64,000 nucleotides of DNA, taken from the NCBI GenBank assembly GCA_040772685.1, contig JAXGXQ010000001.1, positions 639,324 to 703,323 on the forward strand, read 5' to 3'. This document shows positions 1 through 64,000 of this stretch, in pieces (position 1 is the first letter of the stretch; every line of letters begins with the position of its first letter). The position numbers and the translations under genes were made by a program. The stretch comes from Clostridia bacterium. GTDB lineage: Bacteria; Bacillota; Clostridia; Saccharofermentanales; UBA5734. Below the pieces are notes generated by a model. The model searched no databases. It was not told the origin of the DNA and saw nothing but the letters and a program-made list of their open reading frames with translations.

Positions 1-843
1 CATGCCGGCTTCTTTGCCATTGGCTCATACATCAGCGTGCTGCTGTGCCACCCGGCCTGGGGGATATCGCAGTGGCTGGGCTTTACCTTGCCGCCCTCAA
101 TCACCATATTTATCGCAGCCTTTGTCTCGATGATTATTGGTGTGCTGTTGTCGCTGCCGGCCTCAAAACTGGTGTTCCACTTCCTGTCACTTTTGACAAT
201 CGCTTTCGGCCAGCTGATTTTCCTGACGATTACCAGCTTCCCCAAAATCACAAATGCCTACCGCGGCATAACCGCAATTCCGCAAATCAGCTTCTTTGGA
301 TTTTCTTTCAGCGCTGTATCCAATAAGTACCGCTTTTTCCTGCTGTCATTGTTCTTCCTGGTCATTTTCCTGATCATCAAACAGAACATTGTCAAATCGC
401 GCGTCGGGCGCGGCTTCTCGGCAATCCGGGAAAATGTACTGGCTGCAAATGGCTGCGGAATTAATGTTCGTTACTATAAAATGATGTCTTTTGGTATCTC
501 GGCTTTCTACACCGGTTTTGCCGGCGCTCTCTACGCCCACATGGTTGGCTTCATCAGCCCCGATACTTATGTGGCAAACACTTCAAATATTATGATGACC
601 ATGCTGCTTTTCGGCGGCAATGGCAACCTCGCCGGACCCGTAATCGGCGCTACAGTTATTACACTGATCCAGGAAGGCCTGGCGGAACTTAAAGACTACC
701 GCATGTTGATCTTCGGTATCTTCCTGTTGATCGTCATTCTCTTCCAGCCCAACGGTCTCTATGGACTTTACATGTCTACAGTCAACAAAATCAAGAAAAG
801 ACTTGCCAGCAGAAAAGAGGTGAAGCCGAATGCTGAAGCTTAA
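1..843 (+). CDS. livM: Branched-chain amino acid ABC transporter permease (LivM type), 5' end cut by window edge
   Basis: Frame 1 is open from nt 1 (HAGFFAIGSYISVLL...) upstream of the listed ATG at 37. Product is strongly hydrophobic and multi-TM. Overlaps the following LivG-type ATPase by 14 nt. Confidence 0.85.
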   Translation, partial: HAGFFAIGSYISVLLCHPAWGISQWLGFTLPPSITIFIAAFVSMIIGVLLSLPASKLVFHFLSLLTIAFGQLIFLTITSFPKITNAYRGITAIPQISFFGFSFSAVSNKYRFFLLSLFFLVIFLIIKQNIVKSRVGRGFSAIRENVLAANGCGINVRYYKMMSFGISAFYTGFAGALYAHMVGFISPDTYVANTSNIMMTMLLFGGNGNLAGPVIGATVITLIQEGLAELKDYRMLIFGIFLLIVILFQPNGLYGLYMSTVNKIKKRLASRKEVKPNAEA

Positions 844-1582
844 CAACATCACAATCAGGTTCGGCGGTCTTGTTGCCGTCAATCAGCTCAGCTTCGAAAT
901 CGAACAGGGCGAGATTTTTGGCCTGATCGGTCCTAACGGCGCAGGCAAAACCACTACCTTCAACATGATCAGTGGGACATTCGAACCCACAGAAGGTCAA
1001 ATTGAACTGGAAGGCAAACGCATTGACGGTATGCCTATGTTCAAGATCAATCGCCTGGGTATTGCCCGCACATATCAGAACATCAACCTGTTCCGCACTA
1101 TGACTGTGCTGGAGAATGTCTTGGTCGGACTCCATCCGCACCTTGAAACCGGCTTGCCTGCCGCTATTTTTAAAACTCCGAAGCAGCGTCGCGAAGAACA
1201 GAAATCAATTGAAAAAGCCAAAAGAATCCTTGACCTGGTTCATATTAAGGATAAGGATGACTGGTATGCCAGCAGCCTCTCTTACGGTGAACAACGCCGA
1301 TTGGAAATTGGCCGTGCCCTGGCCAGTGATCCCAAGCTTTTGCTGCTGGACGAACCAGCTGCCGGCATGAATCCGATTGAAAAAGAAGAACTTGCCGAAC
1401 TCGTGCGGAAAATCCGTGACACGGGAGTCACAGTACTCCTCGTTGAGCATGACATGAAATTTGTCATGGGCATAACAGATCGCATCTGCGTACTTAACTA
1501 TGGCAAACGGATCGCGATGGGTAACCCTGCGGAAATCCAGTCGAATCCTGACGTCATCGAAGCTTATCTTGGAGGTGAATGA
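830..1582 (+). CDS. livG: Branched-chain amino acid ABC transporter ATP-binding protein (LivG type)
   Basis: Walker A GPNGAGKTT, ABC signature LSYGEQRRLEIGRAL, Walker B LLLLDEPAAGMN. Start overlaps the permease stop. Confidence 0.9.
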   Translation: MLKLNNITIRFGGLVAVNQLSFEIEQGEIFGLIGPNGAGKTTTFNMISGTFEPTEGQIELEGKRIDGMPMFKINRLGIARTYQNINLFRTMTVLENVLVGLHPHLETGLPAAIFKTPKQRREEQKSIEKAKRILDLVHIKDKDDWYASSLSYGEQRRLEIGRALASDPKLLLLDEPAAGMNPIEKEELAELVRKIRDTGVTVLLVEHDMKFVMGITDRICVLNYGKRIAMGNPAEIQSNPDVIEAYLGGE

Positions 1583-1583
1583 C

Positions 1584-2303
1584 ATGAACCCAATACTTGA
1601 TGTCAGAAACCTGGAATACCATTACGGCGAAATTTACGCCGTGAAGAACATCAGTTTCTCAATTAACGAAGGCGAAATCGTTGCCATAATCGGCAGTAAC
1701 GGTGCCGGCAAAACAACAACGCTGCGTGCCATCAATGGTTTACTGGGCAAGATCAGCGGCGGCGAAATTCACTTTGACGGTCACCGGATCGATACGATGC
1801 CAACCCATAAAATTACAGGTCTCGGTCTCTGCCAGGTTCTGGAAGGACGTATTGTCTTCCCGCAGCTGACGGTTCGTGAAAACCTGATGATGGGTGCCTT
1901 CCTGCAGAAGGACAAGGTTTTTATCAAAAATCAGCTCGACTATGTCTGCGACCTCTTCCCTCGCCTGCTGGAACGTGAAAATCAGAATGCCGGCACGCTT
2001 TCCGGCGGTGAACAGCAAATGCTCGCGGTTGCCCGCGCGCTGATGTCAAAGCCAAAAATGCTGATGATGGACGAGCCCTCGATGGGTCTGGCACCGCTGG
2101 TCGTCAAAGACATCTTCTCGACTATCGAGAAAATTAATAACGACGGTGTCACTATCCTGCTGGTTGAACAAAACGCGCGCGCAGCCCTGAAAATTGCCAA
2201 CCGCGCCTATGTCATCGAAACCGGCGAGCTCATCATGGAAGGTTCGGCTCACGAACTGCTCGAAGACAAAGCCGTCCAGAAAGCGTATTTGGGCGTAAGC
2301 TAA
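1584..2303 (+). CDS. livF: Branched-chain amino acid ABC transporter ATP-binding protein (LivF type)
   Basis: Walker A GSNGAGKTT, signature LSGGEQQMLAVARAL, Walker B MLMMDEPSMGLAP. Start moved to ATG 1584 (GGAGGT 6-7 nt upstream); the listed 1500 start lies inside livG. Confidence 0.9.
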   Translation: MNPILDVRNLEYHYGEIYAVKNISFSINEGEIVAIIGSNGAGKTTTLRAINGLLGKISGGEIHFDGHRIDTMPTHKITGLGLCQVLEGRIVFPQLTVRENLMMGAFLQKDKVFIKNQLDYVCDLFPRLLERENQNAGTLSGGEQQMLAVARALMSKPKMLMMDEPSMGLAPLVVKDIFSTIEKINNDGVTILLVEQNARAALKIANRAYVIETGELIMEGSAHELLEDKAVQKAYLGVS

Positions 2304-2500
2304 AATACCTGCCTCCGCAATCAGCAGCCGGTCAGTCGCTCGGACAAGTCCTCGAAATGCTGCGCATTTCTGCGGAACTCGCTTTGTGACTCGGCAGCAG
2401 ATTGCGAAAAGCCATGACAGGGCTGAGGTACGCAAAATGAGCAGCTATGTACAGAACTGCTCTCTTGAGCAAAGCATTTGGAATAGCATGTTTTAAGATA

Positions 2501-2533
2501 GGGTTACTGGCGACACGCCAGTAGCCCTTTTTT
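2501..2533 (+). terminator. Intrinsic terminator of the liv operon
   Basis: GGGTTACTGGCG-aca-CGCCAGTAGCCC stem-loop followed by TTTTTT. Lies about 200 nt after the livF stop. Confidence 0.7.
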
Positions 2534-2561
2534 AGTGAAGCTCCATACGTGGTGCACTAAG

Positions 2562-2591
2562 AAAAAGCCTGATTCTACGTTAGAATCAGGC
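2562..2591 (-). terminator. Intrinsic terminator (minus strand)
   Basis: GCCTGATTCTA-cgt-TAGAATCAGGC perfect 11-bp stem. The AAAAA on the plus-strand 5' side is a T-run on the minus strand. Confidence 0.6.
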
Positions 2592-2683
2592 CGACACTTA
2601 ATAATCTTTGCCTGGCCGCACGCCAGTTGAATTTTCTTCCTATCAGACAATTATCTATTCTCCGCCCTGTGGTCATTTGCTCT

Positions 2684-2772
2684 AATTACCTGCTCCAGCC
2701 AGGCGAATTCGCAGCAAAAGGCGCCTAAAAGGCGCCTTTTGCGAGAAGCTGAGCCTGGTGGAGCAGGTAATT
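2684..2772. terminator. About 89-nt nested inverted repeat with an inner bidirectional terminator
   Basis: Outer arms are AATTACCTGCTCCAGCCAGGC (2684-2704) and GCCTGGTGGAGCAGGTAATT (2753-2772), with one bulge. Inner hairpin is AAAAGGCGCC-taaa-AGGCGCCTTTT. The structure starts exactly at the stop codon of the 2771-4039 gene. Confidence 0.6.
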
Positions 2773-4039
2773 AAAAGAGGTTGCCGTTTTCGTCGAAGGC
2801 AAAGGGGGCCGGTTCGGAGAGGATCTCAATGTCGGGCATGGCTTTGGCCTCTTCGAGCATGGCTTCGGATATCCAGATTTCGCTGAGATGAAGGGTATCT
2901 TTTATCCGGACAATGCGCAGATTATCGCGATCACTTTCAGTACAGGTTTTAGCTGCCGCCTGGATAGCCAGTTTGTCACTGCGGAAGGCCGGCGGAGTTT
3001 TAACGACGTTCAGGATAAGTGAAGTCAGGCTGTTGGGTATCGTGGCATCCGGGTCAGCTTTGCCGGTTGCGCGGGTTGTGGTCGCATCAGCCATTCCAAG
3101 CCCGACACTGCTGCCGTGGGTTTCCTCAGTAAGGTCGAGCACCACAACGCGATGTTTCTGGAAGCCGCCGCTGGCATAAGGTGTGGCCCAGGTACCGGAG
3201 ACGTTGGGATCCATACCGTCGCCGCTGATATTCTTGCCAATCTGGTCAACAATCAGGATATCGCCGCTTTCAATTTTGATCTTCGGCATTTTGCTGAAGG
3301 CTATTTTCAGCAGCTTAGGTTCTTCAGTTACTATTTCAGCGGGTGTGAGTGCCTTGATAATGCAGGTTTTGTCGAAGGCGTTTTCAATCAGGCCAACACC
3401 AAACATGACGTTGCAGTTATCAATAATGGTTTTACCGAACATCGGCACCATTTCTGCCATACGCTTAAAACCCTCAAAATGGCAGGCTTCAGCGCCATAT
3501 TGCTTACCATAACCAATCGCCAGCATTTTCATCAGGCCGCTTTCGTATTCACCACGGAAAGCTGTATGTGGTTTGATCCGGCCAACAACAATCATGCCGT
3601 CTGCTTCAGCAGCGTGTTTATCAATATAGACAGCCAGGCCTGTTGGGGTTTTACCGATTTCCACGGTATCCATACAGGAAATGATTTCACAGCCACAATA
3701 CTCTTCGGTGACACCAAAATCATTAACTATCTTAAGTTGGCCTTCGGCAAGCGCGCCGCCATGGCTGCCCATTGCCGGGATAATAAACGGGGTAGCGCCC
3801 TTTTCTTTAACAAACGTCGCGATAGTCTTCAAAACCAGGGCGATGTTGTCCACGCCGCGACTTCCGCAGGAAAGGCTGATCCGCATACCGGGTTTGATGC
3901 TAGAAGCGATTTCGTCACGTTCAAGTTCAGCGCGAACTGTAGCAGCCACATCTTCGACCTTTGATTCATCGAAAATCTGGCGGATACGTACCATATTCGG
4001 CAGTTTTACAGGTTTTAGGATTTCTTCTATCATTCCCAT
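2771..4039 (-). CDS. LarA N-terminal-like (DUF2088) domain protein, function unknown
   Basis: 422-aa ORF. Motifs ISLSCGSRGV, IIPAMGSHGGALAEGQ and GRIKPHTAFRGEYESGLMKM match what I recall for the lactate-racemase-domain family, which lacks the canonical LarA active-site motifs. No HMM was run. Confidence 0.55.
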   Translation of the reverse strand: MGMIEEILKPVKLPNMVRIRQIFDESKVEDVAATVRAELERDEIASSIKPGMRISLSCGSRGVDNIALVLKTIATFVKEKGATPFIIPAMGSHGGALAEGQLKIVNDFGVTEEYCGCEIISCMDTVEIGKTPTGLAVYIDKHAAEADGMIVVGRIKPHTAFRGEYESGLMKMLAIGYGKQYGAEACHFEGFKRMAEMVPMFGKTIIDNCNVMFGVGLIENAFDKTCIIKALTPAEIVTEEPKLLKIAFSKMPKIKIESGDILIVDQIGKNISGDGMDPNVSGTWATPYASGGFQKHRVVVLDLTEETHGSSVGLGMADATTTRATGKADPDATIPNSLTSLILNVVKTPPAFRSDKLAIQAAAKTCTESDRDNLRIVRIKDTLHLSEIWISEAMLEEAKAMPDIEILSEPAPFAFDENGNLF

Positions 4040-4186
4040 TGTTTACAGACCTTCCTTACTTTTAATCTCATAAATTTTCATTTGTCGACAGGAATAAATC
4101 CAGTCGAATTCCAGTGATATAGTGAAGATTTTTAGCAGCAATTTTTGTGATCAATGTACGACAATTGTTGCAATTCACACAGAATA

Positions 4187-4216
4187 AGTATAGCACTCGT
4201 TGGTATGACCATTCAA
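4187..4216 (-). promoter_or_regulatory. Candidate sigma-A promoter with an embedded TGGT-N3-ACCA inverted repeat, upstream of the DUF2088 gene
   Basis: On the minus strand: TTGAAT (4211-4216), 18-nt spacer, TATACT (4187-4192). TGGTATGACCA (4201-4211) lies in the spacer and fits the GntR-type operator pattern. Confidence 0.35.
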
Positions 4217-4217
4217 G

Positions 4218-4246
4218 CCAAAAGCACTCTCCAAAAGCACTCTCCA
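4218..4246. repeat. Perfect 13-bp tandem duplication CCAAAAGCACTCT x2 (plus partial CCA)
   Basis: Read directly: 4218-4230 equals 4231-4243. Intergenic, just upstream of the candidate promoter at 4187-4216. Confidence 0.9.
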
Positions 4247-4283
4247 GATTGTTAAGCTGACTACGGACTGCTTCTGTTTCAGG

Positions 4284-5135
4284 TCACGAATTATAGCGGC
4301 GCAGAAACTGGCAGGTACGTTCATTATCTGAATGGAATACGGTTTCCGGTGTTCCTTCTTCGATGATTACGCCTTGATCCATGAAGATGATCCGGTCAGC
4401 CAGTTCACGGGCGAAGGCCATTTCGTGGGTTACAACAACCATGGTCATATTTTCCTCAGCCAAGGAGCGGATAACCTTCAGAACCTCGCCGGTCAGCTCC
4501 GGGTCAAGTGCAGAAGTCGGCTCGTCAAAAAATATCAACTCCGGAGTAAGGGCCAGGGCGCGGGCGATCGCGGCTCGTTGCTGTTGACCACCGGAAAGCT
4601 GATAAGGGTATGCATCGGCTTTGTCAGGCAAACCCAATTTTTCTAACAGACGACGGGCATCAGCTTCGGCTTCAGTGCTCGAACGGTCTAAAACAGTTAT
4701 CGGCGCAGCGCTGATATTTTGTAATACAGTCAAATGCGGAAACAAGTTGAAGCTCTGAAAAACGAGACCAATCTTCAATTGAATTTCTTTCAGTTTTTCT
4801 GCCGAAGCGTAAACAGCACGACCTTTATCATCATTTGAGCACAACGTTTCACTGCCAACAATTATTTCACCGCTGTCAGCTTTTTCCAACTGGTTTATCA
4901 GGCGCAACAAAGTTGATTTGCCGGAACCGGATGGACCGATAATTGCGACCACCTCTCCCTGCCGGACAGTCAGGCTCATCGATTTAAGCACTTCATTTGA
5001 ACCGAATGATTTCTGCAGGTTATTAACCTGCAACAGAACCTTTTCGTTGTTAACCGCCAGTTCAGTTGTTTGTTCCGGTGAATATTTTGCTGCTGATTCG
5101 TCCGTGAATTGTTTGTTAGTTGATTGTTCTGACAT
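4284..5135 (-). CDS. Polar amino acid ABC transporter ATP-binding protein (GlnQ/ArtP type) with about 30-aa N-terminal extension
   Basis: Walker [10 protein letters not shown], signature [15 protein letters not shown], Walker [14 protein letters not shown]-loop VVVTHEM. Confidence 0.9.
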
Positions 5136-5200
5136 CAGCTCAACCTTTCTTCATATCTGCTGCTTTTTGATAGCATAAGCTTGGCGTTCTGCAGTAGGTG

Positions 5201-5839
5201 TCAGCTTTTATAATACGCCAGGCGGCGCTCACCGGCTGTGAAAGCGAGTTCTACAAGGCTGTTCATGGCAAGGTAAAACACACCGGCTACCATAATCGGC
5301 ACAATACTGGTTGTGCGTGAAGTTGTATTCTGGGCAATTCTAAACAGTTCCATCACTCCGATGGTCTGGGCCAGAGCGGTGTCTTTGACCAAGGTCATGC
5401 ATTCATTGCCACAGGCCGGCAAAACACGCTTCACAACCTGAGGCAGAATAATTTTTCGGAAGGTTTGGCGTTTGCTGAAGCCAAGCACATGGGCTGCCTC
5501 ATATTGACCAACCGGAATCGATTCAATGCCGCCGCGGAATATTTCCGCGAAATAAGCCGCATAATTAACAGTGAAGGCAATTATCGCCGCTATAAAGCGT
5601 GGGATGGCAATGCCCAGCACAAATGGCGGAAAGTACATGAAAAAGATCAGCTGCAGAATCAGGGGGGTACCGCGCATTATCAGCAAGTACAGCCGCAGCG
5701 GAGCATTCAGCAAAGGGTTGTTGGCCATGCGGGCTCTGGCCACCAGCATCCCCAGCGGTACTGAAAAAATCAGGGTCAGGAAAAATATCTGAATCGCTGT
5801 CCAGGTTCCTTCCAGAAAAAATGGTAGATAATCGAACAT
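5201..5839 (-). CDS. Polar amino acid ABC transporter permease (His/Glu/Gln/Arg/opine family)
   Basis: 212-aa hydrophobic product with an EAA-like loop (EAAHVLGFSKRQTFRKIILPQ). Lies between the ATPase and the binding protein. Confidence 0.9.
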   Translation of the reverse strand: MFDYLPFFLEGTWTAIQIFFLTLIFSVPLGMLVARARMANNPLLNAPLRLYLLIMRGTPLILQLIFFMYFPPFVLGIAIPRFIAAIIAFTVNYAAYFAEIFRGGIESIPVGQYEAAHVLGFSKRQTFRKIILPQVVKRVLPACGNECMTLVKDTALAQTIGVMELFRIAQNTTSRTTSIVPIMVAGVFYLAMNSLVELAFTAGERRLAYYKS

Positions 5840-5965
5840 TCTAGCTTTTCCTTAGCTTAATTTCTTGATCTGCCTTTTAGATTGCGGATCTGCCCATTTG
5901 AGAAATAGTCACGGGCAGCCTGGGTTAGCCAGACTGCCCGCAGCATGATCGTCAATAACGATAAA

Positions 5966-6874
5966 TTATTTAATGGTTGTAATATCTTTACCGAACCATT
6001 TGGTTGAGATCGTTGCTAACGTGCCATCAGCTGCCATTGCTTTAAGTTGCTTTTGCACTTCATCGCGCAGGCTCTGGTCGTTTTTACGGAAACCAATACC
6101 GTATTCCTCACCAGCCAGTGACTCATCCAGAATCCGGAAAGGCTTGTTCTGTGAGGTAATATAGTAACCGGCGACAATTTCGTCAATCAGCAGGGCATCT
6201 GTGCCTTTTGCTTCCAGATCGAGCAGTGCGGTGACATTTTCCTTGAATTCAACAACTTCTTTCAGGCTGGCTTTAAAATCTGTGGCCTTCTCGAGGGCCG
6301 ATGTTGCTGTAGAAGCAGCCTGGACGCCAAGTTTTTTGTCCTTCAGGTCAGCCAGGGTCTGGTAGGTTGAATCATTTCGTACAACGACAACCTGACGGTT
6401 TTTCAAATAGGGATCGGTTACATTGGTTTCTCTTTTCCGCTCTTCATCAAGCGAGTAGCCGTTCCAGATGCAATCAATCAGACCACTGTTGAGTTCACTG
6501 AATTTCTGTGCCCAGTCAATCGGCTGCAGTTTCAGGGCAACACCCATCCGCTTGGTTACTTCGGTTGCGAGGTCGATATCAAAACCGACAATCTCGTTTT
6601 TTTCATTACGAAAACCCATTGGCGGGAATGAATCGTCCAGGCCCAGAACAAATTCTTTTTTGTCGAGGACTTTCTGGAGTGAAGGATCAGCTGCAGCTGT
6701 GGTTGTGGCAGCAGTTGTACCTGCAGTGGTGCCAGCGGCGGTAGAAGCAGTTGTGGTTGTTGGTGCGGTTGTGGTGGCTGCGGTTGTGGTGACGGCAGCA
6801 GGCCCACAGGCACTCAGGAGCATCGCGGCCAGCATTAGTACAACGGCCAGCGAGAATAAACGATTACGAGACAT
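5966..6874 (-). CDS. Amino acid ABC transporter substrate-binding lipoprotein
   Basis: Start moved to ATG 6874 (AAGGAGGA upstream) from the listed 6937. Has lipobox LLSAC and a Thr/Ala-rich linker, then a type-3 SBP body (FVLGLDDSFPPMGF, IDCIWNGYS). Confidence 0.85.
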   Translation of the reverse strand: MSRNRLFSLAVVLMLAAMLLSACGPAAVTTTAATTTAPTTTTASTAAGTTAGTTAATTTAAADPSLQKVLDKKEFVLGLDDSFPPMGFRNEKNEIVGFDIDLATEVTKRMGVALKLQPIDWAQKFSELNSGLIDCIWNGYSLDEERKRETNVTDPYLKNRQVVVVRNDSTYQTLADLKDKKLGVQAASTATSALEKATDFKASLKEVVEFKENVTALLDLEAKGTDALLIDEIVAGYYITSQNKPFRILDESLAGEEYGIGFRKNDQSLRDEVQKQLKAMAADGTLATISTKWFGKDITTIK

Positions 6875-7009
6875 TAGGTGAATCCTCCTTGTTTGTATCA
6901 GACGAATCAGGCAGAGGAAAGCCAAATTTTGATTCAAATCAGCTTACAGCTTTTAATTTTTGCCTTGTTAGTCCTTTAGCATTGTAAAGGATTAACGTCT
7001 TTTGGTAAA

Positions 7010-7018
7010 GGGGGGGGG
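7010..7018. repeat. G9 (C9 on minus strand) homopolymer tract
   Basis: Nine consecutive G read directly. Intergenic, 45 nt after the dinB stop and 136 nt upstream of the binding-protein start. Confidence 0.9.
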
Positions 7019-7062
7019 AGCTGACGAACATCAGGAGCCAATCGGGTAAATATTAGTGGGAA

Positions 7063-8340
7063 TTAATATTCGCCATTATCATCCTTAGCTGTTCGAATTA
7101 CGGGCGGCGCTTCATTATGCTCACGCTCCTGCAATCCCAAATCTGGCAGCAGACTACCGCCCAGGGTTATCGCACCGCGGCCAAAACGGTCACGCAAATC
7201 ATCGACTGTTGCTTCCAGCACTTCAGTTCGCGTGTCTTCAGCTGCCGTTTCCGCGCTGTCGAAGAAACTCAGCTGTCTGTTTTGAGAGGCAACTGAAGTG
7301 GTCAGGCCCAGTGCGGTAACAGTCAGCATCCGAATCGGCTGCTCAAGGTCCCAGGCCGAAAAAACAATCTCCTGCGCCAAATCGGTGATGCGTTTAGTGG
7401 AGTTGGTTGAAACCTGCAACTGCTTCTGACGTGAAATACTTGTGAGGTCAGGTCGCTTGATTATAACTTGCACTGCATGGCAATAAGCGCCCTGATGGCG
7501 CAGCTCGGTCCCTACTCTGTCAGCCAGACAGGCGATCGCGCTGCTGATTTCAGCGCGGCCCAAAAGGTTGCGCGCGAAGGTCTGGCCGCTGCCAATAGAT
7601 TTACCCGGGTCATCGGGGCTGACAACAGTAACAGGTTCGAGGTCGATTCCGTTAGCGTAATCGTGGACAAGTTCGCCGGTTTTGCCCAACAGCTGTCTGA
7701 CAGTTGTCCGGTCAAGTGCCGCTAACTGACCGATTGTCTGTACGCCTACGCGAGCCAGCGAGGCAGCGGCCATCTTACCTACAAACAACAGGCTGGTGAC
7801 GGGCAGCGGATGTACAATTTCCCGCCAGTTGGCACGATCGATAACCGTTGTGGCGTCAGGTTTTTTGTAATCACTGCCCAGCTTGGCAAATACTTTATTG
7901 AAGGATACACCGACAGAAACAGTTAGTCCCAGCTCCTGCCTGATCACAGCCCGAATATTATCTGCCAGCTGACGTCCGTCGCCAGCGAATAAATGCAGAC
8001 TATCGGTCACATCCAACCAGGACTCGTCGATTCCGAAAGGCTCAACCAGATCAGTATAACGGCGATAAATCAAATTAACTTCGCGGGAAAAATGCGCGTA
8101 CCAGTCATGATGCGGCGGAATCAAAACCAAAGCAGGGCATTTCTTTTTCGCCTGCCAAACCGTTTCAGCGGTTTTGACCCCGGCTCGTTTAGCAAGTTCA
8201 TTTTTGGCCAGAATAATCCCATGCCGCTGCTCTGGGTCGCCGCAGACAGCCACAGGCTGGTCGTGGAGATCCGGTCGGTTCAGTAGTTCGACAGAAGCAT
8301 AAAACCCATTTAAATCGCAATGTAAGATAACTCGGTCCAA
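7063..8340 (-). CDS. dinB: DNA polymerase IV (Y-family translesion polymerase)
   Basis: N-terminus ILHCDLNGFYASVELL, later SIDESWLDVT and GVSFNKVFAKLGSDYKKPD. TTG start at 8340, at the canonical N-terminal position, 9 nt after the upstream stop. Confidence 0.9.
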   Translation of the reverse strand: MDRVILHCDLNGFYASVELLNRPDLHDQPVAVCGDPEQRHGIILAKNELAKRAGVKTAETVWQAKKKCPALVLIPPHHDWYAHFSREVNLIYRRYTDLVEPFGIDESWLDVTDSLHLFAGDGRQLADNIRAVIRQELGLTVSVGVSFNKVFAKLGSDYKKPDATTVIDRANWREIVHPLPVTSLLFVGKMAAASLARVGVQTIGQLAALDRTTVRQLLGKTGELVHDYANGIDLEPVTVVSPDDPGKSIGSGQTFARNLLGRAEISSAIACLADRVGTELRHQGAYCHAVQVIIKRPDLTSISRQKQLQVSTNSTKRITDLAQEIVFSAWDLEQPIRMLTVTALGLTTSVASQNRQLSFFDSAETAAEDTRTEVLEATVDDLRDRFGRGAITLGGSLLPDLGLQEREHNEAPPVIRTAKDDNGEY

Positions 8341-8349
8341 AACTAAATA

Positions 8350-8739
8350 TTATTCCTCAGCGAGGGCAACTGCCTCGATTTCAATCATGGCATCACGTGG
8401 CAATCGTGCCACTTCCACCGCTGTCCGGGCAGGATACGGCTGTGGGAAAACCCTGCCGTAAACTTCGTTCATGCGCGCGAAATCAGCCATATCTTTGAGA
8501 TAGACATTAGCTTTTACTACAGTTGCAAGCGAAGCTCCACCAGCTTCCAGGATCGCAGCGAGGTTGCGCAAGGCCTGTTCAGTCTGGGCTTCAAGCCCTT
8601 TGGCCAGTTCGCCGCTGAAAGGATCCACGCCCAACTGACCGGAAGCGAAGACCAGGCGCGAGCCCGCCGGCAAGCGTACTGCGGGTGAATACGGCGGTTT
8701 CGGTTGTGCCTGGTTTGGAGCAAATATTGGTTCTTTCAT
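8350..8739 (-). CDS. RidA/YjgF/TdcF family reactive-intermediate deaminase
   Basis: 129 aa. YSPAV...ASGQLG and PARTAVEVARLPRDAMIEIEAVA are typical of the YjgF/RidA fold. Confidence 0.85.
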   Translation of the reverse strand: MKEPIFAPNQAQPKPPYSPAVRLPAGSRLVFASGQLGVDPFSGELAKGLEAQTEQALRNLAAILEAGGASLATVVKANVYLKDMADFARMNEVYGRVFPQPYPARTAVEVARLPRDAMIEIEAVALAEE

Positions 8740-8757
8740 TTTTACATTCCTTTCATT

Positions 8758-9786
8758 TCAGCTAAACTGAACCATGGTTTTAAGCATGGCTTCACCCCGG
8801 ACAGCGATGTCGGCAAAAGCCTGGGGCGCCTCAGCGAGAGGATAAATATCGGTTATGATTTCAGCTGTGTTCACCGCGCCCGACGCCAGGTAATCGATCA
8901 GTTCGAGGAAGTCGCTTTTCAGTGCGTTGCGTGAGCCAAAAACATCAAGTTCTTTAGTTTGAATCCGGGAAAAAGCAAAGTCCAGATTTTGTTTACTGAT
9001 ACCGACAAGCACAACACGTCCACGGAAAGCCGCGGCATCAATGCAATTCTGGAAGGTTGCCGGCATGCCAACACATTCAATGCAAACGTCAAAGCCATCG
9101 CCGGCTGTTATTTCTTCAGTGCGCGCCTTCAGGTCTTCCTGAGGCACTTGAATTACCCGGTCAGCACCCAAAACAAGTGCTTTATCGAGGCGCTGGCGCG
9201 ACATATCGCTCATAGTTACATCGGCGCCGAATTTTTTGGCTGCCAGCATGGCGAAGATGCCGATTGGACCGGCACCGACAACCAGGACTCTGTCTCCGGC
9301 CTTTACACTGGCGCGTTTAACAGCATGGTAGCTGATGCAGAAAGGTTCGACCAAAGCAAGCGTGCGGGCATCAAGGCCTTTGCCGTCATATACCCGCGAA
9401 ACAGGCATAGTGAAATACTCACGGAACATGCCGTCGCGCTGAGCCCCCAGCGTTTGATTCGAAACGCAGCAATTAACAAAACCGCGGCGGCAGGAGTAGC
9501 ACTTGCCGCAATTGTAGTAAGGATTGCCGGTGACAATCATACCTGGCTTAAGCCCATATTCATTCTCGCCTACTTCGACTATTTCAGCCGAAAATTCATG
9601 CCCGGGTATGCGAGGATAATCGGCATATAAAAACGAGCCGCGGTAGGTGCCGGCATCGGAGCCGCAGACGCCGCCATAGAGGATACGCAAGAGTGCTTCA
9701 TCGGCAGCAGGAGCCGGTTTGGGCATTTCAATCAGCTCAACTTGGCCGGGTTCGGTAATTTGGACAGCTTTCATCATTTCAGACAT
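8758..9786 (-). CDS. Zinc-dependent medium-chain alcohol/polyol dehydrogenase
   Basis: Start moved to ATG 9786 (GGAGGT upstream). GVCGSD..., GHEFSAEIVEVG, structural-Zn Cys cluster CGKCYSCRRGFVNCC and NAD fold VLVVGAGPIG. Confidence 0.85.
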   Translation of the reverse strand: MSEMMKAVQITEPGQVELIEMPKPAPAADEALLRILYGGVCGSDAGTYRGSFLYADYPRIPGHEFSAEIVEVGENEYGLKPGMIVTGNPYYNCGKCYSCRRGFVNCCVSNQTLGAQRDGMFREYFTMPVSRVYDGKGLDARTLALVEPFCISYHAVKRASVKAGDRVLVVGAGPIGIFAMLAAKKFGADVTMSDMSRQRLDKALVLGADRVIQVPQEDLKARTEEITAGDGFDVCIECVGMPATFQNCIDAAAFRGRVVLVGISKQNLDFAFSRIQTKELDVFGSRNALKSDFLELIDYLASGAVNTAEIITDIYPLAEAPQAFADIAVRGEAMLKTMVQFS

Positions 9787-9894
9787 TGATTGATTACCTC
9801 CTAAAAATTGCAGCAATATTTGCTTGATTATCATAAAGCCATGCCTGATAACAAAATATCAAGCCTGGTCAAAAAAACCGTCTCAGTCTCAGCC

Positions 9895-10734
9895 TCAACG
9901 GATCTGTTGACGCAAAAACTCAAGCGCAGCAGGTGCTTCACGCTCAAAATCACTGGTAAAGGCTTCCAGGCTGATGCCGCCGCTGTAGTTTACAGTTTTC
10001 AGCGCCTGGTAAAACTGCAGGTTTAATTCATCATCAAGTTCTGTTGGGAATCCGCGTTCTGCCAGCCTGGCAGTGTGAACGTGGCAAAGCAGCTCGGCAT
10101 TATCGACAATGTGGCTGGCTGGCTCGCGCTCAGTTCCCAGGTGGTAATAATCAACCAGCACCTTGACATTGGCGTCGTCTACATCGCGGGCCAGTTGGCA
10201 ACCCTCTGCAAAAGTGTTGATCAGGTTGCACTCCTGCTTGCGCAACGGTTCAATGGCTATAGTTATTTTATTGGCCAGTGCAACAGGCGCAATCCGTTTG
10301 AGCATCCTTTGCACCTGTCGATAACCTTCCGCCATGGGAAAACCTTTAGGCACATTTTTCGCGGGACCGCTGCCAAAAACCACACGGCTGGCGCCAAGGG
10401 CAGCCGCACGCTGAAGCGCTTTCGCTACATAAGCATCAACTTGGGTGTCGTTCACATCTGGGCCTGTCAAACGAATGTCAGTCGGAAAGAAATTGTTACA
10501 AGCAGGGCAGGTAATGTCTGAGGTTTTCAGCTGCTCTTGCAGAAGCTCAAATTCAGCTTCTGTCAAATCAGTCACCTGCGCCAAAGGCAGTTCCACATAA
10601 TCAAAGCCAGCCCGGGCAATTTTTTTGATATACTCAAAACCAGTGCGGGCTAAACGTTCCGAAACAGTTTTATTATCGTCATCGGTTCTCGCTGACTCGC
10701 GATACAACATGTTGCTGCAACAGCCAATTTTCAT
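9895..10734 (-). CDS. Sugar phosphate isomerase/epimerase (xylose isomerase-like TIM barrel)
   Basis: Start moved to ATG 10734 (GAGGAGT upstream). Family pattern seen: GFDYVEL, IAIEPL, VLVDYYH. Confidence 0.7.
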   Translation of the reverse strand: MKIGCCSNMLYRESARTDDDNKTVSERLARTGFEYIKKIARAGFDYVELPLAQVTDLTEAEFELLQEQLKTSDITCPACNNFFPTDIRLTGPDVNDTQVDAYVAKALQRAAALGASRVVFGSGPAKNVPKGFPMAEGYRQVQRMLKRIAPVALANKITIAIEPLRKQECNLINTFAEGCQLARDVDDANVKVLVDYYHLGTEREPASHIVDNAELLCHVHTARLAERGFPTELDDELNLQFYQALKTVNYSGGISLEAFTSDFEREAPAALEFLRQQIR

Positions 10735-10944
10735 TTCATCACTCCTCATAGCCTGATATTTCTACTTTATCACGACAGACACGAACGTGACAGTACTGCA
10801 GCGTTATTATTAAGTATTTTCAGTCGCCGGAAGTTGCTTTTTATCCGCGTTAAAATATGATAAAATCTACAATATAATAATATTAATCTGAAACATTATT
10901 ATAACTAAAAAACGACAATTTAATGTTCGTGACCGCGAGGCGAC

Positions 10945-12075
10945 ATGCTACGAGCTGTATTAATTGATGATGATAAAATTTCTCTAAATGTTCTGCAAAA
11001 TAATCTTACCCTGCTGGACGGACTGGTTGAAGTCGCAGGTGTTTTTACGAAACCTGCTGACGCAGTTCAGGCAATCAACAGTTTAGCACCGGATCTGGTG
11101 ATGCTCGATATCGAAATGCCGGAAATCAATGGGCTTGAACTCGCTAAGGAATTAAGCGCCAAAAGGGATAACCTGGCTTTAGTATTTGTTACTGCACACA
11201 GCGAGTATGCTCTGGAGGCATTCCGCGCCAATGCACATGATTATCTGGTCAAGCCCTGCTCAACTGAGGATTTAAAAAAGGTTCTGCTGAAAATCCGTAA
11301 ACGGCTGCGGCCAACGGCAAAGGCAGCTTCACAGCTGGTTGTTAAAAATGAACCGTTTCGGATTCGTACTGCAGGCAACCTGGAATTATACGCTGATACT
11401 GACCCAGAACCAATCCGGCTGACCGACAAAATTTCGGAATTGCTGGCTTATCTGCTTTGTCAAAAAAAGAATAAAATTCGTAAGCGTGAACTGCAGGCGC
11501 TGTTCTGGCCGGAGCAAGAGCCGGAGAAGTCGATGCACAGCTTGTATACGGCTGTTTACCGTTTGAAGAGCATGCTCCGCAAAAACAACTTTCCTTTTGA
11601 TTTACTTAGCCAGCAAGGCTACTACCAGGTAGCCTTGTGGGATTGCCAGATTGATTTTGAAACGGTTCAGAAACTGGCTGCTGATAACCAGCCGATCAGT
11701 GACAGTCAGCGCGAATTATACGAAACAGTTGTCAACGGCTATTCCAACAAATTTCTGTTTTCGCATGATTACAGCTGGGCAAGGGGCTTTGCCGACCAGA
11801 TCGAAAATGACTACCGTACTATCGCTCTAAGGCTTCTTCACTACTACATCCGTGAACAACTCGAATCGGCCTTTACGCTTAGTGAACGGCTGGAACGGCG
11901 CTTCCCTTACGATGACGAAATTCAGACGCTGATTCTGCGCCTGCTCAGTATTCGAGCCGACGAAACAGTCGTCAGGCAGCGCTATGAAAAATACCGTCAG
12001 CGGCTACGCAAAGAATGCGGTATGCCGCCTTCGGTTGCCTTTGTCCGCAGTTATTTTGAGTTGCTTGGTCACTAG
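10945..12075 (+). CDS. Response regulator: REC domain fused to a SARP-like winged-helix plus BTAD domain
   Basis: REC: LIDDDK, phospho-acceptor context LVMLDIEMP, VTAHSEYALEAF..DYLVKP. The C-terminal half is helical and repeat-like with a wHTH-like segment (RKRELQALFWPE...YTAVYRLK). No kinase gene is adjacent. Confidence 0.7.
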   Translation: MLRAVLIDDDKISLNVLQNNLTLLDGLVEVAGVFTKPADAVQAINSLAPDLVMLDIEMPEINGLELAKELSAKRDNLALVFVTAHSEYALEAFRANAHDYLVKPCSTEDLKKVLLKIRKRLRPTAKAASQLVVKNEPFRIRTAGNLELYADTDPEPIRLTDKISELLAYLLCQKKNKIRKRELQALFWPEQEPEKSMHSLYTAVYRLKSMLRKNNFPFDLLSQQGYYQVALWDCQIDFETVQKLAADNQPISDSQRELYETVVNGYSNKFLFSHDYSWARGFADQIENDYRTIALRLLHYYIREQLESAFTLSERLERRFPYDDEIQTLILRLLSIRADETVVRQRYEKYRQRLRKECGMPPSVAFVRSYFELLGH

Positions 12076-12084
12076 GGCTTGGCT

Positions 12085-13203
12085 TCAGTAGTCGCGGTTT
12101 TCTTTGTATGCCTCATACATCGCGATGACATTTTCCACAGGTACACCCGGCTGAATATTATGTACCTGGGCGAAAACATAGCCTCCCTGGTTCTTGAAAA
12201 TCGACATGTTCCTTTTCACATCGGCTTTAACCGCTGCAGGTGTGCCGGTTGAAAGGATATGCTGTGTATCGATACCACCACCCCAGAATACCAAATCAGC
12301 TCCGAACTCATTTTTGAGTTCGCCGGGGTCCATGTTATCAGCTGAGATCTGAACCGGATTAAGCGCATCAACGCCTATTTCGATTAAATCGCCAATTATC
12401 GGTCGGATCGAACCGCATGAATGCAACAGGATTTTCTTGTTGTATTTATCCTTAATGTAACTGTATAGGGCTTTCTGATATGGTTTTATCCGAGCGCGGT
12501 AAGTTTCAGGCGATAATATCAAAGCGTTTTGTGCTCCCATATCATCTGCTACCTTGACAAGATCAATGCGGTCACCGAGACGCTGCATTACAAAGTCGAG
12601 CAGACACTTATAATACTCCAGGAGCTTTTCATGCAGTGCATCGCTCAAAGCTTCATTTATCAACAGATCGACATAAAAATTATCGTTGCGGCGCAGCCAG
12701 GATGGCAGACCGAACATCGGCTCGCGCAAGCCCTCAAGAATACAATATTTGTCGCTGTTAGCAGCAAGTCGCTCCTCGAGCCCAACCAGCATATAATCAT
12801 TCGGTTCAGGGATATTGTAGGCATCCAGATCGGCCGGTTCCTCAGCATTTTCGAGCGGATGCCGGACCATATTATAATAAAAGCCGTCAGGATTAATCCG
12901 ATAATCGATTCCCCACATATCCTTGAAAGTGCCGTCCCCGTTGTCTATCCAGGGACGGGCTTCATCAATGTAAATAGAACATGTATCAACGTCGAAATAA
13001 TCAACTATGCTCTGGTCAGGGATTACCACAAACTGGCTAAGTGCTTTGATTTCAGAACCATTGTCCTTCAGATTAAGATACTGTTTTACTTCTTGTTCCA
13101 CAATCTGATGCATACCAGTGTTATTGATGCCGCCAATATCAAGCGGCACCCGATCGGGTATCCGGTGATTCATTACAGCCGTCATTCGTTCCTTCGAATT
13201 CAT
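12085..13203 (-). CDS. Uroporphyrinogen decarboxylase (URO-D) family protein, MtaA/CmuA-like methyltransferase candidate
   Basis: 372 aa. N-terminus ERMTAVMNHRIPDRVPL, LLHSCGSI (H-x-C zinc motif) and GVDALNPVQ. No corrinoid protein gene is nearby. Confidence 0.7.
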   Translation of the reverse strand: MNSKERMTAVMNHRIPDRVPLDIGGINNTGMHQIVEQEVKQYLNLKDNGSEIKALSQFVVIPDQSIVDYFDVDTCSIYIDEARPWIDNGDGTFKDMWGIDYRINPDGFYYNMVRHPLENAEEPADLDAYNIPEPNDYMLVGLEERLAANSDKYCILEGLREPMFGLPSWLRRNDNFYVDLLINEALSDALHEKLLEYYKCLLDFVMQRLGDRIDLVKVADDMGAQNALILSPETYRARIKPYQKALYSYIKDKYNKKILLHSCGSIRPIIGDLIEIGVDALNPVQISADNMDPGELKNEFGADLVFWGGGIDTQHILSTGTPAAVKADVKRNMSIFKNQGGYVFAQVHNIQPGVPVENVIAMYEAYKENRDY

Positions 13204-13286
13204 AGTTTTTCTGCTCCAATGTGTCCTTGATTTCTGTAGAATTTTGTCGGCTACTAAGGTATTTTCACCTGCTTTTCACTGGTGCT

Positions 13287-13799
13287 TTAATATTCTTTTT
13301 CATCCTCAGCCCGGTTCATGTGCTCGGGGTCGGCGAACATTGCGTGATGCACAAAGTCTTCCGGCAAACGCACCATTTCACTAAGCGCTCTAAACAGCTC
13401 GTAATGCTCGCGTTCCTGTTCAATCAAGAATTCAAGCAGCTTACGGGTTTTTTCATCAGCAGCAGTTTCCAACATCCGTGTATACAGAGTAATTGCCAGA
13501 TCTTCAATAATCTGTGCTTCCCTGTATGCTTCCAGTTGAGAGGGAAATTTGTCGGCCGTCCGTTTAAAATCGCCCAGTTTGCTAAAGATATTGCCCGTCT
13601 CAGCAGTGATTTTTTCGGCGTCAAAGTCTGCAGGTGAACCGTCACTCATATCTTGCAGCAGCTTTGCATGTTTACGCTCAGCATTAGCAATCAGGCGGAA
13701 CGCCTCGCCGATTATATTGTCGCCGGCTAATGCGGCTTGTCGCAAATAATACTTCTCGCCGTCCAGTTCCATTTGTATCGCATAACTCATTAAGCTCAT
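13287..13799 (-). CDS. Ferritin-like diiron (rubrerythrin-type four-helix bundle) protein without rubredoxin domain
   Basis: Start moved to ATG 13799 (AAAGGAGG upstream) from the listed 13961. Two E-x-x-H motifs (NAERKHAKL, EQEREHYEL). Confidence 0.75.
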   Translation of the reverse strand: MSLMSYAIQMELDGEKYYLRQAALAGDNIIGEAFRLIANAERKHAKLLQDMSDGSPADFDAEKITAETGNIFSKLGDFKRTADKFPSQLEAYREAQIIEDLAITLYTRMLETAADEKTRKLLEFLIEQEREHYELFRALSEMVRLPEDFVHHAMFADPEHMNRAEDEKEY

Positions 13800-13844
13800 A
13801 ATGTGCCTCCTTTTGCAGCTGCCTGTTCTGTTTGACACAGTCGG

Positions 13845-13895
13845 CAGATAATATTCATCTGCAGATATTGTAGCCATATAGCTGACTGCAGACAA
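13845..13895 (-). promoter_or_regulatory. Candidate promoter of the ferritin-like gene with a Fur/PerR-type 7-1-7 box
   Basis: On the minus strand: TTGTCT (13890-13895), 17 nt, TACAAT (13867-13872), 5 nt, then CAGATGAATATTATCTG (13845-13861), a near-palindrome resembling TGATAAT-N-ATTATCA. Confidence 0.4.
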
Positions 13896-14003
13896 TTGCG
13901 GACTGCGACTTATGAGTCCGACTGCGTACAAGTTTGCGAACCTTTCACAAACCGGACTCACCTGCTTTACTTTTGTTACATTTTCCCTGTTAACAGAATT
14001 AGT

Positions 14004-15680
14004 TCAAATCTTCATTGAAGCGCCCTTGCTGGCGGAGGTTGCAAGGCGGCTATATAGTGAAAGCCAGCCGCGCGTCGCCTTTGACTGCGGCTTCACCCAA
14101 GTCTGTCGGCGTCTGTTCAGCTCTGCCTCCTGCACATGCAGTGTCAGTGAACGCTTGGGAATATCTATGGTAATCTGATCGCCGTCCTCGATCAACGCGA
14201 TCGGTCCGCCTTCTGTCGCTTCAGGTGAAATGTGGCCAACGAAGCAGCCGTTGTTTGTACCCGAAAAACGACCGTCAGTGATCAGGGCTGTGGTTTTGGC
14301 CAACCCCATGCCGTATAGGAACTTCATGGCATTGTACATTTCCCGCATGCCTGGTCCGCCTTTCGGCCCTTCATAGCGGATTACCACAACATCACCCGGC
14401 TGGATAACCCCTGCCAGAATCGCCTCGTTGGCAGCCTCTTCGCCATCATAGCAACGTGCCCGGCCGCTAAAAACATGCATCTCGGGGATAATGGCCGAGG
14501 GTTTGGTAATACAGCCTTCCGGCGACAGATTACCTTGCAGGATCGCAACTCCGCCAAAATTCATATATGGATCAGCCAATGGCCTGATTACTTTTTGCTC
14601 AGCCGGTGCCGGGCGAACCAGCTCGAGATTCTCTGCAATACTGAGACCTGTAGCTGTCATGGCGTCGGCCCGCAACAAGGGCAATAACCGGCGCATTACC
14701 TCCGGGATCCCGCCGGCCAGGTAAAAGTCCTCCATATTGTAAGATGCAGCCGGGTTTACCTTGGCAATCAAAGGTGTCTCCCGCCCAACCTGATCGAACA
14801 TCGCTGTCAGCTCATCGCTGCCGATCCCGATTTCAGCACCGATCGCATAAAGGTGGAGAATGCCGTTGGTAGAGCCGCCAGTGGCATTAAGCACCCGGGC
14901 AGCATTGAACAACGCATCGCGGGTAATGATTTTGCCTGTATTCAGCTTTTCATGCACCATGTTGACGATTCTGCGGCCGCTGCGCACGGCACAGCGAGTG
15001 CGCTCAGCATAAACGGCTGGAATCAAAGCTGCGCCCGGCAGGGTCATGCCCATGGCTTCGGCCAGGCAGCACATGGTATTCGCTGTGCCATAAAATGAGC
15101 AGGAGCCGCAGCCAGGACCACAGCTTTCTTCTAATTCATCAAGCTTCTCCTGGTCAATCCGACCAACTTTCAACATGCCGATGGCCTCTGAAACTGAGGT
15201 CAAGTCAGCAGCCCGGTCGTCAAACTCTGCCCCGCCCAGCATAGGGCCGCCGGGGACAAAAATCGCGGGTACGTCCAGTCGGGCTGCGGCCATCAGCATG
15301 CCGGGAACAATTTTGTCACAAGAACCAAGCAACACAACCGCGTCCAGCTGATGGGTCTGCACCATGGTTTCAACATCGTTGGCAATCAAGTCACGTGCCG
15401 GCAGAATGTAGTGCATGCCATCATGGCCCTGGGCCAACCCGTCACAACCACCGATGACACCAAATTCCACAGCCATGCCGCCAGCTTCAGAAATGCCGCG
15501 CTTTACAGCTTTGGCCAGTTCGCGCAGGCTGATGCTGCCAGGCACAAGCTCACTGTAGGAGTTGGCAATACCGATCACCGGGCGGGCCATGGTAACGTCG
15601 TCGAAACCCATGGATTTGTAGATAGCCCGGTTGAAGCTGAATTCAGGTCGTTGAAGAATTTTTTCACTGCGTCGGGTCAT
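14004..15680 (-). CDS. IlvD/Edd family dehydratase (dihydroxy-acid or sugar-acid dehydratase)
   Basis: 558 aa. PVIGIANSYSE, GSCDKIVPGMLMAA, GSCSFYGTANTM, TDGRFSG. No ilvBNC context; CDGLAQG replaces the usual SDG(I)xMG. Confidence 0.8.
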   Translation of the reverse strand: MTRRSEKILQRPEFSFNRAIYKSMGFDDVTMARPVIGIANSYSELVPGSISLRELAKAVKRGISEAGGMAVEFGVIGGCDGLAQGHDGMHYILPARDLIANDVETMVQTHQLDAVVLLGSCDKIVPGMLMAAARLDVPAIFVPGGPMLGGAEFDDRAADLTSVSEAIGMLKVGRIDQEKLDELEESCGPGCGSCSFYGTANTMCCLAEAMGMTLPGAALIPAVYAERTRCAVRSGRRIVNMVHEKLNTGKIITRDALFNAARVLNATGGSTNGILHLYAIGAEIGIGSDELTAMFDQVGRETPLIAKVNPAASYNMEDFYLAGGIPEVMRRLLPLLRADAMTATGLSIAENLELVRPAPAEQKVIRPLADPYMNFGGVAILQGNLSPEGCITKPSAIIPEMHVFSGRARCYDGEEAANEAILAGVIQPGDVVVIRYEGPKGGPGMREMYNAMKFLYGMGLAKTTALITDGRFSGTNNGCFVGHISPEATEGGPIALIEDGDQITIDIPKRSLTLHVQEAELNRRRQTWVKPQSKATRGWLSLYSRLATSASKGASMKI

Positions 15681-15719
15681 GATTTTCTGCCTCCATAAAA
15701 TACTTTTCCGAAAAAAGTT

Positions 15720-16532
15720 TCAGGTCTCAATGCGAATATACGCACGGTCGTCAAAGCTGCGTTGGCCGGCGACAAAACCCTTAGTCGATTTGAAGCGTGA
15801 CATGCAAAGCGGATCCTCGTTTAATACTTCCGCGAGCGCTGCTTCGCTTTTCGCCAGAGTAGCTTTCAGTTCCGGATAACCGTCGCTGGCCAGTATTACT
15901 TCAGAACCGGCTGGCACATCGACAATTTTCAAATCCCTCAGATCGATCTCAAAGCCGTCAAGCACAGCATAGCGCCAATCGTCGCCGCGGTTCGCAAATT
16001 GTGATTGCAGCTCTAAAAACGGCAGGATCGCTTCCCTGCCCGGGTCACCAGCTCTTAGTTCAGCCAATGTCCGTCCTTTTGCCATTTCAGCTTGCAGGAC
16101 AAAGCTCCGCACCTTGGCAAGCAGAGTGTCGATTTTTTTCTCTTCCTGGTAATGCCTGCCGTTCACAGCATACTGACAATCGCCAAAAGACCAGACCTGC
16201 CGTCTGGCAACACTATAAACCACAATGCTTGCTGTCAGTCTTTCAAAATGATCGCAGACGAGCTGTTCATACACAGACTTGCTTGCGTCAGCCAGGCTTT
16301 TATTCAGCAGTATTATTGCCTCTTCCGCTTTGATCTCAGGCTGGAATTCAGCCAAAGCCGCTGCCAGAACTTTACTGGCATACCACCCGGCTTTGCGGCC
16401 CTCCCAAAGCAGCTTGCCCTTGCTGGTTGCGCCGTCAATTACCGCGATGAAATGCTCATTAATAAACAGAGTGTCTTCACAGAGAGTATCATCGGGCATC
16501 TTGCCCATGACACTTTTTTCAATAATCCACAT
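15720..16532 (-). CDS. Hypothetical protein, possibly PP2C-like metal-dependent phosphatase fold
   Basis: 270-aa ORF with a GAAGGGAAAG RBS. Asp-containing motifs VIDGATSK, ILASDGY and FDDRAY are spaced like PP2C metal ligands. The assignment is weak. Confidence 0.45.
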   Translation of the reverse strand: MWIIEKSVMGKMPDDTLCEDTLFINEHFIAVIDGATSKGKLLWEGRKAGWYASKVLAAALAEFQPEIKAEEAIILLNKSLADASKSVYEQLVCDHFERLTASIVVYSVARRQVWSFGDCQYAVNGRHYQEEKKIDTLLAKVRSFVLQAEMAKGRTLAELRAGDPGREAILPFLELQSQFANRGDDWRYAVLDGFEIDLRDLKIVDVPAGSEVILASDGYPELKATLAKSEAALAEVLNEDPLCMSRFKSTKGFVAGQRSFDDRAYIRIET

Positions 16533-16699
16533 TCAGGCTTTCCCTTCATAAGCAGCCGTGATATTCACGGTACATACACATATTAGCATTATACCTGAAC
16601 AATTTCTGACGTTATACGTTGTCCGATTGCCCCGTTTAAATAATCATGCTAAATTTAAATTTGCGCCGGCAGCCAAGGCCGGCAAGGAGGACAACCGCA

Positions 16700-17941
16700 A
16701 TGAGTGAATTCAAACCACTTACTGGAATAAATAAAAACATGCTGACCAGCAACCCGCCGCGCGAAGAATTTGAGGCCCGACTGGCTGCTCTGTTCAGCGC
16801 CTTGCGCCGGACAGGACACAGGTTCGATACAGCCCTGATCATAGACCGTATTAACCAGTATTATTTTACAGGCACCATGCAGGACGGCATCCTGGTGCTG
16901 CGCCGCGACGGCGAGGCCTTCTTCTTTGTCCGTAAAAGTTATGACCGTGCTTTGTTTGAATCACCGCTCGATATTTTCAGACCTATGAACAGCTACCGTG
17001 ACCTGCTCCAACTTCTGCCGGCAGACCTGGGCAGCACTTTTATTGAAACTGAAGTTATGCCTTTTGCTGTACTGGAACGCCTGCGTAAATATTTCACGAT
17101 AACCGAAATTCAGCCTCTGGAAGCTATTACCATGAGGCTGCGTTCAGTTAAAAGCAAATATGAACTTGATATCATGCGAGAATCCGGCCGCCAGCATGAC
17201 TATCTGCTCCAGCAGATAATCCCCGGTTTGCTGCGGGCAGGCATCAGTGAAGCCGAGCTGCAGGGAGAAGTTTATAAAAGCATGATCAAGCTGGGCTATC
17301 ACGGTGTTTCTCGATTCGCCATGTTTCAGGCGGAACTGATCGCCGGCCAAGTGTCATTCGCGGAATCGGGTATCTTCCCTACATCCTTCAACGGCCCTGG
17401 TGGCGGCCGCGGCGCCTCTGCTGCAATCCCGACCCTGGGCAGCCGTGACCGGCTTTTGCAGCGCGGCGATATCATCTTGCTGGATATCGGTTATGGGATC
17501 AATGGCTATCACACCGACAAAACGCAGGTTTACTCTTTCGGGGCTGAGCCGCCTGAAGAAGCTATAGAAGTACATCAAGCATGTCTTGATGTTTTGAACC
17601 GGGCCAGTGCGCAACTGGTAATCGGGGCGGTTCCAGCCAAAATCTACCAAAACATCATGGCAGAGCTGCCCGCTGCGCTGCAAGATAATTTCATGGGCTA
17701 CGGTCGCGAACAAGTTAAGTTTTTGGGACACAGTATTGGCTTGCAAATAGATGAGCAGCCTGTGATTGCCCGTGGTTTTAACGAACCGTTGAAGCCCAAC
17801 ATGGCTTTCGCCCTCGAACCGAAAAGCGGTATTGCCGGAATCGGCATGGTGGGAGCTGAAGAAACTTACCTGGTGACCCCGGAAGGGCCGGAATGCATAA
17901 CCGGCGGCGCAAAAGAAATCATGGTTGTTGATTATCGATAA
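16700..17941 (+). CDS. M24 family metallopeptidase (Xaa-Pro aminopeptidase/creatinase-like)
   Basis: Start moved to ATG 16700 (AAGGAGG 9 nt upstream). Pita-bread motifs LLDIGYGINGYHTDKT, GHSIGLQIDE, ALEPK...EETYLV. Confidence 0.85.
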   Translation: MSEFKPLTGINKNMLTSNPPREEFEARLAALFSALRRTGHRFDTALIIDRINQYYFTGTMQDGILVLRRDGEAFFFVRKSYDRALFESPLDIFRPMNSYRDLLQLLPADLGSTFIETEVMPFAVLERLRKYFTITEIQPLEAITMRLRSVKSKYELDIMRESGRQHDYLLQQIIPGLLRAGISEAELQGEVYKSMIKLGYHGVSRFAMFQAELIAGQVSFAESGIFPTSFNGPGGGRGASAAIPTLGSRDRLLQRGDIILLDIGYGINGYHTDKTQVYSFGAEPPEEAIEVHQACLDVLNRASAQLVIGAVPAKIYQNIMAELPAALQDNFMGYGREQVKFLGHSIGLQIDEQPVIARGFNEPLKPNMAFALEPKSGIAGIGMVGAEETYLVTPEGPECITGGAKEIMVVDYR

Positions 17942-17987
17942 TTTTTCTTAACCGCCAACAAATATAGCCATTAATACTGCGATACTG

Positions 17988-18021
17988 AAGAACCGTCTTT
18001 TTGCTGTAGACGGTTCTTTTT
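17988..18021. terminator. Bidirectional intrinsic terminator between the M24 peptidase and cls
   Basis: AAGAACCGTCT-ttttgctgt-AGACGGTTCTT followed by TTT. Confidence 0.7.
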
Positions 18022-18029
18022 GCTCACAA

Positions 18030-19583
18030 CTAGAACAGAGGCGCAAACAGGCGCAAAAACGTTTGCAGCAGCTTGTCCCACAAGGGTGTCTGGTTAACCA
18101 TTTCCAATGTGTGTTGTTCGGATACAGCGAAGGTTTCAACGATGTCGTTCTTGATTGCGGTGACAGCAGGAGAATCGCAAATCCAGGCCCCGTTTTCAAA
18201 GTGCAGGTAAAAACTGCGGTAATCCATATTTATGCTGCCGATAACCGCCTGGTTATCGTCGCTGATGATCATCTTGGCATGCATAAAGCCGGGGGTGTAT
18301 TCATAAATTATCACACCGGCTTCAATAAGGCGTTTGTAGTTGGAACGGGTCACCTTATGCACAAACCAGTGATCCCAGACCCGGGGCACCACAATCCGGA
18401 CATCAATGCCGCCTTCAGCAGCCACACAGAGCGCTTTCAGCATAACCTCGTCAACTACCAGATAAGGCGTGGTTATGTAACAATAATGGCGCGCCTGGGT
18501 GATCATCTGCTGGTAAACCGTTTCCGCCGGATTCTCCGGATTGTTTACCGGACCATCGCTGAAGGGCTGATAAAAGCCGTCACCTGCACTTAAGCGGCGC
18601 GGCCGGAAATGATTGTAGTCCTCCCGCTCCCCGCTCTCACCTTCCCACATTTCGAGAAAAGTAACAGTCAGGCTCCAAACAGCGTCACCCTCTAAACGGA
18701 TGGCTGTATCTTTCCAATGGCCGTGCTTGGGATAAATGTTGGCGTACTCATCTGCCAGATTTGTACCGCCGAGATAGCCTATGTCGCCATCAATTGAAGT
18801 GATTTTCTGATGATTACGATGGTTGACATACATTCTGAAAATATTTTTTTCAGCTTTTCCGTAGGCCAGTACCTTGATACCGCTTTCATTGAGGAGTTCC
18901 TTGAGATGTCGCGGCACCATAAACATACTGCCGATGTCATCGTAAAGCAGCCGGACGTCAACGCCGGCTTCAGCTTTGCGCTTCAGGATTTCGTAAAGCC
19001 TCTGCCAAAGCTGGCCATCTGAAACGATAAAATATTCGAGAAATATGAACCGTTCAGCTTTTTCCAGATCCTGAAACATATCCTCGAACTGGTCTTCACC
19101 TACACGGTAATAACGGCTGCGGGTTTTGTCAAAAACTGGAAACCCCTGGTTAACCAGATAAGTTGGAATCCGCTGCTTGTCAGGATGGCGCAGTCGCAGT
19201 TTCTCGCATACGGCTGGATCAGGGCGCAGCCATAAACTGCGCCGACTGAAGATCGTGCGCAGTTGACGGCCTTTACGGCTGCGTCGTCCTGATTGACCCC
19301 AAAAAAGGTAAATCAGTTCGCCGAATACCGGTAGTACCATGATGACTATAATCCAGGCGATGGAATAGGTGTTGATGCCTTTTTGATTAAGCAGAATCAG
19401 CACCTGAACCAAAGCAAGTATTTCCAGGAAAAAGTAAATATAGACGGCATTGATCCGCAAAAAGTCGATCAGCTGGACTAACAATACAAACTGGGCAACT
19501 ACTGCCAGTACCAGGATCAATATCCGCAGGATGCCTTCAAATAAACGGTCTGGAACACGTTTTTCAATTACAGGACTTGTCAT
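18030..19583 (-). CDS. cls: Cardiolipin synthase
   Basis: Two N-terminal TM helices and two PLD HKD motifs (HQKITSIDG, HAKMIISDD). Confidence 0.9.
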   Translation of the reverse strand: MTSPVIEKRVPDRLFEGILRILILVLAVVAQFVLLVQLIDFLRINAVYIYFFLEILALVQVLILLNQKGINTYSIAWIIVIMVLPVFGELIYLFWGQSGRRSRKGRQLRTIFSRRSLWLRPDPAVCEKLRLRHPDKQRIPTYLVNQGFPVFDKTRSRYYRVGEDQFEDMFQDLEKAERFIFLEYFIVSDGQLWQRLYEILKRKAEAGVDVRLLYDDIGSMFMVPRHLKELLNESGIKVLAYGKAEKNIFRMYVNHRNHQKITSIDGDIGYLGGTNLADEYANIYPKHGHWKDTAIRLEGDAVWSLTVTFLEMWEGESGEREDYNHFRPRRLSAGDGFYQPFSDGPVNNPENPAETVYQQMITQARHYCYITTPYLVVDEVMLKALCVAAEGGIDVRIVVPRVWDHWFVHKVTRSNYKRLIEAGVIIYEYTPGFMHAKMIISDDNQAVIGSINMDYRSFYLHFENGAWICDSPAVTAIKNDIVETFAVSEQHTLEMVNQTPLWDKLLQTFLRLFAPLF

Positions 19584-19699
19584 GCTTAAGTGATGTAAAG
19601 CTCCATAAATAGTTACAGTTGCATTAAAATAATTCTAACCTTAACATTTTAACACTCATTGTCAAAGAAATGTTATGATTCAATTTGATACATTTATGA

Positions 19700-20386
19700 T
19701 TGGGAGAAAATTGCTTGAGTTATCTGATCGCGTTCCTTGAAGGAATCATCACTTTTATATCCCCGTGCTTATTGCCAATGCTGCCTGTTTACATTTCATA
19801 TTTTGCAGGGCAAGGCGGCACTGCCAGTCGTTCACGGGCTTTACGGAACTCGCTGGGATTTGTGCTTGGTTTTACTTTAGTCTTTATCACCCTGGGGGCA
19901 TTTGCCGGCGCGCTCGGTAGTTTGCTGCGGCAATACAGCACTGCAGTAAACCTGATTACCGGAATTATTGTCATTCTCTTCGGCTTGCATTATCTGGATG
20001 TAATTCGGTTGCCATGGCTTTCAGCCGCCAAGGGCAACGAAAACCAGAGGCTGCCGACAAGTTTTTTTGCCGCCGTACTGTTTGGTCTGGTTTTTTCGAT
20101 CAGCTGGACACCATGTGTCGGTGTTTTCCTCGGTTCGGCTTTAGCCCTGGCTGCTGCAGAAGGCGGCCGGCTTCAGGGAATTATTATGCTGTTATTCTAT
20201 TCACTGGGACTGGGGATTCCCTTTGTCATCAGCGCTGTTCTAATCAATAGAATGCAAACGACAATTGAGTTCATTAAAAGCAGATACCATTTAATAACCC
20301 GAATTTCAGGCGGTATGCTGGTGATAGTCGGCCTGCTGATGGCCACCGGCCTGATGAACCGTTTCCTCTCACTCTTAACTTTTTGA
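19700..20386 (+). CDS. ccdA: Cytochrome c biogenesis/thiol-disulfide transporter CcdA (DsbD family)
   Basis: FISPCLLPMLPVYISY and SWTPCVGVFLG Cys motifs, 6 TM. The start may instead be TTG 19715 (GGGAGA 7 nt upstream). Confidence 0.85.
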   Translation: MGENCLSYLIAFLEGIITFISPCLLPMLPVYISYFAGQGGTASRSRALRNSLGFVLGFTLVFITLGAFAGALGSLLRQYSTAVNLITGIIVILFGLHYLDVIRLPWLSAAKGNENQRLPTSFFAAVLFGLVFSISWTPCVGVFLGSALALAAAEGGRLQGIIMLLFYSLGLGIPFVISAVLINRMQTTIEFIKSRYHLITRISGGMLVIVGLLMATGLMNRFLSLLTF

Positions 20387-20402
20387 ATAAGGTGGTAAAA
20401 AA

Positions 20403-20999
20403 ATGAGTTCTTCACGTAAAACAATAATCGCAATTGCTGCGTTTGCTTTGTTTATTGTTCTGGCGCTTGTTGCCTACAATGCTCTCACAGGCGGAGCAGG
20501 CATAAACAACGGTATTGCAGGCAACACAAACACTACAAAAAGCGGCAATACAGTGGCGACTTCGCTGCTGACCAGCGCACCCCGAACAGCACCCGATTTT
20601 ACTGTTTATGACCAGGAGGGCAAGCCGGTTAGGCTGATTGACTTCGCCGGGCGTCCGGTAGTGCTGAATTTCTGGGCTTCCTGGTGCGGCCCCTGCAAAG
20701 CTGAAATGCCGATTTTTGATAAAGTACATCAGGAAATGGGAACTGAGATTGATTTTGTGATGCTGAATATGGTTGACGGACAGCGAGAAACTGTGGAAGT
20801 CGGCCTGGCTTACTTAAAAGACGGCGGTTATTCGTTTAAGCCGTATTTTGACAGTAAACAACAGGCAGCTACCAAGTATGGCATTACTGCTATTCCCACT
20901 ACTTATTTTATTAATGCTGAGGGTGAGATAATTTATTTCTACAGAGGTGCAATGGAAGAGGCTCATCTCCGTGCCGCAATCGCGCTGATAGCACCTTAG
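20403..20999 (+). CDS. Membrane-anchored TlpA/ResA-like thioredoxin-fold thiol-disulfide oxidoreductase
   Basis: N-terminal anchor, [13 protein letters not shown] active site, AAGGTGG RBS. Confidence 0.85.
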
Positions 21000-21035
21000 C
21001 CCTTAACCTGAAAACTGAAAGCTGACCCTGTGATA

Positions 21036-21067
21036 AAAGAGGCAGTCCCGTTTGAGACTGCCTCTTT
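21036..21067. terminator. Bidirectional intrinsic terminator
   Basis: AAAGAGGCAGTC-ccgtttga-GACTGCCTCTTT perfect 12-bp stem with flanking T/A runs. Confidence 0.75.
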
Positions 21068-21107
21068 GCTTTTCAGCATTATCAAATTTTAATCGAGCCT
21101 GTAAAAC

Positions 21108-22076
21108 TCAGGTGCGCGGATTCGGAGGAGCATTTACGCCCCATTCCGGTTTTCTGCCGTTGAGTACATCGACGATGCCCATGGCGGCATGCAGACCCAT
21201 GCGGTCCATTGATTCCTGAGTAAGGGCCGCATTGTGCGGTGTCGGGATTACATTGCGCATTTTCAGCAGCGGGTTGTCCTTGGCCGGCGGCTCAATTTCG
21301 AAAACATCAAGCGCTGCGCCGCGGATAACGCCCTGCTCAAGCGCTGCGATCAGATCTTCTTCATTGACAACTTCACCACGGGCGGCGTTGATCAGGAAAG
21401 CGCTCTTTTTCATCTGCTTAAACTGCTCCATACCAACGCTCTTCTTCGTTTCGGGCGTTGCCGGAGTATGCAAGCTGACGAAATCGGCCTGCTCGAACAC
21501 GGCTTTGTTGGAATCAACCAGGGTCACGCCTTCAGGAGCATTTTCCGGCTTAATGTATGGGTCAAAAGCAATTACTTTCATGCCGAAGCCAAGAGTTGCT
21601 TTTTTCGCCACCATCTGGCCGATTCGGCCCATGCCGATCAAACCAAGCGTTTTGCCTTGCAGATCCATCCCCTTAACCTTGTTGCGGATTTCAAAATTGC
21701 CATTACGGAATTCATCGTCAATCAACATGGCGTTGCGTGCACAAGCAAGCATCAGGTACATGGTATGTTCAGCAACAGAGTTGGCGTTTGAATGGGGCGC
21801 GAATGTGACATAGACGCCCTGCTCGGTGCAATAATTAACATCGATGTTGTCAACACCGATACCATGGCGGCCAATTACCTTCAGTTTGGGAGCCGCATCA
21901 ATGACCGCCTTAGGATAAAGCGCCGTACGAGCCAGAATCGCGTCACAATCCGCGACTTCACGAATGATCGTATCTGTGTCGGAAGCGCTGCCGATTATTA
22001 CCTCGCAACCGTTCTCACGCAGATAATCCTTACCGGCGTCAGTTATATCCTGGGGGATCAGTACTTTATAAGCCAT
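21108..22076 (-). CDS. D-isomer-specific 2-hydroxyacid dehydrogenase (glyoxylate/hydroxypyruvate reductase or PGDH-like)
   Basis: NAD fold GLIGMGRIGQMVAKK, catalytic region LINAARGEVV and TPHNAA. Confidence 0.85.
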   Translation of the reverse strand: MAYKVLIPQDITDAGKDYLRENGCEVIIGSASDTDTIIREVADCDAILARTALYPKAVIDAAPKLKVIGRHGIGVDNIDVNYCTEQGVYVTFAPHSNANSVAEHTMYLMLACARNAMLIDDEFRNGNFEIRNKVKGMDLQGKTLGLIGMGRIGQMVAKKATLGFGMKVIAFDPYIKPENAPEGVTLVDSNKAVFEQADFVSLHTPATPETKKSVGMEQFKQMKKSAFLINAARGEVVNEEDLIAALEQGVIRGAALDVFEIEPPAKDNPLLKMRNVIPTPHNAALTQESMDRMGLHAAMGIVDVLNGRKPEWGVNAPPNPRT

Positions 22077-22153
22077 TCAATATATCCTTCTTTCTTCTGC
22101 TATTGCAATTTTCCCAATTTTTCAGCTTAAATCTGGGAACTCTGCTGATTTTT

Positions 22154-22165
22154 TCAGTATACCAG
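22154..22165 (-). promoter_or_regulatory. Degenerate copy of the island operator (CTGGTATACTGA on minus strand)
   Basis: 9 of 12 positions match CTGGTATACCAG. Lies about 80-90 nt upstream of the 2-hydroxyacid DH start. No convincing -35/-10 in the conserved register. Confidence 0.2.
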
Positions 22166-22199
22166 TTGAAACCTTTTATGCTGCAAGACAAATCTATTC

Positions 22200-23180
22200 T
22201 TAGCGAACAGCTTTGTCTTTAACCGCTTCACGAGCTGCAGCTGCGATCTCTACGCTGGTCAAACCGAATGCTTTCATCAGCACATCCGGGTCTCCGGATT
22301 CACCGAAGCGGTCTTCAACACCGACCATGCGAACAGGAATCGGCCAGTATTGCGCCAGCACTTCCAGTACCGCACTGCCCATGCCGCCCATCAGCTGATG
22401 TTCTTCAACCGTAACCATGGCACCGCATTTCTGCGCGGCTTCGCACATTGTATCCTTGTCGATCGGCTTGATGGTGTGGTTGTTGATGACCATTGCTGAA
22501 ATTCCTTCAGCTGCAAGTGTTTCTGCCGCTACCAATGCTTCATAAACCATGGCGCCGCAAGCGACAATCGCGACATCAGAACCGTCACGCAGGCAATAAG
22601 CCTTACCGATTTCAAACGGAGTTGAGTCATCGGTGATTACCGGCACTTTTTCGCGTCCGAACCGGATATAGGCAGGACCAAAGTCTTTCGCCATAGCAAC
22701 AGTAGCTTTGCGGGCTTCAATTGCATCGGCAGGCACAATAACCTTCATATTCGGCAGGCAGCGCATGATTGAAATTTCTTCCAGCGCCTGATGAGTCGCG
22801 CCGTCCGGACCGACAGAAATGCCGCCGTGAGCTCCGCCCATTTTGACGTTAAGGTTGCTGTAGCAGACTGTTGTGCGAATCTGGTCCCAGGAACGGCCTG
22901 CCAGGAATACACCGTAGTTAGTTACAAACGGTACTTTACCCATCAGAGCCATACCAGCGGCCACACACATCTGATTCTGCTCGGCGATACCGATACTATA
23001 GAAACGATCCGGGAATTCTTTCTGGAACCAGTCCACACGAACCGATGCAGTAATATCAGCACCCAGTGCTACAACATCAGGGTTTTCTTTGCCGGCGTCA
23101 ACCAGGCCATAGCCGTAGCCATCTCGAGAGGGCACTCTTTCGGGCTGAGAAAGGTTAACTTTCAGTTCAACAATTTCCAT
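22200..23180 (-). CDS. Transketolase, C-terminal (pyrimidine-binding plus C-terminal domain) subunit
   Basis: 326 aa, GIAEQNQM, FVTNYGVFLAGRSWDQIR. Lies 16 nt after the N-terminal subunit gene. Confidence 0.9.
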   Translation of the reverse strand: MEIVELKVNLSQPERVPSRDGYGYGLVDAGKENPDVVALGADITASVRVDWFQKEFPDRFYSIGIAEQNQMCVAAGMALMGKVPFVTNYGVFLAGRSWDQIRTTVCYSNLNVKMGGAHGGISVGPDGATHQALEEISIMRCLPNMKVIVPADAIEARKATVAMAKDFGPAYIRFGREKVPVITDDSTPFEIGKAYCLRDGSDVAIVACGAMVYEALVAAETLAAEGISAMVINNHTIKPIDKDTMCEAAQKCGAMVTVEEHQLMGGMGSAVLEVLAQYWPIPVRMVGVEDRFGESGDPDVLMKAFGLTSVEIAAAAREAVKDKAVR

Positions 23181-23196
23181 TTAAATACCCTCCTGA

Positions 23197-24036
23197 TTAA
23201 ATGTCTTCAATTTTGCAGCCGAGTTCACAAAACGCGTCTGTCAACTGATCGCGATTGGGTGTCATGCCATGCCAGCCACAGACATCTTCCATGAAGGAAA
23301 TGCCTTTGCCTTTAATGGTCGCAGCGATGATTACACTGGGTTTGCCTTTCACTGCAGCAGCTTCCTTGAAAGCCTGCTCAAGAGCTGTCAGATCATGACC
23401 ATCGCAGGAAATGACGTTCCAGTTAAATGCTTTCCATTTATCAACTAAAGGTTCAATATTCATTACGTCTTCAACCATGCCGTCGATCTGTAGACGGTTC
23501 TGGTCGACAATTCCGCAAAGGTTATCAAGTTTATAATGGCCAGCTGCCATAGCGGCTTCCCAAATCTGGCCTTCCTGTTGTTCGCCGTCACCCATCATGC
23601 AGTAAACGCGCTGAGAACCTTCGTCTGCTTTGGCGGCGATGGCCATACCAACAGCTACCGAAAGGCCTTGCCCCAGTGAACCTGAAGATACTTCAAGCCC
23701 GGGGGTTTTATGCATATAAGGATGGCCTTGAAGAATGCTGCCATATTTACGCAGCGTTTTGAGATGTGATTCATCAAAGTAGCCACAGTCAGCCAGAACG
23801 GCGTAGAGTGCCGGCGCCACATGTCCCTTTGAAAGAACAAAACGGTCGCGCTTCGGATCCTGGGGATTTTTCGGGTCATGATTCATTACTTTGTTGTACA
23901 AAACGGCCATTGCATCGATAGATGAGAGTGAGCCGCCCGAATGTCCCGAACCTGCCTCGCACAACATTGCCAGAATTTTGCCGCGCAGGTCACGTACTTT
24001 GATCCGCATTTGTTCCGCATCCAAATCTCTGAACAT
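23197..24036 (-). CDS. Transketolase, N-terminal (TPP-binding) subunit
   Basis: 279 aa, SGHSGGSLS, LSKGHVAPALYA, TPP motif MMGDGEQQEGQIWEA. Confidence 0.9.
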   Translation of the reverse strand: MFRDLDAEQMRIKVRDLRGKILAMLCEAGSGHSGGSLSSIDAMAVLYNKVMNHDPKNPQDPKRDRFVLSKGHVAPALYAVLADCGYFDESHLKTLRKYGSILQGHPYMHKTPGLEVSSGSLGQGLSVAVGMAIAAKADEGSQRVYCMMGDGEQQEGQIWEAAMAAGHYKLDNLCGIVDQNRLQIDGMVEDVMNIEPLVDKWKAFNWNVISCDGHDLTALEQAFKEAAAVKGKPSVIIAATIKGKGISFMEDVCGWHGMTPNRDQLTDAFCELGCKIEDI

Positions 24037-24068
24037 GTATCCACCTCCTGAAAATTATGGTTTGTAAG

Positions 24069-24109
24069 AAAAAATCAGGGACGTGCCTTGGTTTATCAAG
24101 ACACGCCCC
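24069..24109 (-). terminator. Intrinsic terminator after tctC1
   Basis: On the minus strand: GGGGCGTGTCTTG-ataaac-CAAGGCACGTCCC followed by tgaTTTTTT. Confidence 0.65.
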
Positions 24110-24133
24110 GGCTTGGTTCAGTTCAACATTTTA

Positions 24134-25240
24134 TTATTTGGACTGTTCGGCAGCGATGGCTTCTTTGATACCAAGTTCATCAGACAGTTTCTTGTAGTCT
24201 TCGAAAGCATCGTGCAGGAATTTCTCAAATGTTTTCGCATCCTGATACATTACAGGCTGCAGCATATCCTGCATGGTTTTCTTGAATTCTTCGTCTTCAG
24301 TGATCTTTTTGAAGAGATCTTCGTAGTAAGCAACGATGTTGTCCGGCAGATCTTTCGGGCCGGCCATGCCTTTGACTGAACCCCAGGTGTTAAGGTTGAT
24401 GCCTTGTTCGATCAGGGTCGGGACGTCCGGCATTGCAGGGTCACGCTCGTTCAGAGCGATACCGATAGCACGCAGCTTGCCTGATTTCAGGTGAGCAGCG
24501 AGGTCAGCAGGATGGCCGCCGCCGATATCAGCGTGACCGCCCAGCAGGGTTGTCATGGCCGGGCCTGTGCCTGAATGCGGGATTGGTGTCAGGTTGATAC
24601 CGGTAACTTTGCCAATACCGCGCATGACAAAGTCAACTGAACCAGCAGCCGTTGAAGAAGCGGCGTTAATGGTCTTGTTGTTGTTCTTGGCGTCATCAAT
24701 GACATCCTTCATGGTTTTGTAAGGTGATTCCGCAGGAACCGCGACGGCTACCGAGTGGATCGACAGGCGGGCGATAGGACGGAGCTGTTCAAAAGGCTTG
24801 TAATTGACAGGCTGGACATAAGGCATAACAAGTTCAGAGCCTGAGCCGAAAGCGATGGCCAGGGTATAGCCGTCCGGCTTGGAGTTAGCAACAAAGAGGT
24901 TACCGGTAACGCCGCCGCCGCCGGGTTTAAGAGCGATGGTCAGAGGCTGGTCACAGTATTTGCTCCAGACTTTTTCCACTGCCCGGGCGAGCAGGTCGGA
25001 TGAACCGCCGGCGCCGTAAGGGACGACGATGGTAATGCCTTCAGTTGGCTTCCAGGCATCTGCTGCGGTGGTGCCGGCTGTGGTTCCGGCTGTTGTACCG
25101 GCAGTAGTGCCGGCTGTTGTACCAGCTGTTGTGCCGGCGGTCGTCGTGGCTGTGCTTCCACAGGCAGTCAGAACCAGGGAGAAGATGATGGTTAATGCAA
25201 TCATCATCACAGAAATCGCTTTTCTTTTTCCGAATTTCAT
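24134..25240 (-). CDS. tctC: Tripartite tricarboxylate transporter substrate-binding lipoprotein (TctC/Bug family), copy 1
   Basis: Lipobox LTAC, (TTAG)x6 linker, Bug-family body (VPYGAGGSSD, KPGGGG, TPIPHSG). Last gene of the tctB-tctA-tctC string. Confidence 0.85.
   Translation of the reverse strand: MKFGKRKAISVMMIALTIIFSLVLTACGSTATTTAGTTAGTTAGTTAGTTAGTTAGTTAADAWKPTEGITIVVPYGAGGSSDLLARAVEKVWSKYCDQPLTIALKPGGGGVTGNLFVANSKPDGYTLAIAFGSGSELVMPYVQPVNYKPFEQLRPIARLSIHSVAVAVPAESPYKTMKDVIDDAKNNNKTINAASSTAAGSVDFVMRGIGKVTGINLTPIPHSGTGPAMTTLLGGHADIGGGHPADLAAHLKSGKLRAIGIALNERDPAMPDVPTLIEQGINLNTWGSVKGMAGPKDLPDNIVAYYEDLFKKITEDEEFKKTMQDMLQPVMYQDAKTFEKFLHDAFEDYKKLSDELGIKEAIAAEQSK
25061..25144. repeat. Coding 12-nt tandem repeat encoding (Thr-Thr-Ala-Gly)x6 plus TTAA
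   Basis: Imperfect 12-nt periodicity read in tctC1. A related tract lies in tctC2 (31228-31323) and a looser one in the amino-acid SBP (6689-6802). Confidence 0.85.
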
Positions 25241-25347
25241 GAGGATCTCCTTTTCGTATTGGGTTTGGTTGTTTTTTTATGACACGTTAAACCATTTCAG
25301 ATTTTACGTAGACATTATGGTTACGGGCTTATGATTCAGCGGGACAA

Positions 25348-26850
25348 TTAGAACTCTTTGTTGGCAGTTTGTTTTTTCTTTTTGCGGATGCTTGCAAACA
25401 CCTGGTAAACCAGCAATAACGCAAAGAGGCCAAACAGTGTGCCAGAGATCGGGCGGGTAACAAATATACCGAAGGAACCGCCAGACATCAGCAAAGACTG
25501 ACGCATCGCGTTTTCTATCAGTGGCGTAAGGATGAATGCCATAAGCAGCGGACCGGTTTCGAACTTCAGCTTACGCAGGACGTAGCCGATAAGACCGAAC
25601 GCCAGCATGGTCAGAACAGTCGTGATTTCGTTGTTGATGCTGTAAGCACCGATAACTGTGAACAGGATAATAATTGGTCCAAGTATTGAAAATGGCACTT
25701 TGAGCAGCTGCACCCAGACACCAACCATAGGCAGGTTGAGGATAATCAGCATTACGTTGCCAATGTACATGGAGGCGACAACGCCCCAGAAAAGCTCTGG
25801 ATGATCGGTAATCAGGAACGGGCCCGGGGTAATGCCCTGAACCATCAGCGCTGCGAAGATCATCGCTACTGAGGCATTACAGGGTATACCAAGTGTTAAA
25901 AGAGGAATAAAGGAAGAGCTTGAAGCAGCATTGTTAGCTGATTCCGGTCCTGCTACTCCGGCGATAGAACCGTGACCGAACTCTTCCGGTTTTTTTGACA
26001 TTTTGCGTTCAATTGAATAAGAAGCCAGCGAGGAAATAACAGCGCCGCCGCCGGGGATAATACCGGCGAAGAAGCCGATCAATGTGCCGCGGACAATCGG
26101 CATGCGGGCTTCTGCCCATTCCTTGCCTGTCATAAACAGGCGACCGATCTTCTTAGTGACAAACTCATTTTCATTTTGCTCTTCAAGGGTGATCAGAATT
26201 TCACTTAATCCGAACAAACCCATTGCCAGGGTAACGAAGTCGAAACCGTCCTGCAGCCAGATCTGACCGAAGGTAAAGCGTTCCGCGCCGGAAACCGGGT
26301 CGATGCCAACGTTAGCCAGGAAAATACCTGTCATCAGCATCAGCATGCCTTTTATCGGGGAGTCGCCAGTCAGGAAGACTGCCAGCAGCAGACCGAGCAA
26401 CATCAATGAAAAATACTCAGGGGGACCAAAACGCAGAGCAAAGTTAGCCAGCGGCGGTGCCATGAAAGTAAGGCCGATAACGCCGAAGGTGCCGGCGATA
26501 AAAGAGCCGATGGCCGCAACAGACAATGCCGCGCCGGCTCGCCCTTGCTTAGCCATTTCATAACCATCGATAGCTGTAACAACTGAAGCTGCCTCACCGG
26601 GAATCTTCAACAGAATGGAGGTGGTTGAGCCTCCATACATGGCTCCGTAGTAAATACCAGCCAGGAAAATGATCGAGGTGGTAGGTTCGGGGAAACTATA
26701 AACAACCGGCAGCAAAAGAGAAATCGTCGCCGCAGGCCCTAAACCCGGCAGAACGCCAACTGCTGTACCGAGCAAGCAGCCAAGCAATGCGAATAACAGG
26801 TTATAACCTGATAAAGCCACTTGAAAGCCGGAAATAATTCCTTCAAACAT
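25348..26850 (-). CDS. tctA: Tripartite tricarboxylate transporter large permease TctA
   Basis: 500 aa, about 12 TM, N-terminal GVLPGLGPAATISLLLP and GEAASVVTAIDGY typical of TctA. Confidence 0.9.
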   Translation of the reverse strand: MFEGIISGFQVALSGYNLLFALLGCLLGTAVGVLPGLGPAATISLLLPVVYSFPEPTTSIIFLAGIYYGAMYGGSTTSILLKIPGEAASVVTAIDGYEMAKQGRAGAALSVAAIGSFIAGTFGVIGLTFMAPPLANFALRFGPPEYFSLMLLGLLLAVFLTGDSPIKGMLMLMTGIFLANVGIDPVSGAERFTFGQIWLQDGFDFVTLAMGLFGLSEILITLEEQNENEFVTKKIGRLFMTGKEWAEARMPIVRGTLIGFFAGIIPGGGAVISSLASYSIERKMSKKPEEFGHGSIAGVAGPESANNAASSSSFIPLLTLGIPCNASVAMIFAALMVQGITPGPFLITDHPELFWGVVASMYIGNVMLIILNLPMVGVWVQLLKVPFSILGPIIILFTVIGAYSINNEITTVLTMLAFGLIGYVLRKLKFETGPLLMAFILTPLIENAMRQSLLMSGGSFGIFVTRPISGTLFGLFALLLVYQVFASIRKKKKQTANKEF

Positions 26851-26868
26851 GTTTGCTTTCTTCCTTCC

Positions 26869-27339
26869 TTAAAATCCTAAAGGTCCTTTCGGCACGAAGA
26901 CGCGCAGCAGCTGCACAAAGACATAGTAGACAGAAATTGTGGATATAAATCCGATCAACAGGATTTTCCACCATTTTTCACGGACCAGAACTATCTGCCA
27001 GACTACCATGAATACAAATGTGGCCAGCACGTAGCCGAGAGGGTCAATCAGCAGTGCATAAGCCAGGCTGATCAGCATCGCCAGCAACGGCTGCTTCCAG
27101 ATGCCATTCGCCCAGAGCGGCTCCGAAACCGGTTTTTTGCCAATGGTGTTAACCAGTACCCAGATTAAGGCGATTAAAGCTATGCCAGCGCCGCTGATCA
27201 GCGGGACAAAGCCGGAACCTGGTTTGGAAAACGAACCAAAGTTTAAAAACCTGTAGCTGTACTGAATGATGTAAACTCCAAACAGAAAAAACACTACACC
27301 ACTAATGATTTCCTGCCGGGTTACCTTCTCCTCATTCAT
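26869..27339 (-). CDS. tctB: Tripartite tricarboxylate transporter small permease TctB
   Basis: Start moved to ATG 27339 (AAAGGAGGAA upstream). About 156 aa, 4 TM, immediately upstream of tctA. Confidence 0.8.
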   Translation of the reverse strand: MNEEKVTRQEIISGVVFFLFGVYIIQYSYRFLNFGSFSKPGSGFVPLISGAGIALIALIWVLVNTIGKKPVSEPLWANGIWKQPLLAMLISLAYALLIDPLGYVLATFVFMVVWQIVLVREKWWKILLIGFISTISVYYVFVQLLRVFVPKGPLGF

Positions 27340-27451
27340 TCTTGTTCCTCCTTTCAAATATCTGTTAATTTGATGCGATATTACGGGGGGTTACAATATT
27401 GTTTCTGCTTCAAAAAAAGGCAGAAAACTATTCCCAATATACCAAATTTAA

Positions 27452-27503
27452 CTGATATATCAGATCGCATTTAAAAGATAGCATCATAGCCGTAATTAGT
27501 CAA
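27452..27503 (-). promoter_or_regulatory. Promoter plus palindromic operator of tctB-tctA-tctC1
   Basis: On the minus strand: TTGACT (27498-27503), 17 nt, TATCTT (27475-27480), 11 nt, perfect palindrome CTGATATATCAG (27452-27463). Confidence 0.6.
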
Positions 27504-27710
27504 TCCGTTGCTTTTAACCAAATAAGAGCGGCTGTTTTTGTCGTATCTGTTGATAGTAATGGAAAATAAATGTTTGTCAAATTTGTTTTTGACCGTAAAC
27601 GCTTGCAAACAAACCAATTGTTAAAACAGCTGTTCAGATGCTAACAGTTAGCTGTTAACTACTAAAAGTTGTCAGGTAAACAGCAGTGTGCCTCAATTGT
27701 AAGCTTCTGA

Positions 27711-27762
27711 TTGACGTCTTAATAATTGAATGCTAAAGTTGAGTTGACATCTGATATACCAG
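27711..27762 (+). promoter_or_regulatory. Promoter plus palindromic operator of the HpcH-aldolase gene
   Basis: TTGACG (27711-27716), 17 nt, TAAAGT (27734-27739), 11 nt, CTGATATACCAG (27751-27762). Spacing is the same as at the two tct promoters. Confidence 0.55.
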
Positions 27763-27864
27763 TTAAAACATACTTCTGCCCCCGCTGTTTGAACGTTATT
27801 ATTATATCGTAATACGGCAGCTCCTGAAACACTAAAACCAGCAAATTCAAGGAGGATCAATTCT

Positions 27865-28623
27865 ATGTCTATCAAAGAAAAACTTGCTTCCGGTCAAAAT
27901 GTTTACGGTACCATGATTCGCTTGCAGCGCAATCCGGCAATTTCATTTTTTGCACAAAACGCCGGCCTGGATTTCCTGCTCTATGACTGCGAGCACGGCT
28001 CGTATAATTTTGAAACCCTGCACGATATCTTTGTCACCGGCAACGCCATGGGATTCGACAGCTTTGTCCGCGTGGCAGAACTCAGCAAAGACTGGATTTC
28101 ACGTGCACTGGATTGCGGCGCTACCGGCATAATGGTGCCGATGACCGAAACCGCTGAACAGGCGAAAGAAATTGTGAAGTGGGCAAAATTTACACCTGTC
28201 GGCGATCGCGGCTATGGCAGCGGCCTGGCTCACTCCAATTACAAAGGCGGCGGCAAGCATGTTGACGTTATGGCCACCCAGAACAACCGAGTTGTTGTTA
28301 TCGCCCAGATTGAAACCGGCCTCGCAGTTGAAAACGCTGACGCGATTGCCGCTACTGAAGGCATCGACGTTCTGCTGATCGGTCCTAATGACCTTTCAAT
28401 TTCACTCGGGATTCCCGGCGACCTGATGAATCAGATCGAAATTGACGCTATCGCCAAAGTTGCCGCAGCCTGTAAGAAACATGGCAAGGCTTTTGGTCTC
28501 CATGCCGGCGCCAAAATGCATGAAATCTTCAAGGATGACGAACAATTCCGGATGCTCTCCACTGACTTGGACCTTCTGGCCAGCGGTTTTAAGAACATCA
28601 AGGAAACACTCGAACAGATCTAA
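27865..28623 (+). CDS. HpcH/HpaI family class II (2-keto-3-deoxy acid) aldolase
   Basis: 252 aa. DFLLYDCEHG, GIMVPMTETAEQA, VIAQIET and LLIGPNDLS match the HpcH/HpaI/RhmA pattern. AAGGAGGA RBS. Confidence 0.85.
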   Translation: MSIKEKLASGQNVYGTMIRLQRNPAISFFAQNAGLDFLLYDCEHGSYNFETLHDIFVTGNAMGFDSFVRVAELSKDWISRALDCGATGIMVPMTETAEQAKEIVKWAKFTPVGDRGYGSGLAHSNYKGGGKHVDVMATQNNRVVVIAQIETGLAVENADAIAATEGIDVLLIGPNDLSISLGIPGDLMNQIEIDAIAKVAAACKKHGKAFGLHAGAKMHEIFKDDEQFRMLSTDLDLLASGFKNIKETLEQI

Positions 28624-28644
28624 TCGCTCAAGCGGCCAATAAGG

Positions 28645-28680
28645 AGAGCCACAGCAATTTGCGCTGTGGCTCTTTTGTTT
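28645..28680. terminator. Bidirectional intrinsic terminator between the aldolase and the SDR
   Basis: AGAGCCACAGC-aatttgc-GCTGTGGCTCT followed by TTTGTTT. Confidence 0.75.
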
Positions 28681-28712
28681 CCAAAATATTTTTGTTTATT
28701 ATGTGTTTAAAT

Positions 28713-29513
28713 TTATTTTGCGGAGTTTGCTTTTTCGTCCCAGGAATAGCCCGGGTTTTGCACGCAGAATTTTGCGCCAGATATTTCAATGGCGCTGCCA
28801 TTCATATAATCTGCTGCCGGTGACGAGATAAAAACTATTGGTTTGGCCAGGTCTTCAGCTGTTCCAAGCCTTCGCATCGCGATATTAGCCACTAGCTTTT
28901 CGCGGCTGATTGTCGCGTATATGTTCTTAGTCATTTCAGTTTCAATCTGGCCGGGAATATAAGCAACCACTCTAATTCCATAAGCAGCAAGCTCGCCCGC
29001 ATAAGTACGGGTCAAACTTAGTACAGCGGATTTGCAGGCAGAATAGAGCCCGCGGCCGGCATTTGGAATTACAGCCGAAAAAGATGAAGCATTGACAATC
29101 ACGCCGCCCCGGCCTTTCATCAGGCGGGCTGCTTCATTGCTGCCGATAATAAATGATTTCAAATTGATATCAGCAAGAAACTGGTAATCATCTTCATCGT
29201 ATTCAGTCAAAGATTTGATTATATTGGCGCCGGCATTGTTTACCCAGATATCAATCGGCCCCAACGCTTCGCTCACGGCAGCAGCGAATGCTTCAACATC
29301 TTTCTTGAGTGTAACATCACAAGTACGATAAAAAAGCTGCTCTGCGAAACCTTCCCGGCGGAAGATTTCCGCTGCTGCAGTCAGTTTTTCTGCACTTCGG
29401 CCGCAGATCGCAACTTTCGCGCCTTCACGCGCATACTCCAAAGCGGCTGCCAGACCAATGCCGCTGCCGCCACCGGTAATTACAACTACTTTTTCACTTA
29501 GTCCCAGATTCAT
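28713..29513 (-). CDS. Short-chain dehydrogenase/reductase (classical SDR)
   Basis: Start moved to ATG 29513 (GAGGAG upstream). TGGGSGIG, NNAG, YSACKSAV (Y-x-x-x-K). Start overlaps the gntR 3' end by 20 nt. Confidence 0.85.
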   Translation of the reverse strand: MNLGLSEKVVVITGGGSGIGLAAALEYAREGAKVAICGRSAEKLTAAAEIFRREGFAEQLFYRTCDVTLKKDVEAFAAAVSEALGPIDIWVNNAGANIIKSLTEYDEDDYQFLADINLKSFIIGSNEAARLMKGRGGVIVNASSFSAVIPNAGRGLYSACKSAVLSLTRTYAGELAAYGIRVVAYIPGQIETEMTKNIYATISREKLVANIAMRRLGTAEDLAKPIVFISSPAADYMNGSAIEISGAKFCVQNPGYSWDEKANSAK

Positions 29514-30201
29514 TCTCAGTCTCCTCAGCTTGATTGTTTTTGTCCTTAAAAACGAATACGGCGACACGGCGAATATGTTTACGCATTGCTTCTTCAGCAC
29601 GGTTAGCGTCACGTTCCCGGATAGCCTCGAGAATAGCCAGGTGCTCAGCGTGATCATGCTCGGGAGCCAGTTTCGGCAAGTTCATGTTGACGGTGCGCAT
29701 TGATTTATCAATTGAGCGCATATTCCCCAACAATCCCAACAGGTAATTATTACGTGAGGCAGAACGCAAAATTTGATGAAACAGATCATTTCCTTCACTG
29801 ATCAGCTGCCGGTCTTCCTTATTGCCAAGCTCAATAAGGCGGCCAACCTCTGTCAAAGCCGCTGTCATTTGAGCGATTTCAGCATCGGTAGCTTTAATGG
29901 CTGCATAATAAGCAGCTGTCCCTTCCAGCGAGCTGCGGATAAAAGTGACTTCCTCCATGTTAGTTTTGGACATTGGCGAAATGTAGGAACCTTTTCGAGG
30001 AATCGAATAAATTAATCCTTCAGCCTGAAGAATGCGAAAAGCTTCTTTTACAGGGGTTGTACTGACGTTAAGCATCTGACTGACGTATCTTTCGCTGATA
30101 GTCTGGTTCCCTTTCAGTTCACCCTTAAGGATCATGACACGGACAATGTCAGCTACTTGTTCACGTATAGGTAAAGACTGGACAATCATATTTTGCGGCA
30201 A
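29494..30201 (-). CDS. GntR family transcriptional regulator, FadR/FCD subfamily
   Basis: N-terminal wHTH (ISERYVSQMLNVSTTPVKEAFRILQAEGLIYSIPRKGSYI) and a helical FCD-type C-terminus with His residues. Start is TTG 30201 or ATG 30189. Confidence 0.85.
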   Translation of the reverse strand: MPQNMIVQSLPIREQVADIVRVMILKGELKGNQTISERYVSQMLNVSTTPVKEAFRILQAEGLIYSIPRKGSYISPMSKTNMEEVTFIRSSLEGTAAYYAAIKATDAEIAQMTAALTEVGRLIELGNKEDRQLISEGNDLFHQILRSASRNNYLLGLLGNMRSIDKSMRTVNMNLPKLAPEHDHAEHLAILEAIRERDANRAEEAMRKHIRRVAVFVFKDKNNQAEETENESGTK

Positions 30202-30220
30202 TTACATCAACAACCCTTTC

Positions 30221-30266
30221 GAAAATATCCGGGGCGTGATCTGTTTATTTTCAGGCCACGCCCCGG
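30221..30266 (-). terminator. Hairpin/terminator after tctC2
   Basis: CCGGGGCGTG (30229-30238) pairs with CACGCCCCGG (30257-30266) across an 18-nt loop, followed on the minus strand by ATATTTTC. Confidence 0.5.
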
Positions 30267-30285
30267 TAACATAAGCAGCAGATGA

Positions 30286-31410
30286 TTATTTGGTTGTGGT
30301 CGGTTTGGCTTGCTCAGCAGCAATTGCTTCCTTAATGCCAAGTTCGTCAGACAGTTTCTTGTAGTCTTCAAAAGCGTCATGGAGGAATTTATCAAATGTC
30401 TTGGCATCCTGATACAGAACTGGCTGCAGCATATCCTGCATGGTCTTCTTGAATTCTTCGTCTTCGCAAATTTCTTTGAACAGTTTTTCGTAATAAGCAA
30501 CGATTTCGTCCGGCAGGCCGATCGGGCCGGCTACGCCTTTAACAGAACCCCAGGTTGCGAGATCAATGCCTTGCTCTTTCAGAGTAGGAACATCGGGCAG
30601 AGCCGGGTCACGCTCAGGCAGAGCAATACCGAGGGCACGCAGTTTGCCGGATTTCAGGTGAGCAGCGATTTCAGCCGGGTGGCCGCCGCCGAAGTCAGTG
30701 TGGCCGGCCAGCAGTGTTGTGGTGGCAGGTCCGCCGCCTGAATGCGGGATCGGGGTGACATTGATGCCGGCACGTTTGCCGATACCGCGCATAACAAAGT
30801 CAACAGAGCCGGCAGCAGTTGAGTTGGCTGCTGTGAGTGTTTTATTGTTGTTTTTGGCGTCATCAACGAGGTCTTTCATTGTTTTATAGGGAGAGTTTTC
30901 CGGCACCGCCACTGCCACAGAGTGGATTGAGATGCGGGCGATCGGGCGCAGCTGTTCAAAAGGTTTGTACTGAACAGGCTGCACGTAAGGCATAACGAGT
31001 TCAGAACCGGAACCAAAGCCGATGGCGATTGTATAGCCGTCAGGTTTAGCATTGGCAACAAACAGGTTGCCGGTAACACCGCCGCCGCCGGGTTTGACAG
31101 CAACTGTCAGGGGCTGGTCACAATGCTTTGACCATACTTTTTCAACTGCACGGGCGAGCAGGTCAGTTGAACCGCCTGCGCCGTAAGGCACGATCATGGT
31201 GATGCCTTCTTTAGGCTCCCAGGTTTTGGCAGCTGTTGTGGTAGCAACAGTTGTGCCGGCTGTAGTGCCTGCTGTGGTACCGGCTGTGGTGCCGGCTGTT
31301 GTTGCCGCTGTGGTTGTCGCGGTTGAACCGCAGGCAGCCAAAACCAGGGACATAATGACTAACAGGGCGATCATCATTACAGAAAAGGTCTTTCTCTTTC
31401 CGGAATTCAT
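30286..31410 (-). CDS. tctC: TctC/Bug family substrate-binding lipoprotein, copy 2 (paralog of 24134-25240)
   Basis: Lipobox LAAC, TTAG-repeat linker. Mature domain is roughly 85-88% identical to copy 1 by eye. Has its own promoter and terminator. Confidence 0.85.
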   Translation of the reverse strand: MNSGKRKTFSVMMIALLVIMSLVLAACGSTATTTAATTAGTTAGTTAGTTAGTTVATTTAAKTWEPKEGITMIVPYGAGGSTDLLARAVEKVWSKHCDQPLTVAVKPGGGGVTGNLFVANAKPDGYTIAIGFGSGSELVMPYVQPVQYKPFEQLRPIARISIHSVAVAVPENSPYKTMKDLVDDAKNNNKTLTAANSTAAGSVDFVMRGIGKRAGINVTPIPHSGGGPATTTLLAGHTDFGGGHPAEIAAHLKSGKLRALGIALPERDPALPDVPTLKEQGIDLATWGSVKGVAGPIGLPDEIVAYYEKLFKEICEDEEFKKTMQDMLQPVLYQDAKTFDKFLHDAFEDYKKLSDELGIKEAIAAEQAKPTTTK

Positions 31411-31535
31411 AACAGTATCTCCTTCTCTTTCCTTTGTTTCGGGTATTTTTGTACCGATGCTTTTGACTGCCTGAGAGGCACTCTGCTTCCCTCCTCCTTA
31501 CATCGGCACGCCTGATTAAATACAAGCTGGTATAA

Positions 31536-31587
31536 CTGGTATACCAGATCGCATTTCCAAGATATCACCATCTTACATATTAGTCAA
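31536..31587 (-). promoter_or_regulatory. Promoter plus palindromic operator of tctC2
   Basis: On the minus strand: TTGACT (31582-31587), 17 nt, TATCTT (31559-31564), 11 nt, perfect palindrome CTGGTATACCAG (31536-31547). An extra half-site CTGGTATAA lies at 31527-31535. Confidence 0.6.
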
Positions 31588-31732
31588 TCCGTTGCATATC
31601 GCTAAAAATACACCCGTTGCTTTGTGGAAAACGCATAAGAGTTTTGTTCAAAGCTTACCATGTTAAAATATTAATTTTTCCGAGAATTATTGGCTGATTG
31701 ACTGTAAATAATGGCAATGATACTGTAGCAAT

Positions 31733-32215
31733 ATGAAAATGCAACGACTGGATCCAAAGGCAAAATCGATGTGGCGTCTTTCGCGCGCCCTGGGCTTATT
31801 AATTGTAGCAGGTATCTGCGCAGGCGCTTGGTTTCTGATTTTCAGCCGCCTTACAGATATTTCGCTGACTCTCAGGTTGTTGATCGTAGTTGTGCCTGTC
31901 TTGCTGCAGCTGCTCAATCTGTTAATTTATCCAACGATTGAGTTTTTGCAGTGGGCTTATTTGATAACTCCGGACCGCATCGAAATTCATAAAGGCATCT
32001 TTTTTCATTCAATCGATATCATACCGATTTCACGCATTCAGCATGTCACTCAGTCTGAAGGCCCTGTCGCCAGACTTTTCAAGCTTGCTACCCTCTCAAT
32101 CCATACGGCGGGCGGTTCTTTCAAAATTGTTGGCCTGCGGCGGGAAACAGCCCAGTCTGTGGCTGACAGCCTCAAAGATGTGGTTAACCGCAAGCTGACT
32201 GAGAGTAAAGAATAA
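31733..32215 (+). CDS. YdbS-like bacterial PH domain (bPH_2) membrane protein
   Basis: Two N-terminal TM helices followed by ITPDRIEIHKGIFFHSIDIIPISRIQHV, typical of the membrane-flanked PH domain. Confidence 0.75.
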   Translation: MKMQRLDPKAKSMWRLSRALGLLIVAGICAGAWFLIFSRLTDISLTLRLLIVVVPVLLQLLNLLIYPTIEFLQWAYLITPDRIEIHKGIFFHSIDIIPISRIQHVTQSEGPVARLFKLATLSIHTAGGSFKIVGLRRETAQSVADSLKDVVNRKLTESKE

Positions 32216-33759
32216 TGGAACCTGTCCGCTGCCATTTTACAGTTATTCTTGAGCGCCTGTTCAAGGTCTACTGGCAATTACTGATAGCCATGGCTATTCC
32301 GCTGTTTTCCAGCGGTTTGGGCCAGGTCCGCGGCATAGCCATCTTGCTGTTTGCGGTCAGCTTTGTGATACTGGCCGGCCTGCAGGTGCTTTACTGGCTG
32401 AACACACGGTTGTATGCCGACGATGAACAGGTTTATGTGCGGTTCGGCTTTTTCTGGAAACGACAGCTGACTATCCCTTTCAGCAAAATTAATACTGTGG
32501 ACTTAAGCCGCAACCTGTTCCAGCGGATAGTGGGCACCTGCCGCCTCAAAATCGACACAGGCGCTGTCAGCGGCAAAGCCAAAGGGGGTGCCGAAACTGA
32601 TCTGGTTTTTAAGCTGGCTGATGCTGAACGGATCCGCGCCCATATTCTTTCGCTGCGGGGCGGTGTAGCTTCCTTACATAATGAGTTTGTTGATCTGCCT
32701 GCAGGTATGACAGAACCGGAGAGCATGCCTGACATTGAAGTCAGCGGTGCAAGGTACCGTCGTGACGATTCAGTCACAGGCAGTGAAACTGTGCTGTTCC
32801 GCGCCCAAACCCGCGACTTTTTTCTCTATGGCTTGACTCAGAACAAGGTACTGACCGGCTTTTTGTTAATCCTGTCGCTGGCGGCAACCGCGGGCGAATT
32901 TCTTGGCGAAGGCTTTTATGAACAGGTTTACGAGTTATTCAGCCAGGCTGGTGCTTTCCTTTCCCGGTTCGAACTGCTGGCGCTGATTATTGCAGTTTTA
33001 GTGATTTTTATTATTTATTACTTGCTGGCAAATATTATCAGTGTGCTGACAGCCGTTGTCCGGTTTTTCAACTTCAGGGTCAGCCGGGCCGGCGACGCCA
33101 TTCATATTGAATACGGCCTGGTTTCAGTACGCAGCTATACCATGCCGCTGCGCAACATCCACGCTGTTGTTGTTAAGCAAAACCTGCTGCGCCAATGGTT
33201 GAAACAATGCTCGGTTGAACTGGTATCTATCGGTTATGGTGATGACAACCATGAAGTGGCGTTGCTTTTTCCCCTGATACCTGTGACACGGCTTGAAGCG
33301 GCTTTGCGAGAGGTACTGCCTGAGTATGAAGGCACTTTAACCCGAACCAAAGCACCTGCCCGGGCGCGCCGCCTGTACCTCTTCCTGCCTGTTGCCTTAC
33401 TGCTGGTGCTTACAGCCCTTCCGGCAATCCTGTTACAACCCCTGATCTGGCTTAGCCTGCTGGTGACACTGCCTTTTTTAATCTGGACCCGCCTGCTCAA
33501 CCACCGGCATGCTTCAATCGGCTATTCGCCTGAACGGCTGGAGGTTACCACCGGCGGTTTCAATTACAAGGAATACCGCATTCGAATGGCCGCAGTTCAA
33601 TCAGTCAGCACCCACAGCAACTGGTTCAGCGAACAAATTGACCTGAAGAGCTACAAGGTTGATTATCATGCTCCTAAGCTGCGGGCTTCGGCCAATGTCA
33701 GCTTTTTGGCGGCTGAGCATCTTGAAGAGCTGCGGGAAATACCCAGTTTATTAAATTGA
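32215..33759 (+). CDS. YdbT-like membrane protein with repeated bPH_2 domains
   Basis: 514 aa, alternating TM pairs and PH-like modules (FSKINTVDLSRNLFQRIVG, LRNIHAVVVKQNLLRQ, RMAAVQSVSTHSNWF). TAATG overlap with the upstream gene. Confidence 0.75.
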   Translation: MEPVRCHFTVILERLFKVYWQLLIAMAIPLFSSGLGQVRGIAILLFAVSFVILAGLQVLYWLNTRLYADDEQVYVRFGFFWKRQLTIPFSKINTVDLSRNLFQRIVGTCRLKIDTGAVSGKAKGGAETDLVFKLADAERIRAHILSLRGGVASLHNEFVDLPAGMTEPESMPDIEVSGARYRRDDSVTGSETVLFRAQTRDFFLYGLTQNKVLTGFLLILSLAATAGEFLGEGFYEQVYELFSQAGAFLSRFELLALIIAVLVIFIIYYLLANIISVLTAVVRFFNFRVSRAGDAIHIEYGLVSVRSYTMPLRNIHAVVVKQNLLRQWLKQCSVELVSIGYGDDNHEVALLFPLIPVTRLEAALREVLPEYEGTLTRTKAPARARRLYLFLPVALLLVLTALPAILLQPLIWLSLLVTLPFLIWTRLLNHRHASIGYSPERLEVTTGGFNYKEYRIRMAAVQSVSTHSNWFSEQIDLKSYKVDYHAPKLRASANVSFLAAEHLEELREIPSLLN

Positions 33760-33817
33760 CATAACAGATTAAATAGACCAAAATTAACCATAGATTATTC
33801 TGAAGGGAGTACAGTAC

Positions 33818-34414
33818 ATGAAAAGCATGAAAGGCACCCGCACTGCTGAGAACCTGCTCAAAGCTTTCGCCGGTGAATCACAGGCCAGAAACCGCTATAC
33901 GTATTACGCTTCGGTCGCTGACAAAGAAGGTTATAAGCAAATTCGCAACATCTTCATTGAAACAGCAGATAATGAAAAAGAACACGCCAAGCGCTTCTTT
34001 AAGTTCCTGCTCGAAGGCTTGCAGGATGAACTGCCGACAATGGTGGAAATCAATAATGCCTCTTACCCGGTAGCCCAGGGAACAACTCTTGCAAATCTCA
34101 AAGCCGCTGCCGCCGGTGAACACGAAGAGTGGTCAGAACTATATCCTTCTTTCGCTAATGTTGCCGATGAAGAAGGCTTCCCGGAGGTTGCAACAGCTTT
34201 CCGCCACATTTCTGATGCCGAAAAGCGCCATGAAACCCGCTACAACAAGCTGGCACACAACGTCGAAACAGGCACTGTTTTCACCCGTTCCGAATCCACT
34301 TTCTGGAAATGCGGCAACTGCGGCTACATTACCGAAGCCAATACCGCGCCGGCTATCTGCCCGGCCTGTTTGCATCCGCAGGCACATTTTGAAATCTTTG
34401 TTGAGACTTACTGA
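33818..34414 (+). CDS. rbr: Rubrerythrin
   Basis: Diiron domain (TAENLLKAFAGESQARNRY, EKEHAKRF, EHEEW, EKRHETRY) plus C-terminal rubredoxin CGNCGY...CPAC. Confidence 0.9.
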   Translation: MKSMKGTRTAENLLKAFAGESQARNRYTYYASVADKEGYKQIRNIFIETADNEKEHAKRFFKFLLEGLQDELPTMVEINNASYPVAQGTTLANLKAAAAGEHEEWSELYPSFANVADEEGFPEVATAFRHISDAEKRHETRYNKLAHNVETGTVFTRSESTFWKCGNCGYITEANTAPAICPACLHPQAHFEIFVETY

Positions 34415-34502
34415 CATAGTGAGCTTTGCTCACAATCTGGTAAGGGTAAGTTAACCTTTTCGATCACAGCGCCTGGTGGCTTAATCGCCCCGGGCGTTGT
34501 TA

Positions 34503-34531
34503 TTGCATTATTATTCATATTTGTGTATATT
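34503..34531 (+). promoter_or_regulatory. Candidate sigma-A promoter of carB
   Basis: TTGCAT (34503-34508), 17 nt, TATATT (34526-31). Would give a leader of about 140 nt. Confidence 0.45.
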
Positions 34532-34557
34532 TATTAGCGGCTTATCAGCCAGCATAT

Positions 34558-34629
34558 CAGACAGCGGACTAAACCAGCAGATATCTACAGAAGGTACAGA
34601 CAGCGGGCAAAACCAGCTGAGTATCTACA
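34558..34629 (+). repeat. Two about 33-nt direct repeats (39-nt period) in the carB leader
   Basis: CAGACAGCGGACTAAACCAGCAGATATCTACA (34558-34589) versus CAGACAGCGGGCAAAACCAGCTGAGTATCTACA (34597-34629). A partial third copy lies at about 34545-34557. Confidence 0.8.
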
Positions 34630-34678
34630 ATCGTTAACTGAATCAACGAATAAATTTCTACGCCATGGGAGGCAGCTT

Positions 34679-37600
34679 ATGCCAAAAAGGACAGATATCC
34701 ACAGGATCCTGATCATCGGCTCCGGACCGATTATTATCGGCCAGGCCTGCGAGTTCGACTATTCCGGCACCCAGGCCTGCAAAGCCTTGCGCAATCTGGG
34801 TTACGAGATCATTCTGGTCAACTCTAACCCTGCTACAATTATGACCGATCCTGAAATCGCCGATGTTACTTATATTGAGCCGCTCAATGTCGAGCGCCTG
34901 ACAGAAATTATCGCCAAGGAACGCCCTGACGCGGTTCTGCCCAATCTGGGCGGCCAGTCGGCACTCAATCTGTGTCTCGAATTGAATAAAGCCGGTGTGT
35001 TTGAGCACTATGGCGTCAAAGTAATCGGTGTCCAGGTGGACGCGATCGAACGCGGTGAAGACCGCATCGCTTTCAAAGAAGAAATGGGCCGGCTCAACAT
35101 CGACATCCCGGCAAGCAAGCCTGCCTACAGCATTGCCGAGGCGGAAGAGATAGCCTGCGAACTGGGCTACCCTGTTGTTATCCGGCCGGCTTTCACAATG
35201 GGCGGTACCGGCGGCGGCCTGGTCTACAATGTTGATGAACTGCGGGTTGTCGCTCAGCGCGGCATCAGCGCCAGTATGGTGGGGCAAATCCTGGTTGAGG
35301 AATCGGTGCTGGGCTGGGAAGAGCTGGAGCTGGAAGTTGTCCGCGACGCCAAAAACCAGATGATCACAGTCTGCTTCATCGAAAATATCGATGCGGTCGG
35401 CGTGCACACTGGTGATTCACTTTGCGCCGCTCCCATGCTGACAATCAGTGAAGAGCTGCAAAGGCGTCTACAGCGCTACGCCTATGCTGTTGTGGAGGCT
35501 ATCCAGGTTATCGGCGGAACCAACGTGCAGTTCGCCTATAACCCGCAAACCGACCGAATAGTCATAATTGAAATCAATCCACGCACCTCGCGTTCTTCGG
35601 CGCTGGCTTCCAAAGCCACCGGCTTCCCCATCGCCCTGATTTCGGCAATGCTGGCAGTCGGACTGACGCTGGACGAAATACCCTATTGGCGCGATGGCAC
35701 GCTTGATCGCTATACCCCTCACGCTGACTATGTCGTGATCAAATTCGCCCGCTGGGCTTTCGAGAAATTCAAAGGTGTTGAGGACAAGCTTGGCACGCAG
35801 ATGCGGGCAGTCGGTGAAGTAATGAGCATCGGCAAAACCTACAAGGAGGCTCTACAGAAAGCTGTCCGTTCGCTTGAAATCGGCCGCTACGGGCTGGGTT
35901 TCGCCAAAGATTTCCACGAAAAATCGTTGACTGAGCTGCTGGCTATGCTGGTTGAACCGAGCAGCGAACGCCAGTTTATTATTTACGAAGCCCTGCGTAA
36001 GGGTGCTGACATTGACCAGCTCAACCGCTTAACCTACATCAAGCCTTATTATTTGCAACAGATGCTGGAACTGGTTGAGTTGGAAGAAGAAATTCTCAAC
36101 GGCTGCTGCAACGGGCTGCCTGACTATCTGCTGATCAAAGCCAAAAAAGACGGTTTTTCCGACCGCTATCTTGCGCAGCTGACCGGCAGCAGCGAAACCG
36201 AAATTCGCGAACGGCGGCTGTCACTTGGTCTCAGTGAAGCCTGGGAGGCAGTTCCGGTCAGCGGGGTTGAGGATTCTGCCTACTATTATTCCACCTATAA
36301 CGCCGCCGATGAGACGACTGTCAGCTCCAAGCCCAAGGTTATGGTGCTGGGCGGCGGCCCCAACCGGATCGGCCAGGGTATTGAATTTGACTACTGCTGT
36401 GTTCACACCGCATTTACCCTGCGCGACCTTGGCTATGAAACGGTAATGGTCAACTGCAACCCGGAAACAGTCTCCACCGATTACGATACCTCGGATAAGC
36501 TTTATTTCGAGCCGCTGACAGTTGAGGACGTCCTCAGCATCTACAATAAGGAAAAGCCGCTTGGCATTATTGTCCAGTTCGGCGGGCAGACTCCGCTCAA
36601 TATCGCCGACGAGCTGCAGGCGGCCGGTTGCCACATACTGGGCACATCACCGGCCACAATCGACCTGGCCGAGGACCGCGACCAGTTCCGGCAGATAATG
36701 GAAGAGCTGCAGATCCCGATGCCGGAATCAGGCATGGCCGTCAATATGGCTGAAGCACTCGCCATAGCTGCCCGGCTGGGTTACCCGCTGATGGTCCGCC
36801 CTTCTTACGTGCTCGGCGGCCGCGGGATGGAAGTTGTGCACGACGAAGGCATGCTGCGCCAGTACATGGCGGCAGCCGTTGGTGTCACACCCTACCGGCC
36901 GATTCTGATCGACCGTTTCCTCGGTCATGCTTTGGAATGTGAGGCTGATGCGATCTCTGACGGCAAAGAAGCATTTGTGCCGGCTGTAATGGAACACATT
37001 GAGTACGCCGGCATTCACTCCGGCGACTCTGCCTGCGTTATTCCACCAGTCAGTATAGAGCCGCGTCATATCGACACGATTATTGATTATACTCAAAAAA
37101 TTGCCAAGAAGCTGAATGTTGTCGGCTTGATGAACATGCAGTATGCGATTGCTGACGATAAAGTCTATGTCTTGGAAGCAAACCCGCGTGCCTCCAGAAC
37201 CGTGCCGCTAGTTTCCAAAATCTGCAACATCCCCATGGCCCGCCTGGCTACAGAACTGGTAATGAACGCCGAAGAAGCCAGATTGGCAAAAGCATCTGCG
37301 GAATCCGGTATGTTACGTCCCTCGCCTCTTAGCGGCCTGACCCGGCTCAAACTGAATCATTTTGGTGTCAAGGAGGCCGTCTTCCCCTTCAATATGTTCC
37401 CGGAGGTAGACCCGATTCTCGGTCCGGAGATGCGTTCCACCGGTGAGGTGCTGGGCATGTCCGATTCCTTTGAAATCGCCTTCTTCAAAGCGCAGGAAGC
37501 AACTCAATCGAGACTGCCAACCTGCGGCACAGTTTTAATCAGCGTAAACGACTCGGATAAAGAAGACGCTCTGGCTGCGGCCAGGCTGTTTGCTGAAATC

Positions 37601-37936
37601 GGCTTCAACCTGCGGGCTACTGCTGGAACCTGCCGTTTTCTGCAGGAACACGGGGTAGCTGCTGAGCCGATCAACAAACTGCAAGAAGGCCGCCCCAACA
37701 TCACTGACGCCATTGCCAATGGTGAGATCCAGCTGGTAATTAATACGCCCTCCGGCGCACGCAGCTCCACGGACGATTCTTACATCCGCAAATCAGCAAT
37801 CAGGAACAAAATTCCCTACATCACAACCATGACAGCCGCTTTGGCCAGCGCCCGCGGGATCGCAGCCGTGCTGAGTTCAGATGCTGCTCAGCATCCCTTG
37901 AAATCGTTGCAGGAATACCACGCCGCGATCAAGTAA
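34679..37936 (+). CDS. carB: Carbamoyl-phosphate synthase large subunit
   Basis: 1085 aa, duplicated ATP-grasp halves (ILIIGSGPIIIGQACEFDYSG, VMVLGGGPNRIGQGIEFDYC) and a C-terminal MGS-like domain. Confidence 0.95.
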   Translation: MPKRTDIHRILIIGSGPIIIGQACEFDYSGTQACKALRNLGYEIILVNSNPATIMTDPEIADVTYIEPLNVERLTEIIAKERPDAVLPNLGGQSALNLCLELNKAGVFEHYGVKVIGVQVDAIERGEDRIAFKEEMGRLNIDIPASKPAYSIAEAEEIACELGYPVVIRPAFTMGGTGGGLVYNVDELRVVAQRGISASMVGQILVEESVLGWEELELEVVRDAKNQMITVCFIENIDAVGVHTGDSLCAAPMLTISEELQRRLQRYAYAVVEAIQVIGGTNVQFAYNPQTDRIVIIEINPRTSRSSALASKATGFPIALISAMLAVGLTLDEIPYWRDGTLDRYTPHADYVVIKFARWAFEKFKGVEDKLGTQMRAVGEVMSIGKTYKEALQKAVRSLEIGRYGLGFAKDFHEKSLTELLAMLVEPSSERQFIIYEALRKGADIDQLNRLTYIKPYYLQQMLELVELEEEILNGCCNGLPDYLLIKAKKDGFSDRYLAQLTGSSETEIRERRLSLGLSEAWEAVPVSGVEDSAYYYSTYNAADETTVSSKPKVMVLGGGPNRIGQGIEFDYCCVHTAFTLRDLGYETVMVNCNPETVSTDYDTSDKLYFEPLTVEDVLSIYNKEKPLGIIVQFGGQTPLNIADELQAAGCHILGTSPATIDLAEDRDQFRQIMEELQIPMPESGMAVNMAEALAIAARLGYPLMVRPSYVLGGRGMEVVHDEGMLRQYMAAAVGVTPYRPILIDRFLGHALECEADAISDGKEAFVPAVMEHIEYAGIHSGDSACVIPPVSIEPRHIDTIIDYTQKIAKKLNVVGLMNMQYAIADDKVYVLEANPRASRTVPLVSKICNIPMARLATELVMNAEEARLAKASAESGMLRPSPLSGLTRLKLNHFGVKEAVFPFNMFPEVDPILGPEMRSTGEVLGMSDSFEIAFFKAQEATQSRLPTCGTVLISVNDSDKEDALAAARLFAEIGFNLRATAGTCRFLQEHGVAAEPINKLQEGRPNITDAIANGEIQLVINTPSGARSSTDDSYIRKSAIRNKIPYITTMTAALASARGIAAVLSSDAAQHPLKSLQEYHAAIK

Positions 37937-38012
37937 GACAATCGCCAGCGCCAGGAACGAGAAATAAATCATTATTACTGCAGCGGAAAACTATGTTTAA
38001 TTAAGCTTAAGC

Positions 38013-40283
38013 TCAGCCGCCGTGCCGCAGACAATTTTCAAACGGATTCGTGCAAGGCTGGCCAATCAAAACAACAACCGAACGCGGCTCGAGCGTCAGA
38101 CGACGCCCGGGCCGTTTCATTTTCGCTGGATCCGAGACAACATCCTCGCCAAATGGCCTGGTTGTGTCGATAGCGATCCGCCAATCGAAGCACTCCGGCA
38201 ATCCTGGCAGCTGGATTGTCTGCTTTTTCCAGTGAGCGTTAACCGCAATATACAGGATGTCATCGGGCGCGTCCGGCAGAAGTGCTACGCAAGTTGCCGG
38301 CAAATCATGCCGCTGAGAAAATCCGCCCGGCGGCATATCCGCGCAGTCGGGCCTTTCCTTATCAAAACCATTGCGGTCGCGGCCGGCAAACATGACCCCG
38401 ATTGTATGCAGATCGTGGTTGTTCGGCAGTTCCCAGGCCTTGAAACTATGAAAACTGGTCAGCGGCAAGGCGCAATCAGCTGGGCCGCAGCAGGCTTGCA
38501 GCACAGGATGTGATTTTCGGAATTTGATTAACTGCTGCACAAACGTGAATAAATCCTTGTTTCTTTCAAGATCCTGCCAGTTCAGCCAGGAAATTTCGTT
38601 ATCCTGACAATAAGGATTGTTATTGCCATTCTGGCTGTTACCGAATTCGTCTCCGGCCAGCAACATGGTTACGCCCTTGCTGGTCAGCAGCACAGTCAAA
38701 GCGTTTTTATACAAACGCTGTCTTAGCGCCAGCACTTGAGGATCTGACGTCTCCCCTTCAACCCCGCAGTTCCAGCTATGGTTGTAGTTTTCTCCATCAG
38801 CATTATTCCAGCCATTGGCTTCATTGTGTTTTTCGTTATAGGCATAAAGATCATGAAGGGTAAACCCATCGTGACAGGTGATAAAATTCACCGAGGCTTG
38901 CTCCCCGCGATGGGCCGGGTCATAAATATCCTGTGAACCGGCTATGCGGTTAGCAGCCAGGCGTGCCATGCCCGGATCACCTTTAAGAAACATTCGCAGT
39001 TCGTCACGATAGCGGCCGTTCCATTCTGACCAGCGCCGCCAGGAGGGAAAGCTGCCGACCTGGTACAAACCGCCGGCGTCCCAGGCTTCAGCAATCAGCT
39101 TCACCCTAGCCAGAATCGGGTCGAATGCCAGATTCTGCAGCAACGGCGGCTGGCTCATCGGCATACCGTCCTCGTTGCGGCCCAGTATCGATGCCAGATC
39201 AAAACGGAAGCCATCCACTCTGTATTCTGTTACCCAGTAGCGCAGAGCATCGAGAACAAAACGCTGCACAACAGGATGGTTGCTGTTTATGGTGTTACCA
39301 ACGCCACTATAGTTTTTATAACCGCCTTTTTCATCCAGCATGTAATAAATGTTGTTGTCGAGGCCTTTAAAGGAAATCACCGGGCCGTTTTCGTTGCCTT
39401 CCGCTGTATGGTTGAAAACGACGTCGAGAATTACTTCGATACCGTTTTCGTGTAAAGCCCGGATGAGCGATTTTAATTCGTTGCCTTCACGGTTGTATTC
39501 CAGAGCGCTGGTATATGCTGTATTGGGTGCGAAGAAACCGACAGTGTTGTAGCCCCAATAATCGTACAACTTGTTGCCTTCGTGTTCGCGAGCGTCGCGC
39601 AGTTCGTCAAATTCAAAAACGGGCATCAGTTCAACAGCATTTACTCCTAAGGATTTAAGGTAGGGGATTTTTTCGATCAAGCCTTTATAGGTGCCAGGGT
39701 TTTTCACACCCGATGATTCATGACGCGTATAACCGCGTACATGCAGTTCATAAATTATCAGATCCTGCATCGGAATCAACAGCTGCGGTGCGGTTCCCCA
39801 GTCAAAATCACTGACCACAACCCGTGAACGGTAATGGCCGCTGGTTGGCAGCCGCTGGCCCCATTGACTCTGACCGGTGACAGCCCGGGCATATGGATCG
39901 AGTAGATACTTGTTTTTGTCGAACAACAGTCCTTTTTCCGGGTTCCATTCGCCGTCAATGCTGAAGGCGTATTCAAACTCAAAGATATCCAGACCGAAGA
40001 CAATCATGGAATGAACATTGCCGATGCGGTAGCGTTGCGGAAACGGAATAATTGCGTAGGGTTCGGCTGTCTCACGTTTAAACAGTACCAGGCTGCATTT
40101 TGTTGCGCCTTGTGAAGTGACAGTGAAGCTGACGCCGCCCGGCACAACAACAGCGCCGCTGTCCAGGTAAAGGCCCGGCCGCAGCAGAAAACCCTCGTAT
40201 TCATCGATCGGGGACAGGTTCTTAAACATTGATTGATAATATGTTAATGATTGATCGTGTTCCCATTGGCTGTTGATTTCCAT
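38013..40283 (-). CDS. glgX: Glycogen debranching enzyme / isoamylase-type GH13 (GlgX-like) with extended C-terminus
   Basis: Start moved to ATG 40283 (GAGGTG upstream). GH13 regions DVVFNHT, GFRFDLAS, IAEAWD, FITCHDGF. Confidence 0.85.
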   Translation of the reverse strand: MEINSQWEHDQSLTYYQSMFKNLSPIDEYEGFLLRPGLYLDSGAVVVPGGVSFTVTSQGATKCSLVLFKRETAEPYAIIPFPQRYRIGNVHSMIVFGLDIFEFEYAFSIDGEWNPEKGLLFDKNKYLLDPYARAVTGQSQWGQRLPTSGHYRSRVVVSDFDWGTAPQLLIPMQDLIIYELHVRGYTRHESSGVKNPGTYKGLIEKIPYLKSLGVNAVELMPVFEFDELRDAREHEGNKLYDYWGYNTVGFFAPNTAYTSALEYNREGNELKSLIRALHENGIEVILDVVFNHTAEGNENGPVISFKGLDNNIYYMLDEKGGYKNYSGVGNTINSNHPVVQRFVLDALRYWVTEYRVDGFRFDLASILGRNEDGMPMSQPPLLQNLAFDPILARVKLIAEAWDAGGLYQVGSFPSWRRWSEWNGRYRDELRMFLKGDPGMARLAANRIAGSQDIYDPAHRGEQASVNFITCHDGFTLHDLYAYNEKHNEANGWNNADGENYNHSWNCGVEGETSDPQVLALRQRLYKNALTVLLTSKGVTMLLAGDEFGNSQNGNNNPYCQDNEISWLNWQDLERNKDLFTFVQQLIKFRKSHPVLQACCGPADCALPLTSFHSFKAWELPNNHDLHTIGVMFAGRDRNGFDKERPDCADMPPGGFSQRHDLPATCVALLPDAPDDILYIAVNAHWKKQTIQLPGLPECFDWRIAIDTTRPFGEDVVSDPAKMKRPGRRLTLEPRSVVVLIGQPCTNPFENCLRHGG

Positions 40284-40495
40284 GGCCACCTCAATTTCTA
40301 AGTGCTCGATTGTTAAAGCTGGTTCAAGTTTAGCAAACAGACACAAGAATGTGAATGAATTTGAAACTTTCAGTTGCGAAAAATTGACTACTCTGCCAAA
40401 ATAAAACAGATTGCAAAAATTGCACCCTTATTCTATTCCCTTTACTTTGAGCAAGCTGCCAACTTGCTGTGCTACTGTTATTTTTTTGGAGAAGT

Positions 40496-41410
40496 ATGAC
40501 CAGTTTATTTCGTTTGAAGCTAATTGCCGCTATTTTGAGCGTTTGCCTGCTTTTTTCACTGACCGCCTGTGCTATAAATGAAGCACAAATATCCGGTGAC
40601 TCATCCACCGAAACCACTGCAACAACTAAGGTTGCGCCATCTGACACTACAACCGGACAAACGGTGGCAGAAAATTCACCAGCAACTTTGCCCACAGCTA
40701 CCCTGGCTGTAGAACCAGACGTAAATGAAATAGATAATTATCTTCAGCGTTCCGGCGCGAACCTGATACCGACAAGCACAACTGCAACCTCTGCTCAAAC
40801 CACTAACAGAGCGGCTGCGCTGCCCACAGCCGGACCAACAGCAGCACCTGCAGCGAGGCCAACAGCGGTACCAACAGCCAGGTATACAGCGGCACCTACT
40901 CCTACGCCCAGACCCACACCAAAACCGACTGTTGCGCCTACACCAATACCTACGCCAAAACCCACACCAAAACCAACTGTGGCACCAACAACGGCACCGC
41001 CCACAACTGGCTTAACCGCTGCGCAATGGTGCGCTGAAATTTTTCGGCTGACTAATGTCGAACGGGCCAAGGCAGGCCTGCCGGCCTTGAAAACCGGGAC
41101 AACAGCTCTGGCCAAAGCGGCCGCTGTCCGTGCCAGCGAAATTATCAGCGCATACAGTCACGTGCGCCCGAACGGTTCCTACTTCTCGACCGTATTGGCT
41201 GAGAATGGCATTGCCTGGTCCGCAACAGCAGAAAACCTCTTTTGCGGCACCGCGGATAGATATTCGCCTGCGGATGTTATGTTGAAATGGATGAATTCTT
41301 CCGGTCATCGCGCTAACATACTAAACAAGAACCAGACAATGCTCTCTGTTGGTTATGTCCGCTCCGGCGGTAAGGGGTATTTTGTCCAGCTCTTTATTAA
41401 GCCGAAATAA
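40496..41410 (+). CDS. CAP/SCP/PR1-like domain lipoprotein with Pro/Thr/Ala-rich repeat linker
   Basis: Start moved to ATG 40496 (GGAGAA upstream). Lipobox LTAC, repeats PTPKPTVAPT, C-terminal CAP domain (NVERAKAGLPAL, WMNSSGHRANIL). Confidence 0.8.
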   Translation: MTSLFRLKLIAAILSVCLLFSLTACAINEAQISGDSSTETTATTKVAPSDTTTGQTVAENSPATLPTATLAVEPDVNEIDNYLQRSGANLIPTSTTATSAQTTNRAAALPTAGPTAAPAARPTAVPTARYTAAPTPTPRPTPKPTVAPTPIPTPKPTPKPTVAPTTAPPTTGLTAAQWCAEIFRLTNVERAKAGLPALKTGTTALAKAAAVRASEIISAYSHVRPNGSYFSTVLAENGIAWSATAENLFCGTADRYSPADVMLKWMNSSGHRANILNKNQTMLSVGYVRSGGKGYFVQLFIKPK

Positions 41411-41461
41411 TCCCGTCACCAACAGCAGAACCCGGTTTGCCTGAAAGCGAGACCTAAGGAC

Positions 41462-42868
41462 TTGAAGAAGATAACTGAAGATTCTGTCTGCGAAACTAAT
41501 CAGCACAACGATTTTTCGCGTGGCTCAATTGCCGGCAATATCATGGGCATGGCTTTGCCGATGATGCTGGCTCAGTTTGTCCACCTGCTTTATAATATTG
41601 TTGACCGGTTTTACATCGGCCTGATGCCTGAAGACTCCTTTACAGCGCTCACCGCCCTTGGAGTCTGCCTGCCGGCAATTACTATTGTGCTGGCCTTCGC
41701 CAATCTGTTTGGCATGGGAGGCGGTCCTCTCTGCTCGATCGAACGCGGGCGCAATAATCTTGAAGAAGCTGAGCGCATTATGAACAACAGCTTCGTCCTG
41801 CTGGTTGGCAGCGGTCTGTTGTTGATGATAATTGGCCTGATCATAAAACGTCCGATGCTCTACGCATTTGGCGCCAGTGATATTACCTACCCTTTCGCCG
41901 ACCAGTATCTGACAATTTATCTATCAGGAAATGTGTTTGTGACAATTAGCCTGGGAATGAACCATTTTATCAATTCTCAGGGTTTTTCCCGCATAGGTAT
42001 GATGACTGTTGTCCTTGGCGCTGTAAGCAACATCATTCTCGACCCGATTTTTATTTTTACTTTAAACATGGGAGTGCGCGGTGCAGCTTTGGCGTCGGTC
42101 ATCTCCCAGTTTCTCTCCGCTTTATGGGTTATCCGCTTTCTTACCAGTCGTAAAGCGATCCTGCACCTGCGTTTGCCGGCCATGAGCCTGGAGAAAGTGC
42201 GGGTGCGCAAAATAGTGGCACTCGGCACTTCCGGTTTTGTCATGCAATTTACCAACTTCCTGGTGCAGGTGGTGTACAATGCCAGCTTGCAGCGTTTCGG
42301 CGGCGACTTATACGTTGGTATCATGACCGTAATCAACAGTGTACGAGAAATTGTAACGTTGCCCGTTTCCGGTCTTTCGAACGGCGCGCAACCTGTTATC
42401 GGCTACAACTACGGGGCCGGCAGGTACGACCGGGTAAAGCAGGCAATCCGTTACACCGTTATTGCCGGTATGATTTTCACCACAACAGTCTGGCTGCTGC
42501 TCTTGCTATTTCCCGGATTCTTTATTCGCATATTCAATCGGGACCCGGCGGTGGTCGCCGCCGGTATCCCTATGCTGCGCATTTACTTCGCAGCTTTCCT
42601 GACAATGTCGTTGCAGTTTGGCGGGCAGACAACCTTTGTGGCGCTCGGCCAGGCAAGGTATGCCATCTTCTTCTCCCTGTTCCGCAAAGTTATTCTGGTA
42701 ATTCCACTGGCGCTGATTCTGCCGCGTGTTGCTGGTCTGGATTGGATCGGCATCTTTCTGTCAGAGCCGATCTCAGACGTAGTCGGCGGTTCCGCCAGCT
42801 TTCTTACTATGCTTTATGTTGTGCGGCGTCTGCTGCGAGAAGAGGCAGTCAGCCAAACATGCCCTTGA
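41462..42868 (+). CDS. MATE family efflux transporter
   Basis: 468 aa, 12 TM, N-terminal GSIAGNIMGMALPMMLAQFVHLLYNIVDRFYIG. TTG start with weak RBS spacing. Confidence 0.85.
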   Translation: MKKITEDSVCETNQHNDFSRGSIAGNIMGMALPMMLAQFVHLLYNIVDRFYIGLMPEDSFTALTALGVCLPAITIVLAFANLFGMGGGPLCSIERGRNNLEEAERIMNNSFVLLVGSGLLLMIIGLIIKRPMLYAFGASDITYPFADQYLTIYLSGNVFVTISLGMNHFINSQGFSRIGMMTVVLGAVSNIILDPIFIFTLNMGVRGAALASVISQFLSALWVIRFLTSRKAILHLRLPAMSLEKVRVRKIVALGTSGFVMQFTNFLVQVVYNASLQRFGGDLYVGIMTVINSVREIVTLPVSGLSNGAQPVIGYNYGAGRYDRVKQAIRYTVIAGMIFTTTVWLLLLLFPGFFIRIFNRDPAVVAAGIPMLRIYFAAFLTMSLQFGGQTTFVALGQARYAIFFSLFRKVILVIPLALILPRVAGLDWIGIFLSEPISDVVGGSASFLTMLYVVRRLLREEAVSQTCP

Positions 42869-43076
42869 GTTTGTCAACAACTCCGCCTGCTTTATCACCG
42901 GCAAGAGCGGCTTTAGCACCATCAGCAATCTTATTGGTCACATCATCAGGAATGTCTACGCCCAGCAATGATTCGACAGCCTCAACAGGATTGCTTTTGA
43001 ATTTCTCAGCAAAGCCCGGGTCATTTTTGACTTTGTTGACAATTTCTTCGATTTTTTCTTTGATATTAAAATCCAT
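42849..43076 (-). CDS. Small (75 aa) acidic/Lys-rich protein of unknown function, last gene of the C1 operon
   Basis: Strong RBS AAAAAGGAG. Product is non-repetitive, helical-looking and ends in a Gly/Lys tail. Its 3' end overlaps the convergent MATE gene by 20 nt. Confidence 0.6.
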   Translation of the reverse strand: MDFNIKEKIEEIVNKVKNDPGFAEKFKSNPVEAVESLLGVDIPDDVTNKIADGAKAALAGDKAGGVVDKLKGMFG

Positions 43077-43148
43077 CTTGTGACTCCTTTTTCTCTCGGG
43101 AGCAGGTTTGACCGCACACTCCCGCCAAGGGCTTCTGTTCTGTGACTG

Positions 43149-44006
43149 TCAGGCCTGTAGCTGACGCTGGCAAGCAGTCAGCACATTGCGCAGCAACAGC
43201 GCTGAATTTACAGGTCCGACGCCGCCGGGTACGGGTGTTATCGCTTTAACCAGTGAGCTGACCGGTTCGTAATCCACGTCTCCCACCAGCTTGCCTGCGG
43301 AATCAAGGTTAATGCCCACATCGATAACAGAGCTTTCGCTGTTAAAATATTCCGCTCCGAAGAAGTTCGCTTTGCCGATCGCTGCTACCACAATGTCCGC
43401 CGCCGCGGTCACGGCAGGTAAATCACGAGTTTTGGAATGACAAATTGTCACCGTAGCATTTTCATTCAGAAGCATCATGGCCAGCGGCCGTCCAACAACC
43501 ATGCTGCGGTTGACTATGGCCACTTCGCAGCCTGTCAGCGGACCGTGAAAATGCTTGCAGATTTCAACTACAGCTTCAGATGTTGTCGGGAACAGCACAT
43601 CACGCTCCCCCTGGAACAATTTAGCCAGATTCTCCGGGGTTATGCAGTCAATATCCTTAGCGGGATTCAGCAAATGCTTGATTACATCATAATCAAGCTG
43701 GGGCGGCAACGGCCGAAAAATCAAAATGCCGTGAACTTCGCTGTCCTGATTAAGCCGCGCCAGTAAAGCAGTAAAATCAGCCATCGGGATATCTGCGGGA
43801 TTCGCATAAACTCGGGCTTTAACACCTAATTGGTCGCTGCTGCGAATGATGCTGCGTTCGTAAGAAATATCGTCCGGGTTTTCCCCGACTCTAACAATTG
43901 CCAACCCAGGGGCGATCCCTTTTGCAGCCATGATGTTTTCTATATCTGCCTTAACCCGTGCCTTAATTTCCGCAACGAGTTCCTTTGTCTGCCAAATTTC
44001 AGCCAT
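43149..44006 (-). CDS. folD: Bifunctional methylene-THF dehydrogenase / methenyl-THF cyclohydrolase
   Basis: 285 aa, PGLAIVRVGENPDDISYERS, HGILIFRPLP, VVGRPLAMMLL, TPVPGGVGPV. Confidence 0.9.
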   Translation of the reverse strand: MAEIWQTKELVAEIKARVKADIENIMAAKGIAPGLAIVRVGENPDDISYERSIIRSSDQLGVKARVYANPADIPMADFTALLARLNQDSEVHGILIFRPLPPQLDYDVIKHLLNPAKDIDCITPENLAKLFQGERDVLFPTTSEAVVEICKHFHGPLTGCEVAIVNRSMVVGRPLAMMLLNENATVTICHSKTRDLPAVTAAADIVVAAIGKANFFGAEYFNSESSVIDVGINLDSAGKLVGDVDYEPVSSLVKAITPVPGGVGPVNSALLLRNVLTACQRQLQA

Positions 44007-44099
44007 GCTTTGCCTCCTGCTAATTCTTATTATGAGATGCGGTTTATGGGCTTTTGCAGTAAAATATAAACTTTTAACCGCTTAGGCATTAAGTCTGAT

Positions 44100-44723
44100 T
44101 CAGTGCAACTGTGCCTCAACTGTGGCGTAGATCAAGTCGGCCTGTTCACTGCCCCGGGCAACAAGCTCCGTAATTTCTTGTTCCAGCGCTTGCCGCACAG
44201 CAGTATCCTTCAGCAGCTTGGTGTTAATAAAAACGTTAAGTGCGGCACCTTGCAGCGCAGCCTTGCAAAAAGCGGCGCCAACGCCGACATCACTGATAGC
44301 GATGCGGGTGCCGATGCGGGCGTATTCCGCCTGCAGCTCAATAGCCTGCAAGCAGACACGGGCTATTTCCATCGGCGGCTGCACGGCTTCGATCAGCGCT
44401 GCCTGCATGATTTTTCCCCGTTCCAGCTTTTCGGCTTCAGTTGTCTGCGGTAAGCCATAAGCTCGGGAAAGCGGCTGGAAAGCTTCTGCGTCGCGGCTCA
44501 CCAGCAGTTTTAATTGTTCCGTAATTTCTGCTGACTTCAGCAAAAGCTGTTTAATTTCAGGCTCCACCTCGGCGTACTTTTTCCGGCCCAAGGTTAGGTT
44601 GCCAACCATACTGCCTAATGCCATCCCCACTGCTCCGACCAGTGCCGAAGCACCGCCCCCGCCGGGAACAGGTGAGCTTGAAGCCAAATCGGTGATAAAT
44701 TCATTGCAGCTTTGCTCCAGCAT
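44100..44723 (-). CDS. fchA: Cyclodeaminase/cyclohydrolase family protein (methenyl-THF cyclohydrolase FchA-like)
   Basis: 207 aa, all-helical. N-terminus FITDLASSSPVPGGGGASALVGAVG is typical of the formiminotransferase-cyclodeaminase C-terminal domain family. Confidence 0.75.
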   Translation of the reverse strand: MLEQSCNEFITDLASSSPVPGGGGASALVGAVGMALGSMVGNLTLGRKKYAEVEPEIKQLLLKSAEITEQLKLLVSRDAEAFQPLSRAYGLPQTTEAEKLERGKIMQAALIEAVQPPMEIARVCLQAIELQAEYARIGTRIAISDVGVGAAFCKAALQGAALNVFINTKLLKDTAVRQALEQEITELVARGSEQADLIYATVEAQLH

Positions 44724-44798
44724 GGTTAACTCCTTACTGTTTAAACGCTTGAGACATACCGGCCGCTGAACGCTTGTGACAAGCCGGCCGCTAAACGC

Positions 44799-46472
44799 TT
44801 ATGATAAACCGGTTATAACGCCATTTTCGGTAATATCGATGCGCTCGGCTGAGGGTACCTTTGGCAAGCCGGGCATAATCATAATATCACCCGTCAGGCA
44901 GACAATAAAGCCGGCACCAGCCGAAGGCCGAACTTCGCGGATTGTAATCTCAAAACCTTCCGGCCGGCCCAGTAGGGCAGGGTTATCGGAGAAGGAATAC
45001 TGGGTTTTGGCCATGCAGATCGGCAGCTTGTCGAGGCCGATAATTTCCAGACGTTCAATTTCCTTTTCCGCTTTGGGCGTGTAAATTACAGAACCAGCAC
45101 CGTAGATTTCGGTAGCTATGGCGGCAATTTTGTCTTTAACACTGGCGTTTACATCATACAGTTGCTTAAAATCATTGGGTTTTTCAGCGGCTGCGACAAC
45201 CTTGTTAGCCAGGTCAATACCGCCTTCCCCGCCTTTTTCCCAGACCTCACAAATTGAAACCGGCACGCCAAGAGCTGCGCATTTATCCTGCACCAGCTGC
45301 AGCTCAGCTTCAGTATCGCTGTGAAAACGGTTGACAGCCACAACGACCGGCAAACCAAACTTATTAATGTTTTCCAAGTGTTTTTCCAGGTTAACAAAGC
45401 CTTTGGCCAAAGCAGCAGTATCTTCTGTTTGCAATTCATTTTTAGCAAGTCCGCCATGCATTTTGAGAGCCCTTACAGTCGCTACTAATACAACGGCTGA
45501 CGGCTTAAGCCCGGCAGTGCGGCATTTGATGTCAATGAATTTTTCCGCGCCCAGATCAGCGCCAAAACCTGCTTCGGTTACCAGATAATCACACAGCTTA
45601 AGGCCCAGTCGTGTTGCCATTACACTGTTGCAGCCATGAGCAATGTTGGCGAAGGGGCCGCCATGTATGAAGGCAGGCGTATTTTCCAGCGTTTGCACCA
45701 GATTCGGTTTAATCGCGTCTTTAAGCAAAAGCGTCATTGCGCCCTGCATTTTAAGCTCGGCTACGGTAACCGGCTGGTTATTGAAGTTGTAGCCAATTAT
45801 TATACGCCCAAGCCGTGCCTTGAGATCGCTGAGGCCGCTGGCCAGACATAGGATCGCCATGATTTCGGAGGCAACTGTGATCATAAAGCCGTCTTCACGT
45901 GTGAAGCCGTTTGCTTTACCGCCCAGGCCGACGACAATCTGACGCAGCGCGCGGTCATTCATATCCAGCACTCGTTTCCAGACAATCTGGCGCGGATCGA
46001 TTTGAAGAGCGTTGCCAAAGTTAATATGGTTATCGATCGCTGCTGCCAGCAAGTTATTGGCAGTTGTAATCGCATGAAAATCGCCGGTGAAATGCAGGTT
46101 GATATCTTCCATCGGTACAACCTGTGCATAGCCGCCGCCAGCCGCTCCGCCCTTCATGCCAAAAACCGGACCAAGAGAAGGTTCGCGCAGAGCAACTGCA
46201 GCACTGCGGCCGATTTTTTCCAGAGCCTGGCCAAGCCCGATTGTGGTTGTCGATTTCCCTTCACCTGCCGGTGTCGGGGTAATCGCGGAAACCAGTATCA
46301 GCTTACCGTCGGGCTGTGCTTTGAGGCGGTCGAAAATTCCCAAGTCAATTTTTGCTTTAACGCGGCCGTACGGTTCTACTTCTGAATCCATAACACCCAA
46401 ACGCGCGGCAATTTCTGTAATCGGCAATAAATCAGCAGCCTGGGCAATTTCGATATCCGTCTTGAAAGCCAT
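44799..46472 (-). CDS. fhs: Formate--tetrahydrofolate ligase
   Basis: 557 aa, [42 protein letters not shown]. Confidence 0.95.
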
Positions 46473-46525
46473 ATGTTTCTCCTTTTTTGCACAAAAATGG
46501 AAAGTCAGATAAAGGAACAGGTATT

Positions 46526-46554
46526 ATTATACCGAACCAAGGGGTAGTTTGGGA
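46526..46554 (-). promoter_or_regulatory. Possible internal promoter ahead of fhs
   Basis: On the minus strand: TATAAT (46526-46531) with a weak TTCCCA/TCCCAA 17-18 nt upstream, in the 92-nt etfA-fhs gap. Confidence 0.25.
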
Positions 46555-46564
46555 ATTTGCCAGC

Positions 46565-47581
46565 TTATAACCGGGGAATTTCGTTAATCAACTCGGGAAT
46601 TATCTCGAACAGGTCACCGACTATAGCAATATCTGCCAACTGCATCATTGGTGTATCCGTTTGCTTGTCGATCGCGATTATCAGGTCACAAGCCTGCATA
46701 CCGACTAAATGCTGGATCTGCCCGGAAATACCGCAGGCTACGTAAACCTTGGTTTGCACGGTTTGGCCTGTTTGGCCGATCTGATGCGTATAAGGAATCC
46801 AGCCGGCATCAACAGCAGCGCGGCTGGCTCCAACAGCGCCGCCGACACGGTCGGCTAAACGCTGCAGAAGTTTGAAACCTTCTGGCCCGCCCACACCCCG
46901 GCCTCCGGAAATTATGATTCGGGCATCAGCGAGGTTAATTGCGGAATCACTGCTGTGTACTGTCTCCAGTATGTGTTTACGCAGAATAAAGTCGAGCGGC
47001 TGCAGTTTTTCGATCAGCAGGCGGCCGCTGCGGGAAGTGTCTGGTTCCGGCGCCTTCATAACCCTTGGTCTGACTGTGGCCAGTTGCGGACGGTGGTTGG
47101 TGCAGCGGATTGTCGCCAGGATATTACCGCCGAAAGCCGGTCTGGTTTGCAATAGATCGCCATTATCACGATCAATATCGAGTTGCGTACAGTCTGCGGT
47201 CAAGCCGCATTCGGCTAAAACCGCAACCCGCGGAATCAGCGCGCGGCCGCGAGTGGTGGCACCGGTAATGATTATCTCCGGCTTATATTTATCAATCAGC
47301 CTAACCAGCACGTTGGCTTCGATCTCGTCCTGAAAATCTGCCAGGGCAGCATCAACAACGCTGATTACGGTATCCGCGCCGGCGGCGTACAGCGAATCAG
47401 GCTGCACACCGGTTTCCGGTCCCATCAGCAAAACCCAAACCTCTGAACCGCGGATATCGGCGAGCCGACGGGCAGCGCCGATCAGTTCATAGGTTACAGG
47501 CTGAATTTTAGCCGCTGTAAGCTCGGCGGTTACCCAGACATTTTTGTAAAGTGACTTGTCAGTTTCGTTAATAATCAGCAT
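46565..47581 (-). CDS. etfA: Electron transfer flavoprotein alpha subunit
   Basis: 338 aa, C-terminal FAD motif VACGISGQIQHLVGM, GAGTGAGGTGA RBS. No N-terminal ferredoxin domain. Confidence 0.9.
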   Translation of the reverse strand: MLIINETDKSLYKNVWVTAELTAAKIQPVTYELIGAARRLADIRGSEVWVLLMGPETGVQPDSLYAAGADTVISVVDAALADFQDEIEANVLVRLIDKYKPEIIITGATTRGRALIPRVAVLAECGLTADCTQLDIDRDNGDLLQTRPAFGGNILATIRCTNHRPQLATVRPRVMKAPEPDTSRSGRLLIEKLQPLDFILRKHILETVHSSDSAINLADARIIISGGRGVGGPEGFKLLQRLADRVGGAVGASRAAVDAGWIPYTHQIGQTGQTVQTKVYVACGISGQIQHLVGMQACDLIIAIDKQTDTPMMQLADIAIVGDLFEIIPELINEIPRL

Positions 47582-47593
47582 CTTTCACCTCAC

Positions 47594-48382
47594 TCAAAGC
47601 ACACTGCGCAAACGCAGTTCCCGCACCAGTTTACGGGCTGTTTCCTGTGCAGTTCCGGTCAAGACAAGCGTCGCGCTGTCACGCTGTGGCGGCGGCTGCG
47701 TTTTGACCACCCGGGTCGGCGAACCATGTAAACCGATCTTCCCTGCATCAGCGCCGATATCCGCCGGCTGCCAGATCGGAATATCTGATTTTTCAGCTTT
47801 CAGCCGGCCGCGCAAAGTAGGCACGCGAGGGACGTTGATTCCTTTGAGTACAGTCAGAACCGCCGGGAATTCCAAAGCACAGACATCGTGGCCATCTTCA
47901 TGCATACGCTTTACAGTTACGGAGTCTTCAGCAGCGTCTTCCAGAGCCATGACACAGGTTGCCTGCTGCCAGCCAAGGTGGGCGGCAATACCGGGCCCCA
48001 CCTGCGCGGTGTCACCGTCAATAGCCTGCTTGCCGCAGATAACCAGATCAACCTCGCCAATTCTGCTGATGGCTTTAGACAATACATAGCTCGTCGCCCA
48101 GGTGTCGGAGCCGCCAAAAGCTCGGTCACTGAGCAGAACAGCACGGTCCACTCCTACGGAAATCGCTTCCTTCAGCGCCTGCAGCGCTTTTTCCGGGCCC
48201 ATGGATATCGCGATAACTTCGCCGCCTAACTTCTCCCGCAGTCGAACGGCGGTTTCCAGGGCATAAATGTCAAAAGGATTCAAAATGGCATTAACGCCTT
48301 CCCGCACAATCCGCTTGGTTTCCGGGTCGATCTTGGCATCGTTCGACGCCGGCACTTGCTTAATGCAAACAACTGTTTTCAT
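47594..48382 (-). CDS. etfB: Electron transfer flavoprotein beta subunit (group-2/bifurcating-like motif)
   Basis: Start moved to ATG 48382 (GAGGAG upstream). VVCIKQVP and DLVICGKQAIDGDTAQVGP. Lies 12 nt before etfA. Confidence 0.9.
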   Translation of the reverse strand: MKTVVCIKQVPASNDAKIDPETKRIVREGVNAILNPFDIYALETAVRLREKLGGEVIAISMGPEKALQALKEAISVGVDRAVLLSDRAFGGSDTWATSYVLSKAISRIGEVDLVICGKQAIDGDTAQVGPGIAAHLGWQQATCVMALEDAAEDSVTVKRMHEDGHDVCALEFPAVLTVLKGINVPRVPTLRGRLKAEKSDIPIWQPADIGADAGKIGLHGSPTRVVKTQPPPQRDSATLVLTGTAQETARKLVRELRLRSVL

Positions 48383-48392
48383 TGCGCTCTCC

Positions 48393-49190
48393 TCAGCCCC
48401 ATGTACCTTCAACTAAGTGATACTGGGTTTTAAAACCGAGTATCGAAAGGTAAATCCCTGCCTGAGGGTAAATCCGTTGAAGCTGTCTTAAAGTAGCAAG
48501 CGGATCGAAGGCAGTATTTTCCGGAATCGGGTAGCCAACCGCGTCCGACAGCAGGTGCAGCTTTTTGCTCATCCAGGCCTCAATAATTACCGGCAGATCC
48601 GGGTAACGAACCAATAGACGGTCAACTACTGCGTTCTGTTCAATCAAGGGTTGGGTGATAATAAACTCCGCACCGGCGGCCAGCTTGTTTTCCAGCTTCC
48701 TGAACTCATGTTCCTCCGGCTCATAGGGATTGAAGGCGGCGCCGATGTGGAATACACCGGGGTACTGCTCTTTGACGTAACGGATCAACTCAACCGAAGT
48801 CACAGTTTCACTGCCAATAGCGCCTATATCAGCCGGCTGCAAGCGGGGCAGCCTGTCGGAACCGTCACCGGAAATAATCAACAATTCAAAAATACTGTTT
48901 TGCTGACAGAAGTCCAGAATCTCGTGCAGGTTTTCTTTGGTATGAAAGGTATTGAGATGAATCATTACCTGACCGGGCCGGCACTTAAGCCCAAGTTCGG
49001 CGATCATTTCATGCCCTTGAAAAGCCAGGTTGCCCATGGCGTTATCGGTCAGGCAGGCAACATAGCCACTGGCCATAACCCGTTCAAATTTGCTGGCAAA
49101 GAGTTCAAGATCCGCCAGCAGTTTTTCGGTATCCTGTTTCGTTGGCAAAATTTCGACATGATAGATTTTGTTTTTGATTTCCTGGTGCAT
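48393..49190 (-). CDS. Divergent methylenetetrahydrofolate reductase (MetF)-like protein
   Basis: Start moved to ATG 49190. The ordered landmarks VEILPTK, IHLNTF, LLIISGDG, AAFNPYEPEEHE, KLAAGAEFIITQP and LPVIIEAW parallel MetF motifs FEFFPP, HLTC, LALRGD, AAYPExHPE, KVDAGAxxAITQ and IPGI. Confidence 0.6.
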   Translation of the reverse strand: MHQEIKNKIYHVEILPTKQDTEKLLADLELFASKFERVMASGYVACLTDNAMGNLAFQGHEMIAELGLKCRPGQVMIHLNTFHTKENLHEILDFCQQNSIFELLIISGDGSDRLPRLQPADIGAIGSETVTSVELIRYVKEQYPGVFHIGAAFNPYEPEEHEFRKLENKLAAGAEFIITQPLIEQNAVVDRLLVRYPDLPVIIEAWMSKKLHLLSDAVGYPIPENTAFDPLATLRQLQRIYPQAGIYLSILGFKTQYHLVEGTWG

Positions 49191-49286
49191 ATACCACTTC
49201 CGCCTTTCCCCGGGCATACTTCAATAAAGCCCCGGCTTGCCTGGGTTAACAAGCAGCGTTGCCCTCAGCTGTTATTTATATAAAAA

Positions 49287-50087
49287 TCAGAGTTCGAGTT
49301 CGCCTGCGCGGAATCTGGTGAGATAATTCATGCAAAAATCATCTGTCCCCAGCAACGCCTCGGTGGCGTAAAGGAACGTCATCAGCTTTTTATCGAGCGG
49401 ATCAAGTATGGCTCCATCCATGCCGACGGTCATCGCCGCCACCAGGAACGCCTGGTTCATTACTTTTCGGGCCGGGATACCAAAGGAAATATTGCTCAGG
49501 CCGCAGGCAATGTGCGCCTCCGGATATTCCTCCTTAACCCGACGGATTGTCTCGAGCGCGACAACACCATAATGCGAGCCGGTGCCAATCGGCCGGATCA
49601 TCGGATCGATGAAAATATCGTCCAGAGCGACACCGGATTTGGTTAATATCGCGATCAGAGTATCAGCGATCTTAACCCGTTGATCCGCAGTTTCCGGCAT
49701 ACCGGTATCATCCATACAAAGAGCGATTACAGCGGCCTTATGTTCAGTTATCAAGGGCAAAACAGCGTCAAACCTTGCTTTCTCCCCTGTAATCGAATTA
49801 ATGATCGGCTTGCCGTTACGGTTTGTTTCCAGGCCAACCCGCAAAGCTGCAGGGTTAGGTGAATCTATAGCAAAGGGCACAGCCAGTTCGGCCTGGATTG
49901 TTTCAATCAGCCATTTAAGTATTTCCGGCTCCTGCTCCAGAAACATGCCGGCATTAACGTCAAGAAAGCAGGCTCCGGCTTCTGCCTGGCGCCTGGCCAA
50001 ATCCAGAATGGCAGCTTCGTCACGCGCCTCCATGGCTGGACGAACCGCTTTCAAGGTGCTGTTTAATTTCTCACCAATAATGATCAT
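49287..50087 (-). CDS. Pterin-binding methyltetrahydrofolate:corrinoid methyltransferase (AcsE/MeTr family)
   Basis: 266 aa. IIIGEKLNS, FLDVNAG, IINSITGE, IDPMI and CGLSNISFG align by eye with the Moorella MeTr pattern. Confidence 0.8.
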   Translation of the reverse strand: MIIIGEKLNSTLKAVRPAMEARDEAAILDLARRQAEAGACFLDVNAGMFLEQEPEILKWLIETIQAELAVPFAIDSPNPAALRVGLETNRNGKPIINSITGEKARFDAVLPLITEHKAAVIALCMDDTGMPETADQRVKIADTLIAILTKSGVALDDIFIDPMIRPIGTGSHYGVVALETIRRVKEEYPEAHIACGLSNISFGIPARKVMNQAFLVAAMTVGMDGAILDPLDKKLMTFLYATEALLGTDDFCMNYLTRFRAGELEL

Positions 50088-50403
50088 TTATGCTCCTCCT
50101 TGAAGACGCGTTGTGCCGCCTTCAATCTAGACTTCAGAAAACAGGAAGTTTCTGAATTGGATTTGCTTTTATCTTAATTGTTAAGTGCTATTCAAGCAAC
50201 AAAACCACGCATTTTGCACAAAAGAATACCAGAATTTAAAATTTATTCGCATATCAGCGTTGGCAAAAAATTTTGCAGTTGTAAATGCAGAATCAGCAAG
50301 CTGCTAATAAACTCAAAAAATTATTAAGTTTTATCATATTTGTGCCACAATTGCTTGTTACACTGCTTTACAAGAATCCTTCCTTCCACACAATCATCAA
50401 CAG

Positions 50404-50433
50404 AAAAGGCGCCCCCGCACAGGCGCCTTTTTT
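50404..50433. terminator. Bidirectional intrinsic terminator after the 79-aa gene
   Basis: AAAAGGCGCC-cccgcaca-GGCGCCTTTTTT. Confidence 0.75.
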
Positions 50434-50501
50434 GTCGTTCAATTTCTGGGGATATCGGCTTGCAATTAAGTTCTGCGCGGCTGTCGTTTTTCGCTTCGGC
50501 C

Positions 50502-50741
50502 TCACCCGTCAGTATCGACAAGCCCCGGCTTCAGCTTGGCTGCTTCTTCATTTGTCAATACATCAACAAAGGAAGTGCGCATCAGGTTTTCCGCGTCGCA
50601 ATCCTGGGCATAAAACCAATCACGCACAGCTTTTTCTGTTTCTTCATCGGTTGCTAATGGAGCGTATGGATAGACGGCGATCACTTTCATTGTGACCCAG
50701 TCGCGGATACCTGCTTTCTTGTCTGAATCAAATTTTCTCAT
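50502..50741 (-). CDS. Small (79 aa) hypothetical protein
   Basis: Strong RBS AAAAGGAGGG 6 nt upstream of the ATG, followed by its own terminator. No motif recognised. Confidence 0.6.
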   Translation of the reverse strand: MRKFDSDKKAGIRDWVTMKVIAVYPYAPLATDEETEKAVRDWFYAQDCDAENLMRTSFVDVLTNEEAAKLKPGLVDTDG

Positions 50742-50780
50742 TAGTGCCCTCCTTTTGGTTCAGTCAACCTGATAATTTTA

Positions 50781-50792
50781 ATTTTGCAAAAT
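50781..50792. promoter_or_regulatory. Perfect 12-bp palindrome ATTTTGCAAAAT upstream of the 79-aa gene
   Basis: Read directly. Lies 40-50 nt upstream of the start at 50741, next to a TATATT -10 candidate on the minus strand. Confidence 0.25.
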
Positions 50793-50893
50793 ATAACAAA
50801 TATTTCCAGTGTTTAAAAAAACCGGAGTTGTTTTGGTATATTGTACTCTCCCCGCTGTAATGAAAATATCACGCTTGTGACAGTTTGTACCGC

Positions 50894-50909
50894 AAAAATT
50901 GCAATTTTT
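50894..50909. promoter_or_regulatory. Perfect 16-bp palindrome AAAAATTGCAATTTTT in the Ldh_2 gene leader
   Basis: Read directly, about 100 nt upstream of ATG 51006. Confidence 0.25.
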
Positions 50910-51005
50910 CAGTCGCATGCAATGGGAAAATCGTGTAAACTTGAGAGAAAGCCCGCAGATATTTGCAGGCTTGTTAAGTATAGTATAACTATCGGAGGAA
51001 AAAGC

Positions 51006-52073
51006 ATGTCAGAAATTATTGTTCAACCAGAAGCCGGCCGCCAGTTTTGCACTGAGGCGTTTATGGCGCTGAACGTACCCCAAAAAGACGCTGAGCTCGT
51101 TGCTGATAACCTTGTGGAAGCTGAATTACGCGGACTTAGCTCGCACGGGCTTTCCCGCACAATATTTTATGTCAACAAGCTGGCAGGCGGCGGTTTCAAA
51201 CCCAATCCCGACATCAAAAAAGTCCAGGAGCGCACCTCCTCTGTTTTGTTCGATGCGGACAACTCCCTGGGCGCGGTTGCCGGTAAGCGGGCAATGCAGG
51301 CGTGTATTGAAAAGGCCAAACAGACAGGCATAGCTTGTGCCGCTGTCAATAACAGCAACCACTTTGGGATTGCTGCCTACTACACCATGATGGCGCTGGA
51401 ACATGACATGATCGGCATCTCGATGTGCAACAGCGTTGCCAAAATGAGCCTGTTTGGCGGTATTGACCCTGTTATCGGCACCAATCCGATCAGCATTGCC
51501 GTACCGGCTGGCAATCATTGGCCTTTGGTATTTGATGCTGCCACCAGTCATGTTGCCTTGGGTAAAATCATGGTTGCCGATATTGAAAATAAACAGATTC
51601 CGGAAAACTGGGCGATGGACAGCGAAGGTCACCTGACAACAGATCCCAAAGCAGCCTTGAAGGGGGCTTTACTGCCTTTCGGCGGCTACAAAGGTTCCGG
51701 CCTGGCGATCATGGTAGACGTCTTCACCGCTGTACTCAGTGGCGCTGAATTTGGCATGCATACGCAAGAACTGCGTTCCGACCCGGAAATCGGCCAGGGC
51801 GTCGGCTTCTGGTTCGGCGCGATCGACATCGCAGCTTTCCAGGATCCGGCACATTTCAAAGCCCGGATGGATCAGATGATCGACGAATTCAAAGCAACCC
51901 GCAAGGCGCCGGACACGTCTGAAATCCTGATGCCGGGTGAACCTGAATTCGCGATTAAAGAAGGTCTGCTAAAAACCGGTTTCCGTATTGGCCCCGGTGT
52001 GCTCAGCAACCTGGTATCGATCCGTGACCGTTATAACCTGAAAACAAACCCGGAAGATTGGGTGCGAAACTAA
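51006..52073 (+). CDS. Ldh_2 family (malate/L-lactate/ureidoglycolate-type) NAD(P)-dependent oxidoreductase
   Basis: Start moved to ATG 51006 (GGAGGA upstream). AELRGLSSHGLSR, NNSNHFGIAAYY, GTNPISIAVP, LGKIMVA, PFGGYKGSGLA. Confidence 0.85.
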   Translation: MSEIIVQPEAGRQFCTEAFMALNVPQKDAELVADNLVEAELRGLSSHGLSRTIFYVNKLAGGGFKPNPDIKKVQERTSSVLFDADNSLGAVAGKRAMQACIEKAKQTGIACAAVNNSNHFGIAAYYTMMALEHDMIGISMCNSVAKMSLFGGIDPVIGTNPISIAVPAGNHWPLVFDAATSHVALGKIMVADIENKQIPENWAMDSEGHLTTDPKAALKGALLPFGGYKGSGLAIMVDVFTAVLSGAEFGMHTQELRSDPEIGQGVGFWFGAIDIAAFQDPAHFKARMDQMIDEFKATRKAPDTSEILMPGEPEFAIKEGLLKTGFRIGPGVLSNLVSIRDRYNLKTNPEDWVRN

Positions 52074-52114
52074 AATAAACCCTCTATCACATAAATTGAA
52101 ATTATCAGATAAAC

Positions 52115-52148
52115 ACCGGTCCAGCATCAACTGGGCCGGTATTCTTTT
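52115..52148 (+). terminator. Intrinsic terminator after the Ldh_2 gene
   Basis: ACCGGTCCAG-catcaa-CTGGGCCGGT followed by ATTCTTTT. Confidence 0.65.
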
Positions 52149-52160
52149 ACGGTAACCGGG

Positions 52161-53087
52161 CTAGCAAGGCTTGGACTTTATGCCTGCCAGATCTTTAATC
52201 ACTTCTCCGGCAATTATCAGGCCTGCCACAGAAGGCACAAAAGAAACACTGCCCGGAACCGAGCGTCGTTTGTTTCCAGTGCGAGCGGTATCAATATACT
52301 CTTGTGCCGGTGGTTGCGACTGTGGCATTTTGGTTTCGCAATGAACGCAAGGTTCTTCGCAGGAATAAACTACTTTCAGAGCCTTCACCTGGCGCTTACG
52401 CAACTCACGGCGCATTACCCTGGCCAGCGGGCACATGGTGGTTGCGTAGATATCCGCGACCTCCAGCCGTGTTGGGTCCAGCTTGTTGCCAGCGCCCATG
52501 CAGCTGATCACCCTGATGCCAGCCTTCTGCGCGTTGGTTATCAGATCGATTTTCGCCGAAACGGTGTCGATCGCGTCCACCAGATAATCAATCCTGCCGC
52601 CAGCGGATTCGTGAAAAGCTAAGACGTCTGCCCAGGTAATCTGGCGGCCGGGACCATCCGGCTGTGATACATCTGCACCGGCATCTGCAGCTGCAGCTGC
52701 ATCTGCATCTGCCGCCGGCCTCGGACACTCCGCCTCTGTCGCTTCAATATCTGTTTCAGTGGTTTTGCCCGGCAGCGGCGGTGCCTGGTAAAAGCGCTGC
52801 CAAACAGTGACTTCAGCCTTTGGATTAATCGAGAGGATCCGTTCTTTCATCACTTCAACCTTAGAGCGTCCAATTGTTTCACGGGTGGCGTGCAGCTGGC
52901 GGTTAAGGTTCGTCAGGCAAACCAGGTCATCGTCAACCAGCAAAAACTTGCCAACGCCGGAACGGACCAACCCTTCTACGGTAAAGCTGCCAACCCCGCC
53001 GACGCCGAAAACGGCAACGCGGCTCTGGCTTAATTTCGCTAACGCTTCACTGCCGAGCAGCAGCTCTGTTCTGGAAAATGCATGCAT
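52161..53087 (-). CDS. tcdA: tRNA threonylcarbamoyladenosine dehydratase (TcdA/CsdL, ThiF/HesA E1-like) with about 45-aa low-complexity insertion
   Basis: FSRTELLLG, VAVFGVGGVGSF, LVDDDLVCLTNLNRQ, SCMGAGNKLDP. The insert is rich in Ala/Asp/Pro. Confidence 0.85.
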   Translation of the reverse strand: MHAFSRTELLLGSEALAKLSQSRVAVFGVGGVGSFTVEGLVRSGVGKFLLVDDDLVCLTNLNRQLHATRETIGRSKVEVMKERILSINPKAEVTVWQRFYQAPPLPGKTTETDIEATEAECPRPAADADAAAAADAGADVSQPDGPGRQITWADVLAFHESAGGRIDYLVDAIDTVSAKIDLITNAQKAGIRVISCMGAGNKLDPTRLEVADIYATTMCPLARVMRRELRKRQVKALKVVYSCEEPCVHCETKMPQSQPPAQEYIDTARTGNKRRSVPGSVSFVPSVAGLIIAGEVIKDLAGIKSKPC

Positions 53088-53300
53088 ATATTTATCCTTT
53101 GGCTATAATTTTTGGTTATTGCGGCATCGACATCCCGATTTGGGGAAAATGGTGCCCGGCAGCTATTGATAATTGAAATTCGTATTACGGTTAAAACGTT
53201 AAATATATTAACCGATCGGCTCATTGCTGGCAAACTCGGGGAAATGTCGTAAAATAGATATGTTGCTTTCATTGAAAATGCACCAGAGGAGAAATTGACA

Positions 53301-55007
53301 ATGAAGAAAGACTATCCCTATTACGAAACAACTGAATTTGCAGATTTACGCATAATGACAGAAAATGTCGCCCGCAAATACCCGAACAGGGTTGCAATTT
53401 CTTATAAAAAAAATCCACACGATCAGGATACAATTAAATTAACCTATGCTGAAGCGCGAGAATATATTCGCAGCATAGGCACCGGATTAATTGCTTTGGG
53501 TTGCCGCGACCAGCACATTGCTCTGATTGGCGAAACATCCTGTGACTGGATCTGCACCTATTTCGCGTTGATGTCAATCGGCAGCGTTGTAGTGCCGATT
53601 GATAAGGATTTGCCGGCAGCTGAAATTGCAGATATCCTGGTAGCTGCAGAGTGCACAAAGGTAATTTACAGCGAAACTGTCGAAAGTAAAATCGAAACTG
53701 TCAAGGAAAAAGCACAGGCGCAGCTTACGGCAATCTGTATGGCTGGAGAATCGAAAACACCCGGTCACATGAATCTCGCCGCGATCGCGGCGGATGGCAA
53801 AGTCCGCTTGGAAGCCGGTGACACCAGTTACGACGATTATGAAATCGACCCCGACCGGCTAGCTTCAATAGTCTTCACTTCCGGGACAACGGGTAAAGGC
53901 AAAGGCGTCATGCTTTCGCAAACCAATATAGCCAGCGACATGACCAACGGCATGTATCTGTTCGCAATAACACCTAAAACTATCGCTCTTCTGCCGCCTC
54001 ATCATACCTTCGGTTCAACCGTAATTTTTGTTGGCCATTTTGCCCAGGGTTCGGAAATTTATATTTCCAGTGGTTTGCGCTACATCGCGACTGAGATCCG
54101 CGAACAACAACCCTCACATTTAATTGTTGTACCACTGTTTTTAGAAAAGCTGCATCAGAAGCTGTGGCAGACAGTAAAAGAAAAAGGCAAAACTCAACAG
54201 CTCAAAAGCCTGTTTAAAATCAGCAATAATCTGCGAAAAATCGGCATCGATTTGCGCGGACCATTGTTCGGCAGCATTCGGGCAGCTTTTGGCGGCAAAC
54301 TTGAAATGGTCATTAGCGGCGGCGCTGCCTTAAGACAGGATTTCATCGATACTTTCGATAGTATTGGCATCACAGTCCTGAACGGCTACGGCATAACCGA
54401 ATGTTCCCCCCTGGTTTCCTGTAACCGCAATGAGTACCAAAAGAAAGGCAGCGTAGGCATGCCGATCCTGGAAGAAAAAATCAAAATCGTCTCACCGAAT
54501 GAAAAAGGTGAAGGCGAGATCTGCGTTAAAGGTCCAAATGTAATGCTTGGTTACTATAAGGATCCCGAAGCGACAGCGGCTGCGTTCAATGCTGAAGGCT
54601 ACTTCCGCACCGGCGACTTTGGGCGTCTCGATGAAGACGGCTGGTTGTATATAACCGGCCGGCTTAAGAACCTGATTGTCTTCAGCAATGGCAAAAACGT
54701 CTATCCTGAAGAGCTGGAAGCCGGAATCGCAGCGATCCCTGGCGTTGAAGAAGTTGTGGTTTATGCTGGCGAAAGCCGTTCCCAGAAAAACCGCGAGGTA
54801 ATCGTAGCCGACATTTTTCCGGATTATGACTGGCTTGCGGCCAATGGCCTGGATGCACAGGAATACTTTGACGCTGAAATCCGCAAATATAACAGCAGCA
54901 TCGTTTCATACAAGGCAATCGGCCAGGTTAAAATCCGCGAGACTGAATTTGAAAAAAATACGTCGCGCAAAATCGTCCGCTTCGCCATCAATAAACAGAT
55001 TGAGTGA
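53301..55007 (+). CDS. AMP-dependent long-chain acyl-CoA synthetase/ligase
   Basis: ATG 53301 preferred (GAGGAG 9 nt upstream). AMP-binding motif FTSGTTGKGKGVMLS, GYGITE, TGDFGRLDEDGWLYITGRLKN. Confidence 0.9.
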   Translation: MKKDYPYYETTEFADLRIMTENVARKYPNRVAISYKKNPHDQDTIKLTYAEAREYIRSIGTGLIALGCRDQHIALIGETSCDWICTYFALMSIGSVVVPIDKDLPAAEIADILVAAECTKVIYSETVESKIETVKEKAQAQLTAICMAGESKTPGHMNLAAIAADGKVRLEAGDTSYDDYEIDPDRLASIVFTSGTTGKGKGVMLSQTNIASDMTNGMYLFAITPKTIALLPPHHTFGSTVIFVGHFAQGSEIYISSGLRYIATEIREQQPSHLIVVPLFLEKLHQKLWQTVKEKGKTQQLKSLFKISNNLRKIGIDLRGPLFGSIRAAFGGKLEMVISGGAALRQDFIDTFDSIGITVLNGYGITECSPLVSCNRNEYQKKGSVGMPILEEKIKIVSPNEKGEGEICVKGPNVMLGYYKDPEATAAAFNAEGYFRTGDFGRLDEDGWLYITGRLKNLIVFSNGKNVYPEELEAGIAAIPGVEEVVVYAGESRSQKNREVIVADIFPDYDWLAANGLDAQEYFDAEIRKYNSSIVSYKAIGQVKIRETEFEKNTSRKIVRFAINKQIE

Positions 55008-55022
55008 ATCAGTAACCGCAAA

Positions 55023-55277
55023 TTATTGTACGCAGCCTGATATATCAATTAACGAATTGAAAAACGGTCCGTTTCGCAATCTATTTATGATTGAAAAGCG
55101 GACCGTTTTTAATTCCCTTATGAAGTTATGTAACCAGGTTGGCTGGGCGGAAAATTCAGTATCAAGTCGGCTGGCATTACCTCTGCGCCAAATTGCTTTA
55201 ATCGCGTCAATAATGTCCTGAGCTCTTGGCGGTCGGTTTTCCGTATGCTCAGTCTGGCTGGATTTTTCATCACTCAT
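55023..55277 (-). CDS. Doubtful small ORF (84 aa)
   Basis: Has a GAGGTG RBS 5 nt upstream of the ATG, but the 3' third of the ORF runs through the terminator hairpin at 55060-55110. Confidence 0.25.
   Translation of the reverse strand: MSDEKSSQTEHTENRPPRAQDIIDAIKAIWRRGNASRLDTEFSAQPTWLHNFIRELKTVRFSIINRLRNGPFFNSLIDISGCVQ
55060..55110. terminator. Bidirectional terminator
   Basis: AAAAACGGTCCG (55060-55071) pairs perfectly with CGGACCGTTTTT (55099-55110). The loop partly extends the stem. Confidence 0.65.
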
Positions 55278-55321
55278 AGTGTCACCTCAGTTAGACACAA
55301 ATTTTAAATCAGGTTTGTCAT

Positions 55322-55765
55322 TCAATTGACTATGAATTCAGTCTGCCAGATTTTGCCGCCGCCGGTTATCTCCAGAGTGTACTTGCCTTCTTCCGAAAAC
55401 ATCGGTACTCGCCACTCCCAGCTGACTCTGCCATCACTGTCGGCAGTTTTAGCTTCCATACCCGCAACTCCGCCGGCACTTTTACCAATTTTCAACATGA
55501 TGTCGTAGGTGACACCCGGCTCGGCAATAATGCTGATATTTGCTTGTTGTCCAAGCTTTGCCGACTTGGTAAAACTTACCACCTCAAAATCCGGCTCCGT
55601 GCTTGCTGTAGTTGTGACAGCAGTTGTAGCCCAGCGCTCTGTTTCGCCCGGTCCCCGTGTCTGCTTGGTAATACCGCCTGTGGAGTCGGAACCGATAATT
55701 CCCACAGCCGCGATTACGCCGACAATCAAGGGCCATAAATCCATTTTTTTTCTTGGAGTCGCCAA
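55322..55765 (-). CDS. N-terminally membrane-anchored extracytoplasmic protein of unknown function (beta-rich)
   Basis: TTG start 55765 with AGGAGA 6 nt upstream. TM helix LWPLIVGVIAAVGIIG, Thr-rich linker, then a strand-like pattern of about 90 aa. Confidence 0.6.
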   Translation of the reverse strand: MATPRKKMDLWPLIVGVIAAVGIIGSDSTGGITKQTRGPGETERWATTAVTTTASTEPDFEVVSFTKSAKLGQQANISIIAEPGVTYDIMLKIGKSAGGVAGMEAKTADSDGRVSWEWRVPMFSEEGKYTLEITGGGKIWQTEFIVN

Positions 55766-55807
55766 AGTCGCTCTCCTGAAATGAGAAAATTTCTGCCAGC
55801 GGTTTAT

Positions 55808-56539
55808 TCAGTGGTCCATCCCGATCCGCCGCAGCTGGTCAACAATCTGGCCGCGACCCGCCACCCGGGTGGCGCCCAGTTCAATAAACGCGAGCTGATC
55901 TTCCAGGCTGGCAACTTCGCCGGTTGCCTTGACGCCGCAACGTCCCGCCACAGCATCAACCAGCAAAGCGACGTTATGCATGGTGGCGCGACCGGGGCCA
56001 AAGCCTGTAGAAGTTTTAACAAAACGCACACCAGCCTGAATGGCGATTTCAACCAGTTGACGCATCTGGTCATCCGTAAGATAACCAACTTCAATTATTG
56101 CTTTAACATATACTCCGAACTCTGCACAAGTGCAAACAACAGATTCGATATCGCGCCGGACATAATCATAATCGCCGTCAAAAAAGCGCGCCAGATTGAT
56201 CACCATGTCAATTTCGTTGGCGCCGTCCAGCAAAGCTTGTCTTGTTTCGGCTGTTTTAGCTTCGATAGTAGTTGAACCGTGTGGATAACCAATAGCGGTT
56301 TGAATATTGCGGCCACTGCCTTGCATTTGTTCAGCTGCGAGCTTTACCCAGGTTGGATACACAACCACAGAAGCAAACTGGTAGCGGCGCACAATGTCAC
56401 AAGCCTCAATAACGTCTCTCGAGGTGCAGTTAGGGTTCAAAGCTTTAGTGTAATCCACCATCGAGCAGATTTTCCTCAAGGCAACTTCATCTTCCGGATA
56501 CTTCAGCAACTTAACCATGGGTACCGCCTTTCTTGCCAA
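55808..56539 (-). CDS. DeoC/LacD-type class I aldolase (deoxyribose-phosphate aldolase family)
   Basis: FASVVVYP, TAIGYPHG, EIDMVIN, Schiff-base motif FVKTSTGFG. Start is TTG 56539 or ATG 56518. Confidence 0.75.
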   Translation of the reverse strand: MARKAVPMVKLLKYPEDEVALRKICSMVDYTKALNPNCTSRDVIEACDIVRRYQFASVVVYPTWVKLAAEQMQGSGRNIQTAIGYPHGSTTIEAKTAETRQALLDGANEIDMVINLARFFDGDYDYVRRDIESVVCTCAEFGVYVKAIIEVGYLTDDQMRQLVEIAIQAGVRFVKTSTGFGPGRATMHNVALLVDAVAGRCGVKATGEVASLEDQLAFIELGATRVAGRGQIVDQLRRIGMDH

Positions 56540-56625
56540 CAGACTTTACTCAACCAAATATTTAATTAATAAATTCCAATAGATATTCCTAAACATTTTC
56601 CGCTGTAACCAGACAATTCATTTTA

Positions 56626-57165
56626 CTACTTGGCGCTGCGCATCACCAGCGGCAGCAAATGCTCAGCAACGTCGGCTTCCAGCGTGGTCAGCCAATGCAG
56701 GAATGGCTTTACCAGATCCCAGCGTTCCTTAAAGCTGGCAGGACTTTCAGCGATTTTCTGAAACTCCCGCACCCGAGCCAATATCGCCGCGAAATCCGCT
56801 TCCTGCGCGAAGGCACATTGCTGCATTTCGCTTATTGTGTTCTCAAATAGTGTATTAGTACTCATGACTTTCTCCACCACCTTTGTCAGTTGAACATAGT
56901 CGCGGCACGTTTTAGTTTGCTGATTCGATTTAAAAATACTCAGCTTGCCGAGAATCATCTCAACATCATCAAGATAAAAACCGGTGTATGCACCCATCAA
57001 GCCGCCATGCCAGCCGGGAATAACTTCCTGGTATATGGCAGTAGCTTCATCACGAATTTTCTTAGCCAGGTCAATGTCGCGATAGTTTAACGCATCCTTG
57101 CATTTTTGGATCAAGGAATCACACTTTTCCAGGGCTGTGTCATTTATCACCGATTCACAATTCAT
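56626..57165 (-). CDS. Hypothetical 179-aa helical protein
   Basis: ORF with a CAGGAGAGAC RBS region. No motif recognised. Confidence 0.55.
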   Translation of the reverse strand: MNCESVINDTALEKCDSLIQKCKDALNYRDIDLAKKIRDEATAIYQEVIPGWHGGLMGAYTGFYLDDVEMILGKLSIFKSNQQTKTCRDYVQLTKVVEKVMSTNTLFENTISEMQQCAFAQEADFAAILARVREFQKIAESPASFKERWDLVKPFLHWLTTLEADVAEHLLPLVMRSAK

Positions 57166-57370
57166 TTTCTGTCTCTCCTGAAATGTCTTGCCACTTTACT
57201 CTGTTAATTCATTAGATTACTTTGAGTATACCAGAAGTTATTGCATTACTCAGTAAATTGATTGAATTAGATATTGTCATTTTCAGATCTTGTTTAATAC
57301 GGTATACTTGAATAACCAATAAATTATTCCATAAATATGACAATTACCTGAGCGGATTCAATTAAACTTA

Positions 57371-60046
57371 GTGGGTTGTGATTCAATGATATCGCGTCGC
57401 AGTGATTTCAGTCCGCGGATTATATCATCGCAGGTTGTGCTTCATCTAGCCTGCGGCTTGCTTTACTTTTGGCGTGCCGAAGGCGTCACTTGGCTGAACG
57501 TACTGCTTGCCCTGGTTGTGATGTATTTACCGGCGATGACTTTTGGCAGGCTGGCGGGTTTAATCTCCGGTTTGTTTTTTAGTGTTGTTATGGCGGCGAA
57601 ACTTATTCTCCAGCAGTTTTCAGCAGCTGCAGACACATTTTCTCCCCTGACTATACTGCAACAGGCTCTGGAACCGCAATGGCCGCTGCTTGCAGCATTA
57701 CCGCTTTTGGGATTTCTGCTTGGCATGTATGCTGAATGGTTTGGCATTCGCCGACCCGAAGGTGCCAAGCGCTTACGCCTGCTAAAAGAAAGAAATTCCC
57801 AACTGGAAACGCAACTCAAAATACTTTCAACTAAGCCTGTCTACTTCAATACCTGGAGCAGCCTGCAAGGACAGAACCCCCTGAATGAAAGGCTGCTGGG
57901 TTTATTAGCCGCAACCAAAATCCGCGGCGATGCACGCGGCGACGTTTATTGGGCTTCCGATTCAAACCAGCAGCTTTTCAACGAGTACATTCGTATCCGG
58001 CCGGAAGTGCTCGCTGTTTTGGAACTGGATGGAACAATCCTCCAGGCAAACAACAATTTACTGGCGATCTATGGGTATCCGCCGGCCTCAGAGCACCAGC
58101 CGGCGAATATAAAAGATTTATTGCTGCCGGCTGACAACCAGGCAGCTGCTGCTTTTATGGAACGGCTCCTGACCCTGGGCAGAGGAACCAGCGAACTGCT
58201 AAAGATTACGCCGCCGTCAGCAAATACACGACTGACAACAGCTGCGGCAACAGCTGAAGAGGATGCGCGGGCCGAAAGCTATAATCAGCTGCTGATCTCA
58301 CCGTCCATATACCTGGAATGCCTCGGCTCGCCGCTGACTCTGGTCGCGGCTGTAAATATTAATTCCGCCTTCGCTCTGAATACGGACAATCATTCTGCTT
58401 TTGCCGAGCTGGCCAAACAGCCGTTTTTCTGCCTGGCACCTGATAACACAATTACCTATCTGAACGATACCGCCAGTCAACTGCTGAACAGCGAAGATCA
58501 AGAACCAGTCGGTCAACACCTGGAACGCTTGCTCAGCTGGCGTCATGCTGCTGTTGTGGCAGAAATTGAACAAGAGTGCCGGGCCGGCAATACTCCTGTT
58601 CGTGAAGTGGAGCTGCTGCCGCGCAATAATGCCCGTCGGATTATGCAAATTTCTGCCTTTCCTGCCTTGACCGAAAGCAGACGTTATTTGGGCTGCACAT
58701 TGTTGCTTAAGGAAGTTACCAGCCTGCGCCTGATGGACGAAGCTCTGCAACATCGCCTGGCGCTTGAGCAGATGAGTTCTAAAATTTCCGCCCGGTTTAT
58801 CTCAGTGGAGCCTGATGATTTGGATGAAGCCGTTATAGCTGCCCTGAAAAATATCGGTGACTTTGAAGGGGTCATTCAAACCAGCATCGAAATCTTCCAA
58901 ACGAAACGAATAAAAAATCCTGTTAACTATACAGTGGTTAACGCACGGGGTGAAGCTAAACAAGCTGCTGACGCGGCAACGGAAAACGGCTGGCGCGCTA
59001 ATTCGGATCCTTTTGAGACCGTTTCGATCGCGATTGCAGTTGCTGGTGAAACGGCCGGGCATTTCCGTTTTCTGAAAGAACGCTACCACGAGGATACTTT
59101 TGAGCAGGATCTCGACCTGATTCGCCTGATCGGAGAAATAATTATCAACGCTTTGTTACGTAAACAGGGAATACTCGAAATCCGTTTCAATGAAAGCAGG
59201 CTGGCGAGCACAATTCAGGCTCTGAACGAAGGAGTTATCGCTACTGACCCCAGCGGGAAAATCACCTTAATGAATCAAATGGCAGAAAAGCTGACCGGTT
59301 GGACAGCCGCTGAAGCCCAAAACCGGCTTCTTGCCGAAGTTTTTCGAACCGAGCCGGCCAGCGATCCCGATGAACCCTCCGTGGTAGCCGAGCTGTATCC
59401 GCTTTCCGAAACTGATGACAGCCTTGTGCTTATCAGCCGCGATGGCAGCAGATATAATATTCGGGCCAACAGTTCCGAAATCAGCCATGAACTTAGCTAT
59501 TATGGCAATGTCACAGTATTCCGCGACATAACCCGGGAAAAAATGCAAAACGATCAGATTCGACGTGTCAGTTATAATGACATTTTAACCGGTCTGTATA
59601 ACCGGACCTTCTTTGAAGAAATTCTCGCTCGTCTCAACACGCCCCGCCAGTATCCGATTTCCCTGATCATGGGCGATTGCAACGACCTGAAAGCAGCTAA
59701 CGACAATTACGGTCATTTAGTTGGTGATCGTTTGCTGCAAACTATCGCCAACATTCTCAAAAAGGCAACCAGGCATGAGGATATTGTAGCTCGCTGGGGC
59801 GGTGACGAATTCACAATTATCTTAAGCAAAACTGACGCAGCGTCCTGTCTGAAAATAAAAGAACGAATCAAAGCCTTGTGTGCCGCAGCCCCGGCTGACC
59901 CGATTCAGCCGAGCCTCGCCATAGGCTGTGCGACAAACACCGCGGAAAACATTGCTCCGGACAACATGGAAGCCTTACTGCAGCTGGCGGAAAAAAGAAT
60001 GTATGAAGATAAACGCGAACGCAATGGTAATGGCTTTAACAGGTAG
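57371..60046 (+). CDS. Membrane-associated multi-PAS diguanylate cyclase (GGDEF)
   Basis: N-terminal TM segments, PAS-like segments, C-terminal GGDEF domain with LYNRTFFEE, GDCNDLKAANDNYGH and active site RWGGDEFTIIL. GTG 57371 or ATG 57386 start. Confidence 0.85.
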   Translation: MGCDSMISRRSDFSPRIISSQVVLHLACGLLYFWRAEGVTWLNVLLALVVMYLPAMTFGRLAGLISGLFFSVVMAAKLILQQFSAAADTFSPLTILQQALEPQWPLLAALPLLGFLLGMYAEWFGIRRPEGAKRLRLLKERNSQLETQLKILSTKPVYFNTWSSLQGQNPLNERLLGLLAATKIRGDARGDVYWASDSNQQLFNEYIRIRPEVLAVLELDGTILQANNNLLAIYGYPPASEHQPANIKDLLLPADNQAAAAFMERLLTLGRGTSELLKITPPSANTRLTTAAATAEEDARAESYNQLLISPSIYLECLGSPLTLVAAVNINSAFALNTDNHSAFAELAKQPFFCLAPDNTITYLNDTASQLLNSEDQEPVGQHLERLLSWRHAAVVAEIEQECRAGNTPVREVELLPRNNARRIMQISAFPALTESRRYLGCTLLLKEVTSLRLMDEALQHRLALEQMSSKISARFISVEPDDLDEAVIAALKNIGDFEGVIQTSIEIFQTKRIKNPVNYTVVNARGEAKQAADAATENGWRANSDPFETVSIAIAVAGETAGHFRFLKERYHEDTFEQDLDLIRLIGEIIINALLRKQGILEIRFNESRLASTIQALNEGVIATDPSGKITLMNQMAEKLTGWTAAEAQNRLLAEVFRTEPASDPDEPSVVAELYPLSETDDSLVLISRDGSRYNIRANSSEISHELSYYGNVTVFRDITREKMQNDQIRRVSYNDILTGLYNRTFFEEILARLNTPRQYPISLIMGDCNDLKAANDNYGHLVGDRLLQTIANILKKATRHEDIVARWGGDEFTIILSKTDAASCLKIKERIKALCAAAPADPIQPSLAIGCATNTAENIAPDNMEALLQLAEKRMYEDKRERNGNGFNR

Positions 60047-60150
60047 CGGATTATTAAATTTCATAGTATATTTATACAATCAAACTAATTTAGTCCGCGG
60101 ACATAATTTTTGCATCACCGTAACGGTTTGGCAAGAACAGGAGCAAACTA

Positions 60151-60762
60151 ATGAAAACAGATAATTCTGCCCGCACTCTTTGGATGGCACAAACGGCGAT
60201 CCTTGCCGCAATTATCATTTTGATGGCATTCACTCCACTTGGCTACCTTCGAGTCGGCGCCCTTTCAATTACTTTTCTGCCGATTCCAGTTGTAGTAGGC
60301 GCCATTCTGATCAACCCGGCAGCAGGCGCAGTGCTCGGCGGAGTTTTTGGCCTCACCAGCTTTGCCCAGTGCTTTGGGATCGATCCCTTCGGCACTGCCC
60401 TGTTTGCCATCAGTCCGATCCTCACCTTCATCCTGACAATGGTGCCGCGCATACTTATGGGTCTGCTGGTCGGCTTGATTTTCCGGGCGCTGGTCAAAAT
60501 CGACAGAACCGGTGTCTGGTCCTACGCAGTTGCTTCGCTCAGCGGCGCTCTGCTTAACACAGTACTTTTTGTCGGCGGTCTTGTCTGGTTCTTTGGCAAC
60601 TCCGAGTATTTGCGTCAGTTTGGCGACAGTATTCTTGCCATTCTCGGTGTATTGATTACCGTTAACGCGCTGGTGGAAGCCATTGTAACTATGGTCATCG
60701 GTACAATGATCACCAAGGCGCTGAGCAAAGTTATTAAAAGCCGCAACACCCAAAATTTCTGA
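60151..60762 (+). CDS. ECF transporter S (substrate-capture) component, substrate unassigned
   Basis: 203 aa, 6 TM. Pattern TAILAAIIILMAFTPLGYL...ITFLPIPVVVGAIL...MVPRILMGL is typical of ECF S components. No ECF A/T genes are adjacent. Confidence 0.6.
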   Translation: MKTDNSARTLWMAQTAILAAIIILMAFTPLGYLRVGALSITFLPIPVVVGAILINPAAGAVLGGVFGLTSFAQCFGIDPFGTALFAISPILTFILTMVPRILMGLLVGLIFRALVKIDRTGVWSYAVASLSGALLNTVLFVGGLVWFFGNSEYLRQFGDSILAILGVLITVNALVEAIVTMVIGTMITKALSKVIKSRNTQNF

Positions 60763-60780
60763 TTAACAGAGGCTGGTGGT

Positions 60781-61440
60781 ATGTTCACGTTAACTGCTCT
60801 TAACGTAATACCCCGTATCCTGACAGTAGCGTTGCTGTTCATGCTTTATTTGCTTGCTGCGCTGATTTTCCTGCTGCTGGTCGCCCTCTTGATTCCGTTT
60901 CAATATCAACTTAAGACTCATTTTAAAGATGAGTCTTTTCTTTTGGCCAAAATCCGCTATGCCTTCCTGCGTTTTGACCTCAGCTTAACAGCAGCAGGTT
61001 TGCAGACTGGATTCCAGCTTTTTGGCTGGAAAATCAACCCCGGCAGCAACCAAAAAAAGGCTAAGGTTAAGCAGAAGCGTGAAAAAGGTAAACGCAGCAA
61101 GCGCCAGCGCAAACGGCCGGGTCGAAAATTCATTACCGAAACAAAACGCCTGATCTGTTCAATTTATCGGGCAACCAGACCGCGTGTTTTTTCCGCCACT
61201 GGCACTTATTCGTTGGCGGATCCTGCCGATACAGCCCTGGTGGCAATGTTGATTATGAGCCTGGCTGCAGCCTTGCCGCGGGCAGATATTTCTCTACAGC
61301 CGGATTTTATTAATGAAGTAAATGATTTCAGAGTGGAATTAGCAGGTAGAATTGTACCAATCGTGCTTGTATTTTATGTAATTCGATTTATGCTCAAAAA
61401 AGAGGTGCGTCAGGTTCTGATCGGCCGGCGTATCCGTTAG
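60781..61440 (+). CDS. DUF2953 (YtfI-like) sporulation-associated membrane protein
   Basis: N-terminal TM, basic K/R-rich stretch. Sits immediately upstream of a GerW-family gene, as in the Bacillus ytfI-ytfJ arrangement. Confidence 0.6.
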   Translation: MFTLTALNVIPRILTVALLFMLYLLAALIFLLLVALLIPFQYQLKTHFKDESFLLAKIRYAFLRFDLSLTAAGLQTGFQLFGWKINPGSNQKKAKVKQKREKGKRSKRQRKRPGRKFITETKRLICSIYRATRPRVFSATGTYSLADPADTALVAMLIMSLAAALPRADISLQPDFINEVNDFRVELAGRIVPIVLVFYVIRFMLKKEVRQVLIGRRIR

Positions 61441-61480
61441 CCAACTTAAATGCTAAAATTTTATGCAGGAGGATCTCAGC

Positions 61481-61933
61481 ATGGATAGTCAAAACATGGT
61501 CAAAGAAAACATTGATATCCTATTTGAAAAACTGGAAAAATTTTTGAAAACAGAGACTGTAGTAGGCCAGCCAATTGTGATTGGCGATACCACATTGCTG
61601 CCGATAATAAGCATTTCCTTTGGTGCCGCTACCGGTGCGGGCTCTGGCTCCAGCAACGGCGACGCCAAAGTTGGTTCTGGCAGCGGCTCTGGCTCAGGAC
61701 TTGGCTCAGCTGCTAAAGTATCGCCAACAGCAATTGTTGTAATCCGTAAAGATGAAGTAAGTTTACTGCCGATAAAAGACAAAGTGGGGCTCTCAAATCT
61801 GATTGAGAAAGTACCTGATTTGATGGATAAAATTGATACTATGCGGCAGAAGCAAAAAGATCAGCCGGCAAAAGAACATGCAGAAAAACAGCCTGACAGC
61901 AAGGCGGAAACGGATATAAGCAGCAATACATGA
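61481..61933 (+). CDS. GerW (YtfJ) family sporulation protein
   Basis: Start moved to ATG 61481 (AGGAGG 8 nt upstream). VVGQPIVIGDTTLLPIISISFG, Gly/Ser linker, VSPTAIVVIRKDEVSLLPI. Confidence 0.8.
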   Translation: MDSQNMVKENIDILFEKLEKFLKTETVVGQPIVIGDTTLLPIISISFGAATGAGSGSSNGDAKVGSGSGSGSGLGSAAKVSPTAIVVIRKDEVSLLPIKDKVGLSNLIEKVPDLMDKIDTMRQKQKDQPAKEHAEKQPDSKAETDISSNT

Positions 61934-62661
61934 TATATGCAAAAAAAAGGCGTGATAATGGCACGCCGCCAACAATCCAGCGCGGCGGCCGTTATCGCCA
62001 CGCCTGGTGGTCATTGTATATGCCCTGCTACCTCCTGATGTACACTTTGGTGGAAAAAGCAGTTCCAAGTAATAGCGATTACTGGGTTTCATACCTGCCA
62101 ATAGATGACCGAATTCCCTTTATTGCGGAGTTTGTCTACTTTTATGTGCTCTGGTACCCTTTGTTATTTGCCGTTGGACTCTGGCTGATCTTCAAGGATG
62201 CAGCCGCTTTCCGCCGGTATATGTGGTCTATCATTATCGGATTCACCGGCAGCACCCTGTTTTGCTTCTTGTTTCCCAATGGGCAGAACCTGCGTCCTGA
62301 AGTTATCCCGGGCAACAGCCTGGCTGCCTTTTTGGTGCGTCAGATCCACCTGGCTGACACCAATACAAATGTCTTGCCGAGCGTACATGTGATAGGCTCG
62401 TTTTGTGTTCTGTTCGCGGTTCTGGATTCTGCTACAGTCAGCAAATTCTGGCGTGCCTGTGCGGCAATCCTGGTAATCCTGATCAACTTATCGACAGTTA
62501 TAATCAAACAGCATTCCGTGCTGGATGTATACGTCGGTATTGCTGTCAGCGGCTTGTTGTACGTGCTGGTATACATTATTATCCGGCGCTTTCAGGAAAA
62601 CACCGGAACCGATGAGCCGGTAAATTGTAAAAAACAGGTGCGAGATAAGGTAATGTCATGA
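61930..62661 (+). CDS. PAP2 superfamily membrane phosphatase/transferase-like protein
   Basis: Multi-TM with LPSVHV and KQHSVLDV motifs (PAP2 C2/C3-like). 4-nt overlaps with both neighbours. Confidence 0.6.
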   Translation: MIYAKKRRDNGTPPTIQRGGRYRHAWWSLYMPCYLLMYTLVEKAVPSNSDYWVSYLPIDDRIPFIAEFVYFYVLWYPLLFAVGLWLIFKDAAAFRRYMWSIIIGFTGSTLFCFLFPNGQNLRPEVIPGNSLAAFLVRQIHLADTNTNVLPSVHVIGSFCVLFAVLDSATVSKFWRACAAILVILINLSTVIIKQHSVLDVYVGIAVSGLLYVLVYIIIRRFQENTGTDEPVNCKKQVRDKVMS

Positions 62662-63770
62662 GCATCAACCAGAAACGTCTAATCAACACCTTTAAGCAGT
62701 TGGTAGCGATTGACAGCATTTCCCGCGCGGAACGGGAAATGGGCGATTATGTCACGCAGCAGCTGCAGGAACTTGGCCTGGAAGTACAGGAAGACAGCGC
62801 CGGCGAACTTATCGGCGGCAATTGCGGCAATATCTACGGATTTTTGCCGGGGGATCCGCAAAAGGAGCCACTGTTATTTTGTGTTCATCTGGATACTGTG
62901 GAACCGGGAAAAGGCAAGCAGGCACTCGTTGGTGCTGATGGTGTAATTCGCAGTAAAGGCGACACAGTGCTTGGTGCCGATGACGCCACCGGTGTTGCCG
63001 CTGTTCTGGAGGCGCTGCGGGCAATTCAGGAAAACGCCCTCCCCCACCGGCCGCTCGAGGTTTTGTTTACTGTCGCCGAAGAAATTTACTGCAAAGGCAT
63101 TGAGCAGTTCAATTTCTCCCGGTTACGCTCACGTCAGGCTTATGTGCTCGACTTAACCGGCCCGCTGGGAACCGCCGCCCTCAGAGCACCCACGATCCTC
63201 ACATTCACCGTCTCTGTCCGCGGTCGTTCCGCGCATGCGGGCTTTGCGCCCGAACAAGGTGTCCATGCCATCGCCGCTGCTGCAGCTGCTATCAGTGAAC
63301 TGCGGCTGGGCCGGATTGATCCTGATACTACCTTGAATATTGGTTTGGTTGAAGGCGGCCGGGCTACAAATATTATCCCTGACAGTTGCCTGGTCACCGG
63401 TGAAGTGCGCAGCCTGTCGCATCTCAAAGCTCTAAGCACGGCAGAAACAGTCCGCAACATATTCCGCAAAGAAGCTCAAAGTTTTGGTGCGGAAATTGAA
63501 TTCAATACCGAAATTCAATCTTTGGCTTATGCTACCGCTCCCAGCCACCCTGTTGTCAGCCGCTTTGAATCGGTCTGCCAGCAGCTGGGGCTGGAAACGG
63601 TTTTAGTCGATACCTTTGGCGGCAGCGACAACAACAGCCTGGCACAGCGTGGCATTACAGGCATAGTCATTGCTAACGCCATGCACGAATGCCACTCAAC
63701 CTCTGAATACACCACGATTGATGAGCTGACAGGAATTGCCGGCATTACGCTGGCTTTAATGACTGATTAA
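62658..63770 (+). CDS. M20/M25/M40 family metallopeptidase (peptidase T-like tripeptidase)
   Basis: VHLDTV, GADDATGVAA, FTVAEE, GRSAHAG, plus C-terminal EYT. Confidence 0.8.
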   Translation: MSINQKRLINTFKQLVAIDSISRAEREMGDYVTQQLQELGLEVQEDSAGELIGGNCGNIYGFLPGDPQKEPLLFCVHLDTVEPGKGKQALVGADGVIRSKGDTVLGADDATGVAAVLEALRAIQENALPHRPLEVLFTVAEEIYCKGIEQFNFSRLRSRQAYVLDLTGPLGTAALRAPTILTFTVSVRGRSAHAGFAPEQGVHAIAAAAAAISELRLGRIDPDTTLNIGLVEGGRATNIIPDSCLVTGEVRSLSHLKALSTAETVRNIFRKEAQSFGAEIEFNTEIQSLAYATAPSHPVVSRFESVCQQLGLETVLVDTFGGSDNNSLAQRGITGIVIANAMHECHSTSEYTTIDELTGIAGITLALMTD

Positions 63771-63810
63771 CCAGCGTCATTACTACCAGTCGTAACTACC
63801 ATAAAGTTGC

Positions 63811-64000
63811 TTATGTCGCCGGATCTGTTGCCGGTTTGGCAGCCGGCTTATTTGATGCGTTTGGCTTAGTTGCATCTGTAGGTTCGGTCGGCGCTGTCGG
63901 CGTTGTCGGCGCTGTTGTCGGCAAAGGCGGGCCAACCTCAATTATTCCCTGAATTGCCCGGTAAGTACTAACGGCTACCAGCTCTTTCTCGAAGGTTTTA
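63811..64000 (-). CDS. 3' end of an unidentified gene (start beyond the window) with Pro/Thr/Ala-rich C-terminal tail
   Basis: The minus-strand frame is open from 63999 to TAA at 63811-63813: KTFEKELVAVSTYRAIQGIIEVGPPLPTTAPTTPTAPTEPTDATKPNASNKPAAKPATDPAT*. It is absent from the ORF track because it has no start codon in the window. Confidence 0.5.
   Translation of the reverse strand, partial: KTFEKELVAVSTYRAIQGIIEVGPPLPTTAPTTPTAPTEPTDATKPNASNKPAAKPATDPAT

Follow-up and report, generated by a model that had tools for sequence, protein, structure and literature searches.

A conserved metF-like/etfB/etfA gene unit of anaerobic bacteria as a candidate Etf-dependent methylene-THF reductase

The clients of Etf that have been described (Bcd, CarC, LctD, and FixCX) do not include a methylene-THF reductase (MTHFR) barrel, and the four or five types of MTHFR architecture found in the literature include none with an Etf. 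Among the closest described systems, the electron-confurcating Ldh-EtfAB (LctBCD) of Acetobacterium woodii has a bifurcating-type EtfAB encoded beside its client dehydrogenase; because the client couple lies at -190 mV, the NAD+-linked oxidation is driven by the co-oxidation of reduced ferredoxin. The MetFV-HdrABC-MvhD enzyme of Moorella thermoacetica (type IV or 6S MTHFR) has been proposed to be an NADH-dependent bifurcating/confurcating MTHFR. Etf coupling of MTHFR has been put forward as a hypothesis without gene linkage, as a preliminary description of the locus studied here had also stated. We report here a metF-like/etfB/etfA unit of which we found no description in the literature on MTHFR and which provides, at the level of gene sequence and order, the first genomic support for the long-hypothesized Etf-driven MTHFR.

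A profile search of the window, i.e. the whole 64-kb stretch of DNA that was analyzed, located seven genes on the minus strand in the order MeTr, MetF-like, etfB, etfA, fhs, fchA, and folD (Table 1), and confirmed for all of them the order and coordinates of the preliminary description. The narrow spacing claimed there for the MetF-like, etfB, and etfA genes (the trio) was likewise borne out, because the junctions read from the sequence are 10 nt (MetF-like/etfB) and 12 nt (etfB/etfA), as opposed to 75-96 nt elsewhere (MeTr/MetF-like, 96 nt; etfA/fhs, 92 nt; fhs/fchA, 75 nt; fchA/folD, 93 nt), and the Shine-Dalgarno sequence of etfB, GAGGAG, does lie at the 3' end of the MetF-like gene, where it overlaps the TGA stop codon. 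By this spacing and overlap, the junctions within the trio are of the translational-coupling type. Although the MetF-like open frame extends to an ATG at 49217, the start at 49190 is favored by the 265-aa homologues and by its own Shine-Dalgarno sequence.

Table 1. Genes and predicted signals of the operon (positions within the 64-kb window)
Feature	Position	Strand	Supporting match
MeTr	49287-50087	minus	Pterin_bind 90 bits; NF005719 343 bits, cut-off 259
MetF-like, 265 aa	48393-49190	minus	Pfam MTHFR 39.4 bits, cut-off 24
EtfB	47594-48382	minus	ETF 151 bits
EtfA	46565-47581	minus	ETF 157 bits and ETF_alpha 121 bits
Fhs, formate-tetrahydrofolate ligase	44799-46472	minus	FTHFS 919 bits; NF010030 939 bits
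FchA, methenyl-THF cyclohydrolase	44100-44723	minus	FTCD_C 221 bits
FolD, methylene-THF dehydrogenase/cyclohydrolase	43149-44006	minus	THF_DHG_CYH_C 184 bits and THF_DHG_CYH 94 bits
Intrinsic-terminator-like hairpin	50400..50435	.	14-bp stem, 7 GC pairs, T-run
AT-rich leader/putative promoter region of the operon	50088..50399	minus	sigma-70-like sites 50361-50333, 50348-50320
Promoter-like site, etfA-fhs spacer	46526..46555	minus	TTCCCA-18-TATAAT, 10/12, consensus match alone

Upstream, the operon is delimited by the predicted hairpin, which closes a 79-aa ORF lying beyond it (50502-50741, minus strand). The AT-rich leader that follows, in which no Rfam family was found, may have promoter function, as suggested by sigma-70-like sites called by consensus match alone (9/12), and the site in the etfA-fhs spacer is a possible internal promoter for fhs-fchA-folD. 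The first gene product is identified by its profile matches as a pterin-binding methyl-THF:corrinoid protein methyltransferase; its assignment as the CODH/ACS-type AcsE was rejected (NF040758 CODH_ACS_meth, 138 bits; cut-off, 370). Transcript fragments of all seven genes were present at a low level in digester metatranscriptomes, where one RNA contig spanned the etfB/etfA junction and none was found across the MetF-like/etfB junction.

The MetF-like protein is, by profile, fold, and residue comparisons, a real but deep-branching MTHFR-fold TIM barrel, and it is the proposed catalytic subunit. Its match to the Pfam MTHFR profile (PF02219) is above the cut-off and covers only profile positions 9-184 of 287, and it fails the canonical MetF equivalogs TIGR00676 and TIGR00677 (29-31 bits; cut-offs, 294-310). 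The AlphaFold model (pLDDT 79.8, pTM 0.81) has the (beta/alpha)8 MTHFR fold, with an N-terminus, residue E13 included, of low confidence, and the best 14 Foldseek matches of this model were all MTHFRs (E 3e-11 to 1e-8, TM about 0.67). In an alignment that included the verified sequence of E. coli MetF, E13, H78, D109, K169, and Q180 correspond to Glu28, His88, Asp120, Lys172, and Gln183 of E. coli MetF, whose equivalents are invariant in 81/81 module sequences and include the folate-binding/activating residues E28, D120, and Q183; G119-D120 and G176 are likewise kept. The membership in the MTHFR family on which the preliminary description had built is therefore supported by score, fold, and folate/catalytic residues, but its statement that every MTHFR landmark is degenerate holds only for the flavin/NADH side of the barrel. 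There, T59-Y60 of E. coli MetF is replaced by T-D within a TDNAMG motif, R118 by S/T, and the NAD(P)H/folate-stacking Phe223 by an invariant Leu; moreover, there are two deletions, one of 5 residues following beta-5 and one of about 22 preceding beta-8. Other flavin-contact positions are kept in the alignment. Because this side is changed, flavin binding by the MetF-like protein cannot safely be assumed. In a profile search, members of the MetF-like clade scored at least 120 bits and canonical MTHFRs no more than 55 bits, with a gap in between.

The Etf pair, in turn, is by motif and score of the bifurcating (group-2) type, as previously claimed for EtfB. The EtfB of the window contains DLVICGKQAIDGDTAQVGP; its beta-FAD motif is QAIDGDTAQVG, of which DGDTAQVG is identical to the motif of CarD, and DGDTAQ(V/I)G is present in 75/75 module EtfBs. 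DGDTAQVG forms the beta-FAD site of bifurcating EtfBs, whereas non-bifurcating ETFs carry an AMP site there. Both subunits sort with characterized bifurcating Etfs, apart from the human/Paracoccus type, and score about two-fold higher against five solved bifurcating Etfs than against non-bifurcating ones: 198-215 bits for EtfB against CarD, FixA, LctB, and the C. difficile and A. fermentans proteins versus 95-106 bits, and 240-315 bits for EtfA versus 109-151 bits. EtfA consists of ETF and ETF_alpha (alpha-FAD) domains and has no N-terminal ferredoxin domain; CarE and LctC have an N-terminal extension, and the alignment with CarE begins at CarE residue 64. The full-length matches lacking such an extension are FixAB (7koe) and the C. 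difficile (5ol2) and A. fermentans (4kpu) Etfs. Iron-sulfur-type cysteine motifs were found in none of the MetF-like, EtfB, and EtfA proteins.

The metF-like/etfB/etfA unit is present here and in about 180 other species of anaerobes. Synteny was analyzed in 80 species-level loci, one genome each, comprising about 47 Bacillota, 20 Spirochaetes, 4 Atribacterota, and others when tallied by the names of the genome records. The adjacency to be expected among relatives from the preliminary description was recovered in several phyla: etfB lies directly downstream of the metF-like gene in 77/78 loci and is followed by etfA in 70/70, with median gaps of about 27 and 16 nt, respectively. Since this order recurs in independent species-level loci, it is not due to chance. 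One locus (L019) has a MetF-like gene without Etf, and more distant members of the clade are also without Etf linkage. The flanks of the trio vary: some loci have the trio by itself, others have MeTr or fhs/folD next to it, and the surrounding contexts are unrelated. The conserved unit is the trio and not the whole C1 operon. The three proteins also co-evolve, with mirror-tree correlations of MetF-like with EtfB (r = 0.77) and EtfA (r = 0.81) almost as tight as that of the EtfB/EtfA pair (r = 0.85), whereas those of the trio with MeTr or Fhs reach only 0.51-0.59. The great majority of the genes next to the trio belong to folate-C1 metabolism (MeTr, Fhs, FolD, and FchA), with MeTr in 61/80, Fhs in 38/80, and FocA in 15/80 loci and a corrinoid protein, RACo, or URO-D methyltransferases nearby in 23/80, so that methyl-THF is the hub of these neighborhoods. 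In the sugar fermenter Clostridium thermosuccinogenes the trio is solitary and far from other C1 genes, which fits a housekeeping role in such organisms, with energy coupling of little weight; this cultured carrier makes the proposal of an Etf-dependent MTHFR testable.

No MetV (MTHFR_C), Hdr, MvhD, RnfC, NuoEF, or CODH/ACS gene was found anywhere in the 64-kb window, which extends the claim of the preliminary description that MetV-, Hdr-, MvhD-, and RnfC-like genes are missing next to the trio, and MetV, Hdr/MvhD, RnfC2, and NuoEFG genes were also missing from the annotated related loci. The window contains no candidate for a rival dehydrogenase client of the Etf; beyond it, the genome may encode CODH/ACS, an MTHFR of the canonical type, or a different client of the Etf.

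Taken together, these results support the earlier interpretation of an Etf-dependent MTHFR, in whose favor each of its refuting conditions that was examined here turned out, and we estimate at about 60% the probability that MetF-like, EtfB, and EtfA form one dedicated Etf-dependent methylene-THF reductase/methyl-THF dehydrogenase. The complex itself, its cofactors, its bifurcation, and the direction of its reaction are inferred from the analogous systems Bcd-, CarC-, and Ldh-EtfAB. The TIM barrel would bind folate and probably its own flavin and would carry out the methylene-THF/methyl-THF hydride chemistry through the conserved Glu/Asp/Gln set, and the mobile alpha-FAD domain of EtfA would shuttle single electrons between this site and EtfB, at whose bifurcating beta-FAD NADH/NAD+ would react; ferredoxin (or flavodoxin) would accept or donate the low-potential electron. 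The net reaction would be 2 NADH + Fd(ox) + CH2-THF <-> 2 NAD+ + Fd(red, 2 e-) + CH3-THF. Because the methylene-/methyl-THF couple (-200 mV) is close to pyruvate/lactate (-190 mV), this reaction should be near equilibrium and could run either way. In the reductive direction, the energy of the exergonic step would be saved as reduced ferredoxin; in the oxidative direction, reduced ferredoxin would pull, as in Ldh-EtfAB, an otherwise endergonic NAD+-dependent oxidation of methyl-THF. Within the operon, the trio would thereby provide the middle step of a pathway that connects methyl-corrinoid, at the MeTr end, with formate, which is reached through FolD, FchA, and the ATP-linked Fhs.

The same three proteins might instead form a non-bifurcating complex in which EtfAB is an NADH-oxidizing entry module, like RnfC2 in A. 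woodii, without ferredoxin. NADH-dependent non-bifurcating MTHFRs do exist (E. coli MetF, RnfC2-MetVF), the EtfA has no ferredoxin domain, and a housekeeping enzyme, as the solitary trio of sugar fermenters suggests, would need no energy coupling; nevertheless, the beta-FAD motif that characterizes bifurcating Etfs is present in all module EtfBs, and the top scores of both subunits are to solved bifurcating Etfs, three of them full-length, which makes this alternative rather improbable, albeit the strongest rival. To our knowledge, a plain NADH-dependent MetF requires no partner at all, and the retention of two extra genes in nearly all genomes therefore indicates that the Etf genes contribute something.

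It is considerably less probable that the barrel acts on another pterin or a non-pterin substrate with Etf-served redox chemistry. The low identity to canonical MetFs (about 16-22%), the scores far below the NCBIfam equivalog cut-offs, and the clade-specific motifs TDNAMG, AFNPYEP, and EAWMSKK would be in line with such an enzyme, but the invariant folate-binding/activating residues and the folate-C1 neighborhoods argue against it. Slightly less credit still is due to the explanation that there is no physical partnership and that the Etf serves a dehydrogenase encoded elsewhere, adjacency reflecting co-regulation or co-transfer. Several clients are often conceivable for a set of Etf genes; however, the adjacency persists in changing genomic contexts, the Etf co-evolves with MetF-like nearly as tightly as EtfA with EtfB, and no other dehydrogenase gene is consistently near the trio across the loci.

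If the trio is indeed an Etf-dependent methyl-THF dehydrogenase, it might tentatively be regarded as the missing enzyme of a fermentation of methyl groups to formate by anaerobes that are not acetogens, a proposal that we consider doubtful at present. Candidate hosts would be digester Oscillospiraceae, other Clostridia, gut and sediment spirochaetes, and Atribacterota. Methyl groups would pass from corrinoid methyltransferases through MeTr to CH3-THF, the confurcating MetF-like/EtfAB would use reduced ferredoxin to yield 2 NADH, and FolD/FchA and then Fhs would yield formate and ATP, with export by FocA. Were this true, it would constitute a previously unrecognized formate-producing methylotrophic fermentation feeding syntrophic partners. 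In a more radical version of this proposal, the barrel would have lost the flavin of its own, and the alpha-FAD of Etf would exchange hydride directly with the folate site.

Compared with known MTHFRs, the MetF-like protein shares the fold of the single-subunit FAD enzymes of E. coli and Thermus, but with an identity of about 16-20%, with TDNAMG in place of TYGA, and with Etf practically always at its side. RnfC2-MetVF of A. woodii and MetFV of C. ljungdahlii are, as here, anaerobe MTHFRs encoded in fhs-fchA-folD-type clusters; they depend on NADH via RnfC2 and on reduced ferredoxin via MetV, respectively, and both are non-bifurcating and require MetV. For the same reaction, the Moorella enzyme relies on MetV, an Fe-S subunit, and on a module of Hdr/MvhD, and the window has neither of them. 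By cluster content, the locus also resembles the MthfD/LigM-cluster MetF of aerobic THF-dependent demethylation (dicamba, vanillate, and chloromethane), which combines a methyltransferase, a divergent MetF, FolD, and a formyl-THF-cleaving enzyme; the divergent MetF of LigM clusters is a physiological 5-methyl-THF dehydrogenase without NADH-dependent reductase activity, but these clusters belong to aerobes, lack Etf, have PurU instead of Fhs, and have no described corrinoid component. On the Etf side, Bcd-EtfAB (C. difficile, A. fermentans) and CarCDE (A. woodii) have the EtfAB architecture and motifs of the trio and the same gene order, with the client adjoining etfB-etfA, and CarD and CarE are the top PDB matches of the window EtfB and EtfA (215 and 315 bits). 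Their clients, however, are enoyl-CoA reductases with acceptors at about -10 to -30 mV, strongly towards bifurcation, whereas the folate couple would be near equilibrium. LctB and LctC of Ldh-EtfAB are also among the best PDB matches of the two window subunits; the window EtfA is without the N-terminal extension of LctC, since the alignment begins at LctC residue 66, and the client of Ldh-EtfAB belongs to another dehydrogenase family, as opposed to the MTHFR TIM barrel found here.

Listing of the open reading frames together with profile searches bore out the row of seven minus-strand genes proposed in the preliminary description, running MeTr, MetF-like, etfB, etfA, fhs, fchA and folD. The tight packing of the MetF-like, etfB and etfA genes (the trio) claimed there was also found, as the gaps read from the sequence in operon order are 96, 10, 12, 92, 75 and 93 nt, i.e. 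10 and 12 nt within the trio versus 75-96 nt at the other junctions, and so was the location of the etfB Shine-Dalgarno sequence in the MetF-like 3' end, where GAGGAG shares bases with the TGA stop codon. The start of the MetF-like gene was assigned to the ATG at 49190 rather than to the upstream ATG at 49217 because its homologues are 265-267 amino acids long. A strong hairpin, the predicted terminator of an upstream 79-aa ORF, marks the 5' boundary of the operon, and the etfA-fhs spacer contains a promoter-like site with a 10/12 consensus match; an Rfam search of the leader and of the whole window gave no match to a riboswitch or to any other family of RNAs. In agreement with the reported absence of a MetV, Hdr/MvhD or RnfC partner, no MetV (MTHFR_C), Hdr, MvhD, RnfC, NuoEF, CODH/ACS or corrinoid protein was found among the annotated ORFs of at least 90 aa in the 64 kb, and MeTr scored 138 bits with the CODH/ACS-specific AcsE model, under its cut-off of 370. 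The nearest relatives (95% and 86% identity) come from MAGs of uncultured Oscillospiraceae, and the locus is present in anaerobic-digester and bioreactor metagenomes.

Features of the window, with the profile matches or characteristics of each
Feature	Position	Strand	Match or characteristics
MeTr	49287-50087	minus	Pterin_bind; NCBIfam NF005719, 343 bits (cut-off 259)
MetF-like	48393-49190	minus	Pfam MTHFR, 39.4 bits (cut-off 24)
EtfB	47594-48382	minus	ETF domain
EtfA	46565-47581	minus	ETF and ETF_alpha domains
Fhs	44799-46472	minus	FTHFS
FchA	44100-44723	minus	FTCD_C
FolD	43149-44006	minus	THF_DHG_CYH domains
Hairpin	50400-50435		Predicted terminator, strong
79-aa ORF	50502-50741	minus	Directly upstream of the operon; own Shine-Dalgarno, strong terminator; no Pfam match
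75-aa ORF	42849-43076	minus	Unannotated, just 3' of folD; strong Shine-Dalgarno; no Pfam or Rfam match
URO-D-family protein	12085-13203	minus	70 bits, C-terminal half only
Apparent organic-acid/sugar-acid catabolic island	21108-31410		Also includes 2-hydroxyacid dehydrogenase, HpcH/HpaI aldolase and short-chain dehydrogenase
Split transketolase (island)	22200-24036		
TctC-TctA-TctB (island)	24134-27357		Tripartite tricarboxylate transporter genes
Second TctC (island)	30286-31410		

In four digester metatranscriptomes, low-depth contigs with at least 95% identity were found on all seven operon genes, which shows that these genes are transcribed. One RNA contig spans the etfB/etfA junction and none spans the MetF-like/etfB junction, where RNA coverage is thin, and the contigs do not establish the operon structure. 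The top RNA depth of the region (6-17 versus 1-5 over the operon) was observed at the 75-aa ORF, whose contigs all stop at about 43277, within the folD 3' end. The 3' end of this ORF overlaps a convergent MatE gene, and among the related loci it is kept only in the near-identical L007.

The Pfam score of the MetF-like protein supports its membership of the MTHFR family, the match covering only profile positions 9-184 of 287, and canonical MetF equivalog models gave 29-31 bits versus cut-offs of about 300. More than 1,100 homologues were retrieved, with identities of 66-98% among the best matches listed, and an alignment of 23 sequences showed a mean column identity of 81%. When 1.84 billion representatives were searched exhaustively with a profile, the family formed a compact clade at 120-318 bits, separated by a gap from canonical MTHFRs, which reached at most 55 bits with the same profile. 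NCBIfam holds no specific model for this clade, and the top match of a PDB sequence search, yeast MTHFR, scored only 38.6 bits. The AlphaFold model (pLDDT 79.8, pTM 0.81, with poor prediction of the first 19 residues) shows an eight-stranded alpha/beta barrel whose best 14 structural neighbours are all MTHFRs (TM about 0.67); the predicted fold is that of an MTHFR. A weaker structural neighbour (TM 0.62, 14% identity) is PDB 3ijd (Cthe_2304 of Clostridium thermocellum), a structural-genomics protein binding two 5-methyl-THF molecules and so another uncharacterised MTHFR-fold protein of Clostridia.

To map individual residues, E. coli MetF (identical in sequence to 1zp3_A) was aligned with clade members and canonical representatives. 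E28, H88, G119-D120, K172, G176 and Q183 of the E. coli enzyme are kept in the window protein as E13, H78, G108-D109, K169, G173 and Q180, and these mapped residues are invariant in 81/81 module sequences. The altered positions belong to the flavin/NADH side, with "TYGA" changed to "TDNAMG", R118 to S/T and F223 to an invariant Leu, and deletions of 5 residues after beta-5 and of about 22 before beta-8 were observed. The earlier view that every MTHFR landmark is degenerate thus holds for the flavin/NADH side and fails for the kept positions. The kept residues, together with the altered flavin/NADH side, identify the MetF-like protein, as judged from its sequence, as a real but deep-branching MTHFR. 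Two proteins, P0245 and P0234, considered as MetFV-type for placing the short post-beta-5 loop of the clade, were dropped because their contigs are too short to reveal a MetV.

In comparison with the five bifurcating Etfs of solved structure (those of A. fermentans and C. difficile, CarD, LctB and Thermotoga FixA), EtfB reached 198-215 bits, as opposed to 95-106 bits with the ETFs of human, Paracoccus and Methylophilus. The corresponding EtfA scores were 240-315 bits for the bifurcating proteins and 109-151 bits for the non-bifurcating ones. These roughly twofold higher scores, and the motif QA(I/V)DGDTAQ(V/I)G present in 75/75 module EtfBs, sustain the bifurcating type (group 2) proposed for the pair. 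An N-terminal ferredoxin domain is lacking in EtfA, and the MetF-like, EtfB and EtfA proteins are all free of Fe-S-type cysteine motifs.

To check whether the adjacency is conserved in relatives, one genome for each of 185,579 species was scanned; a relative turned up in 180 of them, and the best 80 of these 180 loci were analyzed. By label, Bacillota account for about 47 of the 80, Spirochaetes, many of them from sediment or termite gut, for 20 and Atribacterota for 4, the remainder being Lentisphaerae/Verrucomicrobia-, Deltaproteobacteria- and Abditibacteriota-labelled MAGs with one or few each. The adjacency proved to be conserved, since 77 of the 78 loci with sufficient sequence have etfB directly 3' of the MetF-like gene and on its strand, and etfA comes next in 70/70 loci. 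The sole exception, L019 (10001-12857), has fhs where etfB is expected and no Etf within 10 kb downstream; its MetF-like protein is 70% identical to that of the window, and the locus may be a natural Etf-less variant usable as a control. The flanks of the trio are freely variable: it stands alone in Clostridium thermosuccinogenes and in one 2.37-Mb genome, and elsewhere it is found with MeTr or with MeTr-folD-fhs. Distance-matrix (mirror-tree) correlations were 0.77 for MetF-like/EtfB (mean distances 0.29 and 0.29), 0.81 for MetF-like/EtfA (0.30 and 0.32) and 0.85 for EtfB/EtfA (0.29 and 0.32), compared with 0.51-0.59 for trio members with MeTr or Fhs (mean distances for MeTr 0.52 and for Fhs 0.39) and 0.88 for MeTr/Fhs (0.48 and 0.39). 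Taken together, the linkage, the variable flanks and the mirror-tree values indicate that the evolutionary unit, with its own history, is the trio rather than the whole operon, and the trio is presumably also the functional unit.

Distant clade members (27-49% identity) show no Etf linkage; the association with Etf is confined to the core clade. One of them, P0128 (37% identity; L090/L091, 6001-6789), stands alone beside cytochrome bd oxidase genes, so that the wider DNPMG-motif MTHFR-like clade includes members with other partners. Four loci, L033 and L036 (Akkermansia-labelled MAGs), L043 (Lentisphaerales) and L080, share the order MeTr-fhs-metF-like-etfB-etfA and have both MeTr and Fhs divergent (34-38% and 44% identity, respectively). 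Misbinning or horizontal transfer may explain the Akkermansia labels; P0029 likewise carries the label Candidatus Nomurabacteria.

The neighbours of the trio converge on methyl-THF. Among the best 80 of the 180 loci, MeTr was found in 61, Fhs in 38, FolD in 11, a FocA-type formate channel, typically directly after etfA, in 15, a B12-binding corrinoid protein in 11, the RACo corrinoid activator in 8, a URO-D-type methyltransferase in 13, a PocR/AraC regulator in 10 and any corrinoid-methyltransferase component in 23. The window's own URO-D protein is distant from the module-adjoining ones (30% identity over 183 aa) and could act in this organism as a corrinoid-dependent methyltransferase. An ECF/CbiQ-type transporter set (CbiQ, double ABC ATPase and ECF S-component) comes directly after etfA in several loci of sediment spirochaetes (L073, 12689-15922; L076, 15082-15960) and may provide riboflavin, cobalt, cobalamin or folate as a cofactor.

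As to direction, the methyltransferase systems and the formate channel point to an oxidative use, from methyl groups to formate and ATP, and so does the L087/L088 lineage, where a canonical YitJ-type MTHFR lies two genes from the module. A reductive use is suggested by the trio standing alone in sugar fermenters and by sets of S-methyl_trans, Pterin_bind, B12-binding protein and RACo in several spirochaete loci, which look like a split methionine synthase. Neither the window nor the flanks of the sampled spirochaete, Akkermansia-labelled and Atribacterota loci contained CODH/ACS. The L087 (1-20801 of a 470-kb MAG contig) and L088 cluster comprises two URO-D genes, S-methyl_trans, the S-methyl_trans+MTHFR (YitJ-type) fusion, Pterin_bind, the trio, PocR-AraC regulators, a B12-binding protein and RACo, and contains components of a split MetH-like methionine synthase. 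The YitJ-type fusion beside the module was verified only in this lineage; apparent canonical MTHFRs in L060, L064 and L074 were matches to the S-methyltransferase domain alone.

Energetically, published potentials (CH2-THF/CH3-THF, -200 mV; NAD+/NADH, -320 mV; ferredoxin, about -420 to -500 mV) give by our own arithmetic about -4 to +12 kJ/mol for the bifurcating reaction, which would therefore be reversible. Methylene-THF reduction is the most exergonic methyl-branch step in one-carbon metabolism, and methyl-THF oxidation with NAD+ is known as the thermodynamic bottleneck when methyl groups or acetate are oxidised. The interpretation put forward in the preliminary description withstood those of its proposed computational checks that were run. 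The trio is most likely explained as an MTHFR that depends on Etf and probably bifurcates or confurcates electrons, a reading to which we give a probability of roughly 0.6. Because source annotations for the clade are currently "methylenetetrahydrofolate reductase (NADPH)" or hypothetical, the redox balance of the methylene-THF step is probably mis-assigned in digester, gut and sediment MAG reconstructions. The conserved metF-like/etfB/etfA unit, whose members co-evolve and which has relatives in about 180 species, is a concrete, clonable candidate for Etf coupling, and a cultured carrier, C. thermosuccinogenes (protein AUS96928.1; trio at CDQ84_02165 and the next two genes), makes the idea directly testable.

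EtfAB coupling to MTHFR has been proposed more than once, as a hypothesis only, which matches the preliminary description; it was dropped because gene linkage was then unknown, and for C. ljungdahlii it was considered improbable, since every etfAB set there adjoins another dehydrogenase. Our search of the literature open to searching without subscription found no description of a metF-etfBA linkage. The three-gene "EtfAB" clusters of syntrophic acetate oxidisers were rejected as parallels, being really acyl-CoA dehydrogenase clusters. A comparative paper reports metF and metV missing in Treponema primitia, its reductase being unknown; the module is not claimed to fill that role, since searches for homologues that started from the copies of Breznakiellaceae and termite Treponema gave only MAG/metagenome proteins, none of them named T. 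primitia.

The MTHFR types in the literature are MetF alone, MetFV, RnfC2-MetFV and MetFV-HdrABC-MvhD, plus an untested NuoEFG type, and a July 2026 paper still counted four in acetogens; an Etf-dependent enzyme would add a new subunit architecture to this classification. It would likewise be a new client class for the bifurcating Etf family, whose known clients are Bcd, CarC, LctD and FixCX. On the catabolic side, the enzyme nearest in function is the MthfD branch of MetF found in THF-dependent demethylation clusters of aerobes, which oxidises 5-methyl-THF and has no NADH-dependent reductase activity. The Ldh-EtfAB lactate dehydrogenase of Acetobacterium woodii, with a substrate couple of -190 mV, operates as a confurcation.
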